Assembly: GCA_049652745.1 (NCBI GenBank)
Contig: JBASEY010000042.1
Location: 6,153-70,152, forward strand
From: a bacterium
Lineage (GTDB): Bacteria > CSSED10-310
Direction of reading: 5' to 3'
Length of the DNA: 64,000 nucleotides
In this document: positions 1 through 64,000 of the stretch, one piece after another
How the letters are laid out: the number at the start of each line of letters is the position of its first letter
Position numbering within the stretch: the stretch's first letter is position 1
Translations under genes and position numbers: made by a program
The notes under the pieces: generated by a model
Databases searched by the model: none
Told to the model about the DNA's origin: nothing
The model's input: only the letters and a program-made list of their open reading frames with translations

Positions 1-35
1 ATGGATGCTCTGATTTCGAGGAATATATCCGAGCC

Positions 36-431
36 ATGCAAACGGTAACCCGTAAAACCTGTGTTCTTCTTTTGAGAGCGCCATCGCCGGTCGGGTTGAT
101 GGCGGATATATCTCGGACGATTCTTGGAACGCCATATGACAGCCCCAATTTTCAAATCGCCTATAACGCTCTTTTGCAAATGGGAATTTTCGCTGATGTG
201 GTTGTAGAAAACGACGGACTCTGGAAGCCCTGGAGATATTACACTTTGAGTGAAGCCGTCAATGATATTAAAGAGAAAATGGGGGTGATGGACCTCTGCC
301 GATATGATGACTATTTAATGGATTTGTTGGAAACACATTTACAGAAAACCGAACAAGGACTCATGTGGCCGGAGATTGTACGAACTGTTTTGGTGCACTG
401 GAATGTGGACAAATCGGAAGATCAGGTGTGA
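36..431 (+). CDS. hypothetical protein (131 aa); true start may be an internal Met near 99
   Basis: Intact ORF followed by a GGAGG-led downstream gene. No recognisable motifs. Confidence 0.35.
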   Translation: MQTVTRKTCVLLLRAPSPVGLMADISRTILGTPYDSPNFQIAYNALLQMGIFADVVVENDGLWKPWRYYTLSEAVNDIKEKMGVMDLCRYDDYLMDLLETHLQKTEQGLMWPEIVRTVLVHWNVDKSEDQV

Positions 432-550
432 CCCCTGCCGTTAAGAACAGAGAGATGGAGGATTGCCTGCGGGATCCCGTCGAGAAAGTATTTTTTTTCT
501 GAAACGTTTGGCCTGTTTCGGGTGTCATAAGAATACAGGAGGGCTCGAAG

Positions 551-1486
551 ATGAAAGCCAAACCTGCTATCGTTTCATTATTAGCCATCATAGTCTCATT
601 TAACTTTATATCAGGAGTTCAAGCCGTGAAATACAATAATTTAACGCCAGATGAAGAACGGGTTATTTTGCATAAAGGAACAGAGAGGCCGTTTACCGGT
701 GAATACTGGAATCACAAGGCTGAGGGGACATATATATGCCGGAATTGTAACACGCCATTGTATCGATCCGTCGATAAGTTCGATTCCGGATGTGGTTGGC
801 CGAGTTTCGACGATGAACTGCCCGGAGCCGTCAAGCGGCTGCCTGATGCCGACGGCCGTAGAACAGAGATTCTGTGTGCGACCTGCGGCGGGCATTTAGG
901 TCATGTTTTCAAAGGGGAGAAAATGACGGCGAAGAATACGCGTCACTGTGTGAATTCGCTGTCCATTCGCTTTGTTCCCGAAGGTGAACTTTTGCCGGAA
1001 CCGAAAGTCGGTCGAGCGATATTTGCCGGCGGTTGTTTCTGGGGGGTCGAATATTTCATGAAACAAAATCCCGGCGTTATTCGTGTGACCTCGGGATATA
1101 CAGGCGGCCATACTGAGAGACCGACATATAAAGAGGTTTGTTCCAAAAACACCGGCCATGCCGAAGCGGTGGAAGTTGTTTTTGATCCGGAAAAAACCGA
1201 TTTCGAAGCGTTGGCCAAACTGTTTTTTGAAACGCATGATCCTACTCAAGTCAATCGACAAGGGCCGGATATCGGCACTCAATACCGATCGGAAATATTT
1301 TATTTGAATGCGGAACAGAAACGCATTGCTGAAAAACTGATCAGTGAATTGACCGATCGAGGGTTCGATATTGCAACGAAAGTGACCGAAGCCGGAATTT
1401 TCTGGCCGGCTGAGGATTACCATCAAAATTACTACGAAAACAAAGGATCGAAGCCGTATTGCCATGCCTATGTCAAACGCTTTTAG
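551..1486 (+). CDS. msrAB: secreted bifunctional peptide-methionine sulfoxide reductase (MsrB-MsrA fusion)
   Basis: N-terminal signal peptide. SelR/MsrB zinc motifs (CRNC...CATCGGHLGHVF and GCGWPSF), then the MsrA GCFWG active-site motif. RBS AGGAGGG upstream. Confidence 0.9.
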   Translation: MKAKPAIVSLLAIIVSFNFISGVQAVKYNNLTPDEERVILHKGTERPFTGEYWNHKAEGTYICRNCNTPLYRSVDKFDSGCGWPSFDDELPGAVKRLPDADGRRTEILCATCGGHLGHVFKGEKMTAKNTRHCVNSLSIRFVPEGELLPEPKVGRAIFAGGCFWGVEYFMKQNPGVIRVTSGYTGGHTERPTYKEVCSKNTGHAEAVEVVFDPEKTDFEALAKLFFETHDPTQVNRQGPDIGTQYRSEIFYLNAEQKRIAEKLISELTDRGFDIATKVTEAGIFWPAEDYHQNYYENKGSKPYCHAYVKRF

Positions 1487-1601
1487 TCGAAATTTCGGAT
1501 GAATAGCGGCAATTTGCCGTAGCTTCGAAACGGGAAAAAGCTCCAATCTTTTCGAAAAAAAGCCAACAGTCGTCTTCTTGTGTAAGTAAAATGCGCGATA
1601 A

Positions 1602-2915
1602 TCAGGCGGTGCCGGAAACCGACACGGCATCGATCAAAATTTCAGGGCTGAAGGCGATAGGGTTATAGGCGATATCTTTTGTCATTCCTATGATTTTAAA
1701 GAAATCTTCATAGATATTGCCGGCGATCATGGTATCCATCGCTCGTCCCTGGATTTTTCCATCTTTGACATAGAAGCCGATACCGACATTCATCGAATAA
1801 TGGCCTTGCAGGATATTACCGGAGTGAAAGCCGATGACATCGTTGACGACAATGCCTTCCGGCATCATCGCGACCAGTTCGTCAAATGTTTTATTCCCTG
1901 GGCTCATAAACAGGTTGTTGAACCTGGGATTCGGCGCCACCTCGATTCCCCGTGTCCACATGGATCGTTTTATGCCGTTTCCAGTGGAGGCGCTTCCGTC
2001 TTTAGCGCCATTGGCCAGGTCAAAGATAAAATTTTTGAACACGCCGTTTTCGACGATAGGTTTTTTACGGGTAGGAACGCCTTCATCATCGAAAGGAGTG
2101 CTGCCGGGAGCCCAATCTGCTGTCGGGTCGTCGATCAAGGTCACTTCGGGGCCGAATATCCGCTTGCCTAATTTGTCTGCAAGCGGTGTCACGCCTCGAA
2201 CTTTCTGTGCTCCGTTGGCGCCTTCCATGATGCGATACAAAATGCTCCAGGTTGAAGATGAACGAAATAAAACCGGCATTTTGCGGGTGGAAACCCGGAT
2301 TTCTCTTTCCGATAAGCGGTTCTCGGTGATCAGTTCATCGATAATGTGAGTGGGAAACCGGAAATAACGGCATTGAGTCATCTCCTTATTGATACCTTCT
2401 TTGGATCGTTGGTACATCGAGAGCAGGCTGACGGTATACATGGTTTTTCGGTATGATTCAGTTTTTCCGGACGTATTCATCAAAGTGACATCGACGATTT
2501 CGTTGTCGAAATATAGATTCAGCGGGAGTTCCGGGTGATATTTTCCAACGTAATCATAGATGTCGCGCCCGTCGGCAACCATCCGTGCGGGTGTCAGGGA
2601 TTCCAATTCCGGATCACAAATTGCACCCCCGCAGCCCTTGCTGGATTCACCAGGAAATTGGAAGGGAGCCTCAGCGCCGAATTCGGCTGCGCGCAGAGCG
2701 GCTTCGACCATCCAGCTCGGTTCTTCGGTGGATGAGCCCTTCACGGTGCCGATGCGTCCATTCTTGATCACTCGAAGCGACACTTCATCGAGGTTTCGGG
2801 TGATGATATCCGCCTGACGCCAATTATAAAAATTCACCGGCGACGAAGTTTTTCTAATGTGATACACCTCAGCCTGATCGGCTTTTTCAGCAGCCAGTTT
2901 CAACAGCTTTTCCAT
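1602..2915 (-). CDS. pmbA: PmbA/TldE-family metalloprotease subunit
   Basis: TldD/PmbA-family architecture with no HExxxH motif. Lies immediately downstream of the HExxxH-bearing paralogue, overlapping it by 1 nt. Confidence 0.75.
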   Translation of the reverse strand: MEKLLKLAAEKADQAEVYHIRKTSSPVNFYNWRQADIITRNLDEVSLRVIKNGRIGTVKGSSTEEPSWMVEAALRAAEFGAEAPFQFPGESSKGCGGAICDPELESLTPARMVADGRDIYDYVGKYHPELPLNLYFDNEIVDVTLMNTSGKTESYRKTMYTVSLLSMYQRSKEGINKEMTQCRYFRFPTHIIDELITENRLSEREIRVSTRKMPVLFRSSSTWSILYRIMEGANGAQKVRGVTPLADKLGKRIFGPEVTLIDDPTADWAPGSTPFDDEGVPTRKKPIVENGVFKNFIFDLANGAKDGSASTGNGIKRSMWTRGIEVAPNPRFNNLFMSPGNKTFDELVAMMPEGIVVNDVIGFHSGNILQGHYSMNVGIGFYVKDGKIQGRAMDTMIAGNIYEDFFKIIGMTKDIAYNPIAFSPEILIDAVSVSGTA

Positions 2916-4303
2916 TATTCGCCTCCTATTATCACATTTTTAACCAGGACACTCGGACCACCGGTACCGCTTTTTTCCAGCATCTGCATGTCGAACAAGC
3001 CGGCTCTTGTCTTGCCGCATCCGCCGCCTTCATTCATTTTGAAGTCGTTCCCAACGCGAGCGATATTACCGAGAGTTTCGAAAACATTTCCGGATATATT
3101 GATGTCTTTGACCATTTTGCCGAGTTTGCCGTTTTTGATTTCGTAGCCGTATTGTGCGCCGAAGGTGAAAAGATCGCCCATGGTCTGGCCACCTTTTCCG
3201 CCGCATAAATACAAGCCGTTGTCGGCTTCGTTCAAAAGCTGCTCAAAAGGTGTTTCACCCTGTTCAATAAAGATGTTGGACATTCTGACCTGTGGCATGA
3301 ACCTATAGTCGACCGCACGACTGTTTCCCGTCAGCTCCCCGTCCAATTGTGCCGCAGAAAGTCTCGAATGCAGTCGCCCGGCCAGCAGACCGTCTTTGAC
3401 CAGGTAGGTTTTGGATGAACGGACTCCTTGTTCATCATAGCTATATGTGCCGCTTGCGCCCGGCCAACTGCCGTCATCGACGATATTCAAATGCGGTTCT
3501 CCCATTCGCCTGCCTATGACCAACATCTCTTGAAGGGACTTGTTATTGATAGTGTCGTCGGCTTCCGACAGGTGACCGAAGGCTTCATGGGTAAACACAC
3601 CTGACAGATCCTGGTCGGCGACGATCGTGTAAACTCCCGGTTTGACCGGCTCTGCTTTCAACAGGTCTACAGCAAGTTTTGCCCTGTGTTCCACATCTGC
3701 ATGCCTGTTCAGCAGCATCGCGTAATCGGCATCGAACCCCAAGGCGATACCCAGGCTGTCCGTGGCGCTTTCGTTTTTCGCGACGATTCGGAACGACATG
3801 AAACATTGAACGATATCTTGATCGATAGCGGTGCCTTCCGAGTTGACGAAGGTTTCATGTGTAAAGTTTTCATAATAGGTTCCGAATGTCGTGAACACGC
3901 CAGGTATATCCAGGATAAGTCGAAGGTAATCTCGTGCCAAAGCCACTTTGTCGTCGAAAGAGATTGTCCGCGGATCGAGTTTCATCACAGGAATGACGAC
4001 ATCTTCTACAACAGGGGCCGGCATAAGGCGGTTTGTCGAGTCAAAATCCGATAGGTGTAAAGCGCTGCGGGTCGCCAATTTGACTGCTTCCGCCAATTTT
4101 TCCGGCCGCGTAAACGCTGACGCTGCATAACCTCCATTTTTGAGAGCAGTGATACGTCCTCCTTTGATCACCGTGTTTGACACGCCGTTTATATCAAGTT
4201 TGTTGAACGTGATCGTCAGTTGGCGTGTGTCTTCATACTTGGCATCGATGTAATCGGCATCGGCGCCTTTGATCCCATTTTTTAAGACATGTTTCATTCT
4301 CAA
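2915..4303 (-). CDS. tldD: TldD-family zinc metalloprotease
   Basis: HEAFGHLSEADD (HExxxH) motif and a C-terminal GGGCGK motif characteristic of TldD. Confidence 0.85.
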   Translation of the reverse strand: MRMKHVLKNGIKGADADYIDAKYEDTRQLTITFNKLDINGVSNTVIKGGRITALKNGGYAASAFTRPEKLAEAVKLATRSALHLSDFDSTNRLMPAPVVEDVVIPVMKLDPRTISFDDKVALARDYLRLILDIPGVFTTFGTYYENFTHETFVNSEGTAIDQDIVQCFMSFRIVAKNESATDSLGIALGFDADYAMLLNRHADVEHRAKLAVDLLKAEPVKPGVYTIVADQDLSGVFTHEAFGHLSEADDTINNKSLQEMLVIGRRMGEPHLNIVDDGSWPGASGTYSYDEQGVRSSKTYLVKDGLLAGRLHSRLSAAQLDGELTGNSRAVDYRFMPQVRMSNIFIEQGETPFEQLLNEADNGLYLCGGKGGQTMGDLFTFGAQYGYEIKNGKLGKMVKDINISGNVFETLGNIARVGNDFKMNEGGGCGKTRAGLFDMQMLEKSGTGGPSVLVKNVIIGGE

Positions 4304-4605
4304 AACCCTCCAATCGTACCGTTTCAGCCTATATCAGACATTTTTCACCGATGCCATATTTTTTTCCTAAAAATCATTCGAAACGCTCCGCTTGTTTCTG
4401 GGCTTCTAAGCTGCGCTTTCCGCTTTGCTTGAATACGTATAAGCCTTATCCGGCGGAAAAACGCTGTTTCAGCCACTTTTCATGCATCTTTTCCAGCATG
4501 GCGGCCATTCTTTTAGATAGGATTTTTTTGTCTCTTTCACTTCGTCTTTTCCTTCGATAAAATACTTGGCGTCTTAAGAGTGTTTTTCGTATAAAGGGAT
4601 TTGCC

Positions 4606-5337
4606 ATGAAAAATTATCTGTTAATAGGTGCGTTTTGGGTTTTTGGGCTTCTTTTGGGAGGTGTTTGGTATCAATCGGAGTTGTCCATGGCAAATGCGGA
4701 AATTGCTCGATTGAATCGCGAACTCGCCTTAAAGACAAAACGCAATCTGATCCCGGATATGACGCGTATGATGGTTATGCCTGAGACGCGATCACACAAA
4801 TCTCTTCCATCATCTGAAGCAACGGAGGTCAAGCAGTCCGGCCCGTTCAAAGTATCGATCAAGCCTTCCGGATCAGGGTCATCTGCCGCTCTCGATCAGG
4901 AAGAATTCGCGGAAAAAGTCTCCGAGATGTTCGAAGATGCAAAGTCAGCGGACGAAGCATTTTCAGCGCTGTCGGATTTGTGGAATACCAGGCGTGAGCT
5001 GGCATTGGCATCGATGGTGGATAATTTGAGCCTGACGTCGGATGAAATAGTCAAGTTTGAGTCGGTAGTATCCGACATGAATGATTTACTTGCCGATGCA
5101 ATGAGTGATCTGTTCGATCGTTATGAGTTGACTGATGAGGAACCGTCTGTCGAAGAAGCTTTCCGGGTGGTAAATGATTTATCGGGTGTTTTTGTAGGAG
5201 CCTATGATTCCCTGGACACTGTTTTGCCGGGTAGATGGCGAGGTCAATTAGGCAGCCCTTTGGATTTGACGGCTTTCATCGACCCGATGATTTTCAAACC
5301 ATTTTTAGATCCTGAGCGGGATTGGTATTCCGAATGA
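4606..5337 (+). CDS. membrane-anchored acidic coiled-coil protein, first gene of an ABC-2 exporter operon
   Basis: N-terminal TM helix, then a predicted coiled coil and a very acidic C-terminal region. Overlaps the next gene by 16 nt. Confidence 0.5.
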   Translation: MKNYLLIGAFWVFGLLLGGVWYQSELSMANAEIARLNRELALKTKRNLIPDMTRMMVMPETRSHKSLPSSEATEVKQSGPFKVSIKPSGSGSSAALDQEEFAEKVSEMFEDAKSADEAFSALSDLWNTRRELALASMVDNLSLTSDEIVKFESVVSDMNDLLADAMSDLFDRYELTDEEPSVEEAFRVVNDLSGVFVGAYDSLDTVLPGRWRGQLGSPLDLTAFIDPMIFKPFLDPERDWYSE

Positions 5338-6239
5338 GCCGAGAATTGACGGACATTTTTCAGGTGGCTGGACACGATTTTCGGGACTCGATCCGAAGTC
5401 GTCGTCTTGTTGTCTGGGTATTGCTTTATCTGAGTGTTGCATGTGCCGGCACGTTCATTTTTTCCCGTGTTCTTCGAGAAATCGAGACACAGATATCAAA
5501 AGCCATAGCGGTGGATGCGTCGAAAACGACCGGCCAGGTTACGGTGACACTGCAAAAAAGCGAAGCTATACAAAAAACTGTCAGGGAGTTGATCAGTGAT
5601 GAAAGACTGGTGAATCAAATTCTCACGCTTCACCCGCTGGTTATTTTCTTTGCATGGTTTACGTTCACATTTATGCCTTTACTGGTCATCATCATCTGCT
5701 CGGATGCGATTGCGCGGGACATCAATACCCGCCACGTGCGATTCTTTTTATTTCGCACATCGCGATCGGCTTATGCAGTCGGCAAAGGTGTGAGTTCGGC
5801 GTTTCTTCTCCTGATAGCCTTGAGTTGTTCAGCGATAGCGACTTATGTAACCGGCGCTTTGGATGGGCAGGTGATTCTGGATCTCGGATCGGCGTTTCAT
5901 ATGCTGTTGTTCTTACTCAAGTCATGGTTTTTGATGCTGTCATATTTGGGTATTGCCCTGATGGCTTCTCAATTGCGTCGCTCGCCACTACAGGCGCAAT
6001 CTCTGGCGTTAATGATATTCTTCATTCTTGCGATTTTGCACCCTATCGCTTCAGTTAAAACCGGTCCGGGTTTCGCACGTTTATGGAGTGTGGCCACTAT
6101 TCTTTCGCCTTCATCGACCATTTATGATCTTTGGCATCCTGCATTGGCGAATAATTTGAAGTCTATTACCAGGTGTCTGGGACTCGGATTTATATATTTT
6201 TTTCTCGGTTTTTTATATTTTTCCAAGAGAGATGTCTGA
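5322..6239 (+). CDS. ABC-2 family transporter permease
   Basis: About 6 predicted TM helices. Its stop overlaps the start of the ATPase gene (TGATG). Confidence 0.6.
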   Translation: MVFRMSRELTDIFQVAGHDFRDSIRSRRLVVWVLLYLSVACAGTFIFSRVLREIETQISKAIAVDASKTTGQVTVTLQKSEAIQKTVRELISDERLVNQILTLHPLVIFFAWFTFTFMPLLVIIICSDAIARDINTRHVRFFLFRTSRSAYAVGKGVSSAFLLLIALSCSAIATYVTGALDGQVILDLGSAFHMLLFLLKSWFLMLSYLGIALMASQLRRSPLQAQSLALMIFFILAILHPIASVKTGPGFARLWSVATILSPSSTIYDLWHPALANNLKSITRCLGLGFIYFFLGFLYFSKRDV

Positions 6240-7177
6240 TGCACCCCTCAAGACCGGCTCTAGAGATTAAAAACCTGAAAAAATATTACGGTAAATATGC
6301 TGCGTTGTCGGATTTGAATCTGGTTGTTCCAGTGGGTTCCATCATGGGGTTGGTCGGGCCGAACGGGGCGGGAAAAACGACGGCTTTCGCTATCGTTTCC
6401 GGGCTTCTCAAAGCGGATGGCGGATCGATAGATGTGTTGGGAAATGGCACATTTAACCCTGTGCTGCACAAAGGCGTTTTGACACTGCTGCCCCAAGATG
6501 CGCAGTTACCAGGCCATAGTCGTGTCAGGGAAACTCTGGTGTTTTTCGGTTTGCTTCAGGGATTGACAAAAAAAGAGGCAGTGTTTTCCGCTGATCGAGC
6601 TTTGGAGTGGGTTGAACTGGCTGATCGAGCGGATGCGCTGGTTTCAACGCTTTCTCATGGCATGGTACGACGGCTTACTGTTGCTCAGGCCTTTATAGGC
6701 AACCCCGCACTGGTTCTTCTGGATGAGCCGACCAGCGGCCTGGATCCCCACCAAATTGTGCGTATAAGAGAATTGATCTCTTCATTTCGAGGTCATCGAA
6801 CGATAGTGATCAGTTCTCACGTTCTATCGGAAATCGAAGCGGCATGTGATCACATCGCTTTTATCGATAACGGGTGTACAACACGGCAGGACAAACTGGA
6901 CGATGTCGTCGGCAAACAGCGGCAATTGACCTTTATTTTAACTAAAAGCATCGATCATGTACCTGTCGATATTATACGGGCCTGTCCTGAATCTACATTT
7001 ACATTGGATTTAGATGGTCGGCGTCTGATCGCCAGCTTCACAGATGCCGTTTCACCTGCTATGATCAACAGGAAATTGTTGCCGGTTCTGCTGCAGGAAG
7101 GAATCGATATCGATGAAGTTAGGCGTGGAAGCAATCTTGAAACAATTTACCTTGAAAATAAGATAAAACAGCGATAA
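6239..7177 (+). CDS. ABC transporter ATP-binding protein with a C-terminal extension
   Basis: Walker A GPNGAGKTT, signature LSHGMVRRL, Walker B LLLDEPTSGLD. I moved the start to the ATG at 6239, downstream of the track's 6173. Confidence 0.85.
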   Translation: MHPSRPALEIKNLKKYYGKYAALSDLNLVVPVGSIMGLVGPNGAGKTTAFAIVSGLLKADGGSIDVLGNGTFNPVLHKGVLTLLPQDAQLPGHSRVRETLVFFGLLQGLTKKEAVFSADRALEWVELADRADALVSTLSHGMVRRLTVAQAFIGNPALVLLDEPTSGLDPHQIVRIRELISSFRGHRTIVISSHVLSEIEAACDHIAFIDNGCTTRQDKLDDVVGKQRQLTFILTKSIDHVPVDIIRACPESTFTLDLDGRRLIASFTDAVSPAMINRKLLPVLLQEGIDIDEVRRGSNLETIYLENKIKQR

Positions 7178-7203
7178 ACCCGGATCGGGCGTGAGCAAAT
7201 ATC

Positions 7204-8229
7204 ATGTGCATTAAAAAGAACATGCCTTCTTGTTTGAAAGCGACTGCTTTGTTTCAATTAGTGATCAAAGTTGCCCTGTGCCCATTGATCATAAGTATCT
7301 TAACCGGTTGTGTTCACTTAGAAAACGGAGTTAACGCCACATGTGCAGGTTTGATAGACTTGTCCCAAGGTCTGGATGGATTTTTCGGCGACCCGAAAGA
7401 AGATGACGCTTATCATGAAACGCGTTGGAAAATAGGTGGCGGAGCTCGTGTGAACAAGGACAATGAGTATGAATTTGTCGGCAGAAACAATCTGAAAATA
7501 GCGCTTCCCGGTACCAAAGAATCGTGGGGAATTTTAATCGGCGGATCAACGGAAAAAGAACCTTTATCTGTTGATACCTATGGGGGCGCAAGTCAACCGG
7601 ATTTGATTTTATCCAGCCCGTCTTCCCCTGTTCAACCTGACAAATCTTCAACAGAATCGGAGTCTTTTTTGCGGCTCTATGTCAAGGAAAGACCGTTTTT
7701 GGATTGGGATTTCGATGTCGGTGCCAAGTATAACGAGGATTGGAAAATGTTTGCTCGGCTTCGAGCTAAACGTATCGGGACGATAGGTACAAATAGTTAT
7801 TATGTCGCTCAGGAAGTTTTTTGGAGAAACACCGGTGAGGAATTCGGGCTCAAAACGGTTTTTGAACTGGACCAGCCCATAGGGCCTTGTGCGGTTTTAC
7901 GCGAATTCATCAGTTTTTATCACCATCATAAAAGTGTTGGAGTGGATATCTATACGGGGCTGAAACTTCGCACATGGGCGGGAAGAAAAATGGGTGTCGG
8001 AATAGAACTGATCAATTTTCTGACAACTGATCCATGGGAATATCGATATACGGACTTTCTCTGCCGTATCAGGCGCACGATCGGCAGAGAATGGTTCGAG
8101 ATTGAACTCACACCGAAAATGCGGATGCGTAAGCTCAGCGATGAATGGAAACAGGAATTATCGGCAGAATTGGTGTTGGCTCTGATTTTTGATGCAGAAC
8201 ATGTGATCAGACAAAACAATCATAACTAA
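7204..8229 (+). CDS. lipoprotein, possibly an outer-membrane component of the ABC-2 system
   Basis: Lipobox ILTGC. Alternating hydrophobic pattern in the C-terminal half. Confidence 0.5.
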   Translation: MCIKKNMPSCLKATALFQLVIKVALCPLIISILTGCVHLENGVNATCAGLIDLSQGLDGFFGDPKEDDAYHETRWKIGGGARVNKDNEYEFVGRNNLKIALPGTKESWGILIGGSTEKEPLSVDTYGGASQPDLILSSPSSPVQPDKSSTESESFLRLYVKERPFLDWDFDVGAKYNEDWKMFARLRAKRIGTIGTNSYYVAQEVFWRNTGEEFGLKTVFELDQPIGPCAVLREFISFYHHHKSVGVDIYTGLKLRTWAGRKMGVGIELINFLTTDPWEYRYTDFLCRIRRTIGREWFEIELTPKMRMRKLSDEWKQELSAELVLALIFDAEHVIRQNNHN

Positions 8230-9998
8230 AACAGCTCAAAACACGCTTTTTCAGAAGCGACGCCTTGAACATTCTGTTTCAATGGAATGACATACCAGCA
8301 GTACTTTCCAACTGAAAGCGTTTCAGCAATTCCTTTGACGATGACAACTTGAGTGGAACCGTATTTGGGGACCGATAAATTTTGACCATCGGGGAATTCA
8401 ATAACATACAAGTAACCATCAGCTCCCGGAACCGCGCTCCATTCAAGGTCTGGAAATCTTCCCCACCAAGCTGTGCCGTCAGCCGGAGAAATCAGGCGAG
8501 GACCGTAATTCGGCAAAGGCTTTTGCGCCAAATTTAATTGGTAATCGCTTTCAAGCTTTATCCCTATCCCGGTAACAACGGCGGAAATAACAAGTGTGCA
8601 AAGCAGCATAACCAAACGTATACGGCCGGAGATTTTTTGAAAAAACATCGGCATGCACAAGCTTGAAAAAAACAGGCTTGTTCCCACCAAGCTCCAAATC
8701 GTCCCCGGCGTCGGATTCAGCAATGACGGAACAGCATATCCCAAAAATGCCGGAAGAAAATGATTCCACAATCGATTGATGCCGTCTGTATGGACGATAG
8801 CCATTTCAGGAATGGTCAACAGAACACCTACTATTTGTAACAGTGACACGCACCATAAAAATAGAGAAAGGAGTATGATGGGTGTTGATCGAGGTCTATT
8901 GATTTCCAATGCTAGGAAAAGCCCTAGAAAAGGTAGCAAGGGGATGAGGTATCTTGCTGGAGGGCAGTGTCCGCTGTGCCAATCGATCCACGATCCGGAA
9001 AGCGTCCAGAATAAAATGACGATTCCCGCGGCGAAATTTAAATGTCGTGACCGGTTCCAACGGAATAGCAGTCCCCCCAATGCCGGTATAAAAATCGGCG
9101 CAAACACTATCAATCCAGCTTCGCGGTCAAATAAAAGCCCCAGCATACCAGTAAAAGGCTTGCCAAACCCTCCTGCTTTGACCCGAAGCACATAAAACAA
9201 CTCGTTAAACAGCGAATATTGCAATCCTATAAATAAGATAGCGCTGATAAGAAGAGGTGATAAAACAAGTAAGAGCTGTTTAAAGGTATAGTTACGGTTG
9301 AAGAGAAATATCAGTAAAACCGCCAGTGTGAAAAATGAGAATTTGATATGCATCCAGGGTAGGAGAGACAAAAAGAAACTGCCTGCGATAAAACGGGAAA
9401 GGCGCTGATCGAGTATCATCCATCGGAAAGCCAGCGGCAAAAAAAGTGCTGCTATAATATCGGGAAAGACCTTCCCGCTGCTCATGATAAATGGTAGGTT
9501 GAAAGCTGTTATGATGGTTGCCAGGGCGGCTTTCCAGGGTAAAACACCAAAATGCAAAGCTAGATAATAGACCTGTATTGCGGCAAAACTTGAAAGTAGC
9601 GTCAAAAACAAGATCACACCGTAACGCCCGCCAAGAAAAAACGGCAGCATAAGCAATATAGGCAAACCGGGTTCATGAGCGCTGACACTTCGTCCCGAAT
9701 CGCTATAAATCAAATGTGGGGTCACCTTGGTCACACCGAAAGCTTTCAGCTCAGTTGCTGAATAGTTGTTTTGAATATCGAGGTCTCCATCGTTCAACAA
9801 GCTGACCGTAATGACATAGTAATGGATTTCATCGCCGTGAAGGTTGCCCGGCAGTGTCGACAGATTGTGAAAGGCCATCGATACAGCAAAAACAACCGTT
9901 ATTATCACGAATGGAACGAACCGCTTCATTATGCCAATCATATCCGTTCCTTTCTTTGAATGCATGTATTTTTTTCTTATGAAGGTTTTTTGAAGCAA
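8226..9998 (-). CDS. GT-C fold membrane glycosyltransferase (PMT/ArnT-like) with a C-terminal extracytoplasmic domain
   Basis: More than 10 TM helices. First loop carries a DE motif (HGDEIHYY), as in GT39/GT83 enzymes. C-terminal roughly 110-aa soluble beta-rich domain. Confidence 0.5.
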   Translation of the reverse strand: MLQKTFIRKKYMHSKKGTDMIGIMKRFVPFVIITVVFAVSMAFHNLSTLPGNLHGDEIHYYVITVSLLNDGDLDIQNNYSATELKAFGVTKVTPHLIYSDSGRSVSAHEPGLPILLMLPFFLGGRYGVILFLTLLSSFAAIQVYYLALHFGVLPWKAALATIITAFNLPFIMSSGKVFPDIIAALFLPLAFRWMILDQRLSRFIAGSFFLSLLPWMHIKFSFFTLAVLLIFLFNRNYTFKQLLLVLSPLLISAILFIGLQYSLFNELFYVLRVKAGGFGKPFTGMLGLLFDREAGLIVFAPIFIPALGGLLFRWNRSRHLNFAAGIVILFWTLSGSWIDWHSGHCPPARYLIPLLPFLGLFLALEINRPRSTPIILLSLFLWCVSLLQIVGVLLTIPEMAIVHTDGINRLWNHFLPAFLGYAVPSLLNPTPGTIWSLVGTSLFFSSLCMPMFFQKISGRIRLVMLLCTLVISAVVTGIGIKLESDYQLNLAQKPLPNYGPRLISPADGTAWWGRFPDLEWSAVPGADGYLYVIEFPDGQNLSVPKYGSTQVVIVKGIAETLSVGKYCWYVIPLKQNVQGVASEKACFELF

Positions 9999-10031
9999 AA
10001 ATGTTTTGATCTTCTATCCTGTTCAGGCATA

Positions 10032-11057
10032 ATGTCCAGCGTGGCGCGCGTAACGGTAAACATATTGAATACGAACGAGATGCGTTTTCTTCCACGATGC
10101 GTGGATGCTGTGCTGAATCAGACGTATACGGACTATGAATGCGTCGTCATCGATAACGCATCGACGGACGGTTCCCCTGAATGGGTGGAGGCCAACCGCC
10201 CGGCAGTGAAAATTATACGGAATGCGTCTAATGAGTGGTATTGCGGGGGACACAATATAGGTATCCGCGAAACCAGCAGTGAGCTGTTGTTATTGTTGAA
10301 TTCCGATGTTTTTATCGAGCCGGATTTTTTAGAAAAAATGGTCGAAGGCATCGATGCCGATGAAAAACTGGGGGGCGTTCAAGGCAAGTTGTGGAAAATT
10401 TTGGACCCAGTCGGCGATGTTCCTCCACCAGATAAACGTTATATCGATACAACCGGTATTTTAATGACTCGAAGTCGGCGGAATTTCGATCGTTTTCAAG
10501 AATCCTTTGACGATGGAACGTTTGATGATCCAGGGCCTGTGTTCGGTCCTGACGGGTCCGCTCCGCTGTATCGCCGTTCGATGCTTGAAGACATCGCCAT
10601 AGATGGTGAATATTTCGATACGACCTTCAAAATTTATCGAGATGTCGTGGATTTAAGCTGGAGAGCCCGGTCGAGAGGTTGGAAATTTGCCTATGTTCCG
10701 AATGCGAAAGGATACCATGTTCGAGGCTTTTCGCCCCGAAAGCGCAAAAAACAACCTTTATTTTTCCGACGATTGTCTTATCGTAATCGGTATCTGACAT
10801 TGTTGAAAAATGAACAAACGCGATCGCTTCTTCCTCATTTACCGGAGTTTCTTGGGTTTGAAATCATGATGTTAGGGCATGTTTTATTCCGTGAACCGTC
10901 GTTGGTTTGTGCTTGGATGGACCTTTTAAAACTGCTTCCTCAGGCTCTGAAAAAAAGACGAAAAATCATGGCCGGAGCTGTCGTTCCGGCTGCTGATATC
11001 ACCCGTACGTTCGCTCGAAGAGCGCCTGACCTGCATCGCCGTGAAAAAGGAAGCTAG
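10032..11057 (+). CDS. family 2 glycosyltransferase
   Basis: GT2 motifs VVIDNASTDGS and a DxD region (LLLLNSDVF). I placed the start at an internal Met. Confidence 0.8.
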   Translation: MSSVARVTVNILNTNEMRFLPRCVDAVLNQTYTDYECVVIDNASTDGSPEWVEANRPAVKIIRNASNEWYCGGHNIGIRETSSELLLLLNSDVFIEPDFLEKMVEGIDADEKLGGVQGKLWKILDPVGDVPPPDKRYIDTTGILMTRSRRNFDRFQESFDDGTFDDPGPVFGPDGSAPLYRRSMLEDIAIDGEYFDTTFKIYRDVVDLSWRARSRGWKFAYVPNAKGYHVRGFSPRKRKKQPLFFRRLSYRNRYLTLLKNEQTRSLLPHLPEFLGFEIMMLGHVLFREPSLVCAWMDLLKLLPQALKKRRKIMAGAVVPAADITRTFARRAPDLHRREKGS

Positions 11058-11062
11058 ACGAT

Positions 11063-11806
11063 ATGGCCACACCGGTTATGAAGAAAAGCAAACCATGCCT
11101 AATCAGAACACTTGCCGGTTGGGGGTTCGGGCTGCCGATAACGTTTTTGACGGCTCTGACTGTGTTGGTGTGGTCTGCTGTCACTCGTAGCGGTGATGTG
11201 GTGCATAAAGGCGCTCGCTTTTGGGGCAGGGCAATATTGTGGTTATGTGATATCAAGGTCGTTATCAACGGTTTGGAACATCTGTCTGAATCCGCATCAT
11301 CGATGCTGATAGTCGCAAACCATCAAAGCATGTTCGATATTTTTGCGTTTGAGGGGTATTTTCCTGTCAAATTTGCCTGGATAGCGAAAAAGTCAATCTT
11401 CAGGATTCCGTTGGTGGGAGCGGCGATGAGGCGGGGAGGGTATATTTCCATCGACAGAGCGGATTCGGAAAGCGCCAGATTGTCTCTTCAAAAAGCGGCT
11501 GAACATCTACGGGATTATTCGATCGTGATTTTTCCGGAGGGTACCCGATCACGTTCCGGGAGCGTCGGTAAGTTCAAAAAAGGCGCTTTGCATCTGGCGG
11601 AAGCATCACGGGTGCCTATTTTACCGGTTACTGTAACCGGCTCCTGGGAGCGATTGAAACCTGAACATTGGGTCATTACCCCGGGAGTTTTGACGTTACA
11701 CATCGATCCACCTGTTTTGACGGTCGGCAAGACGCACGAAGAGATCGAAGAAGACTTGTCTGCTATCCGGGACGCCATGATACGGCGCGTGGATGCGTCA
11801 CATTGA
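11063..11806 (+). CDS. plsC: 1-acyl-sn-glycerol-3-phosphate acyltransferase
   Basis: NHQSxxD acyltransferase motif (VANHQSMFD) and FPEGTRS motif. Confidence 0.85.
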   Translation: MATPVMKKSKPCLIRTLAGWGFGLPITFLTALTVLVWSAVTRSGDVVHKGARFWGRAILWLCDIKVVINGLEHLSESASSMLIVANHQSMFDIFAFEGYFPVKFAWIAKKSIFRIPLVGAAMRRGGYISIDRADSESARLSLQKAAEHLRDYSIVIFPEGTRSRSGSVGKFKKGALHLAEASRVPILPVTVTGSWERLKPEHWVITPGVLTLHIDPPVLTVGKTHEEIEEDLSAIRDAMIRRVDASH

Positions 11807-12988
11807 GTCTCTATCGAGACCAAACTTTTTCATATATCGATAAAATGTGGCTTTATGAATTCCAAGGGCCTCTGAAGCCGCCGTGATATTTCCCTGATGC
11901 GCGACATAAGCTTTGCGTAAAAGTTCTGCTGTCGGTCGAAGGGAAGGCGGTTTATGCCGGGATGACGGACGCTCCGAAACAACCTGATATTCGCCGTCGA
12001 TGATGCCTCCTCCATGCACAGATTCACTATAGGGGGCTTTCTCGGGTGCAAGCCCGGCTTGATGAGGAATCAGGGCTTTCGGTAAAGGCTGTGACCAGGT
12101 TCCCGGCCAGCTTGGCGTATAACCTTTATAGGCTGAATGGGTGTCTTCAGATAATCTGCCATATTCAACATTTTGCAAGCCCCACGCACCGGCAGACAAA
12201 TAATCCCGCTCGGCGACCCACTCATTGAACGCGTCTTTCTCTATACGGTTGCCCTCTGTTTCAACATATACTCTCTCCAAAACATTGCGCAATTCTCGAA
12301 CATTCCCCGGCCAGTAGTAATCCAGCAGTAACTGCAAGGATTCTGAGGAGAGCTGCTGAATATTTTTTTTGTATCTCCGGTTCAGCATATCCAGGAAAAA
12401 ATCGACCAGAAGCGGAATATCGTTTTTTCTATCGCGCAATGCAGGGACATGGATTCGTAATACGGCCAGTCGGTGGTAAAGGTCACTTCTAAATCGTCCG
12501 CCGGCGACGAGTCTTTCGAGGTGGACATTGGTCGCGGCGACAATGCGCACATCGACAGGAATCAGTGTCTCCCCACCGATACGTTCAAATTTTCGCTCTT
12601 CAAGAACCCGAAGTATTTTGACCTGTATGCTGAGAGGCATGTCCCCGATTTCATCCAGAAAAAGGGTGCCATGATGCGCTCGTTCAAAACGACCGCGATG
12701 CGTTTTAACAGCGCCGGTAAACGCTCCCCTTTCATGGCCGAACAATTCTGATTCAAGTAGTTCTTCATGCAGAGCTGTGCAATTGATAGCCACAAAGGCG
12801 TTGTTGCGCCTGTTGCTGAACATATGCAAAGCCCTTGCAACCATTTCCTTGCCCGATCCGGTTTCACCGGTAATGACAACTGGAGCGTCGGTTGGAGCAT
12901 ACCGTTCAATTCGACGGAACATATCTTTCATCGAGCGTGAAGCGCCGATCATCCCGTAAAAAATATAAGATTGATAAGCCGACATCAT
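11798..12988 (-). CDS. sigma-54-dependent transcriptional activator lacking an N-terminal regulatory domain (PspF/HrpR-like)
   Basis: Walker A GETGSGKE, intact GAFTGA motif (ESELFGHERGAFTGA), arginine-finger region, and a C-terminal Fis-type HTH. Confidence 0.85.
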   Translation of the reverse strand: MMSAYQSYIFYGMIGASRSMKDMFRRIERYAPTDAPVVITGETGSGKEMVARALHMFSNRRNNAFVAINCTALHEELLESELFGHERGAFTGAVKTHRGRFERAHHGTLFLDEIGDMPLSIQVKILRVLEERKFERIGGETLIPVDVRIVAATNVHLERLVAGGRFRSDLYHRLAVLRIHVPALRDRKNDIPLLVDFFLDMLNRRYKKNIQQLSSESLQLLLDYYWPGNVRELRNVLERVYVETEGNRIEKDAFNEWVAERDYLSAGAWGLQNVEYGRLSEDTHSAYKGYTPSWPGTWSQPLPKALIPHQAGLAPEKAPYSESVHGGGIIDGEYQVVSERPSSRHKPPSLRPTAELLRKAYVAHQGNITAASEALGIHKATFYRYMKKFGLDRDSM

Positions 12989-13168
12989 CAGTTACTACTT
13001 TATGCGATTTACGGTGGTTTTTCAATTATCGAACGAAATCCGCCTGTGATCATACATGTGACAGGTGAGCTGAGATCGTGCGAGGTGTGGAATTGGCTGT
13101 CTTGACGCATCGAGGTTTTTCGGATACTGAGTGAGATCGGTGAAACGCGGGGTTTTAGGTAACGTATT

Positions 13169-14353
13169 ATGAAGACGAATAAATCGATTTATGCCGTAAT
13201 TGGTTGCGGTATGCAAGGTGTTGCAGAGGCGTATGATTTGGTTCGCTTTGGTCATGCCGAAAAAGTTGTGATGGTGGATTTGCGCCGGGAAGCCGCAGAG
13301 CAGGCGGCGGCTAGTGTCAACATGCTGACAGAGAGTGACAGGGCCGTTTCCATAGCGATCGATGCATCCCGAGGGGATGATATTGTTCGGATGCTTAGAG
13401 ATCACAATGTTACTGTTTGTTGTGGCGCTGCGCATTATGCACTCAATTATGAGCTTTCCAAAGCGGCTTTGGAAGCCGGTGCGCATTTTTGTGATATGGG
13501 AGGCAACACAGAAGTTGTCATGAAACAACACTTGCTGCATGATCCGGCGATGCAGAAAAACATTGGGATCGTTCCCGATTGCGGGATTGCGCCGGGAACT
13601 GCAAATATCCTGGCGGCACGTGCCATCAAACACATCGAATGCGATTCGATACAGATGTATTGCGGTGGTTTGCCGGTATCCAGAGATTTGCCGTTGGGGT
13701 ACAAATTGGTTTTTTCGATATCGGGTTTGACCAACGAATACACAGGTAACTGTATCGAGATACGAGATGGCCGGATTGTTTCCGTTCCAGCTTTTACTGA
13801 AAAAGAAGCTCTGGTGTTGCCGGAACCGGTGGGAGCCTGTGAAGCTTTTCTGACCAGTGGAGGTACCTCGACCGGGCCGATCAGTTTCCATGGCAAGCTG
13901 TCGTCATATGGATATAAAACCGTCCGATATCCCGGTCATTATGCAACAGTTCGCTCGATGATCGACATGGGGCTACTGGAATTGGATCCTGTTCAAGTTG
14001 CCGGTCAAGATGTTGTCCCCCGCGATCTGTTTCATGTTTTAGCGTCGGCTTATTGGGATTATCCGGATGAGCCGGATCTTCTTGTTTTGCGGGTTGTGGC
14101 TAAAGGGGCAATCGATGGTCGACCGGTCACAATGATTCAGGATCTGATGGATATACAAGATGGGAAAACCGGTTTTTCCGCTATGGCGCGAACGACGGCT
14201 TTTTCCGCTGCCATAATCGCGGAAGCTTTGGCATCGGGTGTTTTAGGTTCCGGTGTTCATTATCTTGAGCGGTCTGTCGACCCGGACTGGTTTGTCGAGG
14301 AAATGGCAAAGCGTTCGCTTCATGTTGTGACATTGATAGAATCCGCCGGATAA
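13169..14353 (+). CDS. saccharopine dehydrogenase family NAD(P)-dependent oxidoreductase
   Basis: N-terminal Rossmann motif AVIGCGMQG and Sacchrp_dh-like C-terminal region. Confidence 0.7.
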   Translation: MKTNKSIYAVIGCGMQGVAEAYDLVRFGHAEKVVMVDLRREAAEQAAASVNMLTESDRAVSIAIDASRGDDIVRMLRDHNVTVCCGAAHYALNYELSKAALEAGAHFCDMGGNTEVVMKQHLLHDPAMQKNIGIVPDCGIAPGTANILAARAIKHIECDSIQMYCGGLPVSRDLPLGYKLVFSISGLTNEYTGNCIEIRDGRIVSVPAFTEKEALVLPEPVGACEAFLTSGGTSTGPISFHGKLSSYGYKTVRYPGHYATVRSMIDMGLLELDPVQVAGQDVVPRDLFHVLASAYWDYPDEPDLLVLRVVAKGAIDGRPVTMIQDLMDIQDGKTGFSAMARTTAFSAAIIAEALASGVLGSGVHYLERSVDPDWFVEEMAKRSLHVVTLIESAG

Positions 14354-14408
14354 ACTAAACTGATAGCGACGTGCTGACCTGATACTTGGCTATGCAGAAA
14401 GTGATAAA

Positions 14409-17400
14409 ATGTCGGATTTTTTTTCTCTTATATCAAAACGTAATTTTTGCTTGATGACAGCCTTTCTTCTTGTTGTCGTCTGTGCCTATTCCGACGATCA
14501 TGCTCCAGTATCCATTTTAGATGATGCTTTTGAACGTGCCGGTGCTTTGCGTTCCGATTTGGTTGTTCCGGAACCTTGGGAATCAGGTTTGATCGTGGCG
14601 GGTCGGCAGCCGGCTTTGAGTGATGCTATGGTCGATCCGCTTTATATTGTGCCGCTGGCTCATGTTTTTGGCGCCAGGTTTCGAGGGTTGAAAGGAACGA
14701 TTTCACCGGACAGTCTATTGGATACAGCCTATGAAATGCTCCATATCAGCACAACGGCTCACAAATCTTTCGTGCCGGAACCGAAGAGCCTTGTGGATGC
14801 TTTGGAGTGGCTCCAGGCAAGTCATCACAGAGGTGTTATTGAGGCGCATTATAGATCACATTTGGAAAAGCGGATTGCCCAATGGCCCACTGAATTGGAA
14901 GAGGCGGTCAGCATACTTGTTCAGGCAATGACAACCGCGTCTATGCTGCATAAAGAAGCTTTGGCCGCCCTGGATACGGAAGAAATCGAATTGCTGAAGG
15001 AGTCGATTGTCTCGATCGTTTCCGATCCAATTTCTACAGACGGCCAAATATTTTTTTCTGATAATGATCTGGAATGGCCCAGAAATCTCCAGTTGATGGC
15101 AAAAGTCAATTTCAACAAATTGTTCTATGCCGCCGATATTCTGGCGAAGGCCGTTGTCATAACTCGAGCGGGTCTTCAGACTGTCGCCGCGAAAATTCCT
15201 GCAAATCACGAAGAAGTACTTCTCAATTTTTATTCGCCGATAGGTAGAATAGTTGTCGCCGGTACCGGTATCAACACGCATAACAGCGATGCCGCATTGC
15301 TGATAGATCTTGGAGGAAATGATATTTATTTGAACAATGCCGGAGGTTGCATTGAATCCGGCGTCGGTATATCTCTTTTAATAGATATCTCGGGCAACGA
15401 TATTTATGAAAACCTGAATCCGGGTTCTCTCGGCGGCGCTATTCTCGGTGTAGGAATGGTGTTTGATTGCGAAGGCAGGGATGTTTATCGCAGTGGTTCG
15501 TTATCTCAGGGGGCGGCGATAGGAGGAGTGGGGTTTTTATATGATGAGCGTGGGGATGACATCTATCATGCGAAGTCGTTTTGCCAGGGAGCGGCGGTTT
15601 TTGGGGTTGGGATTTCAATAGATCTTGAAGGCGACGATACGATCGTTTGTAAAAGTATGGGTCAGGGTTTTGGCTCGACACTCGGCCTTGGTTTAATGCT
15701 CAATATTGCCGGAAATGACAGTTACGCATCCGGAGTTGATTTGGCTGCAACCGAATCGAATCCCGGCTTCGTATTCGCTCAAGGAGCCGCTGCGGGTTTT
15801 TCGCCGTCGGATAAGTCCAAGAATGTCGGTTATTATGGAGGAATAGGATTTTTGATCGATGGCAAAGGTGATGATCAGTATCTTGCAGGCCAATTCTGCC
15901 AGGGTGCCGCCAAGTTCGGTTCTATGGGGCTGCTTCTGGATTGTGGTGGAGATGACTATTACCAAGCCGGAGATTTTTCGCAAGGAGCCGCCGAGGATTG
16001 GAGTTCGGCGGTCATCATCGACCTGAAAGGCTCCGACAGATATTTAGCGGGAGATACATCCCAGGCTGCGGCGGTGAACCATTCGACAGGTATTTGCCTG
16101 GATTACGAAGGCGATGATGAGTACACCCTTATTGGAGCGCATGGCCAAGGGCATGCCCGACAACCGTTTTCATTGGGATTATTCCTTGATTACAAGGGGT
16201 TTGATCGGTATTCAGGAGGTCCTTTCAGTCGAGGTTCCGTCGTCAACACGTTTCAAGATACCGGCTATATCATAGGTGTTTTTATTGACCACAGAGGAAA
16301 AGATATTTACGAGGGCGTTATTTACGAAAACGATTCTGATAAGGAGATAAACAATACATTTTGGAGCCGCCGATTCGGTGAAATCGGTATTGATACTCCC
16401 CTGGCGCCAGGATTGTATTTCTTGGATCAACAGGCTCATTCGCGTCACCAGCATTATGATATGAGCCCTGTAACGGATTTGGAAAGCGGGGTGGAATTGT
16501 CCCGTTTGGGAGCAGGTGATCCGTTTAAGTGTAATCATGCGTTAAGCTTTGTGAACGATAAAGGAAAGGATGCCATACCAATCATTATCAAAGCGGTAAG
16601 CCGTGGTCACGACTCTTTTCGCCGAACAATCGAAGAAGGCCTTGGTATTATATTATTACAGCATCCTGTCGATACGGAAAGCATCGATCAGCTTATTCCC
16701 CTGCTTGGTAATCTGGACCCCAAAACTCGACAATGGGCCTTGATTCAGTTAGCCAAATACTCCTCTTCCGACCTTGTCGAAGTGGTGGCGAATCACCTTC
16801 ACGACGACGATGCCGGGGTTCGTGAAGCTGCAGCCCGGATAGCCGGCGGAATAAAGAGCTCCAAGTTGGAGCGGGAACTGGCTCAAATGGCTGTCAACGA
16901 CACGAAGCCGGGATGCAGATATGTCGCCATGAAAGCTCTGGCGGTCAATACAAGTCCGGAGTATGAAGTTGTTTTCAGGAAAGGGCTGGGCGATTCTCAT
17001 TTGGCAGTTCATCATGCCGCATTGGACCGGGTTATTCATCAAAATGATCTTGTAGCTATAGGAGCGCTACAACTTTTATCATTAAGTCAAAATCCGTTTG
17101 TGCGTGTTTCTTCGGCAATCGGATTGATCCAATTGGGCGAAAAAAGCGGGTTTCCCATTTTGATCGATTCGCTGGAAGGAGTACCGCGAGAGATCTCGCC
17201 GTTCGACACTGCGCAAGATGTGTCTGAATTCATGGCAGAATACAGCGGGGTGGATCATGGTTGGAACAAGGGTACCTGGGAACAATGGTGGGCATCGAAT
17301 GAAGCGGATTTTTCATTGATGCGCTGCCAGAAGGCTCGTCAAGATTACCTTGAGTTTTACAGTTTGATAGCTACGATGCCCCCGATTCAAGTTGTGAATA

Positions 17401-17720
17401 GGCTCGATCAATTGCGAGCAAAATATCCGTTTTATAAGGGTATCGATAAGCGCCTTTCCGTATTTGTTCAAAAAGCATCGCAAATTGCAATGGCTGATAA
17501 GGCCTGGGATTCGGCGGGGAAATTGGTGGATTATTTGGTTGATATGAATCCGGATAATCCTGATACCTGGGTTACTCTATCTCAATATTTGCATTGGACC
17601 AAACGAACCGAAGAAGCATTGACTGCTTTGGAAAAAGCTCTGAATAAAGAACCTGAAAATGCACTTTACGGGCGCTTGAAAGAAATCTATGAGGATACAC
17701 TTCGGCGATCCGCTAATTAA
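14409..17720 (+). CDS. large secreted repeat protein: about 12 tandem 27-aa GDDxY/QGAA beta-solenoid-like repeats, then HEAT and C-terminal TPR repeats
   Basis: Signal peptide. Repeats GNDIY.., GRDVY..SQGAA..GVGFLYDER, GDDIY..CQGAA..GISIDLE and so on, between about nt 15260 and 16330. PBS-lyase/HEAT-like repeats near aa 680-900. TPR at the C-terminus. Confidence 0.7.
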   Translation: MSDFFSLISKRNFCLMTAFLLVVVCAYSDDHAPVSILDDAFERAGALRSDLVVPEPWESGLIVAGRQPALSDAMVDPLYIVPLAHVFGARFRGLKGTISPDSLLDTAYEMLHISTTAHKSFVPEPKSLVDALEWLQASHHRGVIEAHYRSHLEKRIAQWPTELEEAVSILVQAMTTASMLHKEALAALDTEEIELLKESIVSIVSDPISTDGQIFFSDNDLEWPRNLQLMAKVNFNKLFYAADILAKAVVITRAGLQTVAAKIPANHEEVLLNFYSPIGRIVVAGTGINTHNSDAALLIDLGGNDIYLNNAGGCIESGVGISLLIDISGNDIYENLNPGSLGGAILGVGMVFDCEGRDVYRSGSLSQGAAIGGVGFLYDERGDDIYHAKSFCQGAAVFGVGISIDLEGDDTIVCKSMGQGFGSTLGLGLMLNIAGNDSYASGVDLAATESNPGFVFAQGAAAGFSPSDKSKNVGYYGGIGFLIDGKGDDQYLAGQFCQGAAKFGSMGLLLDCGGDDYYQAGDFSQGAAEDWSSAVIIDLKGSDRYLAGDTSQAAAVNHSTGICLDYEGDDEYTLIGAHGQGHARQPFSLGLFLDYKGFDRYSGGPFSRGSVVNTFQDTGYIIGVFIDHRGKDIYEGVIYENDSDKEINNTFWSRRFGEIGIDTPLAPGLYFLDQQAHSRHQHYDMSPVTDLESGVELSRLGAGDPFKCNHALSFVNDKGKDAIPIIIKAVSRGHDSFRRTIEEGLGIILLQHPVDTESIDQLIPLLGNLDPKTRQWALIQLAKYSSSDLVEVVANHLHDDDAGVREAAARIAGGIKSSKLERELAQMAVNDTKPGCRYVAMKALAVNTSPEYEVVFRKGLGDSHLAVHHAALDRVIHQNDLVAIGALQLLSLSQNPFVRVSSAIGLIQLGEKSGFPILIDSLEGVPREISPFDTAQDVSEFMAEYSGVDHGWNKGTWEQWWASNEADFSLMRCQKARQDYLEFYSLIATMPPIQVVNRLDQLRAKYPFYKGIDKRLSVFVQKASQIAMADKAWDSAGKLVDYLVDMNPDNPDTWVTLSQYLHWTKRTEEALTALEKALNKEPENALYGRLKEIYEDTLRRSAN

Positions 17721-17735
17721 AAAGGAGGAGTTATC

Positions 17736-18920
17736 ATGCTGTTTTCTCGATCTGATGTAAATACACGTTTGATGATCTGTTTTTGTTCAATTGTAATCGT
17801 ATTTTTTTCATCATCCTCTCTGGCGTTTTTGTCACCCGAGACACCATTGCCGTCGCCACCGAAAAATTGTCATGCTGCTCTGGTTATGGAGGTTTCTTCG
17901 GGGGAAATAGTGTTTGAATACAATATAAACGATCGGGTCTATCCAGCGTCCATGGCCAAAATGATGTTGGTTTTGATAGCCATGGAAAAAGTGAAATCCG
18001 GAGAAATCTCTTTGGACGACGTAATAACCGTATCTGCCGCAGCTTCAAAGATCGGGGGTTCGCAAGTATACTTGAAACAAAATGAAACATTTACCTTACA
18101 GGATCTGTTGGAATCGGTTTTGATACAATCCGCCAATGATTCCAGCCATGCGATAGCGGAATATATAGCTGGTTCTCGAGATGGTTTTGTTGAGCTGATG
18201 AATCAAAGAGCCGCGCAATTAGGGATGGAGAACACGGTATATCAATCTCCGCACGGCCTTCCGCCTGATGCACAAAGAGGACCCGATATCACAACAGCTC
18301 GTGATTTGGCTGTTTTGGCTCGTGAACTATTGATCAATCATCCTGAAATACTTCAATGGACATCATTGGATACCAAACCTTTTCGTGACGGAACATTTAT
18401 TATGACCAATACGAATCGTTTGGTACGTAAATTTGACGGATGCGATGGAATAAAAACCGGTTATTATCGGGATGCCGGGTTCAGTATAACAGCTACGGCA
18501 CAGCAAAAAGGCGTGCGGGTCATCGCGGTTGTCGCTGGTTGTGGGAAAGGGAAAGAAAGGTTTGATGAAGCTGAAAGGCTTATGAAATGGGGTCTGTCGC
18601 TTTTTATAAACACTGAATTGATTTCGGCGGGGTTTCCTGTAGAGAATCTGATTCCGGTCGTAAACGGCGCCAAACTGGAAACTCGACCTGTGACTCAAAA
18701 CAGTGTGAGCGCCGTTATACCCAAGAACAGAGTGGGCGATATCATGATGAAAACCACTCTCGAACGTGAGCTGGTTGCGCCGTTGGAACCTGGAATAAAA
18801 TGTGGAAAAATAAGCTTTTCCCTGGATGACCATGAATTGGGAACAAGTGACCTGGTAACCTCGGAATCCATTGAAGCGCTGGGGTGGTGGGGACGATTGA
18901 AACGAAAAGTCGGGTTGTGA
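17736..18920 (+). CDS. D-alanyl-D-alanine carboxypeptidase (S11 peptidase, PBP5/6-like)
   Basis: SxxK motif (SMAK), SxN motif (SAND), KTG motif (IKTGYY). Signal peptide present. Confidence 0.85.
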   Translation: MLFSRSDVNTRLMICFCSIVIVFFSSSSLAFLSPETPLPSPPKNCHAALVMEVSSGEIVFEYNINDRVYPASMAKMMLVLIAMEKVKSGEISLDDVITVSAAASKIGGSQVYLKQNETFTLQDLLESVLIQSANDSSHAIAEYIAGSRDGFVELMNQRAAQLGMENTVYQSPHGLPPDAQRGPDITTARDLAVLARELLINHPEILQWTSLDTKPFRDGTFIMTNTNRLVRKFDGCDGIKTGYYRDAGFSITATAQQKGVRVIAVVAGCGKGKERFDEAERLMKWGLSLFINTELISAGFPVENLIPVVNGAKLETRPVTQNSVSAVIPKNRVGDIMMKTTLERELVAPLEPGIKCGKISFSLDDHELGTSDLVTSESIEALGWWGRLKRKVGL

Positions 18921-19196
18921 ACACCGAGCGGTTCGTGAATCGTCCTTGGTTCGGTCACCGAAGTCCAGGGTAAAGTCCGAAGAGATTGCTTGTTTTTTCG
19001 ATTTGTCACGTCTAATTATTTACGAATACTGCTTTACATGAGAGACTTCAGTTGAAGTCTAAAGGGCAGCGGATTTCTTGAGGATCAGGTTCAAGACCTT
19101 TCCGATATCGCTGATTACCGCTTCTTCCATACTTCATTTCAATACCCGTATCATCGGAGTGATAGGGATAGACAGCATAAAAGTGTGGGAATTTAA

Positions 19197-19225
19197 TTGA
19201 CTTTTCTTATTTCTTTTGGTATAAG
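19197..19225 (+). promoter_or_regulatory. sigma-70-type promoter candidate, TTGACT-17nt-TATAAG
   Basis: Near-consensus -35 and -10 hexamers with a 17-bp spacer, about 48 nt upstream of the beta-helix gene start. Confidence 0.45.
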
Positions 19226-19272
19226 TGTTCTGGAAGAGAAATAAAACCTTTATCAGAAAGGTAGGTTACACT

Positions 19273-20454
19273 ATGAAAAGGTTTGGGCTTATTATCATAA
19301 GTGTCGCATTTCTTGCGGTTCTGCCCTTGTCGGCGGCGACGTGGAAAGTTGGCAAAAGTACGCTGGCTGATTTCGACAGTATTCAGCAGGCAATTCTGGA
19401 CAGTTCTGTCCAAAGCGGTGATACCATATTGGTTTTACCGGGTGTTTATGTCGAGAATGTGTGGTTTCCGGCTAACAAGAACCTTGTTGTCAGGGGGGTA
19501 AAAGGGTATAAGGAGACGATCATTCAACGGCCTGAAATGGATTCAAAAGGTCCTCAGATGACGGTATTGATCAGAAGCCGGAGTGTTTTCGAAGGTTTCA
19601 CGGTAGAAGACCCAAAAGGAGTCATTTGGCCTTTAACAACACTGGAATCTCTGCCGCAACCGGGGGGACAAATCCTTGAAAACACCGCAGGCATCACCGT
19701 AACCGGTCCCGCAACAGTTAAGAACAATTACGTTTCTGGACACCGGTTTGGCATATTGCAAGAGTGTCCTTCGGGAGCAATGGGAATACCGCCTGTTATT
19801 CGGTTCAACATTGTAGAGCATAACGATATCGGGATCGGATGTTGTGAAACGTTTTCGATTTTTCGTGACAACATTGTCACCAACAACTTTTGGTTGGGAA
19901 TTTTCGTTGGGCATTCATCTTGTGATGAAATCGTCAATAATCTGGTAATTGGAAACGGCACTTTGGGCAGGGAGACCAGTTGTGGTGTATTTTGCTGGCA
20001 ATCATATACGTGGCGTCCGTATGAATTGAACCCGAAAATTTCCGCCAATACGATTGCAGCGAACAATGGTGACGGGATTATCTGTGTTTATGTTGAAGGC
20101 GCTCCCAATGTGCCTGTGATAGAACACTCGATCATTGCGCAAAATAGCGGTATTGGCATACACGTTGTTCCGGCGGACAATGAAAACGATACTCCGCGTC
20201 CCAGAGTTTACAACTGCAATATCTGGGGTAATGCTGTCGCCGATGTCAAAAACGTCAGTCGCACAATTAACTGCATCTCGGAAGACCCGTTGTTCGTTCA
20301 TGGATACCGACTGGATTATCTGTCCCCGTGCATTGACCGAGGCGCTCTGCCGGAAAACATCGGCAGTACGACCATCGACAATAAACCTGACAAGGGCAAA
20401 CAAGACCTTGGATTTCATTATCCGATACCGTTGATGCCGGGATTGTTGCAGTAA
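19273..20454 (+). CDS. secreted right-handed parallel beta-helix repeat protein
   Basis: Signal peptide. Repeated short beta-helix turns with N/G-rich caps (NosD/pectate-lyase-like). Preceded by a near-consensus sigma-70 promoter. Confidence 0.6.
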   Translation: MKRFGLIIISVAFLAVLPLSAATWKVGKSTLADFDSIQQAILDSSVQSGDTILVLPGVYVENVWFPANKNLVVRGVKGYKETIIQRPEMDSKGPQMTVLIRSRSVFEGFTVEDPKGVIWPLTTLESLPQPGGQILENTAGITVTGPATVKNNYVSGHRFGILQECPSGAMGIPPVIRFNIVEHNDIGIGCCETFSIFRDNIVTNNFWLGIFVGHSSCDEIVNNLVIGNGTLGRETSCGVFCWQSYTWRPYELNPKISANTIAANNGDGIICVYVEGAPNVPVIEHSIIAQNSGIGIHVVPADNENDTPRPRVYNCNIWGNAVADVKNVSRTINCISEDPLFVHGYRLDYLSPCIDRGALPENIGSTTIDNKPDKGKQDLGFHYPIPLMPGLLQ

Positions 20455-20599
20455 ATTTCGATACGGAAGCTGTTTCGAGCTGTTCGTGTGGGCTTGAATT
20501 GTTACGCTGAGAATTCTTGAAAAATATCGAATAAAGTTGATCTTTTACAAAAGGATGTTCTATCATGACCACGCTGGATTTTGTACGCAGAGGTTTGCC

Positions 20600-21187
20600 A
20601 TGATTAGATTTACAATGACTGTTTTCTTATGCTCCATAGTGGTTTTAACCGGTTGCCAGACGGCGCCGCGTGTTCACAGAATCGAAACCGATGAACCGAT
20701 TGATCTGAGTGGTCGTTGGAATGATACCGATTCACGTCTTGTTGCTGAAGAAATGATTTCCGACGCGCTGAACCGTCCATGGCTTATGGCGTTTGTGGAA
20801 AAGAACGGCAAAAAACCTGCCATTATCGTCGGCACCGTTCTCAATCGATCCCATGAATTGATCAGCACGGACACCTTTATCAAAGATATGGAGCGTGCAT
20901 TCATCAATGCTGGAAGCGTTCGCATCGTTCAGTCCGCTGAAGCGCGTGAACAGCTCCGTGATGAACGAGCTGACCAGCAACAGTTTGCCGATCCGGATAC
21001 GGCGAAGCGGTGGCGGCGGGAATTAGGAGCGGATTTTATGCTCCAGGGTGTTATCAATTCAATTGTCGATACACAGGACCGGCAGCAGCTTGTCTATTAT
21101 CAAGTTGACCTGGAACTCACCGATATCGAAACAAACGAAAAGGTTTGGCTCGGCGCCAAAAAAATCAGAAAGTTTGTAAACCGTTAA
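20600..21187 (+). CDS. LpoB-like lipoprotein (COG3417-like)
   Basis: Lipobox LTGC. The C-terminal domain pattern matches that of E. coli LpoB (VG.V.N.S..., GADFML.G.I...). Confidence 0.5.
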   Translation: MIRFTMTVFLCSIVVLTGCQTAPRVHRIETDEPIDLSGRWNDTDSRLVAEEMISDALNRPWLMAFVEKNGKKPAIIVGTVLNRSHELISTDTFIKDMERAFINAGSVRIVQSAEAREQLRDERADQQQFADPDTAKRWRRELGADFMLQGVINSIVDTQDRQQLVYYQVDLELTDIETNEKVWLGAKKIRKFVNR

Positions 21188-21226
21188 TAATCTGTCGGAT
21201 CAAACACTAAAAAAAGGTTTCTCTAT

Positions 21227-22624
21227 ATGAATTCCTTCACGCGGATTTCAGTTATCTTGGTTTTCCTTATAAATACACTGACAGGATGCGCAACGTATTA
21301 TCAACAAAATATTGCATTTCAACAGGCTATAGCGGCTGGTCAATATCATCAAGCTGTCGACTATCTGGAAAACAATAGTGCGCTCAGAAAAAAACCAAAC
21401 AAGCTATTGTATTATCTGGAAAAAGGAACAGCCCTTCATATGGCCGGCGAATATGGGGCCAGCAATGAAATGTTCGAAAAAGCGTATGCTTTTATAGATG
21501 ATTTTATCAAAAATCACGGTCTTGAGGCATTGTCTTTTATAACCAATCCAACTGTTGTTCCTTATCCCGGGGAAGATTTTGAGCGTGTTCAAATCCATTA
21601 TTTCAAGGCTTTGAATCATGCGATGACCGGGAATTTATCCGATGCGCTGGTCGAATGCAGGCGAATCAATATCAAACTCAACGAAATCAATGACAGATAT
21701 GAATCAAACAAACGAAACCACTATTCCGGGGATGCATTTGCTTGGAATTTAATGGGTATTTTTTATGACGCTTTAAAAGAGTACAACAATGCCTTTATTT
21801 GTTACAGAAATGCCTTGGCATTATATGAAACAGATTATTTAACGTATTATAACGTGCCGGTTCCACAACAATTGATACATGATCTGCTGAAGGCGGCGCA
21901 GGATGCCGGAATGTACCAGGAGTATGATTTTTACCATGAAAAATATGCGTTGTCGGATATATTGCCTGAAAAAAACGGTGAGGCCGGCGACGTCGTTGTT
22001 TTTTGGAACGATGGGTTGGCGCCGATCAAAACAGAAGACAGTCTGAATTTTTTTATTGAGCGGGGAGCTGGTGGAGTCATGATGTTTGTCAACCAGGAAC
22101 AGGATATTTGGTTGCCGATGCCGCCAACCGGTACAGGAAGTGGAAATGTGACGGATATGAGTTTTATCCGAATGGCTCTACCCCGCTACCTTGAAAGATC
22201 TCCTTTTTTTATCGAATGCAGAGTGTCAATCGGCTCTAAAGAAATTGTGCTGGAAAAAGCTCAGGATATCAATGCGATAGCATTTTTAAATCTTCAGGAT
22301 CGAATGGGTCGGGAATTGGGAAAGGCACTGCTTCGCATGGTGTTAAAACAGGGAATTGAAAAAGCGGCGCGTGACCAAGATGAAGGCCTTGGTTTGATCG
22401 TTTCGGTTATCAATGCGGTCACAGAAAAAGCCGATACCCGAAGCTGGCAGACGTTGCCTCACCATATCGACTATGCTCGAATTTCCGTAGAAGAAGGACA
22501 GTATCAGCTTGTTTTCAAACGATCCAGTTATACTGGCGCACAATACGAAACCATACAGGATGTCGTCGTGAAGAAGGGTAAAACCACGTTCGTCACTCTG
22601 TTCGATCCACAATCGATCCCGTGA
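21227..22624 (+). CDS. TPR-like lipoprotein partnered with the LpoB-like gene
   Basis: Lipobox LTGC. N-terminal helical-repeat/TPR-like region. Confidence 0.5.
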   Translation: MNSFTRISVILVFLINTLTGCATYYQQNIAFQQAIAAGQYHQAVDYLENNSALRKKPNKLLYYLEKGTALHMAGEYGASNEMFEKAYAFIDDFIKNHGLEALSFITNPTVVPYPGEDFERVQIHYFKALNHAMTGNLSDALVECRRINIKLNEINDRYESNKRNHYSGDAFAWNLMGIFYDALKEYNNAFICYRNALALYETDYLTYYNVPVPQQLIHDLLKAAQDAGMYQEYDFYHEKYALSDILPEKNGEAGDVVVFWNDGLAPIKTEDSLNFFIERGAGGVMMFVNQEQDIWLPMPPTGTGSGNVTDMSFIRMALPRYLERSPFFIECRVSIGSKEIVLEKAQDINAIAFLNLQDRMGRELGKALLRMVLKQGIEKAARDQDEGLGLIVSVINAVTEKADTRSWQTLPHHIDYARISVEEGQYQLVFKRSSYTGAQYETIQDVVVKKGKTTFVTLFDPQSIP

Positions 22625-22694
22625 TGCCGAAACGCTCTATCATATAATCTTAAAAAAGCAAAATCGAGAATGTGTCGTCGACGCTTCTGATCGC

Positions 22695-24065
22695 TCACAC
22701 CGCATGTGACACGCTGGACAGGTGAAACCCATCTATTCGGACCCAGGGAAACAGTCCCGGCCAATATTCGCCGTAAGTCTTTATCGCCGGCGTCATCCCG
22801 GTGATCCTATTCAGGCTGTTTATCGGTGAATCGTTAAACCGAAAATTGTTGACAGGGTAACGAATTTCTCCATTTTCAATCCAGAAAACACCGTCTCGGG
22901 TGAGTCCGGTGAGTTCAAGGCGGTTCCAATCGATGGGGTTGACATACCAGAAGGATTCAATCAAAAGCCCTTTATTCACACCTGTGACAAGGTCTTCTAC
23001 AGAAAATGTTCCTCCAGGCATAAACAAATTTTTTGGATATGCGATCGGATCGATATTTTTTATACGAGCATAATAAGGCGAATGCTGGAAATTTTGAATG
23101 GCGCCTTCCTTGATCCATTCTATTGTTTTCATCGGCAGTCCCATACTGAAAAAATTTCCGGCATAAGAACCTCCGGAACCTCCGGCGTTGCCGAATTTCA
23201 ACGTCGGGAGCTCGGGATGATTGACGACGCTTTTTATCGAGATGGAATCTTTGAAACACTTATCGCCTAACCTGCTGTTGTTTGATGATTTTCCAAAAAA
23301 AGAATGACCCTTATCAGCTTCTCTGGCGTCCATGGCAAATAGAAGAAACATCAGGTATTCAGAAAGAGCTTTAGGTGACAGGATGACGGTGTAAGTACCA
23401 GGTTCTTGATAACGGGGCTCCGCTGATTGCTTGGCTATTCGAATAGATCGTTCCACAGTGTCCAGGTAGTGGAATCTGTTCCAGTCTCCTTCCCACAAGT
23501 GTGCTTGGCTGCTGCCGTCATGTCGCCGGGTTCGTGTGGACAGAGAGATGGAAATTTCTGTTGACGGCTGCTCTGCGAACAAACCTTTTGTATTTGCAAC
23601 GGCTTTGCTCTTCTCGGTTACATACAGGTTGCCATATATGTTGACATCTCCAGCTTCACCCAGATCACATATTGTTTTGACGATATCGGCTCGAGAATCG
23701 ATGTCGAGCTGTGCCGTACTTTCAAACCAAGCGTTAGTATTTTCATATTTCTGCGGGCTGACAGGTTCGAAAAACTCCGGGTTTATCGGGGCATTTTGGG
23801 CGAATAGAATCGCTTTATTGACCAGTTCATCCAAGTTGTCGTTTTGAAGCAAGTTGGTTTGGATGACGGATTCTTTCCCTTCAACTGCTACAGCCAGGGT
23901 TAGCGAGGTGTTTTGATGGGTTTTATGCTGAGTGATTCGGTTGGCGGCAAATCGAATAGCGCCTACGTTGTCTTCCATTAGAACGGCGGCGGCATGATCG
24001 GCGCCTTTTTTCCGAGCTTTTTCCAGGATAGATTCCAATAGAGCCGTGGTATTCAATATAGTCAT
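22695..24065 (-). CDS. PmbA/TldE-family metalloprotease subunit (second pair)
   Basis: TldD/PmbA-family architecture without HExxxH. Its start overlaps the upstream TldD stop (ATGA). I trimmed the start to the Met at 24065. Confidence 0.7.
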   Translation of the reverse strand: MTILNTTALLESILEKARKKGADHAAAVLMEDNVGAIRFAANRITQHKTHQNTSLTLAVAVEGKESVIQTNLLQNDNLDELVNKAILFAQNAPINPEFFEPVSPQKYENTNAWFESTAQLDIDSRADIVKTICDLGEAGDVNIYGNLYVTEKSKAVANTKGLFAEQPSTEISISLSTRTRRHDGSSQAHLWEGDWNRFHYLDTVERSIRIAKQSAEPRYQEPGTYTVILSPKALSEYLMFLLFAMDAREADKGHSFFGKSSNNSRLGDKCFKDSISIKSVVNHPELPTLKFGNAGGSGGSYAGNFFSMGLPMKTIEWIKEGAIQNFQHSPYYARIKNIDPIAYPKNLFMPGGTFSVEDLVTGVNKGLLIESFWYVNPIDWNRLELTGLTRDGVFWIENGEIRYPVNNFRFNDSPINSLNRITGMTPAIKTYGEYWPGLFPWVRIDGFHLSSVSHAV

Positions 24066-25516
24066 TTTGTTTTCCTCCGTATCGAGATGTTTTTCAGGCG
24101 TAATGGTGCGCTTCCATGAGTCAGAGTGGCGTTTTGTACGGGTTGACCTTTTGCACAGCCCAAGAGGCCATAAGGCCGCCATTCTTCAGCACGGCAGACG
24201 CTGTCGAGAGAGCCCCAGAATGTTGGGTTGGCGCCATCGTATACGACGTTCCATAACGGCTCTTTAACTTTACCGTTTTGAATGCGCCTGCAATATTCGC
24301 CGCCGAACTGAAAATTCAGTCGCTGGTGATCAATACTGAAGGCGGCCATTCCATCGACAAGAATTCCGTTTTCAGTGTCTTCTATCAATTGAGCCAGCGT
24401 GGGTGAACCAGCCGGTCCAGGATCGATACCGATATTTGCCATTCTAAGTAAAGGGAAAGAGCTCCAATGATCTGCTCTGGCGCAGCCATGACTTTTTTTC
24501 TGTCCGATCAACGGTGCGGTGTCACGGGTAGTTGAATAATCCTTCAAAACACCATTTTCGACAAGCTTCCATTTATCAGCCGGTACACCTTCATCGTCAA
24601 AAGCACAGGTAGCCAGGCCGTTGGGAAGTGTTCTGTCTGCGGTGACATTGAACAGTTCCGAGCCGTAACGGTAGTGGTTCAGTTTGTCGGGGGTGGCAAA
24701 GGATGTGCCGGCATAATCCGCTTCCCATCCCAGCACTCTATCGAGCTCGGTAGCGTGTCCGATGGATTCATGAATGACAAGGCGGGTGTGATTGGGCATT
24801 AAAATCAAATCTGCTTTGTCTCTGTTCCAGGGTTTAGCATCCAGCAGTTCGACGGCTTCCCGGGCAACACGTGGTGCTGCAGCCAACAGCTCTTCAGACC
24901 GAATGCCCTCATATCCGACGCCTTGCTGCAGACTTTGATAACTTCTTGTTTCAGATCGATCGTGACTCACTGCTGTAGCTCTGTAATCAGCATCACTAGT
25001 TACCATTACTTGGTCGATACGGCTGCCTAAAGTGTTGACATACTTTTTATCGGTTCGCTGAAAAAGCATGAGCGAACTTGTTTCACTGACACGGTTTACG
25101 GCAGCCATAGATGCATTTATGGCAAGTAAAAGGTCAAATTTTTCTTGTAAGGGTATGGTGAAAGGATCGATTTGAAAGGCTGATTGCCATTGTGATTCAT
25201 AGGCTTTTAACGGTGTCGGTACAATGGAAACACGGGAAATTCGTGCGCCGGCTTCGGCTACCTGAACAGCTTTTTGTACCAGTTTAGCCATGTCTTTTTC
25301 TGTCGTCACTATGCCGGCGGCAAATCCCCAGGCGCCTTTGTGAAACACCCTGACATTCATGCCTTCACTGGCCTCATCAACCATAACATCGATCACTTGG
25401 TCACGGGCACGAAGAATTTGTTCTCGATAACTCCCCCATTGACTCTCCAAAAAAACAAGCTTTTTATCCATTGCCTCGTTTAAGGCGGCACAGAGTAATT
25501 TATCCACATCGATCAT
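24062..25516 (-). CDS. TldD-family zinc metalloprotease (second pair)
   Basis: HESIGHATELD HExxxH motif. TldD-like length and C-terminal Gly-rich region. Confidence 0.8.
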   Translation of the reverse strand: MIDVDKLLCAALNEAMDKKLVFLESQWGSYREQILRARDQVIDVMVDEASEGMNVRVFHKGAWGFAAGIVTTEKDMAKLVQKAVQVAEAGARISRVSIVPTPLKAYESQWQSAFQIDPFTIPLQEKFDLLLAINASMAAVNRVSETSSLMLFQRTDKKYVNTLGSRIDQVMVTSDADYRATAVSHDRSETRSYQSLQQGVGYEGIRSEELLAAAPRVAREAVELLDAKPWNRDKADLILMPNHTRLVIHESIGHATELDRVLGWEADYAGTSFATPDKLNHYRYGSELFNVTADRTLPNGLATCAFDDEGVPADKWKLVENGVLKDYSTTRDTAPLIGQKKSHGCARADHWSSFPLLRMANIGIDPGPAGSPTLAQLIEDTENGILVDGMAAFSIDHQRLNFQFGGEYCRRIQNGKVKEPLWNVVYDGANPTFWGSLDSVCRAEEWRPYGLLGCAKGQPVQNATLTHGSAPLRLKNISIRRKTK

Positions 25517-25739
25517 TGTCTTCTCCTTAATTTGATCTTCAATATTTCCAGGATTGCAGTTATGATATTATCCTGATATTCAACCTATCAAGGCTGGGAT
25601 GGCAGTGTGCGCCGGGAGTGATATTAAAATTTTGTCGATTTAAGGTCAACCAATAGTTACAATAGATCTGGAAAAGGATTTTTCAAGAATTGTCAGTCCT
25701 GCCGGAAAAACGAAACTTTCCGCTTAACAGGAGGAACTC

Positions 25740-27581
25740 ATGAAGGCATCAATCAACCTGCGTATCAAAGCTCCCAACAGTAAAATGCGTAATGTTCTTC
25801 TGGAAAAGAACGAAGTCATTATTGGCAGGGACGCTTCTTGTGATGTAAGAATTGTTGACCCGGAGGTTTCGCGTCGACATGCCGCCTTGCGAATAGAGTC
25901 TCCAGATAAGATAATCATCAAAGACCTGGGAAGCTCGAACGGCACCTATATTAAAAACTCGCCGATCACAGGAGAAAAACGAATTTCTCCCGAAACCACT
26001 ATTCGTATGGGGAATAGCTATATTACGATTGAAATCAAAGGGGAAATAAAAAGCCAGGGTTTTGATATGGTCGTTACTCCCTCAGCTTATCTGCCGATGT
26101 CGGAAATTCTTGAAAAAGACCTGGATTTTTTCAGTTCCAAGACAAAAGATTTGTTAAGTTTATTCGATGATCTTCTCAGTTTCAGTTTTAGCAAGATACG
26201 ATCAAGTCTGATACTGAGCAAGATAATGGGTATTCTTGAGGCAGACAATGGAATAGTCGTTCTAAAACGTTCCGAGAGTGATACCGAGAAAGCGATTCTT
26301 GCCCAAAAAGGCGAAATCGTTCATTATCCATCGAGTATATTTGAAGCGGTTGGGGAACGGGCGGATTGTATTGTTTTACCCGAAGTCGATTCAAAAGAAT
26401 ACGTAACCGATTTAGGGAAGAAAGGAATTGGATCGCTCATATGTGCGGCAGGAGTCAATTCCGGTTTAATTCGGGTTGTTATCTATCTTGATAGGTCTGT
26501 CGGCAAAAAGATATTCAACAAAAATGATTTAGGTATTCTATGTCACCTGGCTCAAATATACGCAGCAACGGTGACCTATAACGTCGATCAGAAGATACAG
26601 GAACGAAAACTGAGCGGATATGAAGCCGAGCGATTACATTTTTTCGGTGAACTTGCCACTGAAACCGATATTTCGACGTCCAGCTCAAATAAAAAAGTCC
26701 AGCAACTGATGTTCATTGCAATGCGTGTAGGCCAATCGGATCGCCATGTTTTTATACATGGTGAGCATGGCAGCGGGCGTTTGACTTTGGCAAAGCGAAT
26801 ACATGTTTTCAGTAACAGAAAAGAGGGTCCTTTTATTTTTATGGATGCTTTGTCGACACCTCGAGATCGGATAAGAGAGGTGTTGTTTGGGGGCGAAGAA
26901 AAGGACACAAGTCCAGGACTGCTCGAGAGATCGCAGGAAGGAACACTTTACATACAGGAGATTACGGCTGTTCCTCTGGATATTCAAAAGGAATTGGCTG
27001 GCGTGCTGAGCAACGAATATACGTCTGAAAGCGATAATCAGCGGCGCCTATATACCTCGGTTCGTTTAATTGTATCATCTTCGGTTCACCCGGATAAAAC
27101 TGTCGCTGACAGCACGTTTAATTCCAATTTGCTTGATTTGACCTATCCAACGGTGTTGTTTGTGCCGTCGTTGAAAGAACGGAATGAAGATATTCTGTCG
27201 TTGGCGAAACATTTTCTGCGTGAATATTTGCCGTCAAACTGCGCCATGCCCGATTTCAATCCTCAGGCGGTTGAGCTGCTGGTTCGGTATCCATGGCCGG
27301 GCAATATAACTGAACTTCGGGACACGATGAGCTATACGGCGGCGGTGTGCCGTGAAAGGGAATTACAGATAGGGGATTTACCATATAAGTTACGAGAACA
27401 TCCGTCGGTAACTGCATCTAAAAACTTGGGTTTACGTCAACAATTGGATACGTTGGAAACCAATTTGATACTTGGGGCTCTGGAGCGAAATCGTAAAATT
27501 GTGACAAAAGCGGCGAAATCGCTGGGATTGTCGGAATCGACACTTCGATATCGTATGCAGCGATTGAAAATCGAGGTTTGA
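25740..27581 (+). CDS. FHA / GAF-like / degenerate sigma-54-EBP AAA+ / Fis-HTH transcriptional regulator
   Basis: FHA motif (IGRD...RRHA...DLGSSNGT). Central GAF-like region. The AAA+ region is clearly EBP-like, but Walker A is GEHGSGR (Lys to Arg), GAFTGA is replaced by GGEEKDTSPG, and Walker B is YIQEI (Asp to Gln). C-terminal HTH present. Confidence 0.7.
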   Translation: MKASINLRIKAPNSKMRNVLLEKNEVIIGRDASCDVRIVDPEVSRRHAALRIESPDKIIIKDLGSSNGTYIKNSPITGEKRISPETTIRMGNSYITIEIKGEIKSQGFDMVVTPSAYLPMSEILEKDLDFFSSKTKDLLSLFDDLLSFSFSKIRSSLILSKIMGILEADNGIVVLKRSESDTEKAILAQKGEIVHYPSSIFEAVGERADCIVLPEVDSKEYVTDLGKKGIGSLICAAGVNSGLIRVVIYLDRSVGKKIFNKNDLGILCHLAQIYAATVTYNVDQKIQERKLSGYEAERLHFFGELATETDISTSSSNKKVQQLMFIAMRVGQSDRHVFIHGEHGSGRLTLAKRIHVFSNRKEGPFIFMDALSTPRDRIREVLFGGEEKDTSPGLLERSQEGTLYIQEITAVPLDIQKELAGVLSNEYTSESDNQRRLYTSVRLIVSSSVHPDKTVADSTFNSNLLDLTYPTVLFVPSLKERNEDILSLAKHFLREYLPSNCAMPDFNPQAVELLVRYPWPGNITELRDTMSYTAAVCRERELQIGDLPYKLREHPSVTASKNLGLRQQLDTLETNLILGALERNRKIVTKAAKSLGLSESTLRYRMQRLKIEV

Positions 27582-27630
27582 TCGAAGTTCATATTCTTTC
27601 CGGGTCGATTCTGCCTAAAAGTATTTTGAT

Positions 27631-28692
27631 TTAAGGTTCAGATAAAAATCGCAGGTTTGCCGGCGGTTTTTCGCTGCTGCCGGGACCCAGGACATATTTT
27701 GTGATAGCGGGGTAGACCTCGGCAAGCACATCTTGTCGAAGCCTTTCCCGTGTCACCTCGGGGTATTTTCGGTATTCGGCGGCAAGCAATTCAAAGCGGC
27801 CGGCTTCCCCACGGGCAGTTTCCAGTACCCTGTTTTTGTATGCTTCGGCATCTGTGGTCATTTTCAATGCTTCTGCCTGGGCTTCGGGCATGACACTCAT
27901 CGCATAGGCTTCCGCCTGATGGACAAATTCCCGGCTTTCTTCTTGAGCGTTGATAACATCGTTGAAAGCTTGAATAGTCGAACGCGGAGGTCTTACGTTA
28001 CGGATTTCCACGGACAGTATATCCAGGCCGAGGTGATGTTGTTTCATAAGATCCGCCAAGCGGTCGGCAACAAGGTCTCGCAGTTCGATTCGCCCGGACA
28101 CTAGAAGTTGGTCGACTTCCATACCGGATACGCTGTCAAGAATGACGTTCTGCACGAGCAGTTCTAAAACTTTTGAAGGTTGTCCCACATCGAACACGTA
28201 GGTGACAGGGTCTTTGATCTGGAAATTGACCAGAACAAGCAAGTGCAGGATATTTTTATCGCCGGTGACAATGTAGGGTATGGACAGGGTTCCTTGAGCC
28301 AATTGGTCAATTGGACCATACATCCGCTCAAACTCATCCACTTTTTGCGGGTCGGCGCCGAATCCGGCCTGGATAGTTTCGACCGATCGGGTTCTAACTT
28401 TTATCAGTTTGTCGATCGGCCAGGGCATTTTGATGCAGATACCCGGCTCGACACGGTTTCGAACGATTTTCCCAAACCTCATCACGATACCGGTTTCCTG
28501 AACACTGACTTGACGGACACAGGTCGAAGCATACAGCAACCCAAACAAAATCAGAGCGACTATGTAGGATCGGGACAAGATTTTTTTCATCATAGACAAC
28601 TGGTGGTTAAAATTGCCGTTTGCTGGCGCTGGTTGTGAAGAATTGCCGGTATTCATTTTTTTATCGAGTTTGTTTCTGATGAAGGGGTTCAA
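27631..28692 (-). CDS. SPFH/band-7 protein, HflK-like
   Basis: N-terminal TM helix, SPFH domain, C-terminal coiled coil. Start uncertain; it may be the internal MMKKIL. Confidence 0.7.
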   Translation of the reverse strand: MNPFIRNKLDKKMNTGNSSQPAPANGNFNHQLSMMKKILSRSYIVALILFGLLYASTCVRQVSVQETGIVMRFGKIVRNRVEPGICIKMPWPIDKLIKVRTRSVETIQAGFGADPQKVDEFERMYGPIDQLAQGTLSIPYIVTGDKNILHLLVLVNFQIKDPVTYVFDVGQPSKVLELLVQNVILDSVSGMEVDQLLVSGRIELRDLVADRLADLMKQHHLGLDILSVEIRNVRPPRSTIQAFNDVINAQEESREFVHQAEAYAMSVMPEAQAEALKMTTDAEAYKNRVLETARGEAGRFELLAAEYRKYPEVTRERLRQDVLAEVYPAITKYVLGPGSSEKPPANLRFLSEP

Positions 28693-29557
28693 ATAATTCC
28701 GAGTCCATCGATAGGATCACTGTGGTCTTTTCCCCCATTATCTTTTTTTCGGTTTCCAACGTTCTGATAAAAGCAAAAAATTCAGGGTTCTGCGAATAGG
28801 CTTTGCCATATATTTCAGCAGCTTCGGCATCTGCTTGGCCGCGTATAATTTCTGCATCGCGATAAGCGACAGCTAAAATATCGCTGCGTGCTCTGTCGGC
28901 TTCCGCTCGTATTTCGGAGGCTCGCTGTCTGCCTTGAGCGCGATACTCATTTGCAATAGCCGACCGTTCGGCAATCATTCTCCTATAAACGCTTCTTGCA
29001 TTGTCATCAGGAAGAGCGATTCTGGAAAAACCGACTTTTTCGATGACGATACCGTAGGAATTGATTCTTTTTTGAGAGTCTACACTAATTTTGTCGACGA
29101 TTTCGTTTGTTTGAATATTTTCGATTTCCGTCGAGATGATCTGATCCATGCGGTATTCACCGAAAGTCGATGCGACCAATGAGCAAACGACATCGTCCAG
29201 TTTTTGTCGAGCGGATTCCGTATTATGAATTGCTTGAAAGAAAACCAACGGATCGTTTACTCTCCAAAGAACATATGCTTGGATCAGCAGATTTTTCTTG
29301 TCGCCTGTAAGATATTCGATCAAGGGCGTTTCATAAGCCTGGAGTTTTTTATCTATCCGGTTTGTCACGGATATCGGCGCCGGCCACTTGATATAGAGTC
29401 CAGGCTGCTCATGGATCTTTCCGGGTTTTCCGAAATTTGTGATGACAGCGTATTCGTCCACGGAAACCGTGTAGAGACTTAGCACTAAAAGGACAATCAC
29501 AAGCCCGATTATCAATACGGGAACGATAATATTTTTGGTGTTCATCATCTTATTCAT
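28661..29557 (-). CDS. SPFH/band-7 protein, HflC-like
   Basis: Single N-terminal TM, SPFH domain, Ala/Arg-rich coiled-coil tail. Confidence 0.7.
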   Translation of the reverse strand: MNKMMNTKNIIVPVLIIGLVIVLLVLSLYTVSVDEYAVITNFGKPGKIHEQPGLYIKWPAPISVTNRIDKKLQAYETPLIEYLTGDKKNLLIQAYVLWRVNDPLVFFQAIHNTESARQKLDDVVCSLVASTFGEYRMDQIISTEIENIQTNEIVDKISVDSQKRINSYGIVIEKVGFSRIALPDDNARSVYRRMIAERSAIANEYRAQGRQRASEIRAEADRARSDILAVAYRDAEIIRGQADAEAAEIYGKAYSQNPEFFAFIRTLETEKKIMGEKTTVILSMDSELFEPLHQKQTR

Positions 29558-31304
29558 CGTTGATCATTACCCCTGAAACCTTGTTTGGGTTTGATTGGGA
29601 GATAAACAGATCCACCGGTCGCTTTGAAACACGGCTGTCAATCAGCCATAAAGGTTTTCCTGGCAGCCAGTAACCGAGAGCATCATGTCGTATTCGGAGT
29701 TTGTTTATCGATTTGTACTCTTTGAATGCGGCGGTGACGGACAGGAAGGCATTTGCTTGTCCGGCAGCCTTTTCAACGGTTTCTTTCTGATAGCTTTCCG
29801 CCTGGATAATCATGGATGCCGCTTCACCGGTCGTCAAAGGAAGAGTTTCCTTATAATAACCTCTAGCCTGCTCGATAGATGTTTCCAGATCCTCCTGGGC
29901 GCTTATGACATCTTCGAATGCGGGAGCCACTTCCATTGGCGGATGTACATCCAGAAAACAGATTTGCACAATTTCAATACCCAGATTGGCGGCATCCGCC
30001 GAGGATTGAATTGACTCGGTCACCGTCTGTTCAAATTTTTTACGACCATAAGCCAAAATATCGAAGAGCGAATGTTGAGCGGCCAGCCGGCACAGGATCT
30101 CGTACGACATCAACTCTAGCTGACTTTCCGGTTCGACGGCCGAATACAGATATGCGCCGACATCGACAACCCGGTAGTGCAGATTGGCTGCCAGCTCAAC
30201 AATAGCGCCGTCACCTGTTAAAACAGAGTATTCTTTTAGATAATGCGCTTTAGTCCATAAGATAATATCCGTTCTTTCTTTCGTCACATATCCCAGGCGC
30301 ATCCAGCGAACGGAATCCGTATCGATACGCTTGATACGGCTGATGGGTCTTGGCCAATCATAGTGTAATCCGGGGCCGACCGGGTTTTTGATATCGATAG
30401 GTTTTCCCAACCGTTCAACAATTGCTTGTTCACTGTAAGAAACGATATAAAAACCGGATATTATCCAGATGAACACGGCCAGAATCAGTGCTGATCGGAT
30501 GAAATTTCGGCGGAGTTTTTTTGTTTTTTCATGATTTTTCAGATCGAAATGATCGATCAGACGTGATATCAGGTGGTCTTTTTTTGTGTGTATATAACCC
30601 ATAGTGAACATGATAGCCCTGTCTTCCACCGTTCGCTCTTCCGGCATGACCTGATTACTTCGCGTCAGCATGATGGAAAAGGCGTTATAAAGAGTTTTCA
30701 AGGCAATTGCCAGAATCATCAGGGCAATAACACCGGCCATCCAGCGATCGATTCGAAATTCCATTTGTTCGCTCAACAGAGAAACAAGAACCAATATCAA
30801 AGAATAGATATCGACTTTTGAATGATAGGCATCGGCGACCAGAGCTGGTGAACCGGTTTCTTTGCCGACGCTTTCTTCAAAACGGAACCGAATATAACTG
30901 AATAGCATCAAGATCAGGACAATAGCTGCCGCGATAAGCGGATATCGAATAGTTTCCGGAGGGCCACCGAGAAAAACTTCCTTAAATACTCTTGCAGCCA
31001 CGGCTGCCAAAGCGATTCCTATAATCACGCAGGCTCGAGGTTCCCATGAAGAGCGTCTGATGAAACGAGCCTGTTTGTCGGCGGCATCAGCATCTTTTAT
31101 TTTTTCTTTTCGATCCAGAATCAGGGCGATAAACACCATGATAGTCGTGATCAAATCACCGAATGAGTGCCAGGCATCGGCCATAATGGATAGACTGCCG
31201 GTTATCGCCGCCAGGAAAAACTTGACGACAATGGATAACAAATCGACGAAAGCGACGATTATTGCGGTTTTTTCTTGTTTCCTCATGCCATGTGTCATCT
31301 CCAC
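29550..31304 (-). CDS. fusion of a cation-diffusion-facilitator (CDF) transmembrane domain to an SPFH (HflK-like) domain
   Basis: CDF TM2-like SIMADAWHSFGDL and TM5-like LVADAYHSKVD (HxxxD pairs), then an extra TM helix and a full SPFH domain with coiled-coil tail. Confidence 0.65.
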   Translation of the reverse strand: MEMTHGMRKQEKTAIIVAFVDLLSIVVKFFLAAITGSLSIMADAWHSFGDLITTIMVFIALILDRKEKIKDADAADKQARFIRRSSWEPRACVIIGIALAAVAARVFKEVFLGGPPETIRYPLIAAAIVLILMLFSYIRFRFEESVGKETGSPALVADAYHSKVDIYSLILVLVSLLSEQMEFRIDRWMAGVIALMILAIALKTLYNAFSIMLTRSNQVMPEERTVEDRAIMFTMGYIHTKKDHLISRLIDHFDLKNHEKTKKLRRNFIRSALILAVFIWIISGFYIVSYSEQAIVERLGKPIDIKNPVGPGLHYDWPRPISRIKRIDTDSVRWMRLGYVTKERTDIILWTKAHYLKEYSVLTGDGAIVELAANLHYRVVDVGAYLYSAVEPESQLELMSYEILCRLAAQHSLFDILAYGRKKFEQTVTESIQSSADAANLGIEIVQICFLDVHPPMEVAPAFEDVISAQEDLETSIEQARGYYKETLPLTTGEAASMIIQAESYQKETVEKAAGQANAFLSVTAAFKEYKSINKLRIRHDALGYWLPGKPLWLIDSRVSKRPVDLFISQSNPNKVSGVMINDE

Positions 31305-31484
31305 TGTTTTCCAAGTCTATAAAACATACATCTCTAAATCAAACGACTTAAAAAATGTAAGCGCTTTTTAAGTTGAGAAGAGTGTGACCGAGGTGCTTTT
31401 CGGATAGCAGTTTGATATCGGACCGTCAAATGTGCTCCAATCGATTGGTGTAGGCTGAATGATCCTTTTCTAGCGAGGGACGTT

Positions 31485-32327
31485 ATGAGCGGAATAATAT
31501 TTTTAAAGACGGAAAAACTCGATGAAATCAAAAATTTTTATCGAACCAGACTACAATGTGATCTTTGGTTGAACCAAAATACGTGCGTTGTGTTTCAACA
31601 CGGCAATCTGTTACTGGGTTTCTGCGCAGCAGAAAATGCGGAAACATCGGGCTGTATAACATTCTTTTTCCCCACATCAGCCGATGTCGATCGTATGTAC
31701 ATAGCGATGAAAGATACCGCCGATGGTCCTCCAAGAAATAACGACCAGTTTCAAATATATCAGTTTTTTGCCAGGGACCCCGAAGCTAGACTGCTGGAAT
31801 TTCAATGTTTTCAGCATCCGGTGAATCGACACATGACAGCATCTGAACTATTGATGCGCCGTCGCAGCGTGCGGGATTTTTTACCGATTCCCGTATCGGA
31901 TGAGATATTGGAACAGATTTTGGAAATCTGCCGATATGCTCCGACCTCGATGAATTCACAATCATATTATTTTAAGTTCATTTCCGATCCGGCGGTTCTG
32001 GCTTGGTTGGCTGGTGTACGCGGAATGCCGAGTGCACCGTTGGGGCGGGCGCCTATGGCGGTGGCGATCTGCGCCGATCCGGAAAAAACGAAACGACCGG
32101 ACCAGGATGCAGTCATCGCAGCGTATCATTTTTTGCTTGCTGCACGGCACTTTGGGTTGGGAACGTGCTGGGTAGCCGCGATGAATCGAGACGATGTAAA
32201 GGAGCGGCTTGAAATACCTCAACACTTTTACTTGTCAACCATAACACCGCTTGGATGGCCGAAATCTGTCAATCAAAATCTTCCTGATCGACGTGAAGGA
32301 CAAAAAATACTTTGGGGTGGAGACTAA
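31485..32327 (+). CDS. VOC/glyoxalase-like domain fused to a nitroreductase-family domain
   Basis: The C-terminal half carries nitroreductase motifs (RRSVRDF, LGTCWV). The N-terminal roughly 120 aa look VOC-like. Confidence 0.55.
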   Translation: MSGIIFLKTEKLDEIKNFYRTRLQCDLWLNQNTCVVFQHGNLLLGFCAAENAETSGCITFFFPTSADVDRMYIAMKDTADGPPRNNDQFQIYQFFARDPEARLLEFQCFQHPVNRHMTASELLMRRRSVRDFLPIPVSDEILEQILEICRYAPTSMNSQSYYFKFISDPAVLAWLAGVRGMPSAPLGRAPMAVAICADPEKTKRPDQDAVIAAYHFLLAARHFGLGTCWVAAMNRDDVKERLEIPQHFYLSTITPLGWPKSVNQNLPDRREGQKILWGGD

Positions 32328-32330
32328 GGT

Positions 32331-35321
32331 CTATTCCATACCTGGAATGAACCCACTGAATGCTTTGCGGAAATTTTCCAGAGCTTTGTGTTCTCCTTCC
32401 GATCGTAGGCGCATGTCATATTCCAAAATCGACAGGTTGGGGTTGAGATAAGGATCTTCGTATAGCGAGTTGCCCCATTTGGTCTGCATGTAAGTGATTT
32501 CCGCATTGAAACGAGGTCTGCGAACGGGATCGTTGTCGTCTAATCTGCTGATGCTCTCATGATGAATCAGGCGGGCGTAGGGTGTATATATTATTCGATA
32601 ACCTCTGCGTCGAATTTCCATACATAAGTCGATATCCCCAAATGAAACGGCGAGTTCTTCATTAAATCCCCCTGCTTCTTCAAAAACATCCTTTCTTGTC
32701 AGCAAACATGCAGCCGTCACAGCACTATAGTTTTTGACCATATTGGAATGTCCGAAGTAAACACCGTTGTTCTCCTGCATGCCTTTGAACGGGTGTCCGG
32801 CAATCCCGCCCATTCCCAAAATGACCCCTGCATGTTGGATCAAACCATTCGGATAAAGCAATTTTGCGCCGACCACACCGACTTCCTCTCGCTGACCATG
32901 CTCCATCATTGCCGTCAACCAGCCGCTTTGAGTAGCTTCAATATCGTTGTTTAAGAAAAGATAAACTTCAGCATCCGTATGCTGAACAGCATAATTGTTG
33001 ATGGATGAAAAATTGAATCGACCGGGGTATCTGATCGATCGAAACATTTTGTTTTTGGTGTGCATTTTTTTCAGAAACGAGAGCAGCAGGGTGTCGTCGC
33101 TGTCATTATCGACAACCAAAATCTCGTAATTGGGGTAAACGGTGTGTTTTTCTATGGATGTAATGCTTGTGCTCAGAAGGTCTACGGCATTTCGTGTGGG
33201 TATAATTATGCACACTTTTGGATGGTTTTCGATCTGATATTTTACCCGGTAGGAGCCAGGTGAAAGCCCGTTTTCAACATGCGCCTTCAGGCCTCGTCTT
33301 TCGATAGCGGCTTGAAGCGCTTTGATGGAGCTTTCACGATACAAGCCACCTTTCGCTTCCGGATCGACCGCCGTGGAATCGGGAACCATGCGCCAGTGAT
33401 ACAAAATTTTTGGAATATGAACGATACGACGAGCTTGTTCGGTGACACGAAGATATAGGTCATAATCCTGGCTTCCATCGAAGCCTTCACGAAATCCTCC
33501 GACACTCTCGAAAAGCGACCTTCGTATCACAGAAAAATGGTTCAAATAGTTGTTGCATAAAAGAAGATCCGGATCGAAATCAGGTTTATAAAAGGGTTGA
33601 CTGAATTCATCACCTTCCATATTGACTTTGTCCTCATCAGAATAGAAATAATCCGTATCCGGCTTAAACTTGAGTTGAAGTGCGATTTCCATTAGAGCGT
33701 CAGGATCGAGCAAATCATCATGGTCTAGAAGGCAGACGAACTCACCCTTTGCCATTTGGGCCGCCCGGTTGGTGGCGACAGCGATACCGCCGTTCACCTC
33801 GCTGAACAGAAATCGAACTCTAGCAGGGTCTTTTTCAGCATATTCTTGAATGATTCGACGCGGTTCATCGTCAGGTGAAGCATCATCCACAATACATAAT
33901 TCCCAGAAGGGATATCGCTGTGCTAAAACGGAATCGAGGGCGGCCCGCAATATTTTTTCTTCCGTGGCATAAACCGGCATCAGAATCGAAAAAAGATGCT
34001 TGATATCAAGTAATTGAATACGAGAATCCAATTGTTCGGAGTCTGTGCTTTCAGCGGCTTGTTTCTGCTTGATAAGTTGGTCTGTTTTAATTTTGTCGAC
34101 AAACTCCGACAATGATTCCACCGGTGATTCAAAGTGCGGAGAAGCGGTTTTTCGAAACAACTTCGAAGCAAATTTCAAGGGGGCCAGTATGATCTGTCCC
34201 GTTCGAAACGATGCTGAATTTTTTACAGTATGAAGCCCTTTTTCAAAGTCTTTGAGATGCTCCATCATTTTGCAGCTCATCTGCTCGGATTGTTCAACCA
34301 GGCTGTTTATATAGGCATCTTTCTCTTGTATACAATTATCTTTTATACGGATGGACATATCCTGTTTTCTTAATTGAATATGAGCGTTATCCAACTCATT
34401 TTGAAGTAGACGAATTGTCCGATGTAACTTGGTTAAAGAAAGAGCCTGTTCATAATGAATATGACCGAACTCCAAGATGGTTTTACCGGAAAATTCCAGA
34501 TATCGACTGACGATAGTGTTCAGTTCTCTTATCGAGTCTGATTTCTTTTCTCGGATTTCGTCGTGTATTTGGGTTAGACCATCGGCAAAAGAGCTCGTAC
34601 GGCAATCGGGATTTTTAAATATGACAACCATATCCCGGTATCCGGGCGCTGAAATGCAAACCGGTTCAGCCAGAGGTAAAAGCTCGTATTCAAAATTCAT
34701 AACGGCTTCAGGGCCGCTGCTAAGTTGGAGAAGATGCTTTACCGCCATGACAAGCCGCCACTTGCCAAGATCACCGTTCATAAAAGAGGTGTATTCAAGC
34801 CCCCGCTTTTTCAAAATGGAAAGAAAGGCTTCCATCTCCGGTAAACCGTTTTCAAGATGCTCCTGCAGCATAGGGTTGACTGAATTCAATAAAACTTTAT
34901 GGTACTCAGCCAGCCAGCGATCGGCGGCAATACGCAGATCATGATAAAAAGGCGCTCCCAGCAATAAGACATTTGATGTCACGCGCAGCGCTTCATCCAA
35001 AAATGTCGATCGTCTTGTTGGATGAATATGTTCGAAAACGTCCATACACAGCGTCAACTCGAAAGCGTTATCGTCAAAAGGGAGCGGTTGGTCGGGTGAA
35101 ATGGGCGAATATCCAGGTAACTCTGCAGCAACCGTATCGACAACTGAGCAATTGCAATTTTCCAGTATCCGATGAGAGGGTAACACGGGTTCACCGGCAA
35201 GTGTTTTGAAATAACCTCCGATATCCAGAATGTTGGGTTTTGGAGCTGACTCTCGAAGCAGCTCCAGGACCAATGCTGCGCCGCGATATCTCTCAACCTG
35301 ATCAAATGTCAACCCTTTCAT
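32331..35321 (-). CDS. multidomain glycan-synthesis enzyme: class I SAM methyltransferase, long coiled coil, two GT2 domains
   Basis: N-terminal MT motif I (ILDIGG). Coiled-coil region about aa 300-430. GT2 domain 1 (IVDDASPDD) and GT2 domain 2 (LVVDNDSDD). Confidence 0.8.
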   Translation of the reverse strand: MKGLTFDQVERYRGAALVLELLRESAPKPNILDIGGYFKTLAGEPVLPSHRILENCNCSVVDTVAAELPGYSPISPDQPLPFDDNAFELTLCMDVFEHIHPTRRSTFLDEALRVTSNVLLLGAPFYHDLRIAADRWLAEYHKVLLNSVNPMLQEHLENGLPEMEAFLSILKKRGLEYTSFMNGDLGKWRLVMAVKHLLQLSSGPEAVMNFEYELLPLAEPVCISAPGYRDMVVIFKNPDCRTSSFADGLTQIHDEIREKKSDSIRELNTIVSRYLEFSGKTILEFGHIHYEQALSLTKLHRTIRLLQNELDNAHIQLRKQDMSIRIKDNCIQEKDAYINSLVEQSEQMSCKMMEHLKDFEKGLHTVKNSASFRTGQIILAPLKFASKLFRKTASPHFESPVESLSEFVDKIKTDQLIKQKQAAESTDSEQLDSRIQLLDIKHLFSILMPVYATEEKILRAALDSVLAQRYPFWELCIVDDASPDDEPRRIIQEYAEKDPARVRFLFSEVNGGIAVATNRAAQMAKGEFVCLLDHDDLLDPDALMEIALQLKFKPDTDYFYSDEDKVNMEGDEFSQPFYKPDFDPDLLLCNNYLNHFSVIRRSLFESVGGFREGFDGSQDYDLYLRVTEQARRIVHIPKILYHWRMVPDSTAVDPEAKGGLYRESSIKALQAAIERRGLKAHVENGLSPGSYRVKYQIENHPKVCIIIPTRNAVDLLSTSITSIEKHTVYPNYEILVVDNDSDDTLLLSFLKKMHTKNKMFRSIRYPGRFNFSSINNYAVQHTDAEVYLFLNNDIEATQSGWLTAMMEHGQREEVGVVGAKLLYPNGLIQHAGVILGMGGIAGHPFKGMQENNGVYFGHSNMVKNYSAVTAACLLTRKDVFEEAGGFNEELAVSFGDIDLCMEIRRRGYRIIYTPYARLIHHESISRLDDNDPVRRPRFNAEITYMQTKWGNSLYEDPYLNPNLSILEYDMRLRSEGEHKALENFRKAFSGFIPGME

Positions 35322-35599
35322 ACAAAATCACTCCTGACAACATGTTTGCATCAATACGAACAGAATGCTCACTCGGCTTTCGCAAACCGAATGCTCTAGC
35401 TTTCACCGATAGATTACCTGTATCCAATGTAATTAAAAAGAGCTATTGCTCGTTAGCGATCACCGAACGATTAAATAGGGGCTTTGAACTACCGGCGAGT
35501 TCTGATTCCTGCTCTTTTACAACCGGCGTTTTACCGCTAGAATAAGCCTGTTTCATTTTGCGCTTCAAAGTAAAGCGTATTCGTGGAGACCTTTTATCA

Positions 35600-36295
35600 A
35601 TGGCGCGTCAACATGTTTTTATCTCTGCTTTTCTAGCCGTGATTATCACGGTAATGCCTTTGGCTGCCCTTTATCTTTTCGGTTTGGCTGTTCCCTCGGT
35701 GTTTCAATCCAAATTTGATTCTCCGGCGCCATCACTGCACCAGGGCGATATCTGGACACAAACGTTCTTTTTTCCAGACATGCCTGTGACTGGAATTACA
35801 CTGCGTCCTGGGACGTACGGGGGCGGCGGCTTTGGAGTGGTGACGGCTTGGATAGGCCCGGAGAGTGATTTTGAAGCCGGAGACCGCCGATTGTCAGGTC
35901 GGGAATTTATCATCGATATCGAACGGACAGATGACTCTAAACCACAGACCTATAGTTTTTCTTCAGTTCGATACGAAAAGGGAACGCCGGGAGTGCTGGT
36001 GTTGGTTGGAACCGATATTCCTCCGAAAAATGTCTTTACGTTATGGCAATATTCAGATAACAAGTATCCTGATAGCCATTTCAGTATTAACGGCAATCGG
36101 CAACAGGGAGACATTTTTTTTAAAATCCTTTCACCGGTTCGAGGTCTGGATATTTTCCGAATGATCAAATCCCGCTGGCAGTCTGGTTTCCGAATTGAAA
36201 GCGCTTGGCCGATACTCTCCATTTTTCTATGGACTGCGGCGTTAAGTACAGGGTTGTATTTATTGCTGTCTTGCCGCGGTCAGGGTGTGTCGTGA
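35600..36295 (+). CDS. hypothetical bitopic membrane protein
   Basis: N- and C-terminal TM helices flank a Gly-rich extracytoplasmic domain. Start chosen at the internal Met after GGAG. Confidence 0.4.
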   Translation: MARQHVFISAFLAVIITVMPLAALYLFGLAVPSVFQSKFDSPAPSLHQGDIWTQTFFFPDMPVTGITLRPGTYGGGGFGVVTAWIGPESDFEAGDRRLSGREFIIDIERTDDSKPQTYSFSSVRYEKGTPGVLVLVGTDIPPKNVFTLWQYSDNKYPDSHFSINGNRQQGDIFFKILSPVRGLDIFRMIKSRWQSGFRIESAWPILSIFLWTAALSTGLYLLLSCRGQGVS

Positions 36296-36321
36296 AAAGG
36301 CCGTTCTGGAAAAGGCCTTTT
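36295..36321 (+). terminator. weak candidate intrinsic terminator
   Basis: AAAAGGCC / GGCCTTTT stem with an 11-nt loop, then a T-run, immediately after the stop codon. Confidence 0.3.
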
Positions 36322-36348
36322 TTGGGGTTCGTATCACCTTGGATCGTC

Positions 36349-37209
36349 ATGACAGCGCTGATATTTTTTCTTCATCATATCGGGCAGCCTTTTCGTCATG
36401 CGCGTTCTGCCCTGCTGGTCACGTATCATGAAATGTTGCGGCATTATCACCAGGCAGCGGTTGAGATGGCCGGGTGGGATAAGGGTACTGATGCAGCGAC
36501 GGATTTTTGGCGAGTGGACAGTTACCGAAGCGCTGGAATGAGTATGCTTTTGAGCGGTAATTTCGATGAAGCGGTCGAATGGTTCAGTAGGATTGCTCGG
36601 AACGAGGGTGTATCCGACAAGAGCCATCATGATTATTTTGCCTTGATATACAGAGGTATTTGTTACCATAAAATCGGAATGTCCGATCGGGCTTACGAGG
36701 ATTGGTCTCTTGCTTTTCGATCGATACCGGAGCGGCATGATGCGTTTATTGTGACAGGTCACAGTCGATTGTTGGAAGGGGATTTTATCAGCGCTCAGGC
36801 TCATTACATGCGTGCCTTGGAGTTGGGCGGTCAACTGGGCCCTATTTATGCCGATATAGGTGATGCTTGGCGATATATCGGCAACATGGCATTGGCTGCC
36901 GATTATTACCGTATGGGGCTTCAAGAGGATCCGGTCGATGTGTTTTGTAGATTGAGGCAGGGTGAACTCGCCTTGATAGTCGACAACAATCCGGCGGCAG
37001 CATTGCGTGAATGTGCTCTGATCAGAAACTCGATGCCCAATCTGAGTGTTGTCGAGCAGCTTGAATCGGCAGCCCGCGAATGGGTTCCCGGCAATCGGCT
37101 TGAACACATACCAGCCGCACGCTTTGTCTCGGGCCCGGCTTATACGTGGAAAGTGTCGCCGTCCCGCCTGTACTTCGAATTTTTCCGGGAGGATTGGCAT
37201 GGCTGGTGA
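36349..37209 (+). CDS. TPR repeat protein
   Basis: Several TPR-like helical hairpins. Start set to the ATG at 36349, downstream of the hairpin. Confidence 0.55.
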   Translation: MTALIFFLHHIGQPFRHARSALLVTYHEMLRHYHQAAVEMAGWDKGTDAATDFWRVDSYRSAGMSMLLSGNFDEAVEWFSRIARNEGVSDKSHHDYFALIYRGICYHKIGMSDRAYEDWSLAFRSIPERHDAFIVTGHSRLLEGDFISAQAHYMRALELGGQLGPIYADIGDAWRYIGNMALAADYYRMGLQEDPVDVFCRLRQGELALIVDNNPAAALRECALIRNSMPNLSVVEQLESAAREWVPGNRLEHIPAARFVSGPAYTWKVSPSRLYFEFFREDWHGW

Positions 37210-38533
37210 CACGCACAGACCGATCTTTCGATATTGGCTGCCCTGGCTGCTGCTTTTTGTCATAACAGCATTTATGTTTGCCCTCTGGACGCCTCCGTTT
37301 CTTTACCCTGATGAACCGACACATTTGATCAGTTGTATGGAACGAACGAATCCTGCAGCTCGAGAATCGTTGGAAAAGCACATTTTATCGTCTATGACCG
37401 AACATGATTTTTGGGAACGCGTCGGTGTAGATTTTCCTTCGGTTCAACCGGACAAATTCTATCAGGCGCCTTTGCTGAGAATCGTGCCGACACAGTTTTC
37501 CAAACCTTTATTGTATTATCGGATTGCCGGCTTAATTCTTGAAAAAACCGGCAATCAGGATGTCCTTTCAGCTCTTTTTATCCTTCGAGGACTCGGTGTT
37601 TTTCTTACAGCGATAGCCGCCGTTTTTTGGGGTTTGATCGTTGTAGAGGTTTTCCCGGATAGTCGATGGCAAGCGCTTGCCATGTCAACGATGGCGGTAC
37701 CGCAATATGTTTGGATGGCCGGGTCGGTGAATGCATCGGCTTTGGCCTGGATCAGCGGGAATATGATGCTGTTATCGGCATTGTGGTTGGTGCGACCGGA
37801 ACGCCGTTACGCTGGATGGGGGTTGGCTCTTGCTGCAAGTGTTTTAGCCTCTGTTTCTCATCAAGCCGCTCTACCGCTTTTATTTGTCTGCGTCGCCGGT
37901 ATCATACTGGGAAGACATCGTGTTCAACGCCATCGTGTTCCGTGGTGGACTTGGTCGTTTATCGGTATCGGATCGGCCTGCACATTTTTTCTGATTTTAG
38001 TCTATAAACCCGTCGTCATCAGGGAATATGCTCTTCGGCTAACAGAGCTTTTTTGGGGCCTTCGCGACAGTGGAGCGATACCTTGGAACATTCCCTGGCT
38101 GACTCGATTCCTGGCAGGCTTTGTGCGGAGTGCGATTTTGAATTTTGGATGGATGTCGTTGGAAGGACCAGAGTGGATTTACTATGTTTATGGAATCCTA
38201 TCGATAGCGGCGATTACGGGATGGATTTGTATGTTGCTCCGTCGCAAAAAACCTGAGATGTTGCGTGATGGACTACAGGCAGTCATACTGGTGATCGGTA
38301 TGTTGACAATGTTCATAGCATCGACTGTAAGCTTTTTTTTAAAGGGCAGCCTGTCTCAGGGACGATATCTTTTTCCAGCCCTGCCGGCCTTTGGAGTTGT
38401 CATGGCAGCAGGGCTGAGCGGTTTGGTATCGAAATCGTGGCATCGTTTAACCATAACCATTAGTGTTTCATTTTTATGGGGTGTTGTTTTCTGGAGCTTA
38501 TTTCACGTTTTGATCAAAGGTTTTTATTTTTAA
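37199..38533 (+). CDS. polytopic membrane protein, GT-C-like (DUF2142-like)
   Basis: More than 10 TM helices. YPDEPTH motif in the first loop. Overlaps the end of the TPR gene. Confidence 0.45.
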   Translation: MAGDTHRPIFRYWLPWLLLFVITAFMFALWTPPFLYPDEPTHLISCMERTNPAARESLEKHILSSMTEHDFWERVGVDFPSVQPDKFYQAPLLRIVPTQFSKPLLYYRIAGLILEKTGNQDVLSALFILRGLGVFLTAIAAVFWGLIVVEVFPDSRWQALAMSTMAVPQYVWMAGSVNASALAWISGNMMLLSALWLVRPERRYAGWGLALAASVLASVSHQAALPLLFVCVAGIILGRHRVQRHRVPWWTWSFIGIGSACTFFLILVYKPVVIREYALRLTELFWGLRDSGAIPWNIPWLTRFLAGFVRSAILNFGWMSLEGPEWIYYVYGILSIAAITGWICMLLRRKKPEMLRDGLQAVILVIGMLTMFIASTVSFFLKGSLSQGRYLFPALPAFGVVMAAGLSGLVSKSWHRLTITISVSFLWGVVFWSLFHVLIKGFYF

Positions 38534-38590
38534 AACGTGAGCATTTGAAAATATTTCTTTATTAAGAGCTGTGTCTAAAAAAAACAGGTT

Positions 38591-39394
38591 TTATTTTCTA
38601 CATATTAACAGTGTGGCGTATCCAGGAATGCCAAGCGCCCGCCATAGAAAATCCAACCGTGTGAACAGCCAGACAAAAGGATAGATCGCTGAATAGAAAG
38701 CCAGTTGTTTTCGATGTTTTTGTACTTCTTCAGCACTGCCGGGAGTAATATGGCCATCTCGTTTTTCAACGGTTTTTCCTCGCATAAATTTAATGAAAGC
38801 GAAATTGATCAAAAACTCCACGAGTTCCGTAAAAAATCGTGAATAAGTTGTAGCTTGTTCAACTTTCAATCCTGCTTCGGTAAACATTTTTATCAATTCT
38901 TCCAACGTGTATCCTTCCACCACATGACCATATTGATCCGGTGTCAATCCGCTGAGATTTTTTAGTTTATTGACCAGGTAAAAAGGGCCTGTCGCTGGCG
39001 TCGACAAGATTAACACCCCGTTGTTTTTCAAGACTCTGACCATTTCTTCGGCAAAAGAAACATCGTCTTTGATGTGTTCTAAGATATCTAATGATACGAT
39101 GACGTCAAAACTGGCTGACGGGTGAGGAATACTGTTCGGTGAAATCACGGCGACTTTAGGGCCGACAAGATCGCGGGTGGCTTTGACATTCACGAAATCC
39201 AAATCTTCATGAAACCAAACGCCGCCTTCGTTTTTCAGGAAGTAGCTTATTGTTCCTTTTGCGCAGCCAAGGTCCAGACATCGACAACCTGTCATATCCG
39301 GTAAAATTTTCTTTATAATCCGCCATTTTTCTTTCTTTTTAAGCGTTTTTTTGAACATTTTCAGTTGCCAAGCTTCGGAGCCCGCCATAACCAT
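38591..39394 (-). CDS. class I SAM-dependent methyltransferase
   Basis: Motif I LDLGCAKG and motif post-I. Start trimmed to the internal Met (MVMAGSEA). Confidence 0.7.
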   Translation of the reverse strand: MVMAGSEAWQLKMFKKTLKKKEKWRIIKKILPDMTGCRCLDLGCAKGTISYFLKNEGGVWFHEDLDFVNVKATRDLVGPKVAVISPNSIPHPSASFDVIVSLDILEHIKDDVSFAEEMVRVLKNNGVLILSTPATGPFYLVNKLKNLSGLTPDQYGHVVEGYTLEELIKMFTEAGLKVEQATTYSRFFTELVEFLINFAFIKFMRGKTVEKRDGHITPGSAEEVQKHRKQLAFYSAIYPFVWLFTRLDFLWRALGIPGYATLLICRK

Positions 39395-39598
39395 CTTCCC
39401 CCTCGCGAATGAATTCTTGGGTTTTGGAGAACATGTTTCAACTCGTTGGGCACATGTTAAAACACGGGGTCTTATAAATAATTGAAACAAGGCAAGAATT
39501 CAAACGTGTGTTTGGAGTCGGCAATCTGGACATTTACATTGCTTTCACGTTACACTCACTATTCCGGTTGGATCGTTAAACGTAAAGGAGATAAATCT

Positions 39599-41005
39599 AT
39601 GGCGATCAACAGAGGTGAAAAAATAAAAATTTTATTGCAATCAGAAACAAGTTTGGATCATGTGGTCATTACCGGCTGGATTCGGCAGAAGCGTGAAAGC
39701 AAATCATTGTTGTTTTTACTGATCAATGACGGCTCGTGCCTATCGGGAATACAGGTTGTAGCTGAATCCCATCTTGAGAATTTTGAATCGGTCAGGAAAA
39801 CATCGATTGGATCGAGTGTTCGTATCTCGGGTCGTCTTGTCGATTCACCAGGCAAAGAGCAGAAATATGAAATTCATGCCGACCAAATCGAGATTTTCGG
39901 TGAGTGCGACGATGACTACCCTCTTCAGAAAAAACGGCATAGTTACGAGTTTTTACGCTCGATCGCTCATTTGAGACCTAGAACCAACAGTTTTGGGGCG
40001 GTTTTTCGTGTTCGGAATGCCGCGGCATATGCCATTCATGAATTTTTTCAGGAAAAAGGCTTTTTTTACATTCACACGCCGATAATCAGCAGCTCGGATT
40101 GTGAAGGCGCCGGTGAGATGTTTCAGGTCACAACTCTCCCTTTGCACAATGTGCCAATGAGGAAAACCGATCAAGGTGGGCTGGAAGTGGATTTCTCTCA
40201 GGATTTTTTCAAAATTCCGACAGGTTTGACGGTCAGCGGGCAGCTTGAAGGAGAGTTGTTTGCAATGTCCTTGTCGGAAATTTACACCTTCGGCCCGACA
40301 TTTCGAGCAGAAAACTCCAATACACCTCGACATGCGGCGGAATTCTGGATGATCGAGCCGGAAATGGCGTTTTATGATTTGGACGATAATATCGCTCTAG
40401 CAGAGTTGTTTATCAAAGAAGTCACTCGGCGCGTGCGCCGACGATGTGAAGACGATCTGGCATTTTTCAATGAGCGGATCGATCCAACATTGTTTGAACG
40501 ATTGGACGCGATAGAAAAATTCACGTTTGAGATACTGACTTATACCGAGGCGGTTGATTTGCTTAAAAAGTCAAACAAAACGTTTGATTTTCCCGTTTCT
40601 TGGGGTATGGATTTACAAACGGAGCACGAACGGTATTTGACGGAGGAATTGATTAAAAAGCCGACTTTTGTCCGGGATTATCCGTTGGATATCAAAGCGT
40701 TTTACATGCGTCGCAGTGATGACGGCAGAACAGTCGCCGCTATGGATCTTCTGGTGCCTCGTATCGGTGAGATAATCGGCGGCAGTCAGCGTGAAGAACG
40801 GTTGGATGTTTTAAAGGAGCTGATAGAACTCAAAGGCCTGGATATGAAAAACTATTGGTGGTATCTGGATACTCGGCGTTTTGGCTCGGCTCCTCATGCC
40901 GGTTTCGGTCTTGGATTTGAACGGCTGCTTCAATACGTGACCGGAATGGCCAACATACGTGATGTCATTCCTTTTCCGAGGACTCCGGGGAATGCGGAGT
41001 TTTAG
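39599..41005 (+). CDS. asnS: asparaginyl-tRNA synthetase
   Basis: Class II aaRS motifs (FRAENSNTPRHAAEFWMIEPEM, GSAPHAGFGLGFERL). RBS AAAGGAG 8 nt upstream of the ATG at 39599. Confidence 0.9.
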   Translation: MAINRGEKIKILLQSETSLDHVVITGWIRQKRESKSLLFLLINDGSCLSGIQVVAESHLENFESVRKTSIGSSVRISGRLVDSPGKEQKYEIHADQIEIFGECDDDYPLQKKRHSYEFLRSIAHLRPRTNSFGAVFRVRNAAAYAIHEFFQEKGFFYIHTPIISSSDCEGAGEMFQVTTLPLHNVPMRKTDQGGLEVDFSQDFFKIPTGLTVSGQLEGELFAMSLSEIYTFGPTFRAENSNTPRHAAEFWMIEPEMAFYDLDDNIALAELFIKEVTRRVRRRCEDDLAFFNERIDPTLFERLDAIEKFTFEILTYTEAVDLLKKSNKTFDFPVSWGMDLQTEHERYLTEELIKKPTFVRDYPLDIKAFYMRRSDDGRTVAAMDLLVPRIGEIIGGSQREERLDVLKELIELKGLDMKNYWWYLDTRRFGSAPHAGFGLGFERLLQYVTGMANIRDVIPFPRTPGNAEF

Positions 41006-41591
41006 TGTTTTCTTTTTGTTCGGCGTCGCCGGCATGTAATGTCTGTTCACCATCTTTCAAGACATTTAGTATGTTTTGACGTGAAGAGCCTATCCAGCGT
41101 TCAGGAAGAAGATAGTCTATCCATTCGTCCGGTAAAACGTTTACAGTCGCCGCAGCGCCATTGACGATTTTCAGGCTGACAGAAGAATTGTCGATCCAAG
41201 GCCTGGTTGATGGAATAAGATAGACAATTGTCAGAATGGCTCCGGAGATCGCCAGGCCTTGTACCAGCCCTAGAAGTCCGCCCAGCAGGCGGTTAAGAAA
41301 GCTCAGGTTGGCCAATGATACGATTCGGTGCATCAAAGCTGCCAGTATGAACCCGGCAAGAGAAGTCAAGGAAAAGATAATGATGAAAGAGAGCAGTTTG
41401 CCGACAAAAAAATCTTTTGCGCCGAAAAACTGACCGATTGCAACTCCCAGCGGCCGAGCAAAAGCCATGCTTAAAACGATACCACCGATAATGCCTAGCA
41501 AGCCTAGAACCGTTCGGATAAACCCCTTGAAAATTCCGGTCACCGTAGGTGCCACAAGAATACAGACTATAAAATAATCGAGGGTGTTCAT
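40965..41591 (-). CDS. cvpA: CvpA-family membrane protein (colicin V production protein)
   Basis: Typical CvpA N-terminus (LDYFIVCILV...GIFKGFIRTVLGLLG) and 4 TM helices. Confidence 0.8.
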   Translation of the reverse strand: MNTLDYFIVCILVAPTVTGIFKGFIRTVLGLLGIIGGIVLSMAFARPLGVAIGQFFGAKDFFVGKLLSFIIIFSLTSLAGFILAALMHRIVSLANLSFLNRLLGGLLGLVQGLAISGAILTIVYLIPSTRPWIDNSSVSLKIVNGAAATVNVLPDEWIDYLLPERWIGSSRQNILNVLKDGEQTLHAGDAEQKENTKTPHSPESSEKE

Positions 41592-42769
41592 ACTGCCATC
41601 TTCCCTTTATCATAGTGCTGAAGGATATGTTCCGCTGCAACACGGGCGCCCTGGGCGCATGCGGCTTCAGTTGAGCCGGGAGCATCAGCCGGATTTCGAC
41701 TCATCAAATCTTCCAAATAATGTTTCCAGTTACCTTCAAGCAAAACTTTCCGGGGAATATATATACCGCAATTCCAATAGGGCATTTGTTCCATGATCAC
41801 ATCATATTCTCGGAACGGACCTCGATCGGTGTAAAGCATTCGAGTATGATTGACGGCACATTCGGACACGATTCCATACCCCGGTTTGGTGACGACGACA
41901 TCCACTGCTCCAACAAGATCGGGATATTTTATACCATATGATTCAAGCGGTTTCAATTCCGTTATCTGCATGCTGTTCATTGGAAATGTAGTAAGCAATC
42001 GAAAATCTTGTAATTGATTCGAAGCTCCTAAAGATTTTCCATCCAAACCCATTCCTCCGAACGAAAGCAGTACGAGAGGTCTTGTTTCCGTGTGTAAGCC
42101 AAGGCGTTTTCTGACCACACTTTTAGGCAGCGTGGCTTTTCTGCCCAGCATAGGTATATCGGAAATCGTCGGGAACGTACCCATTGCCGGCGCATATGGC
42201 AACCGTAACAACTCATCACAAAGGGAATACTCATTTCTCATGCCGTCAGCGATTTCTGCGACTTTGGGATAGTCATCGATCCATGCGTCGTAGATCCAGT
42301 CCCACGAAAAATTCGTTACGGCGAGGCTGGGTATTCCCACCGACCGAGCCAACATATGCGCGGCGGATGGTATATCGCTGACGACACATCCGGCTCGGTG
42401 AGTTTTCAGTGAAGATATTTCTGTTTGACAAATTTCCGGAAACCTGTCTTTTAACTGTTCAAACTCCCGTATAGTCTCTGGTACATCCATTGAAATGCCG
42501 TCTTTTTGCACTACGCCGATGTCCATTTTACAATACGTGACAGTGTAGTCCGGACACATCTCGGCAAAGATTTTTCGTGATGCCCATGACCTGATATAAA
42601 TGGGAATGTCGGGTCTGAAACGCTTTAAAGCATCGATGACTTCGATAGATCGGGTTGCATGGCCGAAACCATGTCCCGAGATATAGTAAAAAATCGATCG
42701 CTCCGATGCCCGGCTGGGCGTGGGGAGACGTTCATTATCGTTGTTTTTTCGATTCACGAACCTGTTCAC
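41588..42769 (-). CDS. GT-B fold glycosyltransferase-like protein (MurG/GT28/GT1-like)
   Basis: N-terminal Gly-rich ISGHGFGHATR motif and C-terminal KPGYG...E region, typical of GT-B nucleotide-sugar binding. Family assignment tentative. Confidence 0.45.
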   Translation of the reverse strand: MNRFVNRKNNDNERLPTPSRASERSIFYYISGHGFGHATRSIEVIDALKRFRPDIPIYIRSWASRKIFAEMCPDYTVTYCKMDIGVVQKDGISMDVPETIREFEQLKDRFPEICQTEISSLKTHRAGCVVSDIPSAAHMLARSVGIPSLAVTNFSWDWIYDAWIDDYPKVAEIADGMRNEYSLCDELLRLPYAPAMGTFPTISDIPMLGRKATLPKSVVRKRLGLHTETRPLVLLSFGGMGLDGKSLGASNQLQDFRLLTTFPMNSMQITELKPLESYGIKYPDLVGAVDVVVTKPGYGIVSECAVNHTRMLYTDRGPFREYDVIMEQMPYWNCGIYIPRKVLLEGNWKHYLEDLMSRNPADAPGSTEAACAQGARVAAEHILQHYDKGKMAV

Positions 42770-42779
42770 ACGTTGTCAT

Positions 42780-44228
42780 TCAAGTGTCGTTCGAGCGTTT
42801 GACACGTTTTTTTCTTGTAAAACCGGATGTGTTGAAACCTTCCTGCAGAGCTCGCCACAGCGATATTTTCCAACGTTTTCGATAGATAAACAGAAAGCTG
42901 ATTCGATGAATGAGAGTGAAGACGACATTGGGAGGCCATTTCAGCAACGGTTTTATCAAGGGAAACAGCGCAGGATAATTGAACAGAATATAAAAAAACT
43001 TATGTAAATTCACGCTTTGGCGTATCGCAGGCTGTTGTAGAACGCTGTTTGAATGGTAGTTGGGTTCGATTGCATCGACATCCAGGTGGGGAACCAGCTT
43101 TTCCGCTAAAACCATATCACCTAGTTCCGTTCGAGGATAAGGTTGAAATACCGAGCACCATGTGAAGGTTGGATTGAGTTCCCAGGTAAAGGTCACCGTT
43201 CGAAACGCCTGCTCCAACGTTTCATTGGGAAGGCCAAGAATATTGGTTGTGCAAAAATTGATTTTATACTTGTGGAACAACGCCGCCGCTTCTTTCAACT
43301 GAGCGTCGGTGATGTTTTTATTCAAAATTTCATTTCTTAATCGTTCATCCCCTGTTTCGACACCGATAACCACGTTGTAGCATCCGGCATCTTTCAATGC
43401 TTTGACGGTTTCGTCATCGATGGAATCCGCTCGTGCATAGCAGATAAAAGGCAAATCGAAGTTTTTTGCATATTTGTCACAAAATTCCAGCAGCCAGGTT
43501 TTGTTTACGGCAAATTGGTCGTCTTCGAATAGAAACGTTTCAACCGGCCAACGCTTTTTCAAGGCTTTCATCTCGTCAATTACATTATCGACGGATCGCC
43601 GTCTTATATAAGCGCCTTTACCCTTATAGAGTTTTTTCATGCTGTGATTGAAACAAAACGCGCAATTGTGTGGACAACCTCTGCTGGAAATCAATCTTTT
43701 AATAGGGTTGTCCTTGATCAAGGGGTATCGATAAAGGGACTCCCGGTTGACAAACGGCAGGGAATCCAGATCTTCGATAAGGGGTCTGACGGGGTTCCGA
43801 ATGATTTGGCCGCCTATTTTGACGTGGATATTTTCTACATGCTGAATGTCATCGGGAATTTTTTCTACAGCGAGAATTTCCGGAAGAACATATTCCCCTT
43901 CTCCGACACAGATCATGTCCAGGTATGATGAATGAGACAAAATTTCGGGAAAAAACGTCGGATGTGGTCCTCCCATTATCGTAGTGATATCGGAGCTGAT
44001 TTCTTTTTTGATATGTTCGCACAGTTGGTGAGCCCAAAGTTGTGTTCCCGTCACCGTGCTGAATGCGACAAATCGAGGCTTTGAGCGGTTGACTTCTTTT
44101 AGGAGGTCCTTGTCTTTCCCAATGACGATATCGGCTTTAAACCCGGCTTTCCGGGCGGCCGCCACCAGGCTCATAGCGCCTAAAGATTCAAACCAAATGT
44201 TTTGCAAAAATAAAATATCCACTCGCAC
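42780..44228 (-). CDS. B12-binding domain radical SAM protein
   Basis: N-terminal cobalamin-binding Rossmann region. CxxxCxxC (CPHNCAFC) radical SAM cluster motif. Confidence 0.85.
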   Translation of the reverse strand: MRVDILFLQNIWFESLGAMSLVAAARKAGFKADIVIGKDKDLLKEVNRSKPRFVAFSTVTGTQLWAHQLCEHIKKEISSDITTIMGGPHPTFFPEILSHSSYLDMICVGEGEYVLPEILAVEKIPDDIQHVENIHVKIGGQIIRNPVRPLIEDLDSLPFVNRESLYRYPLIKDNPIKRLISSRGCPHNCAFCFNHSMKKLYKGKGAYIRRRSVDNVIDEMKALKKRWPVETFLFEDDQFAVNKTWLLEFCDKYAKNFDLPFICYARADSIDDETVKALKDAGCYNVVIGVETGDERLRNEILNKNITDAQLKEAAALFHKYKINFCTTNILGLPNETLEQAFRTVTFTWELNPTFTWCSVFQPYPRTELGDMVLAEKLVPHLDVDAIEPNYHSNSVLQQPAIRQSVNLHKFFYILFNYPALFPLIKPLLKWPPNVVFTLIHRISFLFIYRKRWKISLWRALQEGFNTSGFTRKKRVKRSNDT

Positions 44229-44463
44229 TGTTTACCGTTTCTTCGGTCTCAGGTCAAGATCATCACCATGGACTGGTCTTCAAACAACCTGGAACGACGT
44301 TCTTTTCTTAGCGCCATGCCGAAGGGTGTTTTTGAGGGAACGACAAATTCACAAGCATGCCCGGCCATGTTTTCAACTCGATATCACGATCTTTTGAAAT
44401 GAAATTTATATTTTTATCGCTCCAATTTTACAAAAAATCAGACTTTTGCCAGAATAGGCTAGG

Positions 44464-45735
44464 GTGCGAACACGGATTGGGAGGTGTTTTATAGTGAATC
44501 ATTTCGGCAAAATAAAATGGTTTCTGGTGTTGATGTTTTTATTTCCTCGTGCGGTGTATTCAAATGCTGTGATTTACCCTGTTTTTGCGGATGGATGGCT
44601 TGTAGCCGGCAATAAAACCGTTGGGACGGCGGTTCGCCTTATGCGTGTCGGGATGTGGTCGGAGGCTCAGGAGGAACTGCAAAAGTCGGTATGGAATCGA
44701 CCGCGAAATCATGCCGCTCAATTCAATTTAGGCGTGTGCTATGAACGTGTCGGGCAGCTTGAAAACGCCAAACGTTTTTACCAGCGTGCCGTCGATCTTC
44801 GTCCGGAGGCTCTTTATTGTGAAGGACTGGCTCGTTTGGACGGCGTCGCAGGCAGGGGCGCTGAATTTGTCAAGTTTTTAATACCCTGTGATAGTTCGTG
44901 TAACCATGGATATGTATTTGCCAGAGCCGGCATGTGGGAATATGCCTCCCGGCTATTTGAAAATGCTTATCATTATCGATCGAATGCCACCACGGCTTTG
45001 AACCTTGCCGTGGCTTATGAAGTGTTGGGCAATCGTCGGGACGCCGATCGAATGATTCGGAATGCATCGGCATTGGGTAGTAATCAGCAATATTTGTCCT
45101 TCGCGCACTATCTGTCATCATCGTCGGATTTACCGTTGGAGATGGCGATATGTTTGCCGGATATTACGACCGTTACCGATATGCCGGTATTGAAAACAGC
45201 ATTTATCATCGGTGACAACGCAGTATTGCGTTTGAGTCCGTCGCACGACTCCCCTGTCTTGGCGCAGTTGCGCCAAAATACCCGGGTCGATGTTCTGTCG
45301 CTCTCATCGACGTGGACACGGGTTCGAACTCACCAAAACAAAGAAGGATTTTTACCGACACTGTTTCTCTCTTCAGAATATGTTACAGAAAAAACGGCAG
45401 TTCATGGTTATTCAACTGCGCATTCACAGGCTGCCGTAATAGAAGAGCATGAAGAATATGATGAGTATGAAGATATTTATGAACAGATTTTTGAAAATCC
45501 CGAGCCTTCGATTACCGTGACGATTCCTGAGGATGGAAACCGTGTAGCCATACGTGAAAAACCATCGTTGATGGCTGAAATAACGGGATATTTGGAGCCG
45601 GGGGATAGTCTGGAAGTCAGGGAAAGCGATGTTTCATCCTGGTATGAAATTGTTGATGATTCGCGGCCTCAAGGGTTTATCTTAAAAATGCATACCAAGG
45701 CGCTCGAAAAGCGCCTTCTTGGCGATGAGAACTGA
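44464..45735 (+). CDS. secreted TPR protein with two C-terminal bacterial SH3-like domains
   Basis: Signal peptide. TPR-like repeats. Two SH3b-like segments near the C-terminus. Confidence 0.5.
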   Translation: MRTRIGRCFIVNHFGKIKWFLVLMFLFPRAVYSNAVIYPVFADGWLVAGNKTVGTAVRLMRVGMWSEAQEELQKSVWNRPRNHAAQFNLGVCYERVGQLENAKRFYQRAVDLRPEALYCEGLARLDGVAGRGAEFVKFLIPCDSSCNHGYVFARAGMWEYASRLFENAYHYRSNATTALNLAVAYEVLGNRRDADRMIRNASALGSNQQYLSFAHYLSSSSDLPLEMAICLPDITTVTDMPVLKTAFIIGDNAVLRLSPSHDSPVLAQLRQNTRVDVLSLSSTWTRVRTHQNKEGFLPTLFLSSEYVTEKTAVHGYSTAHSQAAVIEEHEEYDEYEDIYEQIFENPEPSITVTIPEDGNRVAIREKPSLMAEITGYLEPGDSLEVRESDVSSWYEIVDDSRPQGFILKMHTKALEKRLLGDEN

Positions 45736-45740
45736 GCGGC

Positions 45741-45755
45741 GCGCTCTGCGAGCGC
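45741..45755 (+). terminator. stem-loop GCGCTC-TGC-GAGCGC directly after a stop codon
   Basis: 7-bp GC-rich stem with a 3-nt loop. The same 15-mer recurs at 49079-49093. Confidence 0.45.
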
Positions 45756-46060
45756 GGTTCCTGGTTTCTGGTACTGGGTTTCTGGTTAGGTTTTTCAGTA
45801 GATTCATTTTTGGTGAGTCACCTATATGGTGGTAGATAACTATAGTTTCTTAAGTCGAACCACTTGGTGATTGGTTATTGGACATTGGATATTGGATATT
45901 GAATCTTCCATCCCTTGCCCCTTACCTCTTACCCCTGCTTCTTGCTTATAAAGCTAACCATTTGGATATTGGACATTCGGTCATACTTGATACTTTTGTG
46001 ACCATGATGTATAATAACTACAAAGTTTGCATTCTTTGAGATAGCGACGGATTTTATCGC
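45756..46060 (+). repeat. intergenic repeat element, copy A, carrying the promoter and RBS of the downstream gene
   Basis: Shares the GGTTCCTGGTTTCTG 5' motif, ATTGGAN heptad tandems (45877-45904), polypyrimidine tract CCCTTGCCCCTTACCTCTTACCCCTGCT and 3' motif GGATTTTATCG.TG.CCTTTGAAAGAAGGAG with copies B and C. Contains TTGATA-17nt-TATAAT (45987-46015). Confidence 0.6.
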
Positions 46061-46066
46061 TGACCT

Positions 46067-49000
46067 TTGAAAGAAGGAGCCAACATTATGAAACATTATT
46101 GCTGGTGGATAAAAACGTTAGTTGTCATCTGTATTCTGTTCGGATGCCAACTCGCCTCTTCAATGGCTGCGGTCACCATCGATGTGGAGATGCGTTTGAA
46201 TGACGGCGGCTTTGTATCGTATGACCATTTTCAAGCCGATTTGTATCTGAATAACTTGGGTCGAATGGTGTCGGATGCGAGTATATTCGGAATACTCGAG
46301 GTAATGGGTGAGTTTTTCTTTTGGCCGTCATTTTCGAGTGAAGTTGATTTTGAGTTGATGGATATAAAACCTGGCGAAACGGTGGTGACTATTCTAGCGT
46401 TTGATTTCGGTGACATCGAGGATTTCATCCCGTTCGGGCCGATGGTTTTCTGGGGAGCCTGGTTTTTGGATATGGAAACGTGGAACTACGATTCTCAGGA
46501 GTTTTGGTTGGGTCCAGAGCATAAATGGACGCCGACCCCTACGCCTACACCGACATCTACGCCTGCATCCACAATAATAGTCTCAGAAATGGTTTTCATT
46601 CCTCCAGGAACTTACATGCGTGGTTCACCGGACGATGAACCCTGTCGTTTCGCAAATGAAATCCGCAGGCAGATCTCTCTGACTCGTGGGTTTTATATGA
46701 TGCAAACGGAGGTGACCCGTCGGATGTGGGCGGATCTGAAATCCGTTCAGCCGGATTTGCCGGATGATCCGAGCGCAACGGCATTCAGCCCGACGATGGA
46801 TCATCCTGTACAGAATGTTACATGGTTTGATGCAGTATTGTTTGCAAATCTCATGTCACTTCAGGAAGGGTACAGGCAGTGCTACTATCTGGACCAGGTT
46901 TTCATGACGCCGTTGGATGCGACGAATTACACTTCGAATTCAGTCTATTGTGATTTCAATGCAAATGGATATCGTCTGCCTACTGATGCGGAATGGGAAT
47001 ACGCGTGCCGAGCAGGATCGGTCGGGCCGTTTTCATGCAGTGACCCCGATTTTACCGATTTGACTTGTCAATCTTGTGTACCGGGAACTCATCCGGAATT
47101 GGAGCGGCATTGCGTGTATTGTGCCAATAATTGGAATGGACCTGAAGTTGTAGGCAGTAAGTATCCGAATATGTGGGGCTTATATGATATGCACGGGAAC
47201 GTGTTTGAATGGTGTTGGGATTGGTATACCGTGAATCCATCGAGACCATTTGTGGATCCGACGGGACCGGAAACCGGCATACATAGAGTGGAGCGCGGTG
47301 GTTCATGGAGCGTCTACGCACAAAACTGCCGCTCGGCGATTCGGAGCAAGAACACGCCTTACAACCGAGACAACAATCGGGGTTTTCGTCTTGTCAGAAG
47401 CGCTACCGGGTTTATTTATATTCCTGGAGGAACATACACGCAAGGTTCACCAGACGATGAACCCTGTCGTCAGAGTGATGAAGACCAATATCACGTCACA
47501 CTGACCTGCGGATTTGACATGATGGTTACGGAGGCGACTCGGCAGATGTGGGCGGATCTAAAGCATTTTCTGAGCAGCTTTCCGGAAGACCCGAGCGATA
47601 CGAGTATCAGCCCGTCAATGATTCATCCTGTGCAGAATGTCACATGGAACGAAGCCGTATTATTTGCGAATATCTTGTCGATAAAGCGTAGGTTTGTTCC
47701 GTGCTACTATGCTGATGCGGAATTTACGGATGCCATAAATCTGAATAATTACACCTCAGATACAATTTTTTGTAATTTCGACGCTAACGGATATCGTCTG
47801 CCTACCGAAGCGGAATGGGAATATGCGTGTCGGGCAGGGACGGTCTGGCCGTTTACATGCTATGAGCCGAAGTATAACACCCGTAATTGTGAAACCTGTG
47901 AAGAAGAAACACATCGAACACTGGAACAGTACTGCGTCTATTGTGCAGCCGGCCAGACAGGAGCGAGTGTTGTCGGCAGCAAAAATGCCAATCAATGGGG
48001 GTTTTACGACATGCATGGCAATGTGAATGAATGGTGTTGGGATAGATATGGTTCGTATCCATCGGGCTCTGTAACGGATCCGACGGGACCGGAAACAGGA
48101 TCAAATCGAGTGGCACGGGGTGGCAGTTGGAACTGTAGCGCACGGAGCTGTCGGTCGGCGAATCGCAACAGCATTGCTCCGGACAGCCGTAGCCACCTTC
48201 TAGGTTTTCGCCTTGTGAGGAAGCCTATGGAGCTTACTCATATTTCCTCAGGAGATTTCAATCAAGGTCCATCATGGTATTTAGAACCTTGTCGTGACTC
48301 CTCTCTTGAAATCGGGCGTCACGTTACGCTGACCAGAGATTTCGAAATAATGCTTACAGAGGTGACCCGGCAGATGTGGGCTGATTTGAAGGCTGTTTGC
48401 CCGATGTTGCCGAACGATCCGAGCGACGAGACGGTGAGTCCGACGATGGATCATCCCGTGCAGAATGTCACATGGAATGAAGCTGTATTATTTGCGAATC
48501 TGATGTCGGCAAAGGACGGCTACAGGCAGTGCTATTACAAAGATGCTTATTTCACGTTGGTGCTAAGTGTGACGAATTACAATGAGCGCTTTTTCTTTTG
48601 CGATTTTGAAGCGGATGGGTACCGCCTTCCCACTGAAGCGGAATGGGAATATGTGTGTAGGGCTGGGACGACCGGAGCGTTTTCATGCGATGAGCCGTAT
48701 TATGATAGCTATAATTGTGAATCCTGTGATCCGGGAACGCTCCTGGATCTGGAACAGTATTGCGTCTTTTGTGCAAATTCTTCGAATGGTGCTGAGCTTG
48801 TCGGCAGTAAGCTTCCTAATCCATGGGAATTGTATGACATGCATGGCAACGTGAGTGAGTGGTGTTGGGACTGCTTTGAAAAATATCCATCGAAGCCTGT
48901 TGTAGATCCGACAGGAGGACCGCAACCCTGCCCTCTCGATTCACGCATAGAGCGAGGCGGCAGTTGGGATCACCCCGCGAAGTTCTGTCGGACGGCAAGT

Positions 49001-49072
49001 CGATCTTTTAGTAACTCCCGCACCCGTAAAAATTATCGGGGTTTTCGTCTTGTCAAAACGGTATTCCGCTAA
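46067..49072 (+). CDS. lipoprotein with three tandem FGE-sulfatase (SUMF1/GldK-like) domains
   Basis: Lipobox LFGC. PTPTPTPTSTP linker. Three repeats of about 277 aa, each with YRLPTEAEWEY.CRAG, YDMHGNV.EWCWD and RGGSW motifs. DNA-level period about 831 bp (domains begin near 46568, 47411, 48242). Confidence 0.8.
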   Translation: MKEGANIMKHYCWWIKTLVVICILFGCQLASSMAAVTIDVEMRLNDGGFVSYDHFQADLYLNNLGRMVSDASIFGILEVMGEFFFWPSFSSEVDFELMDIKPGETVVTILAFDFGDIEDFIPFGPMVFWGAWFLDMETWNYDSQEFWLGPEHKWTPTPTPTPTSTPASTIIVSEMVFIPPGTYMRGSPDDEPCRFANEIRRQISLTRGFYMMQTEVTRRMWADLKSVQPDLPDDPSATAFSPTMDHPVQNVTWFDAVLFANLMSLQEGYRQCYYLDQVFMTPLDATNYTSNSVYCDFNANGYRLPTDAEWEYACRAGSVGPFSCSDPDFTDLTCQSCVPGTHPELERHCVYCANNWNGPEVVGSKYPNMWGLYDMHGNVFEWCWDWYTVNPSRPFVDPTGPETGIHRVERGGSWSVYAQNCRSAIRSKNTPYNRDNNRGFRLVRSATGFIYIPGGTYTQGSPDDEPCRQSDEDQYHVTLTCGFDMMVTEATRQMWADLKHFLSSFPEDPSDTSISPSMIHPVQNVTWNEAVLFANILSIKRRFVPCYYADAEFTDAINLNNYTSDTIFCNFDANGYRLPTEAEWEYACRAGTVWPFTCYEPKYNTRNCETCEEETHRTLEQYCVYCAAGQTGASVVGSKNANQWGFYDMHGNVNEWCWDRYGSYPSGSVTDPTGPETGSNRVARGGSWNCSARSCRSANRNSIAPDSRSHLLGFRLVRKPMELTHISSGDFNQGPSWYLEPCRDSSLEIGRHVTLTRDFEIMLTEVTRQMWADLKAVCPMLPNDPSDETVSPTMDHPVQNVTWNEAVLFANLMSAKDGYRQCYYKDAYFTLVLSVTNYNERFFFCDFEADGYRLPTEAEWEYVCRAGTTGAFSCDEPYYDSYNCESCDPGTLLDLEQYCVFCANSSNGAELVGSKLPNPWELYDMHGNVSEWCWDCFEKYPSKPVVDPTGGPQPCPLDSRIERGGSWDHPAKFCRTASRSFSNSRTRKNYRGFRLVKTVFR

Positions 49073-49078
49073 TCAGGT

Positions 49079-49093
49079 GCGCTCTGCGAGCGC
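49079..49093. terminator. bidirectional stem-loop GCGCTCTGCGAGCGC between convergent genes
   Basis: Identical 15-mer hairpin to 45741-45755. Followed by GTGCTGAG x2 and a GGTTTTTCA motif shared with copy A. Confidence 0.45.
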
Positions 49094-49130
49094 TTCAGTG
49101 CTGAGTGCTGAGTTATAGGTTTTTCACTCG

Positions 49131-50423
49131 TTAGTCGGAAAGCCGGAAAACACGGACACCGATCGTAAAACAAAGTAAACCGATACCAAGAGTTATCCCA
49201 CAGGGTAAAAGCATGTCAACGAATGAAAACTGTCGCCATACAGCGCCTTCCAAAGCCAGCATCGCCCATTTGATCGGGCTGACAAAGCTGATATTTTGCA
49301 GCCAGACCGGCATGACGAACAGTGGAATCATACCGCCGCCAAGCATGGACATGACAAGCAAGACAGCCCAGCCGATACCACTCGCCGACCGTTCCGTTTT
49401 GCCCAGAACGGACAGCAGCATCATAATCCCGACGAAACCGGTACAAATAGAAAGTATCGCCATCGCCAGAAGCGGAAAGGAATAGGGTTTTACCTGGAAA
49501 AAGAGTACGCCCAGCAACAGAAGTCCACACGAAATAGCCAGTGTCGTTAAAAAACATCCTAATGCTTTACCAGCCAGTATTTGCGTCATGCTCACAGGAG
49601 CGATTCGAAGTCGAGTCATAGTGCCGTGCGTCCGCTCGACGACCAATGAAATACTGAATACAGCGGTGCCTCCGATGATTCCCCAAATAATGCCTTGCGG
49701 AAATGATATGTCATAACCGTTTTGCGGCCCTTTTCGTTCACGTATTACTTCCGTGTAGTGAATAGTAAGAGGCTGAAATCCGGAGAAGCCTTCCGTGTCG
49801 GCAATTTCATCGTCGCTCTGATCGGTTTCGTTCAGATGCTCCATAAATTTGTCTAACTCCGTTAGGAATTGCCTGTAACGGTGAACTGTTTCCGAGCCCC
49901 ATTCGTTCGACTCATCCAGTTCCGGCAGAAAGGAGTGGATTTGTTCCCGCATCTTTACGGGATCAGAGAAGACTTTCTGAAATCCTGGAAGACTGTAATT
50001 CATCAGTATGCCTTGAAGCATTCCGGCGGTCACTTTCTGTGCAGGGTCAACCCCCAGCTCAACTTCCGGCGGCTGCCCCTGAAACAAATTCTTTCGCGCA
50101 TGGCCGAATCCGGGAAGCAGCACTACATATGCAGGTGCCGATCCCAGACGCACCTTTTCCACCGCTTCCTCCCGTGTTGCCATTTGAATACGCAGTTCAT
50201 CGGCATTTTCCAGTTGCCCGATGAATTCACGCGATTCATCACTCATGTCTTCATCCACTACCAATAAGGCAAGTGATCCTCTACTGCCGCCGCCTGAAAA
50301 GATAGTGCCGAAAAACAAGGCGAACAAAAGAGGAAAAAAGACTGTAAAGAAAAATCCAGGTTTATCACGAATCAACAAACGGATATCTTTCAGTGCCATG
50401 GTAAGTATTGTGCTCATGATCAA
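49131..50423 (-). CDS. ABC-2 type transporter permease
   Basis: N-terminal TM, large extracytoplasmic loop, then 5 C-terminal TM helices. Overlaps the ATPase gene by 4 nt. Confidence 0.7.
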   Translation of the reverse strand: MIMSTILTMALKDIRLLIRDKPGFFFTVFFPLLFALFFGTIFSGGGSRGSLALLVVDEDMSDESREFIGQLENADELRIQMATREEAVEKVRLGSAPAYVVLLPGFGHARKNLFQGQPPEVELGVDPAQKVTAGMLQGILMNYSLPGFQKVFSDPVKMREQIHSFLPELDESNEWGSETVHRYRQFLTELDKFMEHLNETDQSDDEIADTEGFSGFQPLTIHYTEVIRERKGPQNGYDISFPQGIIWGIIGGTAVFSISLVVERTHGTMTRLRIAPVSMTQILAGKALGCFLTTLAISCGLLLLGVLFFQVKPYSFPLLAMAILSICTGFVGIMMLLSVLGKTERSASGIGWAVLLVMSMLGGGMIPLFVMPVWLQNISFVSPIKWAMLALEGAVWRQFSFVDMLLPCGITLGIGLLCFTIGVRVFRLSD

Positions 50424-51304
50424 TCTCTCAGTGACCGGCCGGTCAGGGTTAGAAACACGTTTTCCAGTGTGGGTGATTCGACTGAGAAGCGCTGTAGATT
50501 TCCGCCGTTCTGAAGGCGAACCAGTTCCCCGACGGGGTCATTGGTTTCAATTCTGAATTGCCGGTCTTCCCGCTCAGCGATAACGACGCTTTTTCCACCG
50601 TGCGCAGCAATCAATTCATTGACAGTGCCCAGTGCAATCAATCGACCATGATCGACGATAGCGACCCGATCACAGAGTTTCTGGGCTTCTTCCATGTAGT
50701 GCGTAGTATAAAGAATGGTAACACCGCTGTTTTTGAGAAGCGTGACATTATCAAAAAGCGCGTTTCGTGACTGGGGGTCCACACCAGCGGTAGGTTCATC
50801 CATGAAAACGACTTTCGGCTGATGAATCAGCGCTGCCGCAAGATTCAGTCGTCGTTTCATGCCTCCCGAAAATATTCCTGCCCGGTCGCGTTTTCGATCG
50901 ATCAAACCGACAAAATCCAGGGATTCTTCAACGCGATTTTTCAAATAAGTTCCGTGTAACTGTTGCAACCGACCGAAAAAAAACAGGTTTTCTTCAGCGG
51001 TCAATTCATCATATAACGCTATCGCCTGAGGCGCTATACCGATCAAACGGCGAACCTCAGGGTTTTCCGGTGATCCCTTTCCTCCGATATCGACTCGGCC
51101 GCTATCCGGACGAAGTAAACCGGCTGCCATGCTTACCGTGGTTGTTTTCCCTGCTCCGTTAGGTCCCAGAAGACCAAACACTTCGCCGGAAGAAATTTTC
51201 AGAGACAAGTCGGCAACAGCAACCGTATCTCCGTATGTTTTTTTCAGATCTTCAAGATGTATCACAATAACGCCCTTTCCCCAAATATCGGATGAACAAA
51301 TCAT
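50420..51304 (-). CDS. ABC transporter ATP-binding protein
   Basis: Walker A GPNGAGKTT, signature FSGGMKRRL, Walker B VVFMDEPTAGVD. Confidence 0.85.
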   Translation of the reverse strand: MICSSDIWGKGVIVIHLEDLKKTYGDTVAVADLSLKISSGEVFGLLGPNGAGKTTTVSMAAGLLRPDSGRVDIGGKGSPENPEVRRLIGIAPQAIALYDELTAEENLFFFGRLQQLHGTYLKNRVEESLDFVGLIDRKRDRAGIFSGGMKRRLNLAAALIHQPKVVFMDEPTAGVDPQSRNALFDNVTLLKNSGVTILYTTHYMEEAQKLCDRVAIVDHGRLIALGTVNELIAAHGGKSVVIAEREDRQFRIETNDPVGELVRLQNGGNLQRFSVESPTLENVFLTLTGRSLRD

Positions 51305-51618
51305 ATTGCCTAATGACTATTTTTGGCAATAGTATTGGGGCCACATCTGTCTATCATGAGATGCTGTTAGACAAGCTGGAGATGTGGCTGAAAATATTTT
51401 GAACACGATTCCAAAGATTACAAAGATGGGCAGGATTAGATTCTGATCTCTTTTCAATTTGACGCAATGTTATAGGTGATTACAAATCCAAATCAAATAT
51501 AATCATTGTCGTTTTATTCAGATTGACCAATCGCCCGAAATCCTCCATAATACAAGCATTGCTGCCTTTACAAAGGCTTATGTTTGTTAGGTTTCTCACA
51601 TTAACGCAGGCAAGGACT

Positions 51619-52443
51619 ATGGATACGAAAATTGCAGTTTTCAAAGGGAAGAAAGTCCGGAAAACCATTCATAATAATGAATGGTGGTTTTCGGTAGTTG
51701 ATGTATGTTCAATTTTAACAGATAGTGCAGATCCCGGCGCTTATTGGCGTAAGTTAAAACAACGACTGAAAGAAGAAGGAAGCGAAGTCGTGACATTTTG
51801 TCACGGGTTGAAATTAGAAGCTCCAGACGGAAAGATGAGAAGCACCGATTGCGCTAATACAGAGGCTCTCTTTCGTGTAATCCAATCAATCCCGTCACCC
51901 AAGGCGGAACCATTCAAACGATGGCTTGCGAAAGTCGGATACGAGCGGGTTCAGGAAATCGAAGATCCGGAGTTGGCGACAAAGCGCACACGGGCTTTAT
52001 ATAAAGCGAAGGGATACAGTGACAATTGGATCGAGAAACGGATGCGCGGAATCGCAATCCGGGATGAACTCACTGATGAATGGCAAAAGCGCGGTGTCAA
52101 GGAAGCGTCCGAATACGCTATACTGACAGCGGAGATATACAAAGCGGCGTTCGACATGACGCCATCGGAATATAAAAAGCACAAAAATCTGAAACGGGAA
52201 AATCTGCGGGATCACATGACGGATCTTGAACTGATTTTTTCTATGCTTGGGGAAGCATCAACAACGGAGATTGCCAGAACCCGAGACGCAAGGGGTTTTG
52301 GTGAAAATAAAAAAGCAGCCAGGGACGGGGGCTCTGTTGCCGGCAGAGCCCGTAAAGATCTTGAGGAGAAAAGCGGTCGGAAATTGGTTTCAGAACAAAA
52401 CTATCTGGATGAACCGGAGGACAAGAAGTTGCTGGACAAATAG
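51619..52443 (+). CDS. Bro-N domain protein, DinD / phage-antirepressor-like
   Basis: The N-terminal IAVFKGKKVR...WWFSVVDVCSIL pattern matches Bro-N/DinD. Start set at MDTKIAVF. Confidence 0.6.
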   Translation: MDTKIAVFKGKKVRKTIHNNEWWFSVVDVCSILTDSADPGAYWRKLKQRLKEEGSEVVTFCHGLKLEAPDGKMRSTDCANTEALFRVIQSIPSPKAEPFKRWLAKVGYERVQEIEDPELATKRTRALYKAKGYSDNWIEKRMRGIAIRDELTDEWQKRGVKEASEYAILTAEIYKAAFDMTPSEYKKHKNLKRENLRDHMTDLELIFSMLGEASTTEIARTRDARGFGENKKAARDGGSVAGRARKDLEEKSGRKLVSEQNYLDEPEDKKLLDK

Positions 52444-52549
52444 AATAGATGATCAAACCAGGTTAGTTACATAAATACTTTCAAATGAGCTAACTTAAAA
52501 GGATAAATATTTTTTATGAGCACTTCAGATAGAGGCTTGAAGGGTTAGA

Positions 52550-52735
52550 ATGTTGGCTGCCAAAGATAAAATGCAAGAAATAATCAGAAACCAACCAGAC
52601 GACAGTACGTACGATGAAATTCTGAGGGAACTTGCTTTTGCAGGAATGATTGAGCGCGGTTTGAAAGATTCAAGAGCTGACCGATCGACCTCTAACGAAG
52701 AAATGAATCGCAGGATTCGTTCATGGCAGAGATAA
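52550..52735 (+). CDS. putative type II antitoxin (small, RHH/ParD-like)
   Basis: 61-aa ORF overlapping the downstream RelE/ParE-like ORF by 13 nt. C-terminal IERGLKDSRADR...EEMNRRIRSW pattern is typical of ParE/RelE-partner antitoxins. Confidence 0.45.
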   Translation: MLAAKDKMQEIIRNQPDDSTYDEILRELAFAGMIERGLKDSRADRSTSNEEMNRRIRSWQR

Positions 52736-52938
52736 AATGGACTGAAGAAGCCGTGAAATGGTTGGACGAGAAACATAATTACATCAAAATGGACAGTTCA
52801 TCCAAAGCTGATAAAGTTTTCTCAACAATATTTGATAGACTTCAGCTTTTAAAGTCATTTCCTGAATTAGGTTATCCAAATAAATCAGAAAAAGAAGGTG
52901 ACATTCGCGTCTATTCGCGGTTCCTGGTTTCTGATTGA
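52723..52938 (+). CDS. RelE/ParE-family toxin, apparently 3'-truncated by the repeat element (possible pseudogene)
   Basis: N-terminal alpha-helical ParE-like region ...FPELGYP...GDIRV. The last 7 codons and the stop are supplied by repeat copy B. Typical toxins are 85-100 aa; this one is 71. Confidence 0.45.
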   Translation: MAEIKWTEEAVKWLDEKHNYIKMDSSSKADKVFSTIFDRLQLLKSFPELGYPNKSEKEGDIRVYSRFLVSD

Positions 52939-53140
52939 GGTTTTTGATTGATACAGGTTCAATGATTTTTCTCTTTAAATTTGAAGACAATCGAGTCCGC
53001 TAACTATCACTTAGGAATTGGAAATTGGATATTGGACATTGAAAAATCCAACCCCTTACCCCTCACCTCTTACCCCTGCTCTTGGTGATTGAGAAAACAT
53101 ACAAAGGATTTTATCGATGGCCTTTGAAAGAAAAGGAATG
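52916..53140 (+). repeat. intergenic repeat element, copy B
   Basis: About 90% identical to copy C over about 180 bp. Heptads ATTGGAA ATTGGAT ATTGGAC ATTGAAA (53017-53044). Polypyrimidine tract. 3' motif GGATTTTATCGATGGCCTTTGAAAGAAAAGGA. Confidence 0.6.
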
Positions 53141-53187
53141 ATTAGAATCCGCACTTAGCCACAGATAAAATCTAATTATGATACAAA

Positions 53188-53592
53188 TTACTTTCTGTCT
53201 TTTAACAAATCGCGTATTTCTGTAAGCAATTTTTCCTGGACCGGGGGTTCCGGTGGAGCCTGGGGCGCTTCTTGCTCTTTCCGTTTGAGTGTGTTCATAG
53301 CCTTGACTGCCATGAAAATGGAGAAAGAGATGATCAGAAAATCGACGATCGTCTGAATGAATTTTCCATACCCGATGACAACCGCAGGATCATCTCCAAC
53401 AGCTTCTTTTAGAACAATCGCCAGGTTCGTGAAATCGACACCGCCCAACAATATACCGATAGGCGGCATGATCACATCACCTACGAAGGATGAAACGATT
53501 TTACCGAAAGCGGCACCGATAATGATACCGACAGCCATATCGATCACATTCCCTTTTACTGCAAATTCCTTGAACTCTTTTATCATACCCAT
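53188..53592 (-). CDS. mscL: large-conductance mechanosensitive channel
   Basis: Near-canonical MscL sequence ([35 protein letters not shown]...). Confidence 0.95.
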
Positions 53593-53797
53593 GGCACATC
53601 CCCCCTGTAAAAAATGATGGCTCTTATCGTCTGAAGAGCGATTGCTTTTGTGAAAGCGGATTTATGTTGCCGGTTGCGTAAAAAGCTTTTCTATTATCCC
53701 TTTTCTCATAATGACACGTTGACCGGCGTCTTTCGTTGCACCCTATAAATTATATCCAAAACGCGTGTTAACCGCAATGAAACGAGCATTCCACCTG

Positions 53798-53995
53798 CGC
53801 GGAACGCTGTTTCTGATTCCTGGTTGAGGTTTTTGATTGATACAGGTTCAATGATTTTTCTATTTAAATTTGAAGACAATCGCGCCTGCTAACTATCACT
53901 TGGGAATTGGAAATTGGACATTGAAAAATCCAACCCCTTATGCCTCCTACCTTACCCCTCACCCCCTGTTCCCGGCTTCTTGCCCTTCGATGGCT
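53798..53995 (+). repeat. intergenic repeat element, copy C
   Basis: Close homologue of copy B, with a rearranged 5' motif and one heptad fewer. Lies in direct orientation with B, so the two bracket mscL. Confidence 0.6.
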
Positions 53996-54060
53996 GATAG
54001 TGTTATCATAGACTTATAAAGATCAGCATTCCCAGTGTATGGCAGAGGAGGTTCGACGAT

Positions 54061-55386
54061 ATGGAAAAGCTTTTCAAGCTCAGGGAACACAAAACGGATG
54101 TGTCGACCGAAATCATGGCGGGTATCACGACGTTTTTGACGATGTCCTACATCATCGTCGTCAATCCCGGCATCTTGGAGGCTGCCGGGATACCCGTCGG
54201 TCCACAAACCGTCGCGACCATTTTAACGGCTGCTCTGGGCTGTATTTTGATGGCCTTTTATACCAATCGGCCGTTTGCGATGGCTCCCTATATGGGTGAA
54301 AATGCGTTCATCGCCTACACGGTTGTGCTGGGTATGGGCAAATCCTGGCAGGCGGGAATAACGGCTGTATTGATCGGAGGGATCGCCTTTATCTTGATCA
54401 CTGCGTTTAAGCTTCGTTCATGGTTGGCAGCGGCGATACCCACCAATTTGAAGCATTCGTTCGTCGTCGGCATAGGATTGTTTTTGACTTTGGTCGGCCT
54501 GTTGACATCGGGTCTGATCGTCAAACCGGAAGCCCCGGGAGTTCCAGTCGGAATAGGCGATTTAACGAGTGGTGAAAGCATTTTGGCCATCCTGGCGTTT
54601 TTGATCATGTCACTGATGATCATTCGCAAAATAAAAGGCGGCATCATGGCCGGAATTTTAGTGACGACCGCTCTGGCCTATTTCTTGAAATATACAGGCA
54701 TCGATCTGCCTTGTGTTTCCTTTCCTACAGGGTTTGTTTCCAAACCACCGTCTGTAACGCCCATCATGTTTCAATTTCGTTTCAACGAAGTGTTCACATG
54801 GGATTTTTTCCCCATTCTTTTAACCGTTTTTATCATGGATTTTGTCGACACCATGGGAACAGTCATCGGCGTCAGTGCTCGAGCAGGTTTTTTGGATGAG
54901 AACGGGAATCTTCCCGGCATAGAAAAGCCGATGATGGCCGATGCGATTTCTTCGGTTGTCGGTGCGTGTTTTGGAACGACCACCAGTGGCATCTATATCG
55001 AATCGGCGGCAGGAATCGAGGAAGGCGGCCGAACCGGTTTGACGACGCTGACAACCGGTGTTTTGTTTTTGCTGGCGCTGTTTTTTACGCCGATTTTGAC
55101 GGCGGTGCCTAAATGCGCTTATGGTCCGGCGCTGATCATCGTCGGGGTTCTGATGATGGACTCGGTACGAAGAATCGATTTTACGGATTTGACGGAGTGG
55201 ATACCTTCTTTTGTTGTCATCATCTTCATGTGTTTTTCCTATAATATCGGCATCGGCTGCACGGCGGGTTTTGTATCGTATCCGGTCGTAAAAACGATCG
55301 CCGGGAGATATCGAGAAGTCAATATCGGCACCTGGATTCTGGGCGCAGTATCGCTGCTGATGTTTATCTTTTATCCTTATCACTGA
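54061..55386 (+). CDS. NCS2-family purine permease (AzgA/PbuG-like guanine-hypoxanthine permease)
   Basis: The N-terminus TEIMAGITTFLTMSYIIVVNPGIL is typical of the AzgA/GhxP subfamily. RBS GGAGG upstream. Confidence 0.85.
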   Translation: MEKLFKLREHKTDVSTEIMAGITTFLTMSYIIVVNPGILEAAGIPVGPQTVATILTAALGCILMAFYTNRPFAMAPYMGENAFIAYTVVLGMGKSWQAGITAVLIGGIAFILITAFKLRSWLAAAIPTNLKHSFVVGIGLFLTLVGLLTSGLIVKPEAPGVPVGIGDLTSGESILAILAFLIMSLMIIRKIKGGIMAGILVTTALAYFLKYTGIDLPCVSFPTGFVSKPPSVTPIMFQFRFNEVFTWDFFPILLTVFIMDFVDTMGTVIGVSARAGFLDENGNLPGIEKPMMADAISSVVGACFGTTTSGIYIESAAGIEEGGRTGLTTLTTGVLFLLALFFTPILTAVPKCAYGPALIIVGVLMMDSVRRIDFTDLTEWIPSFVVIIFMCFSYNIGIGCTAGFVSYPVVKTIAGRYREVNIGTWILGAVSLLMFIFYPYH

Positions 55387-55453
55387 TCAAAGCAATAAAT
55401 CTATTAGGCGGTCAGCATTGAGCGATTTAGCCTGCTGTGCTATAAAACGCGGC

Positions 55454-56824
55454 ATGAAGAGGTTGGCTCCTGTTAAATATTTGTTCTTGATTTTGATAAT
55501 CGGTTTTTTCTTGTTGAATTCGGGATGTGATCGTGATGATTTGTCGAATTATCAACCGACAAAACAATCCGAAAAGCCGCTGAATGTATTGATGATTTGC
55601 CTGGACACGCTTCGCGCAGACCGGTTGAGCTGTTACGGATATGACCTGCCGACGTCACCGTTTATGGATGAACTGTCTCGACATTCTATTCTCCTGACAG
55701 ATGTGCTGGTTCAGAATCCTTCTACAATTTTGTCACACCGTGCTATCTTCACCGGGAATTATGTGTTCCGACAGGGGTCTGGGCCGGCACCCGAATCACA
55801 AACGCTTGCCGGTATACTGACAAAGGCGGGCTATGCCACAGCGGCATTCACGGATGGTGGTTTGATGAGCCTGCGTTTCGGCAACGCCCCTGGTTTCGAA
55901 CTCTATAACGATGCCGCAGGGGGCTCTAAACGCGTTTTCGGCAGAGGTGTCGACTGGATCGATTCCAATCCCGGAAAGCCGTTTTTTCTGTTTCTCCATA
56001 CTTATGAAGTTCATTACCCCTATACTCCTCCCCAACCATTTAACGATATGTTCCTGCCGACGGGTGAGCCACCTTATCACCTGGGAAAAGATTTCGGACA
56101 GGAGTATTGGAATAATCTGGATTTGAAAAGACAGGATTTTATTTGGATTTCCCGACGCTATGATGGTGGCATCAGATATGTCGATACGATTATGATGGAT
56201 TTGTGGAAAGCGTTGGTAACGCGAAACCTGTTGAACAACACAATTGTCATTATCCATTCCGATCACGGGGAAAGCATGGGGGAAAGACTCTTTGTCGGCC
56301 ATCGAGACCCCTATGAGCCTCAGATTCATATCCCGCTTCTGTTTCATGTTCCCGGCTGGAAACATGCCGTGATCGATGGCGCTGTCGAGAGCGTCGATAT
56401 CGCTCCCACCTTGCTCGATCTGCTCTCGATCAAATCACAAAGGTCTTTCTGCGGGCAGTCGCTGGTCTCAAATTTACACAACAGTGAACATTTAAGTGCG
56501 TTTCGACCCAGATTGAGCGAAACCTGGATGCGGGCATTTCGTCTTGGCCCTGAATGGAAATTGATGCTTTGTGACAAAGATGAAAATGATCGTTTATACC
56601 GTCTGACGGATGATCCTGAGGAAATGACAAGTCTGGACAAGGAATATCCGGAAATTGTCGAAGAGCTTAGACAAGGATTGGTACAGTTTATGGGGGTGGA
56701 GAGAACTCGCATTCACAAATTACCGGAAGCGCCCAAGGTGCCGGTTGTTTTGATGCCACTGGACGGTGAAAACGAAGAAAATGTCGAGATGCAACAATTG
56801 AGAGAATTAGGGTATATTCACTAA
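55454..56824 (+). CDS. sulfatase-like hydrolase/transferase of the alkaline-phosphatase superfamily (Thr-nucleophile variant, not the CxPxR type)
   Basis: Lipoprotein signal (LLNSGC). MICLDTLRADRLSCYGY motif in place of C-x-P-x-R. Metal-binding HSDHGE motif. Confidence 0.7.
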   Translation: MKRLAPVKYLFLILIIGFFLLNSGCDRDDLSNYQPTKQSEKPLNVLMICLDTLRADRLSCYGYDLPTSPFMDELSRHSILLTDVLVQNPSTILSHRAIFTGNYVFRQGSGPAPESQTLAGILTKAGYATAAFTDGGLMSLRFGNAPGFELYNDAAGGSKRVFGRGVDWIDSNPGKPFFLFLHTYEVHYPYTPPQPFNDMFLPTGEPPYHLGKDFGQEYWNNLDLKRQDFIWISRRYDGGIRYVDTIMMDLWKALVTRNLLNNTIVIIHSDHGESMGERLFVGHRDPYEPQIHIPLLFHVPGWKHAVIDGAVESVDIAPTLLDLLSIKSQRSFCGQSLVSNLHNSEHLSAFRPRLSETWMRAFRLGPEWKLMLCDKDENDRLYRLTDDPEEMTSLDKEYPEIVEELRQGLVQFMGVERTRIHKLPEAPKVPVVLMPLDGENEENVEMQQLRELGYIH

Positions 56825-56833
56825 AAGGAGGTT

Positions 56834-58336
56834 ATGGTGGTGGAAAATAATCCACAACGTAGTGAATCGGCTGAAAATGAGTATATGCAAATCCGATTGA
56901 AAAAAATCGAATTGATGAAAGATGAAGGAATTCAGGTTTACCCGGATCGGTTTCCGGACGCACTCACCTGCGGCGAAGCGGCGAAACTGCCGGCAGGACA
57001 TGAAGGTGTGCGATGCGCCGGCCGGATCATATCGATTCGGAAAATGGGCAAATTGATGTTTCTACATATCCAGGACATCACGGGAAAAATTCAAATCGCC
57101 CTTCGCAAAGGCGGTATCAGCGATAAGACCTTCGAGCTGGCAAAAGAAGTGTTGGATATCGGCGATTTTATCGGCGTGGAGGGGCACATAATTGTAACGC
57201 GAACCGGCGAACTGACAATCGATGTCACAGAGTACATGTTTCTATCTAAATCGCTCCATCCGCTGCCGGAAAAATGGCATGGGTTGACGGATACAGAAAT
57301 GATTTACCGGCGCCGCTACTTGGATTTGGTCATGAGTCAACATGCCAGGACCAAATTTCTGGCCAAAAGTCGATTGATCCAGGTCATGAGAGAAGTTTTT
57401 CTCAGAAACGACTTCATCGAGGTCGAGACTCCCGTTCTGCAATGCAAGCCGTCGGGGGCCATGGCGCGGCCTTTCCGCACCTATCATGAAGCGCTGAATA
57501 TGGATGTCTATCTGCGTATAGCGCCGGAAACCTACCTGAAACGCCTGTTGGTTGGAGGATACAATCGTGTTTTTGAGTTCGCACGGTGCTTTCGCAATGA
57601 AGGAATCAGCGCGGATCATCTTCAGGATTTCACCATGCTGGAATATTATGTGGCATACTGGAATTATGAAGACAATATGCGTTTTACCGAAAAATTGATT
57701 CAGGAAGCTATGGAAGCCGTCACGGGATCGACAAGGGTTGTTGTTGCAGGGCAAGAAATTGATTTTGGCGGCAATTGGGAACGAGTGACGTTCAGGGATG
57801 TGATCGCCCGGGATGCCGGAATCGATATCGACGAATATGCCGACGCTGATAGTCTACTGAAAGTAATAGTCGAACGGAACATTCTTCCGGGAGTTCCTTT
57901 GGAAGAGCTGAAAAAATTGGGACGAGGAAACCTGTTGGACCAGTTGTTCAAGAAAGTGTCGCGTCCGCGGATGATACAACCGCAATTTCTTGTCGGGCAT
58001 CCGATCGATGTGTCGCCCCTGGCCCGTTCAAATGATAAAAATCCATCAACAGTCGATCGTTTTCAACTGATCGCCGGCGGCGTCGAATTGGTCAATGCCT
58101 ACTCGGAGCTGGCCGATCCGGTCGATCAACGGCAACGATTCGAAGCTCAAGCACGGTTGCGGGCAGCCGGTGATGAAGAAGCTCTGGCTTATGACGAAGA
58201 TTATATTCTGGCATTGGAATATGCCATGCCGCCGGCTTCGGGCTGGGGAATGGGTATAGACAGATTTATGAAATTTCTTTTCAATGAAGAGAATATTAAA
58301 AACTGTGTGCTGTTTCCATTGATGCGGCCTGAGTGA
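56834..58336 (+). CDS. lysS: lysyl-tRNA synthetase, class II
   Basis: N-terminal OB-fold anticodon-binding domain. Class II motifs (FRNEG, GGVELVNAYSEL, GMGIDR). RBS AAAGGAGG. Confidence 0.9.
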   Translation: MVVENNPQRSESAENEYMQIRLKKIELMKDEGIQVYPDRFPDALTCGEAAKLPAGHEGVRCAGRIISIRKMGKLMFLHIQDITGKIQIALRKGGISDKTFELAKEVLDIGDFIGVEGHIIVTRTGELTIDVTEYMFLSKSLHPLPEKWHGLTDTEMIYRRRYLDLVMSQHARTKFLAKSRLIQVMREVFLRNDFIEVETPVLQCKPSGAMARPFRTYHEALNMDVYLRIAPETYLKRLLVGGYNRVFEFARCFRNEGISADHLQDFTMLEYYVAYWNYEDNMRFTEKLIQEAMEAVTGSTRVVVAGQEIDFGGNWERVTFRDVIARDAGIDIDEYADADSLLKVIVERNILPGVPLEELKKLGRGNLLDQLFKKVSRPRMIQPQFLVGHPIDVSPLARSNDKNPSTVDRFQLIAGGVELVNAYSELADPVDQRQRFEAQARLRAAGDEEALAYDEDYILALEYAMPPASGWGMGIDRFMKFLFNEENIKNCVLFPLMRPE

Positions 58337-58392
58337 CAAATCGAATCGTGAAGCAACCTAAACCAAACTCGTTATTTCAAAAGAGTCGTCTG

Positions 58393-60537
58393 ATGAAAAA
58401 AGACTTTTTATATTTTTCGATATCGATGACCCTGATTTTTGCTATAGGTATTCAGGTCTCGGAACAGATTGGATTCTGTGCTGATGACGCAGCTTCGGAT
58501 TATATAACGTTGTCGTTGGAAGCCGTCGAACTCCAGAAAACCGGACAATTCATGCGAGCCTGGAAAATATGGGACTCACTTGCGGCCGATCAAAAGTATC
58601 CGGCACGGTGGCACGCCCTGCATCTGGCGGCCTCTTCTCGCATTGCATACCTTAAAGAAATATCCGATATATCAGAGCGAACTTATCAGGATGTATATGA
58701 AACAGCTTTCACTGATTTATCGACACTCAAAGATAACCCGGACTATCCGATGCAGTCGACGGCAGCTCGTGAGTTGGCGAACTTTCTGCTATTTAAGGAA
58801 GATTGGACACGTTTGCTGGATCTGACGAGTAAAATACAATTGGATAGCCGCTATCGGTATATGCAGGCAGAAGCTTATTACCATTTGGGTCGATTCCAAG
58901 AAGCCGAACGGTTGACGCGGGAATTGTTTCTAAAACCCGACAATACCGATATCGTCAAGAATGTCGACGATTTGTACGAAAAAATTATGGCGGCGTTGAA
59001 AAAGAGTATCCCGTCACTCACGCCTCAGCAAATATTTCAACGGGGACGGGCGCTGGATGCTATCGGCAGGCGGCATGAAGCGGCTGAATGTTATCAACAG
59101 GTGATCGACAAGGATATATCACGGGATTTATCTGCCGAAGCCATGCTGTTCAAGGCAAAAGTTTTGTATGACACGTTTCAGAACGATGCATGTCTGGAGC
59201 TTTACGATCGGTTTTTAGCGCTATATCCAGGTCACACGTCGACGGCCACTGTTTTAATGCGGAAAAGCATAGTTTACCGCCGACAGGGAAACGATCCGAA
59301 ATACCTGGAAATGGCTGCAACCGTTGTAGACCGCCACAAGGGAAGCCGCTGGGTAAACACGGTGTTGATTGGGCGAGGAGATTACCATCGAAGCCAAGGT
59401 GATTGGGACAAAGCGGAATCGGACTATCAGCGGGTCATTCAATCCGGCGGCTCAGATCGGGATCAGGCATGGTGGAAGTGGGTCTGGACGGCGTTCAACA
59501 GGGGAAATACGCAGTCGGCATCGGAGAGGTTGGCGCAGATGATGGTTAAATACGCCGCTTCCGGATGGGATTTACCGATGCGGTACTGGCGCGGACGTTT
59601 CTATCAACTTGCGGACGCGAAACCTGAATTATACATCGCGGAGTACGAACGTTTGGCAGCGAATCACGCGTGGGAATATTACGGAGCTCAAGCTTCACGA
59701 CTGTTAAACAAACCTATTCCGGAACCTCTGGCAGAACCTATACCGGCGTTGACTGCTCAGGAAAAGCAATCGCCCTATGTTCAAGCAGCGGAATTTCTGG
59801 AAAAGCTGAGTTTTTGGGATCGTGCTGCGGCGGAATGGGAACGGGGTGCTATTCGTTTACAGCCGATTTCACAAGGATATTTTTTCCGCCAAATGAACAG
59901 CTTGGTCAATACCGGTAAAGTGGCTGAGGCTCGACGACAGGTTATGAAAAAATACGATAAAGCTGTCAACAATGGCCAAATTCCCAGGTTTGCCGCAGAA
60001 ATTCTTTATCCTTTTCCTGAGCGGTTTCGGCCTTTTTACCAAGAATCTACGCAACGTTCCGGTGGATTGGACCCCTGTCTTGCCGCCGCGGTGACTCTGC
60101 AGGAAAGCGGGTTTGACCAATTTGAGTTATCGCACAATTTGGCGGGAGGCCTGATGCAGGTTATGCCGAAGCTGTTTGAACGTTTGGCTGCCGATTGGCC
60201 GGAATCTCCCGGTGTGGATGAATATATGAATCCTGAATTCAATGTGCGGGCGGGAGTGGAATACCTGGCCTGGCTGCTGGAGCGGTTTGATGGATCGATA
60301 CCCAAGGCGCTGGCCGGGTATAATGCCGGTGAGCACAGAGTCGACGGTTGGATACGGGAATACCCTTATTCTGACGAAATATGGATCGAGCACATACCTT
60401 TCCTGCAAACACGTATGTTCGTCAAAAAAGTGATGGAAAATTACAGTTGTTATTCAGCGATATATCCTGAGCTGGGAGGCTCAGCACTGTTTGTCGATGG
60501 CAGGAGCGAGGGGAGCGAAGCCAAAGAACCTCGGTAA
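58393..60537 (+). CDS. soluble lytic murein transglycosylase (Slt family)
   Basis: Signal peptide, long superhelical/TPR-like N-terminal region, C-terminal SLT motif ESGFD...S.AGGLMQVMP. Confidence 0.8.
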   Translation: MKKDFLYFSISMTLIFAIGIQVSEQIGFCADDAASDYITLSLEAVELQKTGQFMRAWKIWDSLAADQKYPARWHALHLAASSRIAYLKEISDISERTYQDVYETAFTDLSTLKDNPDYPMQSTAARELANFLLFKEDWTRLLDLTSKIQLDSRYRYMQAEAYYHLGRFQEAERLTRELFLKPDNTDIVKNVDDLYEKIMAALKKSIPSLTPQQIFQRGRALDAIGRRHEAAECYQQVIDKDISRDLSAEAMLFKAKVLYDTFQNDACLELYDRFLALYPGHTSTATVLMRKSIVYRRQGNDPKYLEMAATVVDRHKGSRWVNTVLIGRGDYHRSQGDWDKAESDYQRVIQSGGSDRDQAWWKWVWTAFNRGNTQSASERLAQMMVKYAASGWDLPMRYWRGRFYQLADAKPELYIAEYERLAANHAWEYYGAQASRLLNKPIPEPLAEPIPALTAQEKQSPYVQAAEFLEKLSFWDRAAAEWERGAIRLQPISQGYFFRQMNSLVNTGKVAEARRQVMKKYDKAVNNGQIPRFAAEILYPFPERFRPFYQESTQRSGGLDPCLAAAVTLQESGFDQFELSHNLAGGLMQVMPKLFERLAADWPESPGVDEYMNPEFNVRAGVEYLAWLLERFDGSIPKALAGYNAGEHRVDGWIREYPYSDEIWIEHIPFLQTRMFVKKVMENYSCYSAIYPELGGSALFVDGRSEGSEAKEPR

Positions 60538-61802
60538 ACAACCCGCATCGATTCCGACGCGTATTGTGTCGATTGAGGTTTCCAGAGCAGGCATTCACCG
60601 TTTTCGAGGTTGCCCGGGTTCCAGCCGGGTCTTAGAAATTTCACATTGTTTCCAGTAAATCGATATATTCCTGTATCGCATTTCTCGAGTTTTCGTGGGA
60701 TTGCAAGGCCACCGGGACGATAAATCCGCTGACCGCCCGGGTTCGGCGCTGCCGGCGCATTTCTCCAAGGCCAATTCAGATCCATGGATGTACTCAGGTG
60801 GGCGGCAATCAACGGAGGCGCATCGCCCGACATTTCCATCGGCGTCAAGACAGGCGTCGAAGCGGTGATCCTCGGATTGATTTCGATGGCGTAAAATAAA
60901 CCGGTATCCTTTTCCAAAATGATATCCATACCCCAAAAACCGAAAAATCCTTTTTGATGCAAAACGGAGCCTGTTTTGTGTGCGATTCCTTGTGTCTGCC
61001 GCGCCACTTCAGATGAAAACTCACCCCAATGATTACCGGCTGAACCGATCCGTTTCGGCAAACCGTCAGTCGATTCGATAGTGATGGTTTCCTGAAGGAA
61101 GGGATGTGAAACCAGGGTAAAACCATCTTTGAACACACAGGCATTGACCGTCCAGGTATCGCCTTCAATTTTTTGACTGACTCGGCAATATCGGTTGGGA
61201 AACCGCTTGAGCAAAGCGGCCCAATCTTCTGTCGATGTGACCAGGAAAGTTCGGTTGCCTGAAAATCCCTTGGCAAATTGGCAGATAAACGGGAAAGGCG
61301 ACAGAGGCGGTTTCCGGATTAGGGTGTTTTCGCTGTCCAACAATAATTTTTTTGTGCTTGGAATTTGGACGCATGCTTGACGGGCTATGGCCGGGAAGAG
61401 CAATTTATTCTCCAGCCGCCTGGCTGCCGCCGGATCGCAGCCGATGACGTTGAAGCCCAGTTGACGCAGCTTTTGCGCGCTTTCGGCATCGGGTTTGAAC
61501 ATCAGAATCGATACCGGTTGATCGAGTGTTTTCATAAATGCTGTTGTCTGGCTATTTAACAATAGTTTTGCGGTGTTGTTTTCCGGAGCTCCAGATTGCT
61601 CTTCAAGACAAAAAACACGTATCCCCAGATTCCTCCATGATGTTACCCATGGATGATGTTCTGAAACGATCAGGACAAGATTTTTTACTCTGCCGTCGAG
61701 AGGAAAAACCTGTATGGTTTCTACACCTGCAGAAACGAACGTTCCGGGGATTTGGTTCAAATACTCCGCCCAATCGAGAGGCTTGTTCATATATGTTTCC
61801 AC
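60450..61802 (-). CDS. ATP-grasp domain protein of unknown specificity
   Basis: The C-terminal region (GFWGMDIILEKD...YAIEINPRITAS) matches the ATP-grasp Mg/ATP-binding fold. Convergently overlaps the SLT gene end by about 88 nt, so the C-terminus is uncertain. Confidence 0.5.
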   Translation of the reverse strand: METYMNKPLDWAEYLNQIPGTFVSAGVETIQVFPLDGRVKNLVLIVSEHHPWVTSWRNLGIRVFCLEEQSGAPENNTAKLLLNSQTTAFMKTLDQPVSILMFKPDAESAQKLRQLGFNVIGCDPAAARRLENKLLFPAIARQACVQIPSTKKLLLDSENTLIRKPPLSPFPFICQFAKGFSGNRTFLVTSTEDWAALLKRFPNRYCRVSQKIEGDTWTVNACVFKDGFTLVSHPFLQETITIESTDGLPKRIGSAGNHWGEFSSEVARQTQGIAHKTGSVLHQKGFFGFWGMDIILEKDTGLFYAIEINPRITASTPVLTPMEMSGDAPPLIAAHLSTSMDLNWPWRNAPAAPNPGGQRIYRPGGLAIPRKLEKCDTGIYRFTGNNVKFLRPGWNPGNLENGECLLWKPQSTQYASESMRVVYRGSLASLPSLLPSTNSAEPPSSGYIAE

Positions 61803-62854
61803 TTTCGGATGAACCGTTCGATTTCACCATACGTGAGCGCCGTGCAGACAGGGGCGTCGCCGAAATCGGGTTCTGATTGATTGTCTGAGTAACGTTTGCC
61901 GGTCAAAACCACCAGTGGGGTTCCAACGCCGCCCGCACGGCGCCAGCGGATCGCAGCGGCAAGAGCGCAACAGCCTTCGGAGGAGGTTTGAATGCTTTCT
62001 TTTTTCAATAGGTCATGCATATTTTCCGCATCGGAGTCATTCGTCAACCAACCCGAACCTCCGGTCGAGCGGATATATGTCAGCAATTCCGGATTCAATT
62101 TAGAAGAAGAAACGCCTCCGAATCCAGGGCTTCGGCCGTTCACTGGCATCGAGGGGGGTGAATCGTCGAATTCGGATGCTATAGCCGTGGCCTTCCCGGC
62201 TTGCACGGCGTGGAGTTCCGGGATTTTATCTATTTTGCCTTTTAAAACCATGTTTTTCATGGCGCGAGCGATACCTACCAGGGTTGCGCCGCTGGTCGTG
62301 AAAATGAAAATACTGCTGAATTTCCGGTGCGTGTAGAGCTCGCCCAGTGCATATCCCAGAGTCATGAATCCCTTTACTGCATTATCATCAGTGGAGGGTC
62401 TCAGGTTCGGCATACCGAAGCGTCGAGCGGCGTTTCGCGCTCGGTTTATCGGACTGTCACAGATGATCAGGCGTGGTTTGTATCGGGCGGCGGCGGTGAG
62501 TTTTACTGGATGAGTGTGTGGTGATACAAACACGAAGACCGGCATATCCGCTTGCGCGCCTGCAGCAGCGACCGCGACAGCGGCATTTCCCGATGACGGA
62601 ATGATCACTCCCGGCGCACCGGCCTGTCGCGCCAGACTGACCTGAAAAATGGCGGCTCGATCTTTGTGTGACCCTGTCGGGCAGTTCTGTTCCATTTTGA
62701 ATAGGCACGGTCCGATATCCCGGATGGTGCGGTGTTCGACAGGGGTTTCGGGAAAGCCGGGTAAACGGATTTCACGAGGCGGCGAGTCAGGTATTGTTTC
62801 GGCATATTGCCAATAAGCGTCCAACAACCGGTTTGTTCGTGAATTATCGATCAC
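61787..62854 (-). CDS. fold-type II PLP-dependent enzyme (threonine synthase / TrpB-like)
   Basis: Lysine motif PTGSHKDRAA. Gly-rich PLP phosphate-binding loops. Overlaps the ATP-grasp gene by 16 nt. Confidence 0.7.
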   Translation of the reverse strand: MIDNSRTNRLLDAYWQYAETIPDSPPREIRLPGFPETPVEHRTIRDIGPCLFKMEQNCPTGSHKDRAAIFQVSLARQAGAPGVIIPSSGNAAVAVAAAGAQADMPVFVFVSPHTHPVKLTAAARYKPRLIICDSPINRARNAARRFGMPNLRPSTDDNAVKGFMTLGYALGELYTHRKFSSIFIFTTSGATLVGIARAMKNMVLKGKIDKIPELHAVQAGKATAIASEFDDSPPSMPVNGRSPGFGGVSSSKLNPELLTYIRSTGGSGWLTNDSDAENMHDLLKKESIQTSSEGCCALAAAIRWRRAGGVGTPLVVLTGKRYSDNQSEPDFGDAPVCTALTYGEIERFIRKWKHI

Positions 62855-63980
62855 GGTTTATCGATCCTGTATCGGTTTTATCATTATTTTTTTGAGCCTG
62901 GCGTATTCTATCTCTGACAAGTCGACGGTAGCCGCGAGGCCCCGAATTGAACCGGTAGTGAAATCCTGCGCCGGCGGGACTCAGAACCAGGGCGTCGCCG
63001 GGGCGCAGCAATCTATCCGCCAGCTCCATAGCTTCTTCCAGGTTCGGTACATTGTGAACCGGGACCGATCCTGCCTGCTCGGCAACAGCTTGACCTGCAT
63101 CACCCGGTAAGCAAATGATATGTGTTGCACGATGCTGGGTCATAGCCTGCCGCAGGTGGCTGTAATCATCTCTGTTTCCTTTGATTTCGCCGCCGCAGAT
63201 CAGAATGATCGGTCTGTCGAGTGACTCCAAAGCCATGCGTGTGGCTTCGGGATTCGTGCAGGCCTCATCGTCGAAATAAACGATCTCGTTGGCTTCGCCG
63301 AGGTATTCCAGTCGGTGACGAACACCATGAAACGACCGAATGCCTTGTTGAATCGCTGATGCAGAAGCACCGGCGATAAATGCGGCAGTTGCGGCGGCGA
63401 GGCTGTTCAACAGGTTATGATGACCAGGCAGGCAAACATCGGAGGTGTCGAACAGATGATGAGAACGGCCATTTTCATCAAGAAACAGGCACTGTGAAGC
63501 TTTAAAACCTGTCGACAGAGGTGTTGCAGGGATCGACGATCCGTACATGACACATTTAGATTGGGTTTGTTGGGAGATAATACGGGAGCTTGGATCTTCG
63601 GTGTTCAGTATTGACCAGTCTTTTTCCGTTCTCGCTGTAAAAAGCTTGGTTTTGGTTTCACGATATGCTTCGAATGAGCCATGTTCGTCGATATGGTCCG
63701 GGCGGATATTTGTCAGGATCGCGATATGGGGTTTTTGGCCCAGTTCCATGAGTTGGCGGTTTGAAATTTCCAATAGCAGAAAACCGTTGGAAGGAAGCGC
63801 ATCCAGGTCTGTAAGAACTTGAGGGTGATACCGGTCGTTACCGCTGGTCAGGCAGGGAATACCGGCGGTTTTCAGCAGGTGCGACAGGCAGGTGGTCACG
63901 GTGGTTTTCCCGTTGGTGCCGGTCACGCCGATGATTGGCGCCGGGGACAGGGCGAAATACATTTGTGTCAAAAAGAACAT
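62844..63980 (-). CDS. Mur ligase family protein, MurD-like (N-terminus may lie beyond or at the window edge)
   Basis: GVTGTNGKTT P-loop, LEISNRQL and NIRPDHIDEH motifs, C-terminal H.VRHR.E motif. All resemble UDP-MurNAc-L-Ala:D-Glu ligase. Confidence 0.6.
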   Translation of the reverse strand: MFFLTQMYFALSPAPIIGVTGTNGKTTVTTCLSHLLKTAGIPCLTSGNDRYHPQVLTDLDALPSNGFLLLEISNRQLMELGQKPHIAILTNIRPDHIDEHGSFEAYRETKTKLFTARTEKDWSILNTEDPSSRIISQQTQSKCVMYGSSIPATPLSTGFKASQCLFLDENGRSHHLFDTSDVCLPGHHNLLNSLAAATAAFIAGASASAIQQGIRSFHGVRHRLEYLGEANEIVYFDDEACTNPEATRMALESLDRPIILICGGEIKGNRDDYSHLRQAMTQHRATHIICLPGDAGQAVAEQAGSVPVHNVPNLEEAMELADRLLRPGDALVLSPAGAGFHYRFNSGPRGYRRLVRDRIRQAQKNNDKTDTGSINRDR

Positions 63981-64000
63981 CGGGACACCCGATTGGCGGG

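Follow-up and report, generated by a model that had tools for sequence, protein, structure and literature searches.

The window, a stretch of 64,000 nucleotides from a bacterium of the CSSED10-310 lineage, encodes a 1103-aa protein with a long, regular repeat which a first-pass annotation, made from the letters alone, could not match to any named repeat family. This raises the question of what kind of protein the repeat belongs to, and whether it might act, as was then proposed, as a periplasmic scaffold associated with the cell wall. According to the list of open reading frames and its translations, the gene (plus strand, ATG start) is the sole long open frame in its region. Its frame is uninterrupted, as had been assumed, and public assemblies hold a 99%-identical protein of equal length as well as a 76%-identical one, with full-length homologues being found at 99%, 76%, 65% and lower identity. 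The AF2 model of the full-length protein reached a pLDDT of 88.9 and a pTM of 0.86, and a model of aa 1-720, which comprises the helical domain and the beta-solenoid, a pLDDT of 90.8 and a pTM of 0.91. The gene and its parts are as follows:

14409..17720 (+): whole gene, 1103 aa, with signal segment, helical domain, beta-solenoid, HEAT and TPR (list of open reading frames, homologues, full-length AF2 model)
14409..14492 (+): predicted export signal, aa 1-28, MSDFFSLISKRN followed by hydrophobic FCLMTAFLLVVVCAYS (read from the translation)
14496..15203 (+): all-helical N-terminal domain, aa 30-265 (AF2 helices H36-260 with pLDDT mostly >90; alignments)
15204..16412 (+): beta-solenoid, 13-14 coils of a 26-27-residue repeat, aa 266-668 (anchors, HMM versus shuffles, AF2, composition)
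15732..15836 (+): insertion loop of coil 7, aa 442-476, ending in an invariant Y-G-G-I-G (52-aa unit, pLDDT, alignments)
16497..17303 (+): alpha-solenoid of HEAT-like helical hairpins, aa ~697-965 (Pfam, PDB sequence and Foldseek matches, AF2 helices)
17316..17714 (+): C-terminal TPR-like helical domain, aa ~970-1102 (Pfam TPR_19, AF2 helices H970-1102)

From its sequence, the protein is predicted to be an exported envelope protein, and it belongs to a large uncharacterised family. A hydrophobic N-terminal stretch is present in 94 of the 112 Met-started homologues, and 21 of the 112 contain a lipobox-like motif. The helical domain always accompanies the solenoid within the family, with R66 and P77 being its sole near-invariant residues in the family alignments; for this domain, no Pfam match in the query and no Foldseek match in the PDB could be detected. 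The HEAT repeats and the C-terminal TPR, which had been proposed to follow the repeat region, were both matched by Pfam: HEAT_2 (PF13646) at aa 759-845 (E 8e-13, 48.9 bits against a cut-off of 27.7) and TPR_19 (PF14559) at aa 1027-1091 (E 1.3e-7, 32.2 bits against a cut-off of 25). In addition, the HEAT part matches alphaRep/HEAT entries of the PDB by sequence and alphaRep/PP2A-A structures in Foldseek (E about 8e-8 to 1e-4).

The repeat and its predicted fold

The first-pass annotation had described roughly 12 consecutive repeats between nt 15260 and 16330. These are confirmed within slightly wider limits, as 13-14 coils at about nt 15216-16403 (aa ~270-665), a count which includes a degenerate first and last coil. 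The consensus given at that time was recovered family-wide, with the repeat now reading G-[ND]-D-x-Y-x5-[SAG]-Q-G-[AS]-[GA]-x2-3-G-x-G-x-L-x-D-x2, with invariant G, D, Y and Q columns in the family alignments (A1, A3, A6, A7). In the query, G-x-D anchors are found at aa 303, 329, 356, 382, 408, 435, 487, 514, 541, 568, 597 and 630, spaced by 26-33 aa with the exception of a single 52-aa unit bearing an insertion. Across the family, the spacings peak at 27 (228 intervals), 26 (143) and 28 (48) in a total of 625 intervals. A unit HMM built exclusively from distant homologues yielded 14 regularly spaced matches in the query, compared to 0-2 in 50 shuffles. As the DNA itself does not contain any tandem repeat, the repeats are ancient, and a recent duplication of DNA can be ruled out as their origin.

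In the AF2 model each coil passes from a long strand through a turn into a short one, with a pLDDT of 95-98, and the earlier suggestion of a beta-solenoid is thereby borne out by a confident model. The DSSP pattern of the model predicts a solenoid that is three-sided in cross-section. Within coil 7, pLDDT falls below 50 at aa 445-451 of the insertion, and the glycines G477 and G478 are invariant in the family alignments.

Beta-solenoids are a known architecture. The 26-27-residue repeat described here is previously uncatalogued, with neither Pfam nor NCBIfam nor the PDB containing it. Residues 1-750 of the query remained without a match in Pfam and NCBIfam, and a Pfam search with the solenoids of 54 family members yielded only scattered marginal matches, none of them consistent or significant (best E 0.002), the commonest being DUF6329 (eight members, E >= 0.007); a named repeat family for the solenoid is thereby ruled out. 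Among PDB sequences, no relative of the helical domain or the solenoid could be found with the full protein, a solenoid-only profile or a single-unit profile, and the full-family profile matched HEAT/TPR proteins alone. Likewise, a Foldseek search with the aa 1-720 model against the PDB and BFVD (viral) yielded nothing at E<0.5, and the full-length model yielded HEAT-type matches alone. The PDB library used for the solenoid does match the HEAT part (E 8e-8), which served as a positive control. Nor did the literature yield anything of relevance on the motif or on such an architecture. The database searches uphold the first impression that the repeat has no named family.

With 26-27 residues and three strand segments, the coils are comparable in size to those of pectate-lyase-fold helices. 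One might hence think of a right-handed parallel beta-helix of the pectate-lyase, NosD or CASH type, which as a carbohydrate-active enzyme or as a binder would act on peptidoglycan or exopolysaccharide, with HEAT and TPR as accessories. This idea would fit with a NosD/Beta_helix protein and a GT2 glycosyltransferase being encoded near the solenoid gene, and with one family member being fused to a Peptidase_M14 carboxypeptidase. However, neither the query nor the 54 solenoids gave a Beta_helix (PF13229), NosD (PF05048) or pectate-lyase match in Pfam at E<=1, and the tailspike- and pectate-lyase-like matches in Foldseek were non-significant (E>1, probability <=0.06). The repeat is, moreover, unusually regular, with G, D, Y, Q and L recurring in every coil and G, D and Y being invariant, which makes it far more regular than the pectate-lyase-fold helices it otherwise resembles in coil size and strand number. 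Positions conserved in every coil are to be expected of structural residues and not of a single catalytic site. An enzyme or binder of this type therefore appears unlikely.

The solenoid of the query is strongly acidic (net charge -32, pI 4.2, 17% Gly), as are the solenoids of the family (median net charge -28.5, range -49 to -18; 10% Asp, 18% Gly). Each coil contains two near-invariant Asp around a D-x-x-G-[ND]-D turn. In the family units, the conservation of D24 is 0.91 and G1-[ND]2 is conserved; D3 is fixed by the definition of the anchor, yet these Asp are invariant or at least 90% conserved in unanchored alignments. Acidity, richness in Gly and Asp, and the Asp turn together suggest one putative cation (Ca2+) site per coil, and the Ca-binding roll which the first-pass annotation had raised as a possibility is hence plausible. 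Each coil would comprise the six-residue turn D-x-x-G-[ND]-D and then a four-residue strand x-Y-x-x, and as turn and short strand recur in each coil, the two near-invariant Asp would be set in ladders along one edge of the solenoid. If divalent cations, most likely Ca2+, neutralise the ladders with one site per coil, as they do in the one-sided beta-roll of the Marinomonas ice-binding adhesin, both folding and rigidity would depend on cations, and the solenoid would form a rod of about 6 nm in length. Alternatively, the stacked Asp could form Asx-turn hydrogen bonds instead of cation sites.

A Gly/Asp-rich, acidic composition is also what a surface adhesin or an S-layer-like Ca2+-dependent repeat protein would have, which would act outside the cell in the manner of RTX adhesins, with its peptidoglycan-related neighbours being coincidental. 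The best, though weak, structural matches point in this direction, namely the beta-helix of MpAFP RIV (3p4g, the top Foldseek match in the PDB, which is non-significant with E 0.58, probability 0.41, TM (target) 0.42 and rmsd 10 A) and a Caulobacter S-layer protein, and so do the varying gene neighbourhoods across the family. Yet the proteins carry an N-terminal Sec-type signal or a lipobox and no C-terminal type I secretion signal, Pfam does not detect any signal for export across the outer membrane (T9SS CTD, autotransporter barrel), and there is no match to HemolysinCabind (PF00353) in the query at E<=1. Unlike in expandable adhesins, the number of coils stays fixed within 12-15 and the length is tightly held at ~1100 aa, and HEAT, TPR and PDZ are modules that typically accompany periplasmic adaptors. 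Hence, there is only a small chance that the protein is a surface adhesin or S-layer component.

Family and gene neighbourhoods

With the solenoid alone as query, 3450 protein clusters (50%-identity clusters) were retrieved at E<=1e-3 and 1323 at E<=1e-30. The family is present in at least 172 species genomes, among them Planctomycetota, WOR-3, Ignavibacteria, Zixibacteria, Cloacimonadota and Nitrospira, and also spans the FCB group, Nitrospirota, Desulfobacterota and many candidate phyla, most of its hosts being uncultured diderms; its members are predicted to be exported throughout. Its constant core consists of the helical domain and the solenoid, and the query exhibits all hallmarks of this unnamed family: an N-terminal export signal, a ~230-aa helical domain with an R..P motif and a solenoid within the range of 12-15 coils. 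The accessory modules vary: some members carry HEAT, either alone or together with TPR, and others have a PDZ at the N-terminus; among 54 sampled members, HEAT was found in 34, PDZ in seven, and Peptidase_M14 and LVIVD in one each. Along the chain, the solenoid begins near residue 250-300, or near residue 400 in the PDZ forms. Naming the family would provide a name and a domain boundary for proteins which are now just called 'HEAT repeat' or 'PDZ domain-containing'.

Downstream of the solenoid gene, the following genes are of relevance for its possible function:

17736..18920 (+): PBP5-type DD-carboxypeptidase with signal peptide (Peptidase_S11 E 2e-60, PBP5_C)
20555-21187 (+): LpoB-family lipoprotein (Pfam LpoB E 1e-41; lipobox)
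21227-22624 (+): TPR lipoprotein (Pfam TPR; lipobox)

The carboxypeptidase and the secreted beta-helix protein that had been recognised as neighbours were both matched by Pfam (Peptidase_S11/PBP5_C, and Beta_helix/NosD with E 1e-7), and both carry a signal peptide. With the lipoboxes of the LpoB-family and TPR lipoproteins (VLTGC and TLTGC), all four downstream genes encode a signal peptide or a lipobox. The S11 gene starts 15 nt past the stop codon of the solenoid gene, behind an AGGAGG ribosome-binding site. Its adjacency is kept in the window and in four further loci (L001, L005, L006, L007), all of them from CSSED10-310, persists at 76%, 53%, 51% and 33% identity and includes a 4-nt gene overlap in L001 and L007. 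The genes for the LpoB-family and TPR lipoproteins are syntenic downstream in L001, L005 and L006. Judging from this gene order, the S11 carboxypeptidase gene is probably part of the same operon within CSSED10-310. A scan for promoters and terminators gave counts equal to those of shuffles.

The beta-helix neighbour is shared by the window and its closest relative alone and is outside the conserved set. At the remaining ~75 loci, unrelated housekeeping genes flank the solenoid gene. Clustering of the neighbours from 81 loci did not reveal any family in more than seven loci, and Pfam matches of the close same-strand neighbours (38 downstream, 39 upstream) were a heterogeneous mix, with S11 peptidases accounting for four of the 38 downstream ones, all in one phylum. 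A conserved operon partner across the family is ruled out by these two results. As the S11 link is confined to one phylum and the other neighbours are heterogeneous, the initial proposal of a periplasmic cell-wall scaffold is only partly supported: the link to the carboxypeptidase stood within CSSED10-310, and the loci elsewhere and the beta-helix neighbour did not add to it.

It is also conceivable that the family provides adaptors or substrate-delivery factors for periplasmic proteases, following the logic of NlpI-Prc, and is not specifically dedicated to cell-wall synthesis. PDZ variants are common, one member is fused to M14, and peptidases recur as neighbours: S11 in CSSED10-310, S41 adjoining P0021, M6 upstream in three loci and Lon downstream in one. 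However, each of these associations occurs in few loci, the peptidase families are unrelated to each other, Lon is cytoplasmic, and among ~80 loci some peptidase neighbours are to be expected by chance. A general role in protease delivery is accordingly regarded as improbable.

Proposed role and comparison with known systems

As the conserved positions of the repeat look structural and no conserved catalytic motif is present, a rigid scaffold or spacer appears more plausible than an enzyme. Specifically, with moderate confidence we favour an exported scaffold or spacer, composed of the helical core and the cation-laddered solenoid, which in CSSED10-310 positions the peptidoglycan-trimming machinery. 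Partners would be bound by the interchangeable accessory modules, HEAT and TPR in this protein and an N-terminal PDZ in others. In CSSED10-310, the solenoid gene probably shares a transcript with that of the PBP5-type DD-carboxypeptidase, followed by those of the LpoB-family and TPR lipoproteins, so that its local task would most likely be the placement or regulation of the peptidoglycan-trimming machinery in the periplasm. A bolder and rather speculative extension is that the core is a cation-stiffened periplasmic 'ruler' and as such a new class of envelope adaptor, with HEAT/TPR or PDZ docking peptidoglycan-processing enzymes (here the PBP5-type and LpoB-family proteins) so that their distance to the membrane is held constant, as a counterpart of the Proteobacterial Lpo/NlpI proteins in many uncultured diderm phyla. 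If the ideas of a cation ladder and an adaptor hold true, the family would represent a new module for organising the envelope in lineages in which hardly anything is known about the regulation of the cell wall, and its regular long-period solenoid scaffold might be of use in protein design.

Among known Ca2+ solenoids, the nonapeptide beta-roll of RTX proteins (XUXGGXGXD) is, like the query, an acidic, Gly/Asp-rich parallel beta structure, and by inspection both have a G-x-D-x-U core at the turn-strand junction. However, the RTX period is 9 (18 per coil) with two sites per coil, as opposed to 26-27 residues and one candidate site per coil in the query, and the RTX roll is a two-sheet sandwich, whereas the model of the query is three-sided. 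Moreover, the query ends in TPR where RTX proteins have a type I secretion signal, and its N-terminus is signal-like. One of 54 family members gave a weak Peptidase_M10_C match (E 0.019).

Region RIV of the Marinomonas ice-binding adhesin (MpIBP/MpAFP) is a one-sided Ca2+ beta-roll with a 19-residue coil and the repeat XGTGND-XUXU-GGXUXG-XUX, in which XGTGND-XUXU forms a Ca2+ turn plus a four-residue strand (PMC6891781). It shares with the predicted model of the query a parallel beta-solenoid with a regular Gly/Asp-rich repeat and, once per coil, a six-residue turn that ends in G-N-D and leads into a four-residue strand whose apolar or aromatic residue faces inwards (PMC6891781). One such turn-strand per coil places all of these turns on one edge in both proteins. 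In contrast, the coil of the query has 26-27 residues, its turn D-x-x-G-[ND]-D is a partial likeness alone, its S-Q-G-A-G segment and its long x-G-x-L-x-D strand are without counterpart in MpIBP RIV, and it is predicted to be exported by an N-terminal signal and not by type I secretion as MpIBP is. No sequence relation of the query repeat to those of RTX (Pfam) or MpIBP (unit profile against the PDB) was detected.

With regard to the proposed role, the closest analogues are NlpI and the N-domain of LpoA from E. coli, exported helical-repeat adaptors that work with penicillin-binding proteins or peptidoglycan hydrolases. To our knowledge, neither has a counterpart of the beta-solenoid core, and no homology to them could be detected beyond generic TPR; the likeness is drawn from synteny in a single phylum. 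Like NlpI and LpoA, the protein described here is predicted to be exported and contains helical-repeat binding modules, and its gene probably shares an operon with that of a PBP5-type enzyme, near the gene of an LpoB-family lipoprotein.

Repeat and domain organization of the family protein

The open reading frame 14409..17720 (+) starts with ATG and comprises 1103 open codons. As proteins of the same length are present in public assemblies at 99% and 76% identity, and full-length relatives reach down to about 25% identity, the gene can be regarded as real and intact, with a frame free of stops. The 27-residue repeat proposed in the first-pass annotation was recovered as 12 G-x-D anchors (aa 303, 329, 356, 382, 408, 435, 487, 514, 541, 568, 597 and 630). 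A single-unit HMM, trained on distant homologues only, yielded 14 evenly spaced matches in the family protein compared to 0-2 in shuffled copies (n=50). Among 54 family members the anchor-to-anchor spacing peaked at 27 (228 intervals), 26 (143) and 28 (48) residues, and their per-position profile, G-[ND]-D-x-Y-x-[AGS]-x2-[FY]-[SAG]-Q-G-[AS]-[GA]-x2-3-G-x-G-x-L-x-D-x2, is essentially the consensus that had been read from this one protein. No tandem repeat was detectable at the DNA level, which indicates that the repeats are ancient.

The HEAT and C-terminal TPR modules suspected earlier were confirmed by Pfam (HEAT_2, aa 759-845, E 8e-13; TPR_19, aa 1027-1091, E 1e-7). The beta-solenoid, likewise only a guess at first, is present in an AlphaFold2 model of aa 1-720 (60-sequence alignment; mean pLDDT 90.8, pTM 0.91). 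The full-length AlphaFold2 model (pLDDT 88.9) has a high pTM of 0.86, suggesting that the predicted domains pack in a defined arrangement.

Predicted domains of the family protein, with the model used
N-terminus: signal-like helix (AlphaFold2 model)
aa ~30-265: all-helical domain (AlphaFold2 model)
aa ~270 to ~665: beta-solenoid (AlphaFold2 model)
aa ~697-965: HEAT-type alpha-solenoid (full-length model)
aa ~970-1102: TPR-like end (full-length model)

Per coil, the model shows a strand of six residues (x-G-x-L-x-D) and one of four (x-Y-x-x), joined by a turn of five to six residues (x-x-G-[ND]-D), plus a short third segment around S-Q-G-A-G. Coil 7 contains an insertion of 25-30 residues with low model confidence (aa 445-451). 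With 38 Asp and 69 Gly among 403 residues, the solenoid segment has a net charge of -32 and a pI of 4.2; across the family, net charges of the solenoids range from -49 to -18.

Relation to known folds and distribution of the family

Over the first 750 residues of the family protein, neither Pfam nor NCBIfam gave a match. Pfam searches with 54 family solenoids yielded no consistent or significant match (lowest E-value 0.002), DUF6329 being the commonest weak one (8 of 54 members, all at E >= 0.007). No relative was found among PDB sequences using a whole-solenoid or a single-unit profile. Foldseek with the aa 1-720 model found no PDB match at E<0.5, the top one being 3p4g, a Ca2+-dependent beta-helical antifreeze domain (E 0.58, probability 0.41), and no match among predicted viral structures. 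As a positive control, the same PDB library gave a match to the HEAT region when searched with the full-length model (E 8e-8). Across these searches the repeat hence stays as unrecognised as it initially appeared, and the solenoid is a large, unannotated new repeat family inside the already known beta-solenoid class. That the protein is a carbohydrate-active beta-helix enzyme is disfavoured, as Pfam and Foldseek give no link to that fold and the repeat is too regular.

Searching 1.84 billion representatives with the solenoid alone (aa 266-668) gave 3450 representative clusters at a cut-off of E<=1e-3 and 1323 at the stricter E<=1e-30. In a genome scan with patterns drawn from the close clade, 172 stretches were confirmed to contain relatives, and 80 loci were kept. 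Among named relatives, the closest (53% and 33% identity) belong to candidate division CSSED10-310, a rare phylum represented by MAGs only (PMC8248873). An uncultured member of CSSED10-310 is therefore the probable source of the window. The kept loci also span Planctomycetota (including the cultured Aporhodopirellula aestuarii), WOR-3, Ignavibacteria, Zixibacteria, Cloacimonadota, Nitrospira, Armatimonadota, Latescibacterota and others, with two copies of the gene in some genomes. Exported repeat families without characterisation are not rare in uncultured phyla.

Helical domain and solenoid were always found together. The start of the solenoid lies near residue 250-300, shifting to about 400 in members with an N-terminal PDZ domain. 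Accessory domains in 54 sampled representatives were HEAT (34), PDZ (7), Peptidase_M14 (1) and LVIVD repeats (1). The two single cases, a zinc-carboxypeptidase domain (M14, E 1e-47) and LVIVD beta-propeller repeats, occur in different members of the family alignment; such rare fusions might hint at partners. Since a hydrophobic N-terminal stretch is present in 94 of 112 Met-started homologues and a lipobox-like motif in 21 of 112, the family is, judging from its N-terminal sequences, exported and partly lipid-anchored. An RTX-like surface adhesin or S-layer protein is disfavoured by the N-terminal signal, by a coil number that is fixed in the family and by partner domains of the adaptor type.

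Gene neighbourhood

In the window, 15 nt, including AGGAGG, separate the stop codon of the family gene from a gene for a PBP5-type DD-carboxypeptidase (Peptidase_S11, E 2e-60; PBP5_C), the D-Ala-D-Ala carboxypeptidase already named in the first-pass annotation. It is followed by genes for a NosD/Beta_helix-like protein, an LpoB-family lipoprotein and a TPR lipoprotein, and by convergent PmbA/TldD genes; signal peptides or lipoboxes were found on 4/4 downstream products. Four other CSSED10-310-like genomes (76%, 53%, 51% and 33% identity) share the order family gene - S11 gene, and three related loci (L001, L005 and L006) also retain the genes for the LpoB-family and TPR lipoproteins and for PmbA/TldD. 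A 4-nt overlap between the family gene and the PBP5 gene in two related genomes (L001, 13300-13303; L007, 11237-11240) suggests translational coupling. The NosD/Beta_helix-like gene (19225/19273-20454 (+), with signal peptide) separates the PBP5 gene from the LpoB-family gene. Besides the window, only L005, the 76%-identical relative, carries it; L001, L006 and L007 lack it. It has the appearance of a recent arrival in an array that is otherwise conserved.

Upstream, two opposite-strand frames overlap. The frame 13169-14353 (+) encodes a saccharopine-dehydrogenase-family protein (Pfam E 5e-34), and L005, L006 and L007 likewise have it upstream of the family gene; the other, 13022-13891 (-), 289 aa, has no Pfam match and is probably spurious. 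Several sigma-54 enhancer-binding-protein genes (Sigma54_activat) cluster around the locus, both in the window (11798-12988 (-), 25740-27581 (+)) and in the related genome L001 (3318-5846, 8472-9683, 22038-end), with one in divergent orientation two genes ahead of the family gene. Within positions 1-64000, no Rfam family reached its gathering score and tRNA genes were likewise absent.

Beyond CSSED10-310 this arrangement is lost. Clustering of all neighbours of 81 loci gave no neighbour family in more than seven loci, and the close same-strand neighbours were mixed (TatC, NFACT, IspD, DnaB and xanthine-dehydrogenase-type proteins among them), ruling out a family-wide conserved operon partner. 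S11 accounted for 4 of 38 downstream close same-strand neighbours; when loci were looked up singly, the neighbour was a Peptidase_S41 gene in one lineage, and the genes in others were unrelated. TatC lies directly upstream on the same strand in 4 of 39 loci (L045, L046, L052 and one more; Zixibacteria/Ignavibacteria group), probably a lineage-specific synteny. The cell-wall scaffold initially envisaged is thus plausible within CSSED10-310, where the S11 synteny holds, but does not extend to the whole family.

Proposed function

Taken as observed or strongly predicted, the family protein is exported and modular, and helical protein-binding modules flank its core, a beta-solenoid of 13-14 coils that is rigid and regular. 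As beta-solenoids rise by 4.8 A per coil, this core would be about 6 nm long. Because the positions conserved family-wide are those recurring in every coil, and R66 and P77 are the sole near-invariant residues of the helical domain, a scaffold or spacer role seems likelier than a catalytic one. The PDZ variants and the scattered peptidase neighbours or fusions are suggestive of a role as protease adaptor, but every single association is rare. For a scaffold or spacer, partner specificity may be supplied by the HEAT/TPR or PDZ modules. The process most likely served in CSSED10-310 is peptidoglycan maturation, as the synteny of this one phylum includes the LpoB-family lipoprotein and the apparently translationally coupled DD-carboxypeptidase.

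The two near-invariant Asp per coil in the D-x-x-G-[ND]-D turn would form Asp ladders, which at such a density of negative charge would need counter-ions. In the Marinomonas ice-binding adhesin, an XGTGND-XUXU element binds Ca2+ along one edge of a 19-residue beta-roll (PMC6891781). Given the putative ladders and a similar layout, cation-dependent folding and stiffening of the solenoid is favoured by analogy: as in the roll of the adhesin, a Gly/Asn/Asp turn of six residues leads into a strand of four residues once per coil.

Follow-up and report, generated by a model that had tools for sequence, protein, structure and literature searches.

An FHA-GAF regulator with a catalytically degenerate enhancer-binding-protein AAA+ domain beside tldD2-pmbA2 in candidate phylum CSSED10-310

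The question raised by this locus is what an enhancer-binding protein (EBP) does once the residues for ATP hydrolysis and sigma-54 contact appear to be gone. The regulator encoded at 25740-27581 of the window (the whole 64-kb stretch of DNA analyzed here, 64,000 nucleotides) has a central AAA+ domain of the sigma-54-activator type, and an initial annotation of the sequence read that domain as catalytically degenerate, with GAFTGA and the key Walker A and Walker B residues replaced. The analysis below asks whether these replacements are real, whether they extend to relatives of the regulator, and what kind of promoter the protein is likely to act on.

Domain architecture and the state of the AAA+ domain

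The regulator ORF has the same limits as in the initial annotation, and its ATG is preceded, 5 nt upstream, by an AGGAGG ribosome-binding site. The domain order is FHA, GAF, AAA+ of the sigma-54-activator type and Fis-type HTH, as follows.

25740..27581, plus strand: regulator gene, FHA-GAF-AAA+(degenerate)-HTH, 613 aa, ATG start
25740..26039, plus strand: FHA domain, residues 1-100 (Pfam match at residues 26-91)
26187..26639, plus strand: GAF domain, residues ~150-300, ending in a long signalling helix (261-302)
26640..26684, plus strand: low-confidence linker between the GAF helix and AAA+, residues ~301-315 (pLDDT <50 at 297-314)
26685..27149, plus strand: EBP-type AAA+ alpha/beta subdomain, catalytically degenerate, residues 316-470 (from PF00158, Foldseek and dN/dS)
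26760..26783, plus strand: Walker A remnant GEHGSGRL, residues 341-348, Lys to Arg at residue 347
26889..26918, plus strand: shortened L1 loop GGEEKDTSPG in place of the GAFTGA loop, residues 384-393
26946..26963, plus strand: Walker B remnant LYIQEI, residues 403-408, Asp to Gln at 406, Glu 407 kept
27114..27143, plus strand: arginine-finger region TFNSNLLDLT, residues 459-468
27174..27413, plus strand: AAA+ lid subdomain, residues 479-558 (AAA_lid_14, PF25601, 66 bits)
27444..27563, plus strand: Fis-type HTH, residues 569-608 (HTH_8, PF02954, 32.9 bits)

Both ends of the protein are well preserved, as the initial annotation had proposed. The FHA domain scores 62 bits against PF00498 and its phosphothreonine-binding set is intact (G29-R30, S44-x-x-H47, S65/N67-G68-T69); G29, R30, S44, H47, N67, G68 and T69 are invariant in A1, and the pThr-binding residues are present in 14 of 15 family sequences, the exception being lineage P0063. 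PDB matches of this part are the FHA domains of GarA, OdhI and Rv1747. At the other end, the HTH is the most conserved domain of the regulator (77%), and its recognition helix, SESTLRYRMQRL, is invariant in 15 of 15 sequences. That helix differs from the one in the canonical EBP of the window (ESTLRYRMQRL in the regulator versus KATFYRYMKKF).

The GAF domain claimed in the initial annotation is also upheld. Pfam gives no GAF match for the sequence of the window regulator alone; PF01590 is matched by 9 of 11 family members (best E = 8.5e-10), and a model of the domain (pLDDT 84, pTM 0.84) folds as a GAF domain. The PDB fold matches of this model are almost exclusively GAF domains and include those of Nlh1 (4g3k, TM 0.69-0.74), NifA (8jrc) and a Chlorobium sigma-54 regulator. 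The linker that follows includes TETD, one instance of a T-x-x-[DE] motif seen in about 10 of 16 sequences; as speculation, this motif might serve as a ligand for the FHA domain. By eye, the N-terminal LFRS-type motif of a FleQ-type c-di-GMP site has no obvious counterpart in the linker. A search for an FHA partner in cis found no Pkinase or PP2C domain in the scanned ORFs of the 64-kb window.

The AAA+ domain keeps the fold of an EBP. PF00158 (Sigma54_activat) matches residues 316-465 with 77.7 bits (cut-off 20.2 bits), compared with 235 bits for the canonical EBP of the window, whose position (11798-12988) and lack of a sensor domain are as the initial annotation described and which lies on the minus strand. 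In Foldseek comparisons the regulator model matched PspF, NtrC1 and ZraR with TM scores of 0.74-0.82 (for PspF, TM 0.79-0.82 and rmsd 2.7-3.2 A), and the top structural match of the full-length model was NtrX (5m7p, E = 1e-21).

The catalytic and sigma-54-contacting residues within this fold are gone. In PspF numbering, GEHGSGRL stands opposite GERGTGKE (K42 to R), and GTLYIQEI stands opposite GTLFLDEL (D107 to Q, with E108 retained). The L1 loop is 6 residues shorter than in PspF and the window EBP (LFGGEEKDTS------PG versus LFGHEAGAFTGAQKRHPG), which deletes GAFTGA. Both arginine fingers are lost (R162 to N at N461, R168 to L at L467), and in the lid the sensor-II R227 is replaced by T524 (WPGNITEL). 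The initial annotation had named alignment to NtrC1/PspF structures as the check on whether its motifs were substituted or only shifted. The alignments used here were phmmer alignments to ZraR, VpsR and FleQ, a MAFFT alignment with PspF and the window EBP, and a pairwise alignment to PspF. A register shift can be ruled out, as four independent alignments put R, Q, N, L and T at the catalytic positions, and conserved anchors (GxxGxG, GTLY/F, VRLI and WPGN) flank the substituted positions. The degeneracy first described is therefore real and, if anything, was understated, because the arginine fingers and sensor II are lost too and the pattern is family-wide and under purifying selection.

From these substitutions we infer that the domain lacks ATPase activity. 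The P-loop may still bind nucleotide, and very slow turnover is conceivable, because the P-loop has an Arg, the Walker B Glu is retained and the P-loop glycines are invariant. The same retained Glu and glycines, a score above the Pfam Sigma54_activat threshold, and basal relatives that keep a full-length L1 loop with vestiges of the motif (SGFTGY in locus L011) could be taken to mean that the regulator is still a sigma-54 activator, either by contacting sigma-54 in a non-canonical way or by serving as the regulatory half in a hetero-hexamer whose partner supplies GAFTGA and the ATPase sites. This would be very unlikely. The losses comprise six independent functional elements, among them the trans-acting arginine fingers that a mixed ring would need. 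Single GAFTGA substitutions are reported to weaken activation considerably, mostly to the point of abolishing it (PMC3162934). A nearby sigma-54 promoter was also not found.

A degenerate family under purifying selection

The regulator belongs to a family of 19 sequences, all from the uncultured candidate phylum CSSED10-310, in which the 18 further members share 33-98% identity with it. JGI annotates family members as 'DNA-binding NtrC family response regulator'. Catalytic degeneracy is present in all 19: GAFTGA is missing throughout and neither arginine-finger position is ever Arg. The Walker A Lys position is Arg in 17 of 19, Cys in L010 and Lys solely in the fragment P0066. The Walker B Asp position is occupied by Q, E, R or H and never by Asp, while the adjacent Glu is kept. 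Among the 138 nearest representatives outside the family, many of which have the same FHA-GAF architecture, every complete sequence has kept both the Lys and the DE, and all positions checked are canonical in 112 representatives. Degeneracy in 19 of 19 family members and in no complete sequence of the 138 nearest outsiders is more than chance would give.

Canonical FHA-GAF-AAA+-HTH activators (uncharacterized metagenomic proteins such as P0075, P0079 and P0083, and the FHA-EBPs of myxobacteria) have the identical four-domain architecture at a similar length, and match the regulator in a single stretch over residues ~15-611 with 240-280 bits. Their GAF domains share the motifs S-x-x-C-x-P and Y-L-D with that of the regulator. 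Unlike the regulator, they have GxxGxGKE, GAFTGA, DE, both arginine fingers and GNVRE, and are, judged by sequence, bona fide sigma-54 activators. The family is a degenerate offshoot descended from canonical FHA-GAF EBPs. The L1 loop seems to have passed from full length with vestiges of the motif, as in the basal relatives, to the deletion seen in the crown clade.

The regulator evolves faster than its neighbors (65% identity versus 75% for TldD2 in the comparison with L001), and the FHA pThr-binding residues have been lost in P0063. Both observations could fit a relic that is decaying or no longer serves transcription, such as a scaffold for Ser/Thr-kinase signalling whose HTH is vestigial. 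We regard this as extremely unlikely, given that intact full-length ORFs occur in at least 15 lineages with dN/dS values of 0.09-0.19 overall, that the HTH is the most conserved part (dN/dS 0.05), and that its recognition helix does not vary. The dead AAA+ domain itself has a dN/dS of ~0.14, which indicates purifying selection.

The tldD2-pmbA2 neighborhood and the shared intergenic region

The regulator gene lies divergent to the second TldD/PmbA pair of the window, an arrangement that the initial annotation reported and that is confirmed here. The features on this side of the locus are the following.

24062..25516, minus strand: tldD2, 484 aa, HExxxH present, Pfam PmbA_TldD, first gene of the divergent operon
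22695..24065, minus strand: pmbA2, 456 aa with an internal ATG, 4-bp overlap with tldD2, matched by Pfam
25620..25665, no strand assigned: conserved ~45-bp block in the divergent intergenic region, candidate operator over the core promoters
25621..25649, minus strand: sigma-70-type promoter TTGACC-N17-TAATAT directed toward tldD2-pmbA2, from a promoter scan
25658..25663, plus strand: TACAAT, probable -10 of the regulator's own promoter, -35 weak or unclear

Orthologues of pmbA2 are 456-460 aa long. A TldD/PmbA pair adjoins the regulator gene in 12 of 13 informative lineages and in two different arrangements, 11 lineages having the divergent one, and the tldD2-pmbA2 operon is a probable regulatory target. 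Locus L011 has no TldD/PmbA, which leaves room for a wider or a different regulon. Neighboring genes with a role in peptidoglycan are those for Ddl, PBP5 and LpoB. No Pfam family was found for the conserved gene downstream in the basal loci, the 228-aa gene or the 720-aa gene.

Conservation in the intergenic region is concentrated in the block. In an 8-locus alignment, 13 of the 16 invariant columns outside the ATG fall inside 25620..25665, and the majority fraction is 0.81-0.95 in the block versus 0.47 upstream and 0.63 downstream. The promoter spacer (0.81) is conserved to the same degree as the hexamers. The block contains a 17-mer, TGTCGATTTAAGGTCAA, that is unique in the window. Locus L093, read by eye, has the same design (TTGACG-17-TAATAT). 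On the regulator side, 5 of the 7 loci of the crown clade keep TACAAT, L004 has the variant TATAAT, and basal-clade regulators have clear TTGnnn-16-TAGAAT promoters. A search for sigma-54 -24/-12 elements (TGGCAC-N5-TTGCW, at most 2 mismatches) found none in the intergenic region 25517-25739, a result that concerns the two genes flanking it; across the window the pattern is at chance level (33 matches versus 30 expected).

Searches for a binding motif gave less. Inverted and direct repeats in the intergenic region are weak and short, with no clear dyad in the block. A k-mer census of 11 independent upstream regions picked out the heptamer TGTCGAT in 5 groups, but it is not significant after multiple testing and its positions are inconsistent across lineages; in L093 it lies upstream of the -35 and not inside the promoter. 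The operator candidate is thus the conserved block and not a defined motif, and conservation of the block could simply reflect two overlapping promoters in a region that has no operator. Rfam matched no RNA anywhere in the window, the block included.

These data bear on the function first suggested for the regulator, that of a repressor or competitor at sigma-54 enhancers. The sigma-54 site is not supported: there is no -24/-12 element, a sigma-70-type pair is conserved and the recognition helix differs. Spelled out, this idea has a pseudo-ATPase antagonize sigma-54 transcription, either by sitting on enhancers that canonical EBPs use or by joining these EBPs in mixed, inactive rings as a dominant-negative subunit. 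In its favor, at least one canonical EBP is encoded in the organism (that at 11798-12988, minus strand), the family descends from canonical FHA-GAF EBPs, and its AAA+ oligomerization surfaces may be retained, given purifying selection. We nevertheless consider such a role unlikely. The conserved intergenic region next to the gene has no sigma-54-type promoter, the recognition helix is unlike that of the canonical EBP of the window, and across 15 lineages the regulator gene shows no consistent linkage to any canonical EBP gene. Additionally, no characterized atypical EBP works in this way (PMC6158489).

The repressor part is what we retain, moved to a sigma-70-type promoter. With moderate confidence, we propose that the regulator is a signal-relieved repressor of the TldD/PmbA genes and an autoregulator, acting as an atypical EBP. 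Its AAA+ domain would keep the EBP fold without hydrolyzing ATP or engaging sigma-54, and would be retained as an oligomerization and allosteric scaffold between the two sensors and the Fis-type HTH. The FHA domain would read a phosphothreonine mark set by a Ser/Thr kinase encoded elsewhere, and the GAF domain a small ligand or a redox or metal signal. A dimer or higher oligomer would bind the ~45-bp block and occlude RNA polymerase until the signal relieves repression of tldD2-pmbA2. Occlusion is suggested because all core elements of the tldD2 promoter (-35, spacer and -10) lie inside the block, which also abuts the -10 of the regulator itself. In this proposal, we infer the dependence on sigma-70, which sequence is the operator, whether regulation is negative, and what the FHA and GAF domains sense.

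Relation to atypical EBPs and meaning for the family

The initial annotation did not recognize that GAFTGA-less, ATPase-defective atypical EBPs are a described class. EBPs with a missing or defective GAFTGA have been reported, and VpsR, NtrX, TyrR, HupR and DhaR among them act at sigma-70 promoters (PMC6158489, PMC3162934). Judged from its sequence, the regulator fits this recognized sigma-54-independent class. What is new relative to the class is the FHA-GAF input module and the deeper degeneration. Orthology to a named atypical EBP can be ruled out: no NCBIfam equivalog reaches its cut-off (best DhaR, 153 versus 551 bits, and TyrR, 78 versus 576 bits) and the inputs are FHA and GAF. For these reasons the family is best viewed as a separate lineage that works like the atypical EBPs.

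VpsR of Vibrio cholerae is comparable in degeneracy. Among PDB sequence matches it ranks second (E = 3e-30; the AAA+ domains are about 30% identical) and, like the regulator, combines an EBP-type AAA+ domain lacking GAFTGA with a Fis-type HTH; in the alignment its Walker B has ND in place of DE, and neither arginine-finger position is Arg. VpsR shows no ATPase activity, and its activation of a sigma-70 promoter needs no ATP (PMC6158489). However, VpsR is an activator with an N-terminal REC domain and c-di-GMP gating and keeps the Walker A Lys and sensor-II Arg, whereas the regulator has FHA and GAF inputs and a P-loop Arg and comes from another phylum. The sign of regulation is uncertain for this reason, as a protein of similar degeneracy is an activator. 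A possible but doubtful alternative is therefore that the regulator is a VpsR-like activator of the Class II type, of which a signal-bound oligomer would recruit or stabilize RNA polymerase at the tldD2 promoter, its own promoter or both. TyrR, PhhR, HupR and DhaR too activate at sigma-70 promoters (PMC3162934), and the position of TGTCGAT upstream of the -35 in L093 also counts for activation. On the other hand, TTGACC-17-TAATAT is near consensus and should need no activator, the geometry of the block, as seen in the window and the crown clade, favors occlusion, and the best structural match, NtrX, is a repressor.

NtrX (Brucella abortus and Caulobacter) resembles the regulator in its shortened L1 loop without GAFTGA, and represses at a non-sigma-54 promoter (PMC6158489). 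It differs in being a response regulator with a REC domain that was crystallized with ATP or ADP; the inputs of the regulator are FHA and GAF, and its nucleotide site is degraded further. TyrR, PhhR, DhaR and HupR, EBP homologues whose GAFTGA is defective or deleted, regulate sigma-70 promoters (PMC3162934), as do the GAFTGA-defective NtrC proteins of Rhodobacter and Caulobacter, of which the former needs ATP binding and the latter both Walker motifs (bioRxiv 10.1101/2023.06.06.543975). The inputs of this group are ACT-PAS, GAF-PAS or REC, unlike those of the regulator, and no member is reported to lack the Walker A Lys, the Walker B Asp, both arginine fingers and sensor II all at once. TyrR is ATP dependent. 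A precedent for repression by occlusion is PexR of Myxococcus xanthus, a GAF-AAA+-HTH protein whose GAF domain gates its activity through a signalling helix. PexR represses a sigma-A-type promoter via repeats that overlap the promoter (PMC12754779). Unlike the regulator, PexR lacks an FHA domain, binds Zn/Fe through its GAF domain, and is in addition a fully canonical sigma-54 activator that binds ATP.

A more elaborate proposal, which as a whole we think rather improbable, is that the dead AAA+ ring has become a switch gated by ligand and phosphorylation that has given up ATP turnover. The invariant Arg P-loop would bind a nucleotide or second messenger solely as an allosteric effector, and the FHA domain would bind a phospho-Thr, either on a partner or in the protein's own disordered GAF-AAA+ linker (at T-x-x-D/E, as in the autoinhibition of GarA and OdhI). 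Ser/Thr-kinase signalling in phylum CSSED10-310 would in this way be wired to TldD/PmbA and also to the neighboring peptidoglycan genes (Ddl, PBP5, LpoB). If true, this would be an undescribed regulatory logic for the EBP scaffold and the first physiological context for the regulation of TldD/PmbA.

Repurposing of an EBP to an ordinary sigma-70-type transcription factor, a change of a known kind that is unusually extreme here, is the most likely overall account of this family. As far as found, this is the first atypical EBP with an input that reads phosphothreonine. Annotation of sigma-54 activators routinely relies on nothing but the Pfam domain, and this family would be misannotated in that way, which inflates the inferred sigma-54 regulons of a poorly known phylum. 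The family is also a natural experiment: a canonical FHA-GAF-AAA+-HTH protein gave rise to a clade that retains the Walker B Glu but has lost GAFTGA, the Walker A Lys, the Walker B Asp and both arginine fingers, and in which the AAA+ domain is still under purifying selection. This isolates a non-catalytic role of that domain, whether oligomerization or allostery. Finally, the conserved tie to TldD/PmbA and cell-wall genes provides a testable lead on the regulation of these widespread and poorly understood proteases.

Domain architecture and catalytic losses

The regulator gene has an AGGAGG ribosome binding site 5 nt 5' of its start. Its domains are listed here with the canonical enhancer-binding protein (EBP) of the window, which the initial annotation had recognized as an EBP but with coordinates that implied the plus strand.

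Regulator ORF, its Pfam domains and the canonical EBP
25740..27581 (+): regulator ORF, 613 aa, ATG start
Residues 26-91: FHA, 62 bits
Residues 316-465: Sigma54_activat, 77.7 bits
Residues 479-558: AAA_lid_14, 66 bits
Residues 569-608: HTH_8, 33 bits
11798-12988 (-): canonical EBP, Sigma54_activat 235 bits

The Sigma54_activat score of the regulator is one third of that of the canonical EBP. None of the NCBIfam equivalogs came near its cut-off for the regulator, the highest being DhaR with 153 bits against a threshold of 551 bits. The full-length AlphaFold2 model (mean pLDDT 74) matches EBP AAA+ structures, including PspF (TM 0.79-0.82, rmsd 2.7-3.2 A), and its top structural match overall is Brucella NtrX, an atypical EBP. 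The FHA domain was described as intact from the start, and its phosphothreonine-binding set (G29-R30, S44-x-x-H47, N67-G68-T69) was found to be invariant in the first family alignment. The middle domain of the window protein itself has no Pfam match. However, GAF matches were obtained in 9 of 11 family members (best E = 8.5e-10), and the fold matches of a domain-only model (pLDDT 84, pTM 0.84) are nearly all GAF structures, among them those of NifA and Nlh1, both sigma-54 activators, and that of a Chlorobium regulator. This confirms the earlier assignment of the middle domain as GAF. The GAF helix is joined to the AAA+ domain by a disordered linker (window 26640-26684, residues ~301-315) that carries TETD. 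Counted by eye, roughly 10 of 16 family sequences have T-x-x-[DE] in this linker; the motif resembles FHA ligand motifs, and it may serve a cis- or trans-acting FHA switch of the GarA/OdhI kind.

Substitutions were read from phmmer alignments to solved EBPs and from a MAFFT alignment with PspF, the canonical EBP of the window and other relatives, and the two agree. The PspF sequence used reproduces the canonical numbering (K42, N64, F85/T86, D107/E108, T148, R162, R168, R227). The initial annotation had reported an EBP-type domain with Lys to Arg in Walker A, no GAFTGA and Asp to Gln in Walker B. All of this was borne out, and the losses go further. Walker A is GEHGSGRL compared to GERGTGKE, six residues are missing from the L1 loop, which is without GAFTGA, and Walker B is GTLYIQEI compared to GTLFLDEL, with the Glu retained. 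Both arginine fingers (R162 to N461, R168 to L467) and the sensor-II arginine (R227 to T524) are also gone, whereas the canonical EBP scored in the same way has K / GAFTGA / DE / R / R / R. The possibility that the motifs are shifted rather than substituted was ruled out, as the conserved anchors GxxGxG, GTLY, VRLI and WPGN flank the substituted sites and fix the alignment register. Since none of the five defining sequence features tested was found, the regulator should not be classed as a functional sigma-54 activator, and it is predicted to lack ATPase activity. The P-loop glycines are invariant, Arg replaces Lys and the Walker B Glu is kept, which suggests that the pocket may still bind nucleotide or a related ligand without turnover.

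A degenerate family under selection

A word-indexed search found nine full-length relatives (36-98% identity), and a profile search run exhaustively against 1.84 billion representatives returned about eight family representatives followed by generic EBPs. All full-length relatives in the species-level genome collection are MAGs of "candidate division CSSED10-310" except one labelled "uncultured bacterium". This phylum, sister to Acidobacteriota, is uncultured, anaerobic and Gram-negative (PMC8248873).

Among 19 family sequences, the Walker A Lys position is Arg in 17, Cys in one and Lys in one (a fragment), and none has the Walker B Asp, an Arg at either finger or GAFTGA. The nearest 138 non-family representatives have Lys and DE in all complete sequences, and 112 are canonical at each checked position. 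For many of them the profile match is a single stretch (residues ~15-611), so they share the FHA-GAF-AAA+-HTH architecture. Because the family is uniformly degenerate while relatives of the same architecture keep the canonical residues, the family is, as judged from sequence, a degenerate offshoot from a canonical architecture that is itself common. Basal members retain a full-length L1 loop with vestiges of the motif (e.g. SGFTGY in L011, a basal locus), and the crown clade, which includes the window, has an L1 deletion of 5-6 residues.

The regulator gene is not decaying, and the family is under selection. Compared with the orthologue at locus L009 (dS 1.2), dN/dS was 0.14 both overall and in the AAA+ domain; compared with a 98%-identical orthologue it was 0.19. 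The HTH has a dN/dS of 0.05 and is the best-conserved domain (77% mean pairwise identity), with the recognition helix SESTLRYRM invariant in 15 of 15 sequences. In one lineage (P0063 / L091 6001-7857) the FHA domain is degenerate too, with GQ for GR and SNDTEV for SSNGT, and the divergent tldD2 operon is absent, which suggests an additional step of input loss.

Gene neighbourhood and the shared promoter region

The divergent arrangement with the second TldD/PmbA pair (tldD2-pmbA2) was noted initially, and it was seen in the window and in the crown clade. In these loci the regulator is also convergent with two SPFH genes and a CDF-SPFH fusion, and genes for PBP5 (S11), LpoB and a TPR protein lie upstream of the protease genes. 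The divergent pair is present in 4 of 6 basal loci. Directly 3' of the regulator, basal lineages have a gene of unknown function in the same orientation; a Pfam scan of this gene matched no family, and it could be a target of the regulator or a partner transcribed together with it.

Conserved 418-465-aa gene in basal loci, on the regulator's strand
L006: 9860-11155
L011: 9935-11146
L093: 7845-9143
L090: 7869-9266
L091: 7945-9201

A D-Ala-D-Ala ligase follows this gene, with another TldD/PmbA pair standing between them in L090 and L091. Of 13 informative lineages, 12 have a TldD/PmbA pair of either kind next to the regulator and L011 does not; L008 and L092, whose contigs are too short to judge, are outside this count. 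The link to TldD/PmbA and peptidoglycan genes survives rearrangements, which suggests that the regulator is functionally connected to them.

Several other features of the window were observed. The two TldD/PmbA pairs, at 1602-4303 (-) and 22695-25516 (-), are old paralogues, of which only one is tied to the regulator in the crown clade. Pair 1 scores 181-203 bits in Pfam, the regulator-adjacent pair 2 is divergent in sequence (93-112 bits), and TldD2 and TldD1 are only ~22% identical. The mechanical pmbA2 ORF (22695-24182 (-), 495 aa) shares 121 nt with tldD2. Translation probably starts at an internal ATG at 24065 and is coupled to that of tldD2, since the overlap from there is 4 bp (ATGA) and orthologues are 456-460 aa long. 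The two SPFH/Band-7 genes (HflK/C-like) and the cation-efflux (CDF)-SPFH fusion occupy 27631-31304 (-), an arrangement kept across the crown clade; L008, in which TldD was not seen, has it too.

Further genes of the window
39482-41005 (+) and 56834-58336 (+): paralogous class II (Asp/Lys/Asn-type) aminoacyl-tRNA synthetases
46067-49072 (+): 1001-aa protein with three FGE-sulfatase (formylglycine-generating enzyme-like) domains
51523-52443 (+): BRO-N domain protein
55418-56824 (+): sulfatase, ~6 kb 3' of the 1001-aa protein gene
58333-60537: SLT lytic transglycosylase with TPR repeats
62844-63980: Mur ligase family protein, adjoined by an ATP-grasp protein and a PLP-dependent enzyme

The SLT transglycosylase and Mur ligase (58333-63980) are further cell-wall genes and extend the envelope theme of the window. 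BRO-N proteins are typically encoded by phages and mobile elements, and GC reaches the window minimum (0.42) at 52-54 kb, so a small mobile insertion is possible.

When eight intergenic regions between regulator and tldD2 were aligned, 13 of 16 invariant non-ATG columns fell within a ~45-bp block (window 25620-25665). The minus strand of the block contains TTGACC-N17-TAATAT aimed at tldD2, which was also found by a promoter scanner; on the plus strand it ends with TACAAT, the probable -10 of the regulator itself.

Majority-base fraction in the aligned intergenic regions
-35: 0.95
-10: 0.86
17-bp spacer: 0.81
Upstream of block: 0.47
Downstream of block: 0.63

Plain promoters normally do not have a conserved spacer, so an operator likely overlaps the promoter. 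The 17-mer TGTCGATTTAAGGTCAA occurs once in the window. An Rfam search detected no RNA in the region. A TGTCGAT heptamer is present in several lineages at inconsistent positions, is not statistically significant and is a lead only. By eye, clear TTGnnn-16-TAGAAT promoters were read at basal-clade regulators and TTGACG-17-TAATAT, directed at tldD2, in L093, which makes predicted sigma-70-type promoters the rule at regulator loci.

The initial annotation proposed a pseudo-ATPase with retained DNA binding that possibly antagonizes activators at sigma-54 enhancers. The first part holds; the analysis found nothing that speaks for the second. No sigma-54 -24/-12 element with up to 2 mismatches was found in the intergenic region. 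Across the window this pattern occurs at chance frequency (33 matches compared to 30 expected). One such match, TGGCAAAGCGTTCGCT at 14304-14319 (+), has 2 mismatches and alone is not significant; it lies ~90 nt 5' of a HEAT (1103 aa)-PBP5-beta-helix-LpoB-TPR gene string (14409-22624) and not far from the canonical EBP.

Relation to atypical EBPs and proposed mode of action

EBP homologues that lack GAFTGA and work with sigma-70 are a recognized class, the "atypical EBPs", which includes TyrR, PhhR, HupR, HsfA, NtrX and VpsR (PMC6158489), DhaR and YplP (PMC3162934), and the NtrC proteins of Rhodobacter and Caulobacter (bioRxiv 10.1101/2023.06.06.543975). A 2011 census counted about 110 GAFTGA-defective homologues against roughly 4,970 EBPs with the motif intact (PMC3162934). 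The regulator probably works like these proteins but is an orthologue of none of those named; it falls below every NCBIfam equivalog cut-off. Its inputs are FHA and GAF in place of REC or ACT-PAS, and it has lost the Walker A Lys and sensor II in addition.

The best-supported reading is that the regulator is a sigma-54-independent, ATPase-dead transcription factor. FHA would sense phosphothreonine and GAF a small ligand, metal or redox state, and through the GAF signalling helix both would set which conformation or oligomer a non-catalytic AAA+ scaffold adopts. The state of the scaffold would govern whether the Fis-type HTH binds the block, which overlaps the core promoter of tldD2 and that of the regulator itself, and the outcome would be occlusion and repression, plus autoregulation. 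The operator, the sign of regulation, the loss of ATPase activity, ligand binding in the nucleotide pocket and the FHA and GAF signals are all inferred. Repression has a precedent in NtrX (PMC6158489), and occlusion in PexR, which represses a sigma-A promoter via repeats overlapping the promoter (PMC12754779). A serious alternative is that the regulator would activate in the manner of VpsR, which is without GAFTGA and the Walker B DE, lacks both arginine fingers in the present alignment, is devoid of ATPase activity and activates a sigma-70 promoter (PMC6158489). However, the geometry of the block and the near-consensus promoter favor repression and autoregulation.

The underlying principle itself is unsurprising; what a specialist would find noteworthy is how far the degeneration has gone, the FHA input and the link to TldD/PmbA. 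The regulator family is a phylum-specific, fully degenerate FHA-GAF branch of the atypical EBP class, linked to TldD/PmbA and cell-wall genes.

Follow-up and report, generated by a model that had tools for sequence, protein, structure and literature searches.

A single gene in the 64,000-nucleotide stretch of DNA analysed here (the window) joins a transporter to a membrane scaffold. Its product (K1) carries the transmembrane domain of a CDF metal transporter in front of a full HflK-type SPFH domain, and it leads an operon in which an HflC-type gene (C) and a second, plain HflK-type gene (K2) follow in the order K-C-K. The clients and the actual role of bacterial SPFH cages are an open question, and here a client is encoded in the scaffold gene itself. 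Full-text literature searches turned up no paper describing a CDF-SPFH fusion, in line with a first, sequence-only reading of this DNA to which no such fusion was known. The CDF-HflK fusion with its K-C-K operon is a widespread design that we found in no paper and that is apparently not described in the literature. In databases, the family proteins are named either "FtsH protease activity modulator HflK" or "cation transporter", and each of these names covers one half of the fusion protein.

K1 is encoded on the minus strand (29550..31304) by a single intact open reading frame of 584 aa when read from the GTG at 31304, with Pfam matches to Cation_efflux and Band_7. The true start is probably the ATG at 31286 (M7), which gives 578 aa, because the homologues (MRKQEK start) and an identical public protein (P0001, 578 aa) begin at M7. 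Every element named in the sequence-only reading was recovered at the positions it gave. The possibility, also raised there, of two genes separated by a frameshift was checked and rejected: the fusion recurs as a single ORF in 77 species-level genome loci and in the 150 best-matching representatives of clusters at 50% identity, almost all of which align along their entire length.

The N-terminal part of K1 (residues 14-206; 30687..31265, minus strand) is a CDF transmembrane domain. Hydropathy places six helices, the number first counted in the letters, at residues 14-32, 45-63, 93-111, 122-140, 159-177 and 188-206, with basic loops on the inner side and both termini of the six-helix core in the cytoplasm. 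The Cation_efflux profile (PF01545), a search that had been proposed as a check, matched residues 15-213 (profile positions 2-198 of 198, E 8.7e-22), with 78.3 bits for a cut-off of 26.6. With TIGR01297 (CDF), a model that extends over the CDF C-terminal domain as well, only positions 2-210 of 285 matched and the score was just below the cut-off (77.7 vs 82.35). A structure prediction had also been called for: the transmembrane half of the AF2 model keeps the YiiP fold and superposes on 5vrf_A with an rmsd of 2.8 A over 201 columns and on 8f6e_A with 3.0 A. The whole model has a pLDDT of 78.9, and its domain-to-domain arrangement is unreliable at a pTM of 0.47.

The two motifs that had been singled out as diagnostic, DAWHSFGD in TM2 (residues 43-50; 31155..31178, minus strand) and DAYHSKVD in TM5 (residues 158-165; 30810..30833, minus strand), correspond to site A of YiiP, with H46 and D50 aligned to YiiP D45/D49, and H161 and D165 to YiiP H153/D157. 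Among 210 family members, these residues are conserved in 200 (H46), 206 (D50), 208 (H161) and 209 (D165), and the complete HD-HD quartet is present in 197 of the 210 at pairwise identities down to about 25%. A replaces H at the first site A position in a six-member subclade. Conservation extends beyond site A to the entire six-helix core. The site is HD-HD in composition, like that of Zn-type CDFs, and the same quartet is found in ZnT-8 (PMC8341793).

No match to PF16916 (ZT_dimer) was obtained in gene 1 even at E<=1, and residues 207-263 contain no beta strands in the model. The CDF C-terminal domain is thus absent from gene 1, as had been supposed, and it is consistently missing across the fusion family. 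CDFs normally act as dimers joined by this domain, whose usual role is dimerisation and allosteric control, and the closest free-standing relatives (P0053-P0065) all carry PF16916. These results support the assignment of the N-terminal part of K1 as a CDF transmembrane domain whose HD-HD transport site is conserved and which lacks the C-terminal domain. None of the NCBIfam substrate-specific CDF cut-offs was reached by K1, and a substrate is not assignable because the best specific model, MamB (NF033616), gave only 63.3 bits against 350. With MamM (NF033615) at 38.7 bits against 350, membership of the magnetosome MamB/MamM proteins was rejected, both scores being far under the cut-off.

Between its CDF and SPFH parts, K1 has a basic, helical cytoplasmic linker of 57 residues, 10 of them K/R (residues 207-263; 30516..30686, minus strand), and a seventh transmembrane helix (residues 271-289; 30438..30494, minus strand; hydropathy 2.25, model helix 258-282), the extra helix that had been noticed between the two parts. 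The linker is modelled as helices 186-218 and 226-253, and its conservation is low (0.13-0.17). It stands where other CDFs have their C-terminal domain and is the counterpart of the N-terminal cytoplasmic tail of HflK. In the same way, TM7 is the equivalent of the single membrane anchor of HflK, which in E. coli lies at residues 80-98 behind a 79-aa tail. The N-terminus of K1 is inside and TM7 places the SPFH domain outside, as in HflK, so that this domain is periplasmic.

The SPFH/Band 7 domain of K1 (residues 287-482; 29859..30446, minus strand) was matched by Pfam Band_7 (PF01145) with E 6.6e-19 and 69.1 bits; the other two proteins of the operon gave 92.3 and 73.7 bits, all three above the cut-off of 23.6. 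The AF2 model has SPFH strands at 285-379 and long coiled-coil helices (460-529 and 531-546) across residues 460-546 (29667..29927, minus strand), which are of the type that builds the wall of the HflK/C cage. Among proteins of solved structure, E. coli HflK was the best match to K1 (profile E 3e-60, reaching query position 562), and Foldseek matched the SPFH half to HflK 7vhq_E with E 7e-18. The score of this part of K1 on NCBIfam hflK (TIGR01933) was slightly under the cut-off (153.8 vs 159.4). The claim of a full HflK-type SPFH domain in K1 was thus borne out by profile and fold, whereas the label of a stomatin-type scaffold had to be replaced, the scaffold being specifically of the HflK/C type.

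The genes downstream had been described as HflC-like and then HflK-like, and both pass the respective NCBIfam cut-offs. Gene 2 (C; 28661..29557, minus strand) encodes an HflC-type SPFH protein of 298 aa with one N-terminal TM helix (10-28), scoring 186.4 bits on hflC (TIGR01932; cut-off 134.4). Gene 3 (K2; 27631..28692, minus strand) encodes a plain HflK-type SPFH protein with a TM helix at 44-62, of 353 aa from a TTG or 341 aa from an alternative ATG at 28656, and scored 190.9 bits on the hflK model (cut-off 159.4). In a tree, K- and C-type proteins were split with 100% bootstrap, E. coli HflC and HflK falling on the expected sides; gene 2 grouped with E. coli HflC (100% bootstrap) and gene 3 was in the K-type clade. 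As to the overlapping stops and starts reported for this operon, that of genes 1 and 2 stands, the gene 2 start lying over the gene 1 stop in an 8-nt overlap (ATGAATAA); that of genes 2 and 3 depends on the start chosen, TTG 28692 giving a 32-nt overlap and ATG 28656 a 4-nt gap. A search of the three proteins against the PADLOC-DB anti-phage defence models gave no hit at E<=0.001, and no ftsH lies within the 64-kb window.

A survey of genomes for the fusion and its gene order, also suggested at the outset, revealed a widespread family with a constant order. The CDF-HflK fusion forms at least 150 clusters at 50% identity in at least 10 phyla and is found in finished sequences of cultured bacteria, with Aquibium oceanicum B7 and Marinibactrum halimedae NBRC 110095 as the two cultured hosts. 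K1 is followed by C and K2 in about 70 of 70 loci with enough downstream DNA, again in at least 10 phyla, and the genes overlap or abut. The comparison of locus neighbourhoods found neither a metal regulator nor any other gene conserved beside the module (best neighbour cluster, 10 of 82 loci), and no conserved ftsH. In A. oceanicum B7, a conjugative plasmid carries the module within a metal-homeostasis island that also has Nramp, PCu(A)C, SCO and an HMA-type P1B-ATPase; because it is plasmid-borne, the module is accessory there. At another locus (L010), a P-type ATPase comes after the module.

The transporter part is interchangeable on the common K-C-K scaffold. Where HflK is fused to P1B heavy-metal ATPases (>1000 proteins, e.g. 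P0036 from a Bryobacterales MAG), which keep the CPC and catalytic DKTGT motifs, to an EamA transporter (e.g. P0049) or to a further polytopic domain, C and K2 again come downstream as a pair. All of these share the design of the CDF fusion, in which a transporter is continued by a cytoplasmic linker, one TM helix and a K-type SPFH domain; the P1B-ATPase and EamA fusions differ from it in that the transporter is an ATP-driven heavy-metal pump or a DMT-family exporter. Full-text literature searches found no description of either. The ATPase variant has a small, conserved fourth gene, and the ATPase fusion at one locus (L089) is broken by frameshifts. Family sizes range from hundreds of members (CDF) to >1000 (P1B-ATPase). 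Three transporter classes fused in this manner are strong genetic evidence that holding an exporter would be a selected function of HflK/C-type assemblies, and the sequences suggest that such cages hold transporters as built-in clients.

K1, C and K2 resemble E. coli HflK/HflC (PDB 7vhp, 7wi3, 9cz2) in having a single TM anchor (TM7 in K1) from which a periplasmic SPFH domain continues into a long coiled coil, and in the adjacency of distinct K- and C-type subunits, K then C. However, there are three genes (K-C-K) instead of two, and where HflK has its disordered N-terminal tail, the first K bears an entire transporter. The hfq-hflX-hflK-hflC surroundings seen in E. coli are not found at this locus, which has no ftsH nearby, and the Aquibium copy is plasmid-borne. 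The 24 subunits of the E. coli cage are HflK and HflC in alternation (PMC12048511); equal, translationally coupled expression of the three genes would yield two K-type subunits per C-type subunit, at odds with this 1:1 alternation. With the CDFs YiiP/FieF, CzcD and ZnT-8 (TC 2.A.4; PF01545 + PF16916), K1 shares the six-TM fold (rmsd 2.8-3.0 A to YiiP) and the site A quartet at homologous positions of TM2 and TM5, but it lacks the cytoplasmic ZT_dimer domain and a His-rich loop and continues as linker, TM7 and periplasmic SPFH domain. Cryo-EM has shown SPFH cages around FtsH (HflK/C, PMC12048511) and around the channels and transporters aquaporin-1 and UT-B (human stomatin, PMC12407830; PDB 9zd2, 9oh9), the clients being found experimentally. 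The stomatin SPFH fold matches K1 (9zd2 in the fold search). The SPFH oligomer of stomatin is a dome over a client-holding membrane patch, as the cage predicted for K1 would be. In contrast to K1, whose client is fused in-frame, the client of stomatin is non-covalent and encoded elsewhere; its cage is a homo-oligomer at the cytoplasmic face, whereas that predicted for K1/C/K2 is hetero-oligomeric and periplasmic.

We consider it somewhat more probable than the opposite that K-C-K forms a ring or cage like that of HflK/C, some of whose K positions have a metal exporter tethered to them. K1, C and K2 would co-assemble at the periplasmic face of the inner membrane as a hetero-oligomer in which C-type subunits adjoin K-type subunits, some K positions bearing the covalently tethered exporter and plain K2 taking the remaining ones. 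K2 would be needed probably because a six-helix domain, or the eight-helix ATPase, cannot fit at every K position. The exporter would never leave the patch of membrane that the cage encloses, where the CDF core may act as a divalent-metal/proton antiporter and export a Zn2+-like divalent metal from the cytoplasm. Oligomerisation, for which the C-terminal domain is no longer present, would be provided by the scaffold, which might also set the local environment or turnover of the exporter, possibly via FtsH if the cage recruits it as E. coli HflK/C does. The functional coupling of scaffold and transporter put forward in the sequence-only reading is inferred, as are the stoichiometry, transport activity, metal specificity and FtsH involvement.

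Other readings of the fusion have to be weighed. The CDF or ATPase part could be a ligand sensor that gates an HflK/C-FtsH cage, so that membrane proteolysis follows metal status and no net export takes place. In their established role, proteins of the HflK/C family control the degradation of membrane proteins by FtsH (PMC12048511), the C-terminal domain is missing and the metal site is conserved, as a sensor would also require. However, the whole six-helix core is conserved with the YiiP fold, not the site alone, the ATPase fusions retain DKTGT and CPC, and the window has no ftsH close to the module. Since the EamA transporter, no metal binder, has the same design, a general tethered client is the simpler explanation, and we regard a sensor as unlikely. 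Alternatively, the fusion could deliver the exporter to FtsH in the cage for rapid, regulated degradation, transport itself being unaffected by the cage. FtsH-controlled turnover of metal-transport proteins occurs in Salmonella (MgtA/MgtC), which counts for such a tag, and the basic, helical, poorly conserved linker could serve as engagement site. HflK/C also promotes FtsH degradation of membrane substrates (PMC12048511). A permanent covalent tether would nevertheless pull the scaffold subunit into the protease along with the exporter, the module has no linked ftsH and the FtsH association of the paralogous cage is putative, which makes a degradation tag quite unlikely.

Exporters inside a closed cage could also fill its lumen with metal, which would make the cage a protein-bounded, membrane-anchored nanocompartment at the periplasmic face for sequestration, mineralisation or controlled metallation of periplasmic clients. 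E. coli HflK/C can close as a 24-subunit dome over a membrane patch (PMC12048511; PDB 9paw, among the fold matches of K1), all fused partners that could be identified are exporter-type with the product emerging on the cage side, and two periplasmic copper chaperones, PCu(A)C and SCO, are encoded in the surroundings of the Aquibium module. If true, and extended to the CDF, P1B-ATPase and EamA modules, this would be the first SPFH cage serving as a container for a transported solute, in contrast to cages acting as scaffold or protease regulator. We consider it very unlikely: a transporter within the ring is putative, given the unreliable domain arrangement of the model (pTM 0.47), HflK/C in its native form is open and nautilus-like (PMC12048511), a coiled-coil protein wall is unlikely to be ion-tight and no cargo or nucleation protein is conserved beside the module. 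Finally, the fusion might have no functional meaning, an error in sequencing, assembly or gene calling, or else a neutral read-through, having linked an ordinary hflKC locus to a neighbouring CDF gene, and metagenome assemblies do hold broken or chimeric genes, such as the frameshifted ATPase fusion at L089. This is hardly credible, as the fusion is a single ORF in all 150 listed representatives, the C-terminal domain is always missing and K2 always added, and three transporter classes show the same design; recurrence in the family, the 77 loci and the finished sequences of cultured bacteria effectively refute it.

With exporters tethered to an HflK/C-type cage, K-C-K would offer a defined complex of tractable stoichiometry for work on structure and transport, available from the two cultured hosts. 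It would also indicate that CDF transporters may do without their C-terminal domain if a different scaffold provides the oligomerisation. The loss of the domain that holds CDF dimers, the lack of a linked ftsH or metal regulator and the six-member subclade without the first site A histidine count against a tethered exporter; the metal context in A. oceanicum B7 and at L010 counts in its favour.

The transmembrane domain of a CDF metal transporter, continued through an extra helix into a full HflK-type SPFH domain and followed by HflC-like and HflK-like genes, was what the sequence-only reading had seen in this minus-strand operon, and each of these parts was confirmed. Gene 1 (K1; 29550-31304, minus strand, 584 aa) matched Pfam Cation_efflux over residues 15-213 (profile positions 2-198 of 198, E 8.7e-22, 78.3 bits for a cut-off of 26.6) and Band_7 over residues 287-482 (E 6.6e-19). 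ZT_dimer, the cytoplasmic CDF C-terminal domain already read as missing, gave no Pfam match in gene 1 even at E<=1. The SPFH half of gene 1 scored 153.8 with the NCBIfam hflK model, slightly below the cut-off of 159.4. By NCBIfam, gene 2 (C; 28661-29557, minus strand, 298 aa) is hflC (186.4 bits, cut-off 134.4) and gene 3 (K2; 27631-28692, minus strand, 353 aa) is hflK (190.9 bits, cut-off 159.4). By hydropathy, gene 1 has six transmembrane helices and, beyond a basic linker of 57 residues (10 K/R), a further one at 271-289; the basic loops lie on the inner side, which places the SPFH domain of K1 in the periplasm, as in HflK. The overlapping stops and starts first described hold for genes 1 and 2 (8 nt), whereas genes 2 and 3 overlap, by 32 nt, only if translation of gene 3 starts at TTG 28692; a start at ATG 28656 leaves a 4-nt gap. 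The true start of gene 1 is probably ATG 31286, giving a product of 578 aa, since homologues begin with MRKQEK.

An AlphaFold2 model of K1, built from a 27-sequence family alignment, reached a mean pLDDT of 78.9; with a pTM of 0.47, its placing of the transporter domain inside or outside the ring is unreliable. The transmembrane half retains the CDF fold, superposing on the transmembrane domain of YiiP (5vrf_A, rmsd 2.8 A over 201 columns; 8f6e_A, 3.0 A), and the C-terminal half matched E. coli HflK best (7vhq_E, E 7e-18), then the stomatin, prohibitin and erlin cages. Searched against solved structures, the family profile matched both E. coli HflK (E 3e-60) and FieF/YiiP (E 6e-18). The linker, which stands in place of the CDF C-terminal domain, is helical in the model and poorly conserved across the family. 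The metal-site motifs first noticed in the sequence correspond to site A: in a direct alignment, H46, D50, H161 and D165 of K1 fall on D45, D49, H153 and D157 of E. coli YiiP. This HD-HD quartet, the composition described for ZnT-8 (PMC8341793), occurs in 197 of the 210 family members. A six-member subclade (loci L020-L024 and protein P0071) has ADHD instead, with alanine replacing the first histidine, which may reflect a changed metal preference or a weakened site.

Both Pfam domains were present together in ∼34 proteins from a word-indexed search, the most distant at 29% identity. An exhaustive profile search covering 1.84 billion cluster representatives gave at least 150 matches; among the matches listed, all were better than E 1e-95 and nearly all aligned end-to-end, so that the family comprises at least ∼150 clusters at the 50% identity level and probably exceeds that number. 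Relatives are encoded in 159 stretches of species-representative genomes; 77 loci were kept. They belong to CSSED10-310 (the named lineage closest to the window, at 63% identity), FCPU426, Abyssobacteria, Planctomycetota, Thermodesulfobacteriota, Myxococcota, Verrucomicrobiota/PVC, Hydrogenedentota, Muiribacteriota and Pseudomonadota. Two hosts are in culture: Marinibactrum halimedae NBRC 110095, from the species-representative set, and Aquibium oceanicum B7, found by tblastn of plasmids; Cation_efflux plus Band_7 was confirmed in both proteins. That the fusion is an artefact can be effectively excluded. Full-text literature searches found no description of a CDF-SPFH fusion, nor of a P-type ATPase-SPFH fusion or of the K-C-K operon. 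Public annotations name the fusion proteins by one half only, and both component families are already well known.

The operon order is conserved as well. Parts of the window proteins served as queries against the ORFs of every fetched locus, and in ∼70 loci, all those with enough downstream DNA, the fusion is followed on the same strand by an HflC-like gene (∼290-300 aa) and then an HflK-like gene (∼310-350 aa); each of the five exceptions is cut off by the end of its contig. When the SPFH modules were placed in a neighbour-joining tree, they separated into two groups with 100% bootstrap. All second genes fall with E. coli HflC in the C-type group, and the SPFH domains of all lead genes fall with the third genes, again all of them, and E. 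coli HflK in the K-type group. This K/C split is the sole division that the tree resolves, the deep nodes within the K-type group having bootstrap values of 2-20%. No fourth gene or metal regulator is conserved beside the CDF module, the best neighbour cluster being present in 10 of 82 loci.

The transporter part of the lead gene is interchangeable: the C and K2 genes also follow three other kinds of lead gene. One kind is a P-type ATPase-HflK fusion, exemplified by P0036 from a Bryobacterales MAG, in which CPC and DKTGT, motifs typical of P1B heavy-metal pumps, are present and an HMA domain is absent. This variant occurs in L004 (6001-10865; Bryobacterales MAG GCA_016789745.1) and in L089 (5001-8860), where the fusion is split by frameshifts. 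A search with the tail of P0036 alone returned 1304 proteins, annotated 'HflK protein' or 'Cu+-exporting ATPase'; the best 120 of the 1304 all had E <1e-136, mostly came from soil Acidobacteriota and in many cases also carried the PF00702 ATPase domain. Those among the best 120 that lack PF00702 lie mostly on very short contigs and are probably truncated; where the contig is long, a shorter form can also result from frameshifts, as it does in L089. Directly after the K-C-K genes of this variant there is a small gene (L004 10862-11353, 163 aa; L089 8857-9294, 145 aa), whose two products are 46% identical (E 2e-50), with one N-terminal hydrophobic segment and no Pfam match on record; it may be a fourth component specific to the ATPase variant. 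The second kind is an EamA (DMT-family)-HflK fusion of 853 aa that precedes two Band_7 genes, for products of 293 and 281 aa (L008 and L009, 6001-10282). Its K1 clusters weakly with its own K2 in the tree, a hint that this fusion arose independently. Upstream of it, in divergent orientation, is a rubrerythrin/ferritin-like gene. The third kind is P0038 (611 aa), in which a polytopic N-terminal part (∼5 transmembrane helices, no Pfam match) precedes the HflK-type SPFH domain; its K-C-K module is followed by a separate 638-aa P-type ATPase and an NlpC/P60 gene (L010, 6001-11780). Every variant shares one layout, a polytopic domain, a cytoplasmic linker, one transmembrane helix and SPFH, which amounts to a transporter fused onto an entire HflK; in the E. 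coli protein, 79 cytoplasmic residues precede the single transmembrane helix.

In E. coli, a 24-subunit assembly of alternating HflK and HflC surrounds a membrane patch containing FtsH and controls membrane-protein proteolysis (PMC12048511), and in humans aquaporin-1 and UT-B are enclosed by cages of stomatin (PMC12407830). The most likely arrangement, by analogy with these, is a single hetero-oligomeric ring or cage of K1, C and K2 on the periplasmic face. Exporters would be tethered at some K positions, with plain K2 filling the others as a spacer; this role fits the finding that K2 is always present, whichever of the three bulky transporters is fused to K1. The metal carried from the cytoplasm by the exporter would be divalent and Zn2+-like, and the scaffold would take over the oligomerising role of the lost CDF C-terminal domain and set the environment or turnover of the exporter. 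We infer this whole mechanism, from assembly to export and scaffold role, from homology and synteny. Rival explanations give the same parts another purpose: the CDF-HflK module could be a metal-sensing regulator of FtsH or a solute-filled periplasmic chamber, or the fused HflK could serve as a turnover tag for the exporter. In the scaffold reading, the fusion would hard-wire a client into an SPFH cage, so that the role of such cages for their clients is directly testable in the two cultured bacteria.

In A. oceanicum B7, the module is annotated hflK / HflC / hflK and lies on a conjugative plasmid (NZ_CP018172.1, 7588-27072, locus L090; operon at 16552-20197 of the plasmid) among genes for an Nramp transporter, two PCu(A)C copper chaperones, a two-component system, an IS3-type transposase, a PPIase, a P1B-ATPase with HMA domains, SCO and DsbB. 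This setting is a metal-homeostasis island, and accessory. The transposase ORFs (L090 7516-8624) are immediately upstream of the module, in a stretch unannotated in the PLSDB table.

The 64-kb window contains no other SPFH gene and no ftsH. Rfam gave no family at gathering score anywhere in it, and thus no tRNA, rRNA or riboswitch by that scan. PADLOC had no match for K1-C-K2, so membership of a defence system was rejected, as was a magnetosome link, which MamB had suggested as the best specific CDF model but with a score far under its cut-off. Neighbours of the module are a nitroreductase, a large glycosyltransferase, an FHA-sigma54 activator and a TldD/PmbA pair. The activator (25740-27581, plus strand, 613 aa; Yop-YscD_cpl/FHA, Sigma54_activat and HTH_8) is convergent with the operon, and sigma-54 activators occur near the module in 8 other loci. 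Sigma-54 regulation was nevertheless discarded: TGGCAC-N5-TTGC-like sites are not enriched upstream of K1 (4 of 74 loci, compared with 7 of 74 for the opposite strand and the same number inside genes), with none in the window. A promoter/terminator scan of 27300-31600 was uninformative, as shuffled sequence gave more sites. A 996-aa protein encoded two genes upstream of the module (32331-35321, minus strand) contains two regions of glycosyltransferase family 2, and its long N-terminal part has no Pfam match on record. The TldD/PmbA-type metalloprotease pair (22695-25516, minus strand) showed no link to the SPFH module in other loci; its ORFs as listed overlap by ∼120 nt (24062-24182), but with the start that a public gene call (L005) gives the downstream gene, the overlap is only 4 nt.

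Follow-up and report, generated by a model that had tools for sequence, protein, structure and literature searches.

What is the heptad-rich repeat that lies upstream of the triple-FGE gene at this locus, and does that gene depend on it? An earlier note on the same DNA described a three-copy family with tandem heptads and a C/T-rich tract, and read it as a binding array for a regulator or as a MITE-like mobile promoter cassette. By LysRS, the organism behind the window, by which we mean the whole 64-kb stretch of DNA analysed, is closest to ‘candidate division CSSED10-310’ (73% identity); Planctomycetota follow at ~55%. We propose, with a probability of about 0.55, that the heptad-rich element is a modular intergenic repeat, low in copy number and restricted to a clade of CSSED10-310, which carries heptad microsatellites and forms a slippage- and recombination-prone spacer, possibly with a terminator or insulator role.

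The existence of the family was upheld by formal alignment, on the + strand and close to where it had first been placed. Pairwise gapped blastn, with a search space of 128 kb, aligned copies A and B at 67% over 193 nt (E=6e-15), A and C at 63% over 184 nt (E=8e-7) and B and C at 86% over 162 nt (E=5e-43). A repeat search of the window returned the 5' motif and the heptads as three-copy families, and the pair formed by B (52916-53076) and C (53805-53965) as 81% identical over 161 nt, ungapped. A family profile of six members recovers A, B and C, which all lie within 8.3 kb, and no others in the 64 kb. A partial fourth copy is found directly 3' of the FGE stop codon; its AGTGCTG heptads end in GGTTTTTC. 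The copies are as follows.

45741-45978, + strand: copy A, upstream of the triple-FGE gene.
49079-49125, + strand: partial fourth copy, a hairpin, (AGTGCTG)2.4 and GTTATAGGTTTTTCAC, directly 3' of the FGE stop codon.
52916-53082, + strand: copy B, with GGTTYCT heptads, a B-type spacer, CACTTAGG plus (ATTGGAY)3 plus ATTGAA, and a C/T tract.
53805-53975, + strand: copy C, between the divergent genes for MscL (- strand) and a xanthine/uracil permease (+ strand).

The tandem heptads and the extreme C/T-rich tract were likewise confirmed. In motif searches compared with shuffled sequence, the heptad pattern gave 6 matches versus 0.05 expected, the 5' motif 4 versus 0.22, and the C/T tract and the 3' motif 2 each versus 0. 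Tandem Repeats Finder (TRF) reported period-7 arrays at 45756-45787 (GGTTTCT) and 45870-45901 (ATTGGAT) in A, at 53016-53045 (ATTGGAT) and 53051-53077 (ACCCCTT) in B and at 53900-53927 (ATTGGAT) in C, with 3.9-4.6 units each; period 7 accounts for 18 of the 89 TRF rows in 153 kb of lineage loci. All heptad arrays are in non-coding DNA, between called genes. When 60-nt windows of the 64 kb are ordered by C>G skew, places 1, 2 and 7 go to the C-tracts of C, A and B. The C/T tract is shared only in part: the sequence first quoted for it is that of B, from which A differs at 2 positions, and the tract of C has diverged.

How far does the family extend? A sister strain (GCA_029973845.1, contig JARKRM010000173.1) encodes an MscL identical to that of the window and is 98.2% identical to the window over ~20 kb, and a related species, whose FGE protein is 65% identical, supplies the orthologous locus (L022-L028). 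The related MAG CAYOJK01 has at least five intergenic copies, in regions crowded with other short repeat modules, and the one related MAG in the genome collection gave 5 exact-pattern matches in its whole genome. Related genomes hold further copies of the family. An exact look-up of the FGE protein gave no contig. At the loci sampled from more distant CSSED10-310 relatives (LysRS 76-82% identical; L029-L031) the element and the heptad arrays are absent. Three matches in the genome collection beyond the lineage (Pedobacter, Lachnospiraceae, Bacteroidia) fell in coding-looking sequence and were judged to be chance.

Alignment of 11 copies from three genomes revealed a fixed order of five modules. 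The first is a GC hairpin, GCGCTC-NNN-GAGCGC, which occurs in two exact copies in the window (45741 and 49079; 0.13 expected by chance). The second begins with GCGGTT, continues in GGTTYCT heptads or, in some copies, AGTGCTG or GTCCTGA heptads, and terminates in GGTTTTTC(A/G)GTTGATT. The third is a spacer of 60-70 nt that comes in few types and ends in CTATAGnnnCTGAAnTCTAA; the A-type is found in A, L008b and element X of L022, the B-type in B, C and element Y of L022. The fourth consists of CACTTGG, 2-5 ATTGGAY units and a last unit ATTGAA, and the fifth is a C-rich, G-poor tract of CCCTTAC-like heptads. Several copies have a sharp 5' end at (G)CGGTTCC. Copy A, whose 5' module is kept in L008b, L006 and the L022 orthologue and scored as terminator-like in a simple scan, divides as follows.

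45741-45755, + strand: hairpin GCGCTCTGCGAGCGC, 5 nt past the TPR/SH3 stop codon, the 5' boundary of copy A.
45756-45798, + strand: 5' module, ~4.6 GGTTYCT heptads ending in GGTTTTTCAG, period 7 by TRF.
45799-45861, + strand: A-type spacer ending CTATAG..CTTAAGTCGAAC, which aligns with L008b and with element X of L022.
45862-45903, + strand: heptad array, CACTTGG TGATTGG TTATTGG ACATTGG ATATTGG ATATTGA.
45904-45944, + strand: C/T-rich heptad tract, CCCTTGC CCCTTAC CTCTTAC CCCTGCT...
45945-45978, + strand: linker and a second short ATTGGAY pair (45962-45978), the right edge of a ~95-nt block absent from the related species.

Does copy A provide the FGE gene with its promoter and ribosome-binding site, as had been claimed? 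The promoter exists: TTGATA-17-TATAAT at 45987-46015 scores 11/12 against the consensus. However, it lies outside the segment common to A, B and C. In the related species a paralogue, FGE1, precedes the triple-FGE gene, and both genes have the same leader, which is composed of TTGATA-17-TATAAT, a ~70-nt 5'UTR and GGnTTTTATCGmTrACCTTTrAAAGAAGG, followed by the N-terminus MKNYCWWIK. The four leaders (two species, two paralogues) are at least 90% identical, and the coding region ~74%. In the relative the FGE1 leader comes directly after the TPR-SH3 hairpin, and the GGTTYCT module, the heptad expansion and the C-tract are missing upstream of it. The conserved leader is devoid of a heptad array; of that array, nothing beyond the two initial units (CACTTGG TGATTGG) is conserved in the region upstream of the promoter, and every FGE leader of the relative keeps this pair 15 nt before the -35. 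That the same leader, conserved at 90% or more, also stands before the repeat-free paralogue FGE1 speaks against copy A as the source of promoter and RBS. Promoter, 5'UTR, 3' motif and RBS are the FGE gene's own leader.

45987-46087, + strand: FGE promoter and 5'UTR with RBS, outside the repeat; the ‘3' motif’ is at 46049-46075.
53083-53140, + strand: relic of an FGE-type leader 3' of copy B, which starts with CTTGGTGATTG and resumes with GGATTTTATCGATGGCCTTTGAAAGAA.

The 3' motif had been assigned to all three copies; a search with 27 nt of it found the motif in A and B and not in C. In B it is the tail of an FGE-type leader and not a module of the repeat. The relic has lost its -35 and -10 by a 64-nt internal deletion and has no gene on the + strand downstream. 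This is a caution for annotation, as promoter or RBS ‘cassettes’ inferred from repeats may be paralogous gene leaders.

How does the element vary between close strains? All gap openings between the window and the sister strain (13/13 over ~20 kb) fall inside copies, and the stretch left of the elements (43272-45754) is gap-free. In the sister strain copy C has one additional ATTGGAT (+7 nt, at 53913), the partial copy at 49079 has one AGTGCTG fewer (-7 nt, 49093-49102) and the C-tract of copy A is longer by a net 7 nt (45936-45941), plus 1 nt. These amount to three independent net 7-nt indels with respect to a strain that is 98.2% identical; the C-tract of copy C displays a compensating +1/-1 pair. 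Gain and loss of single 7-nt units mark the three arrays as active heptanucleotide microsatellites. Slippage is not rapid everywhere, because copy B is unchanged both in the sister strain and across Logan contigs from at least 16 samples, and seven assemblies of the relative, whose arrays do not exceed two units, are 100% identical across five intergenic regions, with no heptad polymorphism. Changes on a larger scale are also apparent. The 5' module and spacer of copy A (45755-45861, 107 nt) are replaced in the sister strain by 190 nt that hold a second terminal hairpin, an additional hairpin, (AGTGCTG)3 and an L006-type spacer. Entire modules are swapped or inserted between copies.

A variable array upstream of a gene invites a functional interpretation, and the main rival to our proposal is that the element is a promoter-upstream contingency repeat or a regulator-binding array, in which the number of ATTGGAY units would tune downstream expression. 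The arrays of A and C are situated 55-150 nt upstream of promoter-like sites, two units are retained at a constant distance from the -35 in the relative’s FGE leaders, copy C differs by one unit between strains and several downstream genes encode secreted proteins. There is also a precedent: in Haemophilus influenzae, hmw1A and hmw2A are preceded by a phase-variable (ATCTTTC)n tract whose unit number changes by slippage; this tract belongs to the transcribed 5'UTR, contains no fewer than 11 units and pairs with a G-rich arm that RNase III cleaves (PMC12721329). What the two cases share is a heptameric repeat placed before a gene whose product is a surface or secreted protein. The present arrays differ in having 3-5 units, in their position upstream of the -35 and in the lack of a conserved pairing partner. 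The arrays of A (45862-45944) precede the -35 at 45987 and are found neither in the promoter spacer nor in the transcribed leader, where known heptamer phase variation acts (PMC12721329). Besides, copy B is promoterless and faces a convergent gene, the arrays are short, and the relative’s leader looks functional with two units only. A fixed operator is further disfavoured by a unit number that differs between strains and species; whole-unit change between 98%-identical strains is more in keeping with a microsatellite than with an array of conserved operators. On balance, tuning or regulator binding is unlikely, if less so than any other rival. A further analogue would be the TTTTGAT heptads at ctxAB, which are bound by ToxR; to our knowledge the (ATCTTTC)n tract of hmw1A is the only heptamer tract that has been dissected experimentally. 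We know of no candidate protein for binding to the ATTGGAY heptads. On inspection the GG...GC spacing does not fit sigma-54, and that reading of the array was rejected.

We return to the modular repeat and to its behaviour over longer distances. By blastn the window and the L022 locus of the related species are colinear in five blocks: 40001-45756 with 2429-8166, 45741-48915 with 9634-12807, 52536-52910 with 13923-14298, 53185-53823 with 13095-13735 and 53866-60000 with 14523-20632. All breaks in colinearity are in copies or in the hairpin (45741-45756, 52910-52916, 53185 and 53823-53866), and the hairpin also bounds the presence or absence of FGE1. The relative’s orthologue of copy A is made up of the hairpin, the GGTTYCT module and CACTTGGTGATTGG, and then passes directly into CCATTCG...TTGATA, so that its heptad array has the first two units only. 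Copy A of the window holds ~95 nt extra (heptads, C-tract and second ATTGGAY pair) bounded by ATTGG units: L022 9872-9900 reads GTGATTGG followed by CCATTCG, and in the window GTGATTGG and GATATTGG, the latter followed by ACATTCG, flank the extra block.

Around MscL the relative has the order MscL (- strand), element X, antitoxin, full-length 98-aa ParE, element Y, permease. Copy C of the window is the 5' end of X joined to the 3' part of Y, with the intervening toxin-antitoxin genes missing; in the window the toxin-antitoxin pair is on the opposite side of MscL, and its toxin is interrupted.

52723-52938, + strand: ParE toxin ORF, truncated at position 60 of 89 of the Pfam profile, exactly at the 5' end of copy B.

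The alignment of the ParE region with the relative stops at 52910, and the missing ParE C-terminus was not found downstream of B in three frames. We considered excision of MscL and the toxin-antitoxin genes with reintegration through element-by-element recombination, and set it aside: a single crossover does not predict that B and C should both be Y-type, as they are (86% alike). The distant relatives, which are without the element, provide no outgroup for polarising gains and losses. What the comparisons have in common is that copies sit at every local indel and rearrangement junction with respect to the sister strain and the related species. The element probably spreads through duplication and homologous recombination that carry flanking DNA along, and not through a dedicated transposase.

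The same junctions could be claimed for a mobile element, that is, a MITE-like non-autonomous element or a transposase-mobilised promoter cassette. Like MITEs, the copies are small, non-coding, multi-copy and intergenic, and one of them adjoins a truncated gene, ParE being interrupted exactly at the 5' end of copy B. Copies reside at non-homologous loci in the related MAG, several have the sharp (G)CGGTTCC 5' end, and in other metagenomes CACTTGG/ATTGGAY arrays form inverted pairs around short GC-rich hairpins (L013, L016, L017). Unlike MITEs, however, A, B and C share no terminal inverted repeats in an inverted-repeat search. No target-site duplication was detected: the flanks of the ParE/B junction are not duplicated, and beyond B there is no ParE 3' end. 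The ~95-nt block of copy A is likewise bounded solely by ATTGG units of the array itself, with no target-site duplication. Three copies in 64 kb and five pattern matches in the related MAG’s whole genome point to a low copy number, and differences between genomes are at the level of modules, since presence and absence concern internal modules and not whole elements. The cassette variant is opposed by a promoter that lies outside the repeat. Transposition by these routes is improbable, and the MITE-like character once suggested for the family was not supported by the comparison.

What might the modular repeat do in the cell? The element is polar: its hairpin end is at stop codons and its heptad/C-tract end upstream of the next gene’s own promoter. 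The hairpin occurs 4-6 nt past five different stop codons and follows those of TPR-SH3, FGE1 and FGE3 in two species. All ten copies with a + strand gene downstream (A, C, the L022 orthologue of A, X, Y, L005, L006, L008a, L008b and L010) are co-oriented with that gene, and the remaining three (B, element Z of the relative and the partial copy at 49079) adjoin the stop codon of a co-directional upstream gene. For about six independent copies between co-directional genes, an all-sense arrangement has p ~0.016 under random orientation. Copy B faces a convergent gene and is without a promoter.

In the cell, such an arrangement would most likely serve as an intergenic spacer of variable length or as an insulator. 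Together with the U-rich heptads, the hairpin could form a terminator-like 3' end for the upstream transcript, and the C-rich, G-poor tract on the sense strand might act as a Rho-loading, rut-like backstop against read-through. A change in array length would shift the upstream sequence relative to the next promoter. A canonical U-run is not present after the hairpin, an observation that counts against a terminator role. Copy C is located between divergent genes, where there is nothing to insulate; its position may be a product of rearrangement.

Could the element instead act as RNA, as a transcribed structured sRNA, or as a G-quadruplex on the minus strand? The C-runs are G-runs on the minus strand, and Xanthomonas and Nostoc are known to carry heptameric repeats of the G4 kind (PMC4692102). 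The criterion is at least four G3+ runs with short loops on one strand (Rehm et al. 2015). The G3+N1-7 x4 rule is satisfied by 0 of 9 copies, A and B having only three C3+ runs, and the minus-strand quadruplex of the earlier note fails in its canonical form in every copy. When loops of up to 12 are permitted, 3 of the 9 pass (C, L005 and L006). As to RNA structure, RNAalifold gave a consensus energy of -1.35 kcal/mol and supported no helix in the heptad/C-tract part. Folds of single sequences likewise revealed no conserved structure, and the fold of copy B is no better than those of shuffles (z=+0.92). There is no Rfam match in the window at the gathering threshold and none in 45600-46200 at E<=1, and the frequent indels between strains also argue against this explanation. 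We regard both forms of this explanation as highly improbable, and the modular intergenic repeat as the preferred reading.

Is the element confined to its lineage? A scan of metagenomes for CACTTGGNRATTGG...ATTGGAYATTGAA yielded 11 contigs with 43-65% GC, one of which is Desulfobacterales-like (GlmM 90% identical to that of ‘Deltaproteobacteria bacterium’ MAGs). In these contigs the array occurs without the CCCTTAC tract, adjoins GGTTGAT, CCAGAGG, GGACGGA, TTCATCC and CCTTCTG heptad arrays, and is sometimes arranged as inverted pairs around GC-rich hairpins. Arrays in unrelated contigs have the same degenerate first unit (CACTTGG/YMCTTGR) and the last unit ATTGAA, and there are second arrays, not demanded by the search pattern, with the same edge units. 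In L018 and L021 the order of G/T-rich heptads, spacer, CACTTGG array and C/T-rich heptads is the three-array order of the window. The shared edge units, the direct and inverted pairs around GC-rich hairpins and the order in L018 and L021 could mean that a CACTTGG-(ATTGGAY)n-ATTGAA array, with G/T-rich heptads on one flank and C/T-rich heptads on the other, is a conserved composite element shared across phyla (CSSED10-310, a Desulfobacterales-like contig and high-GC contigs that encode prepilin-like proteins), which might be a protein-binding platform or a mobile element with heptad ends. In viral contigs the CACTTGG pattern had 0 matches, and pure (ATTGGAT)n arrays without the CACTTGG and ATTGAA edges were present in 8; we take the latter to be independent microsatellites. 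Because pure arrays have arisen independently there, the likeness between contigs could equally reflect recurrent birth of microsatellites combined with search bias. A cross-phylum element is unlikely. Were it true, it would point to the recognition platform of a conserved DNA- or RNA-binding protein or to a new kind of non-autonomous mobile element with heptad-array termini.

How does the repeat compare with known systems? Among long simple sequence repeats (SSRs), heptanucleotides are the class known to be over-represented in many bacteria (PMC4679880 and PMC4692102, citing Mrazek 2007). Heptamer repeats have been described as STRR in Calothrix and Nostoc, GGGNATC in Xanthomonas and TAACTGA in Beggiatoaceae (PMC4692102, PMC4679880). 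These resemble the present arrays in being intergenic 7-nt arrays of 2-6 units (PMC4692102, PMC4679880). As with STRR-type heptamers, several different heptamers occur per genome, unit number varies between related strains, and the arrays are found near stop codons or upstream of starts. Unlike them, the arrays here are three in fixed order inside a dispersed repeat of ~170-200 nt with conserved non-repetitive spacers. The sequences GGTTYCT, ATTGGAY, CCCTTAC and AGTGCTG differ from those of the described heptamers, TAACTGA repeats adjoin start codons whereas the present arrays do not, and G4-forming heptamer repeats are set apart by a quadruplex criterion that the element does not satisfy.

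BOX elements of Streptococcus pneumoniae and the BIMEs and REPs of enterobacteria are modular or mosaic extragenic repeats. By established knowledge the element is like them non-coding and extragenic, with ordered modules, variable internal tandem units, a GC-rich hairpin just past stop codons (a palindrome that recurs in this position is a trait of the REP/BIME type) and copies that are substrates for recombination. It is unlike them in having no Rfam family match and no stable predicted RNA fold, and in internal tandem units of 7 nt, as against 45 nt in the BOX/BIME comparison. By the same knowledge there is no sequence similarity; elements of the REP/BIME type come in hundreds of copies with an associated RAYT (Y1 transposase), and copy number here appears low.

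What does the element mean for this lineage? On present evidence it does not constitute a new mechanism. If the modular reading is true, an uncultured candidate phylum would offer an example of heptanucleotide microsatellites packaged in a dispersed modular repeat, and this repeat would dominate local indel and rearrangement variation. The case bears on the old question of why 7-nt repeats are the favoured class of long SSR in bacteria, and whether they have any function. The locus, where the arrays keep a constant spacing to a strong, conserved promoter downstream of them, is one at which that question can be put to the test.

Between the FGE gene and the toxin-antitoxin pair, the window has an ABC-2 transporter pair and a Bro-N domain gene; the related species has neither at its orthologous locus. 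The stretch that carries them therefore reads most naturally as an inserted segment, with modules of the repeat element at its borders. The window features concerned are:

45987-46100, FGE leader (promoter and ~70-nt 5'UTR); counterparts in the related species' locus (L022) at 8190-8306 and 9899-10012
46088-49072, triple-FGE gene, downstream of copy A of the element
49131-52443, ABC-2 transporter pair (minus strand) and Bro-N domain gene (plus strand)
51500-53500, mismatch-free block: 3' part of Bro-N, antitoxin, truncated ParE, copy B of the element, 3' part of MscL

The product of the triple-FGE gene, 994 aa long, carries a signal peptide as well as three FGE-sulfatase domains, which are matched by internal repeats of ~822-828 nt. 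In the related species a single-domain paralogue adjoins this gene; the window strain does not have it. The FGE leaders are at least 90% identical across species and across paralogues, whereas the coding sequence is only ~74% identical, a difference suggesting that the leader is under constraint and possibly cis-regulatory. RNAalifold returned only a weak fold for the leader (-7.06 kcal/mol, one compensatory pair).

MscL is identical in the window and in contig JARKRM010000173.1 of GCA_029973845.1, yet these are two distinct sequences: the window (1-64000) shows 98.2% identity to that contig across 17.7 kb, and thus comes from a sister strain or sister assembly rather than from that NCBI record. 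Against the sister strain, the ~2-kb block at 51500-53500 contains no mismatches while its flanks diverge by ~2%, a possible sign of its recent transfer or of a recent sweep.

Other short repeats populate the intergenic DNA of the lineage. A second shared module, GAACACGATTACAAAGATTACAAAGAT..GGATTAGATT, with a 9-nt GATTACAAA tandem, is present in the window and occurs three times in the related MAG CAYOJK01, whose intergenic DNA is dense with additional short families interleaved with the element, for example AAATTGGAAGTCTGTCCCC, CAGATGTCTGTCCCC and CGCGAATGGACGCGAATGAACGC (10-nt period):

Window 51400-51440; L010 6365-6400, 6665-6700 and 6795-6830, second module
L005 860-1350; L008 150-880 and 2190-2400; L006 2230-2690, repeat-dense regions of the MAG

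Heptad arrays also occur outside the lineage. On a 61% GC metagenomic contig (L018 2852-2990; L021 2830-2960), ATCAACC heptads reach a prepilin-type (N_methyl) gene, running into its start codon and leader peptide. An antisense CACTTGG/ATTGGAT array lies ~65 nt upstream, and the CGAATGGCGCGAATGA motif is common to this contig and the CSSED10-310 loci. Four IMG/VR phage contigs (L032-L034, L036) carry neighbouring arrays of different heptamers (GACGACT, ATTGGAT, GATTGGA). These arrays are intergenic, immediately upstream of a terminator hairpin, so the clustering of several heptad arrays is not unique to the CSSED10-310 lineage.
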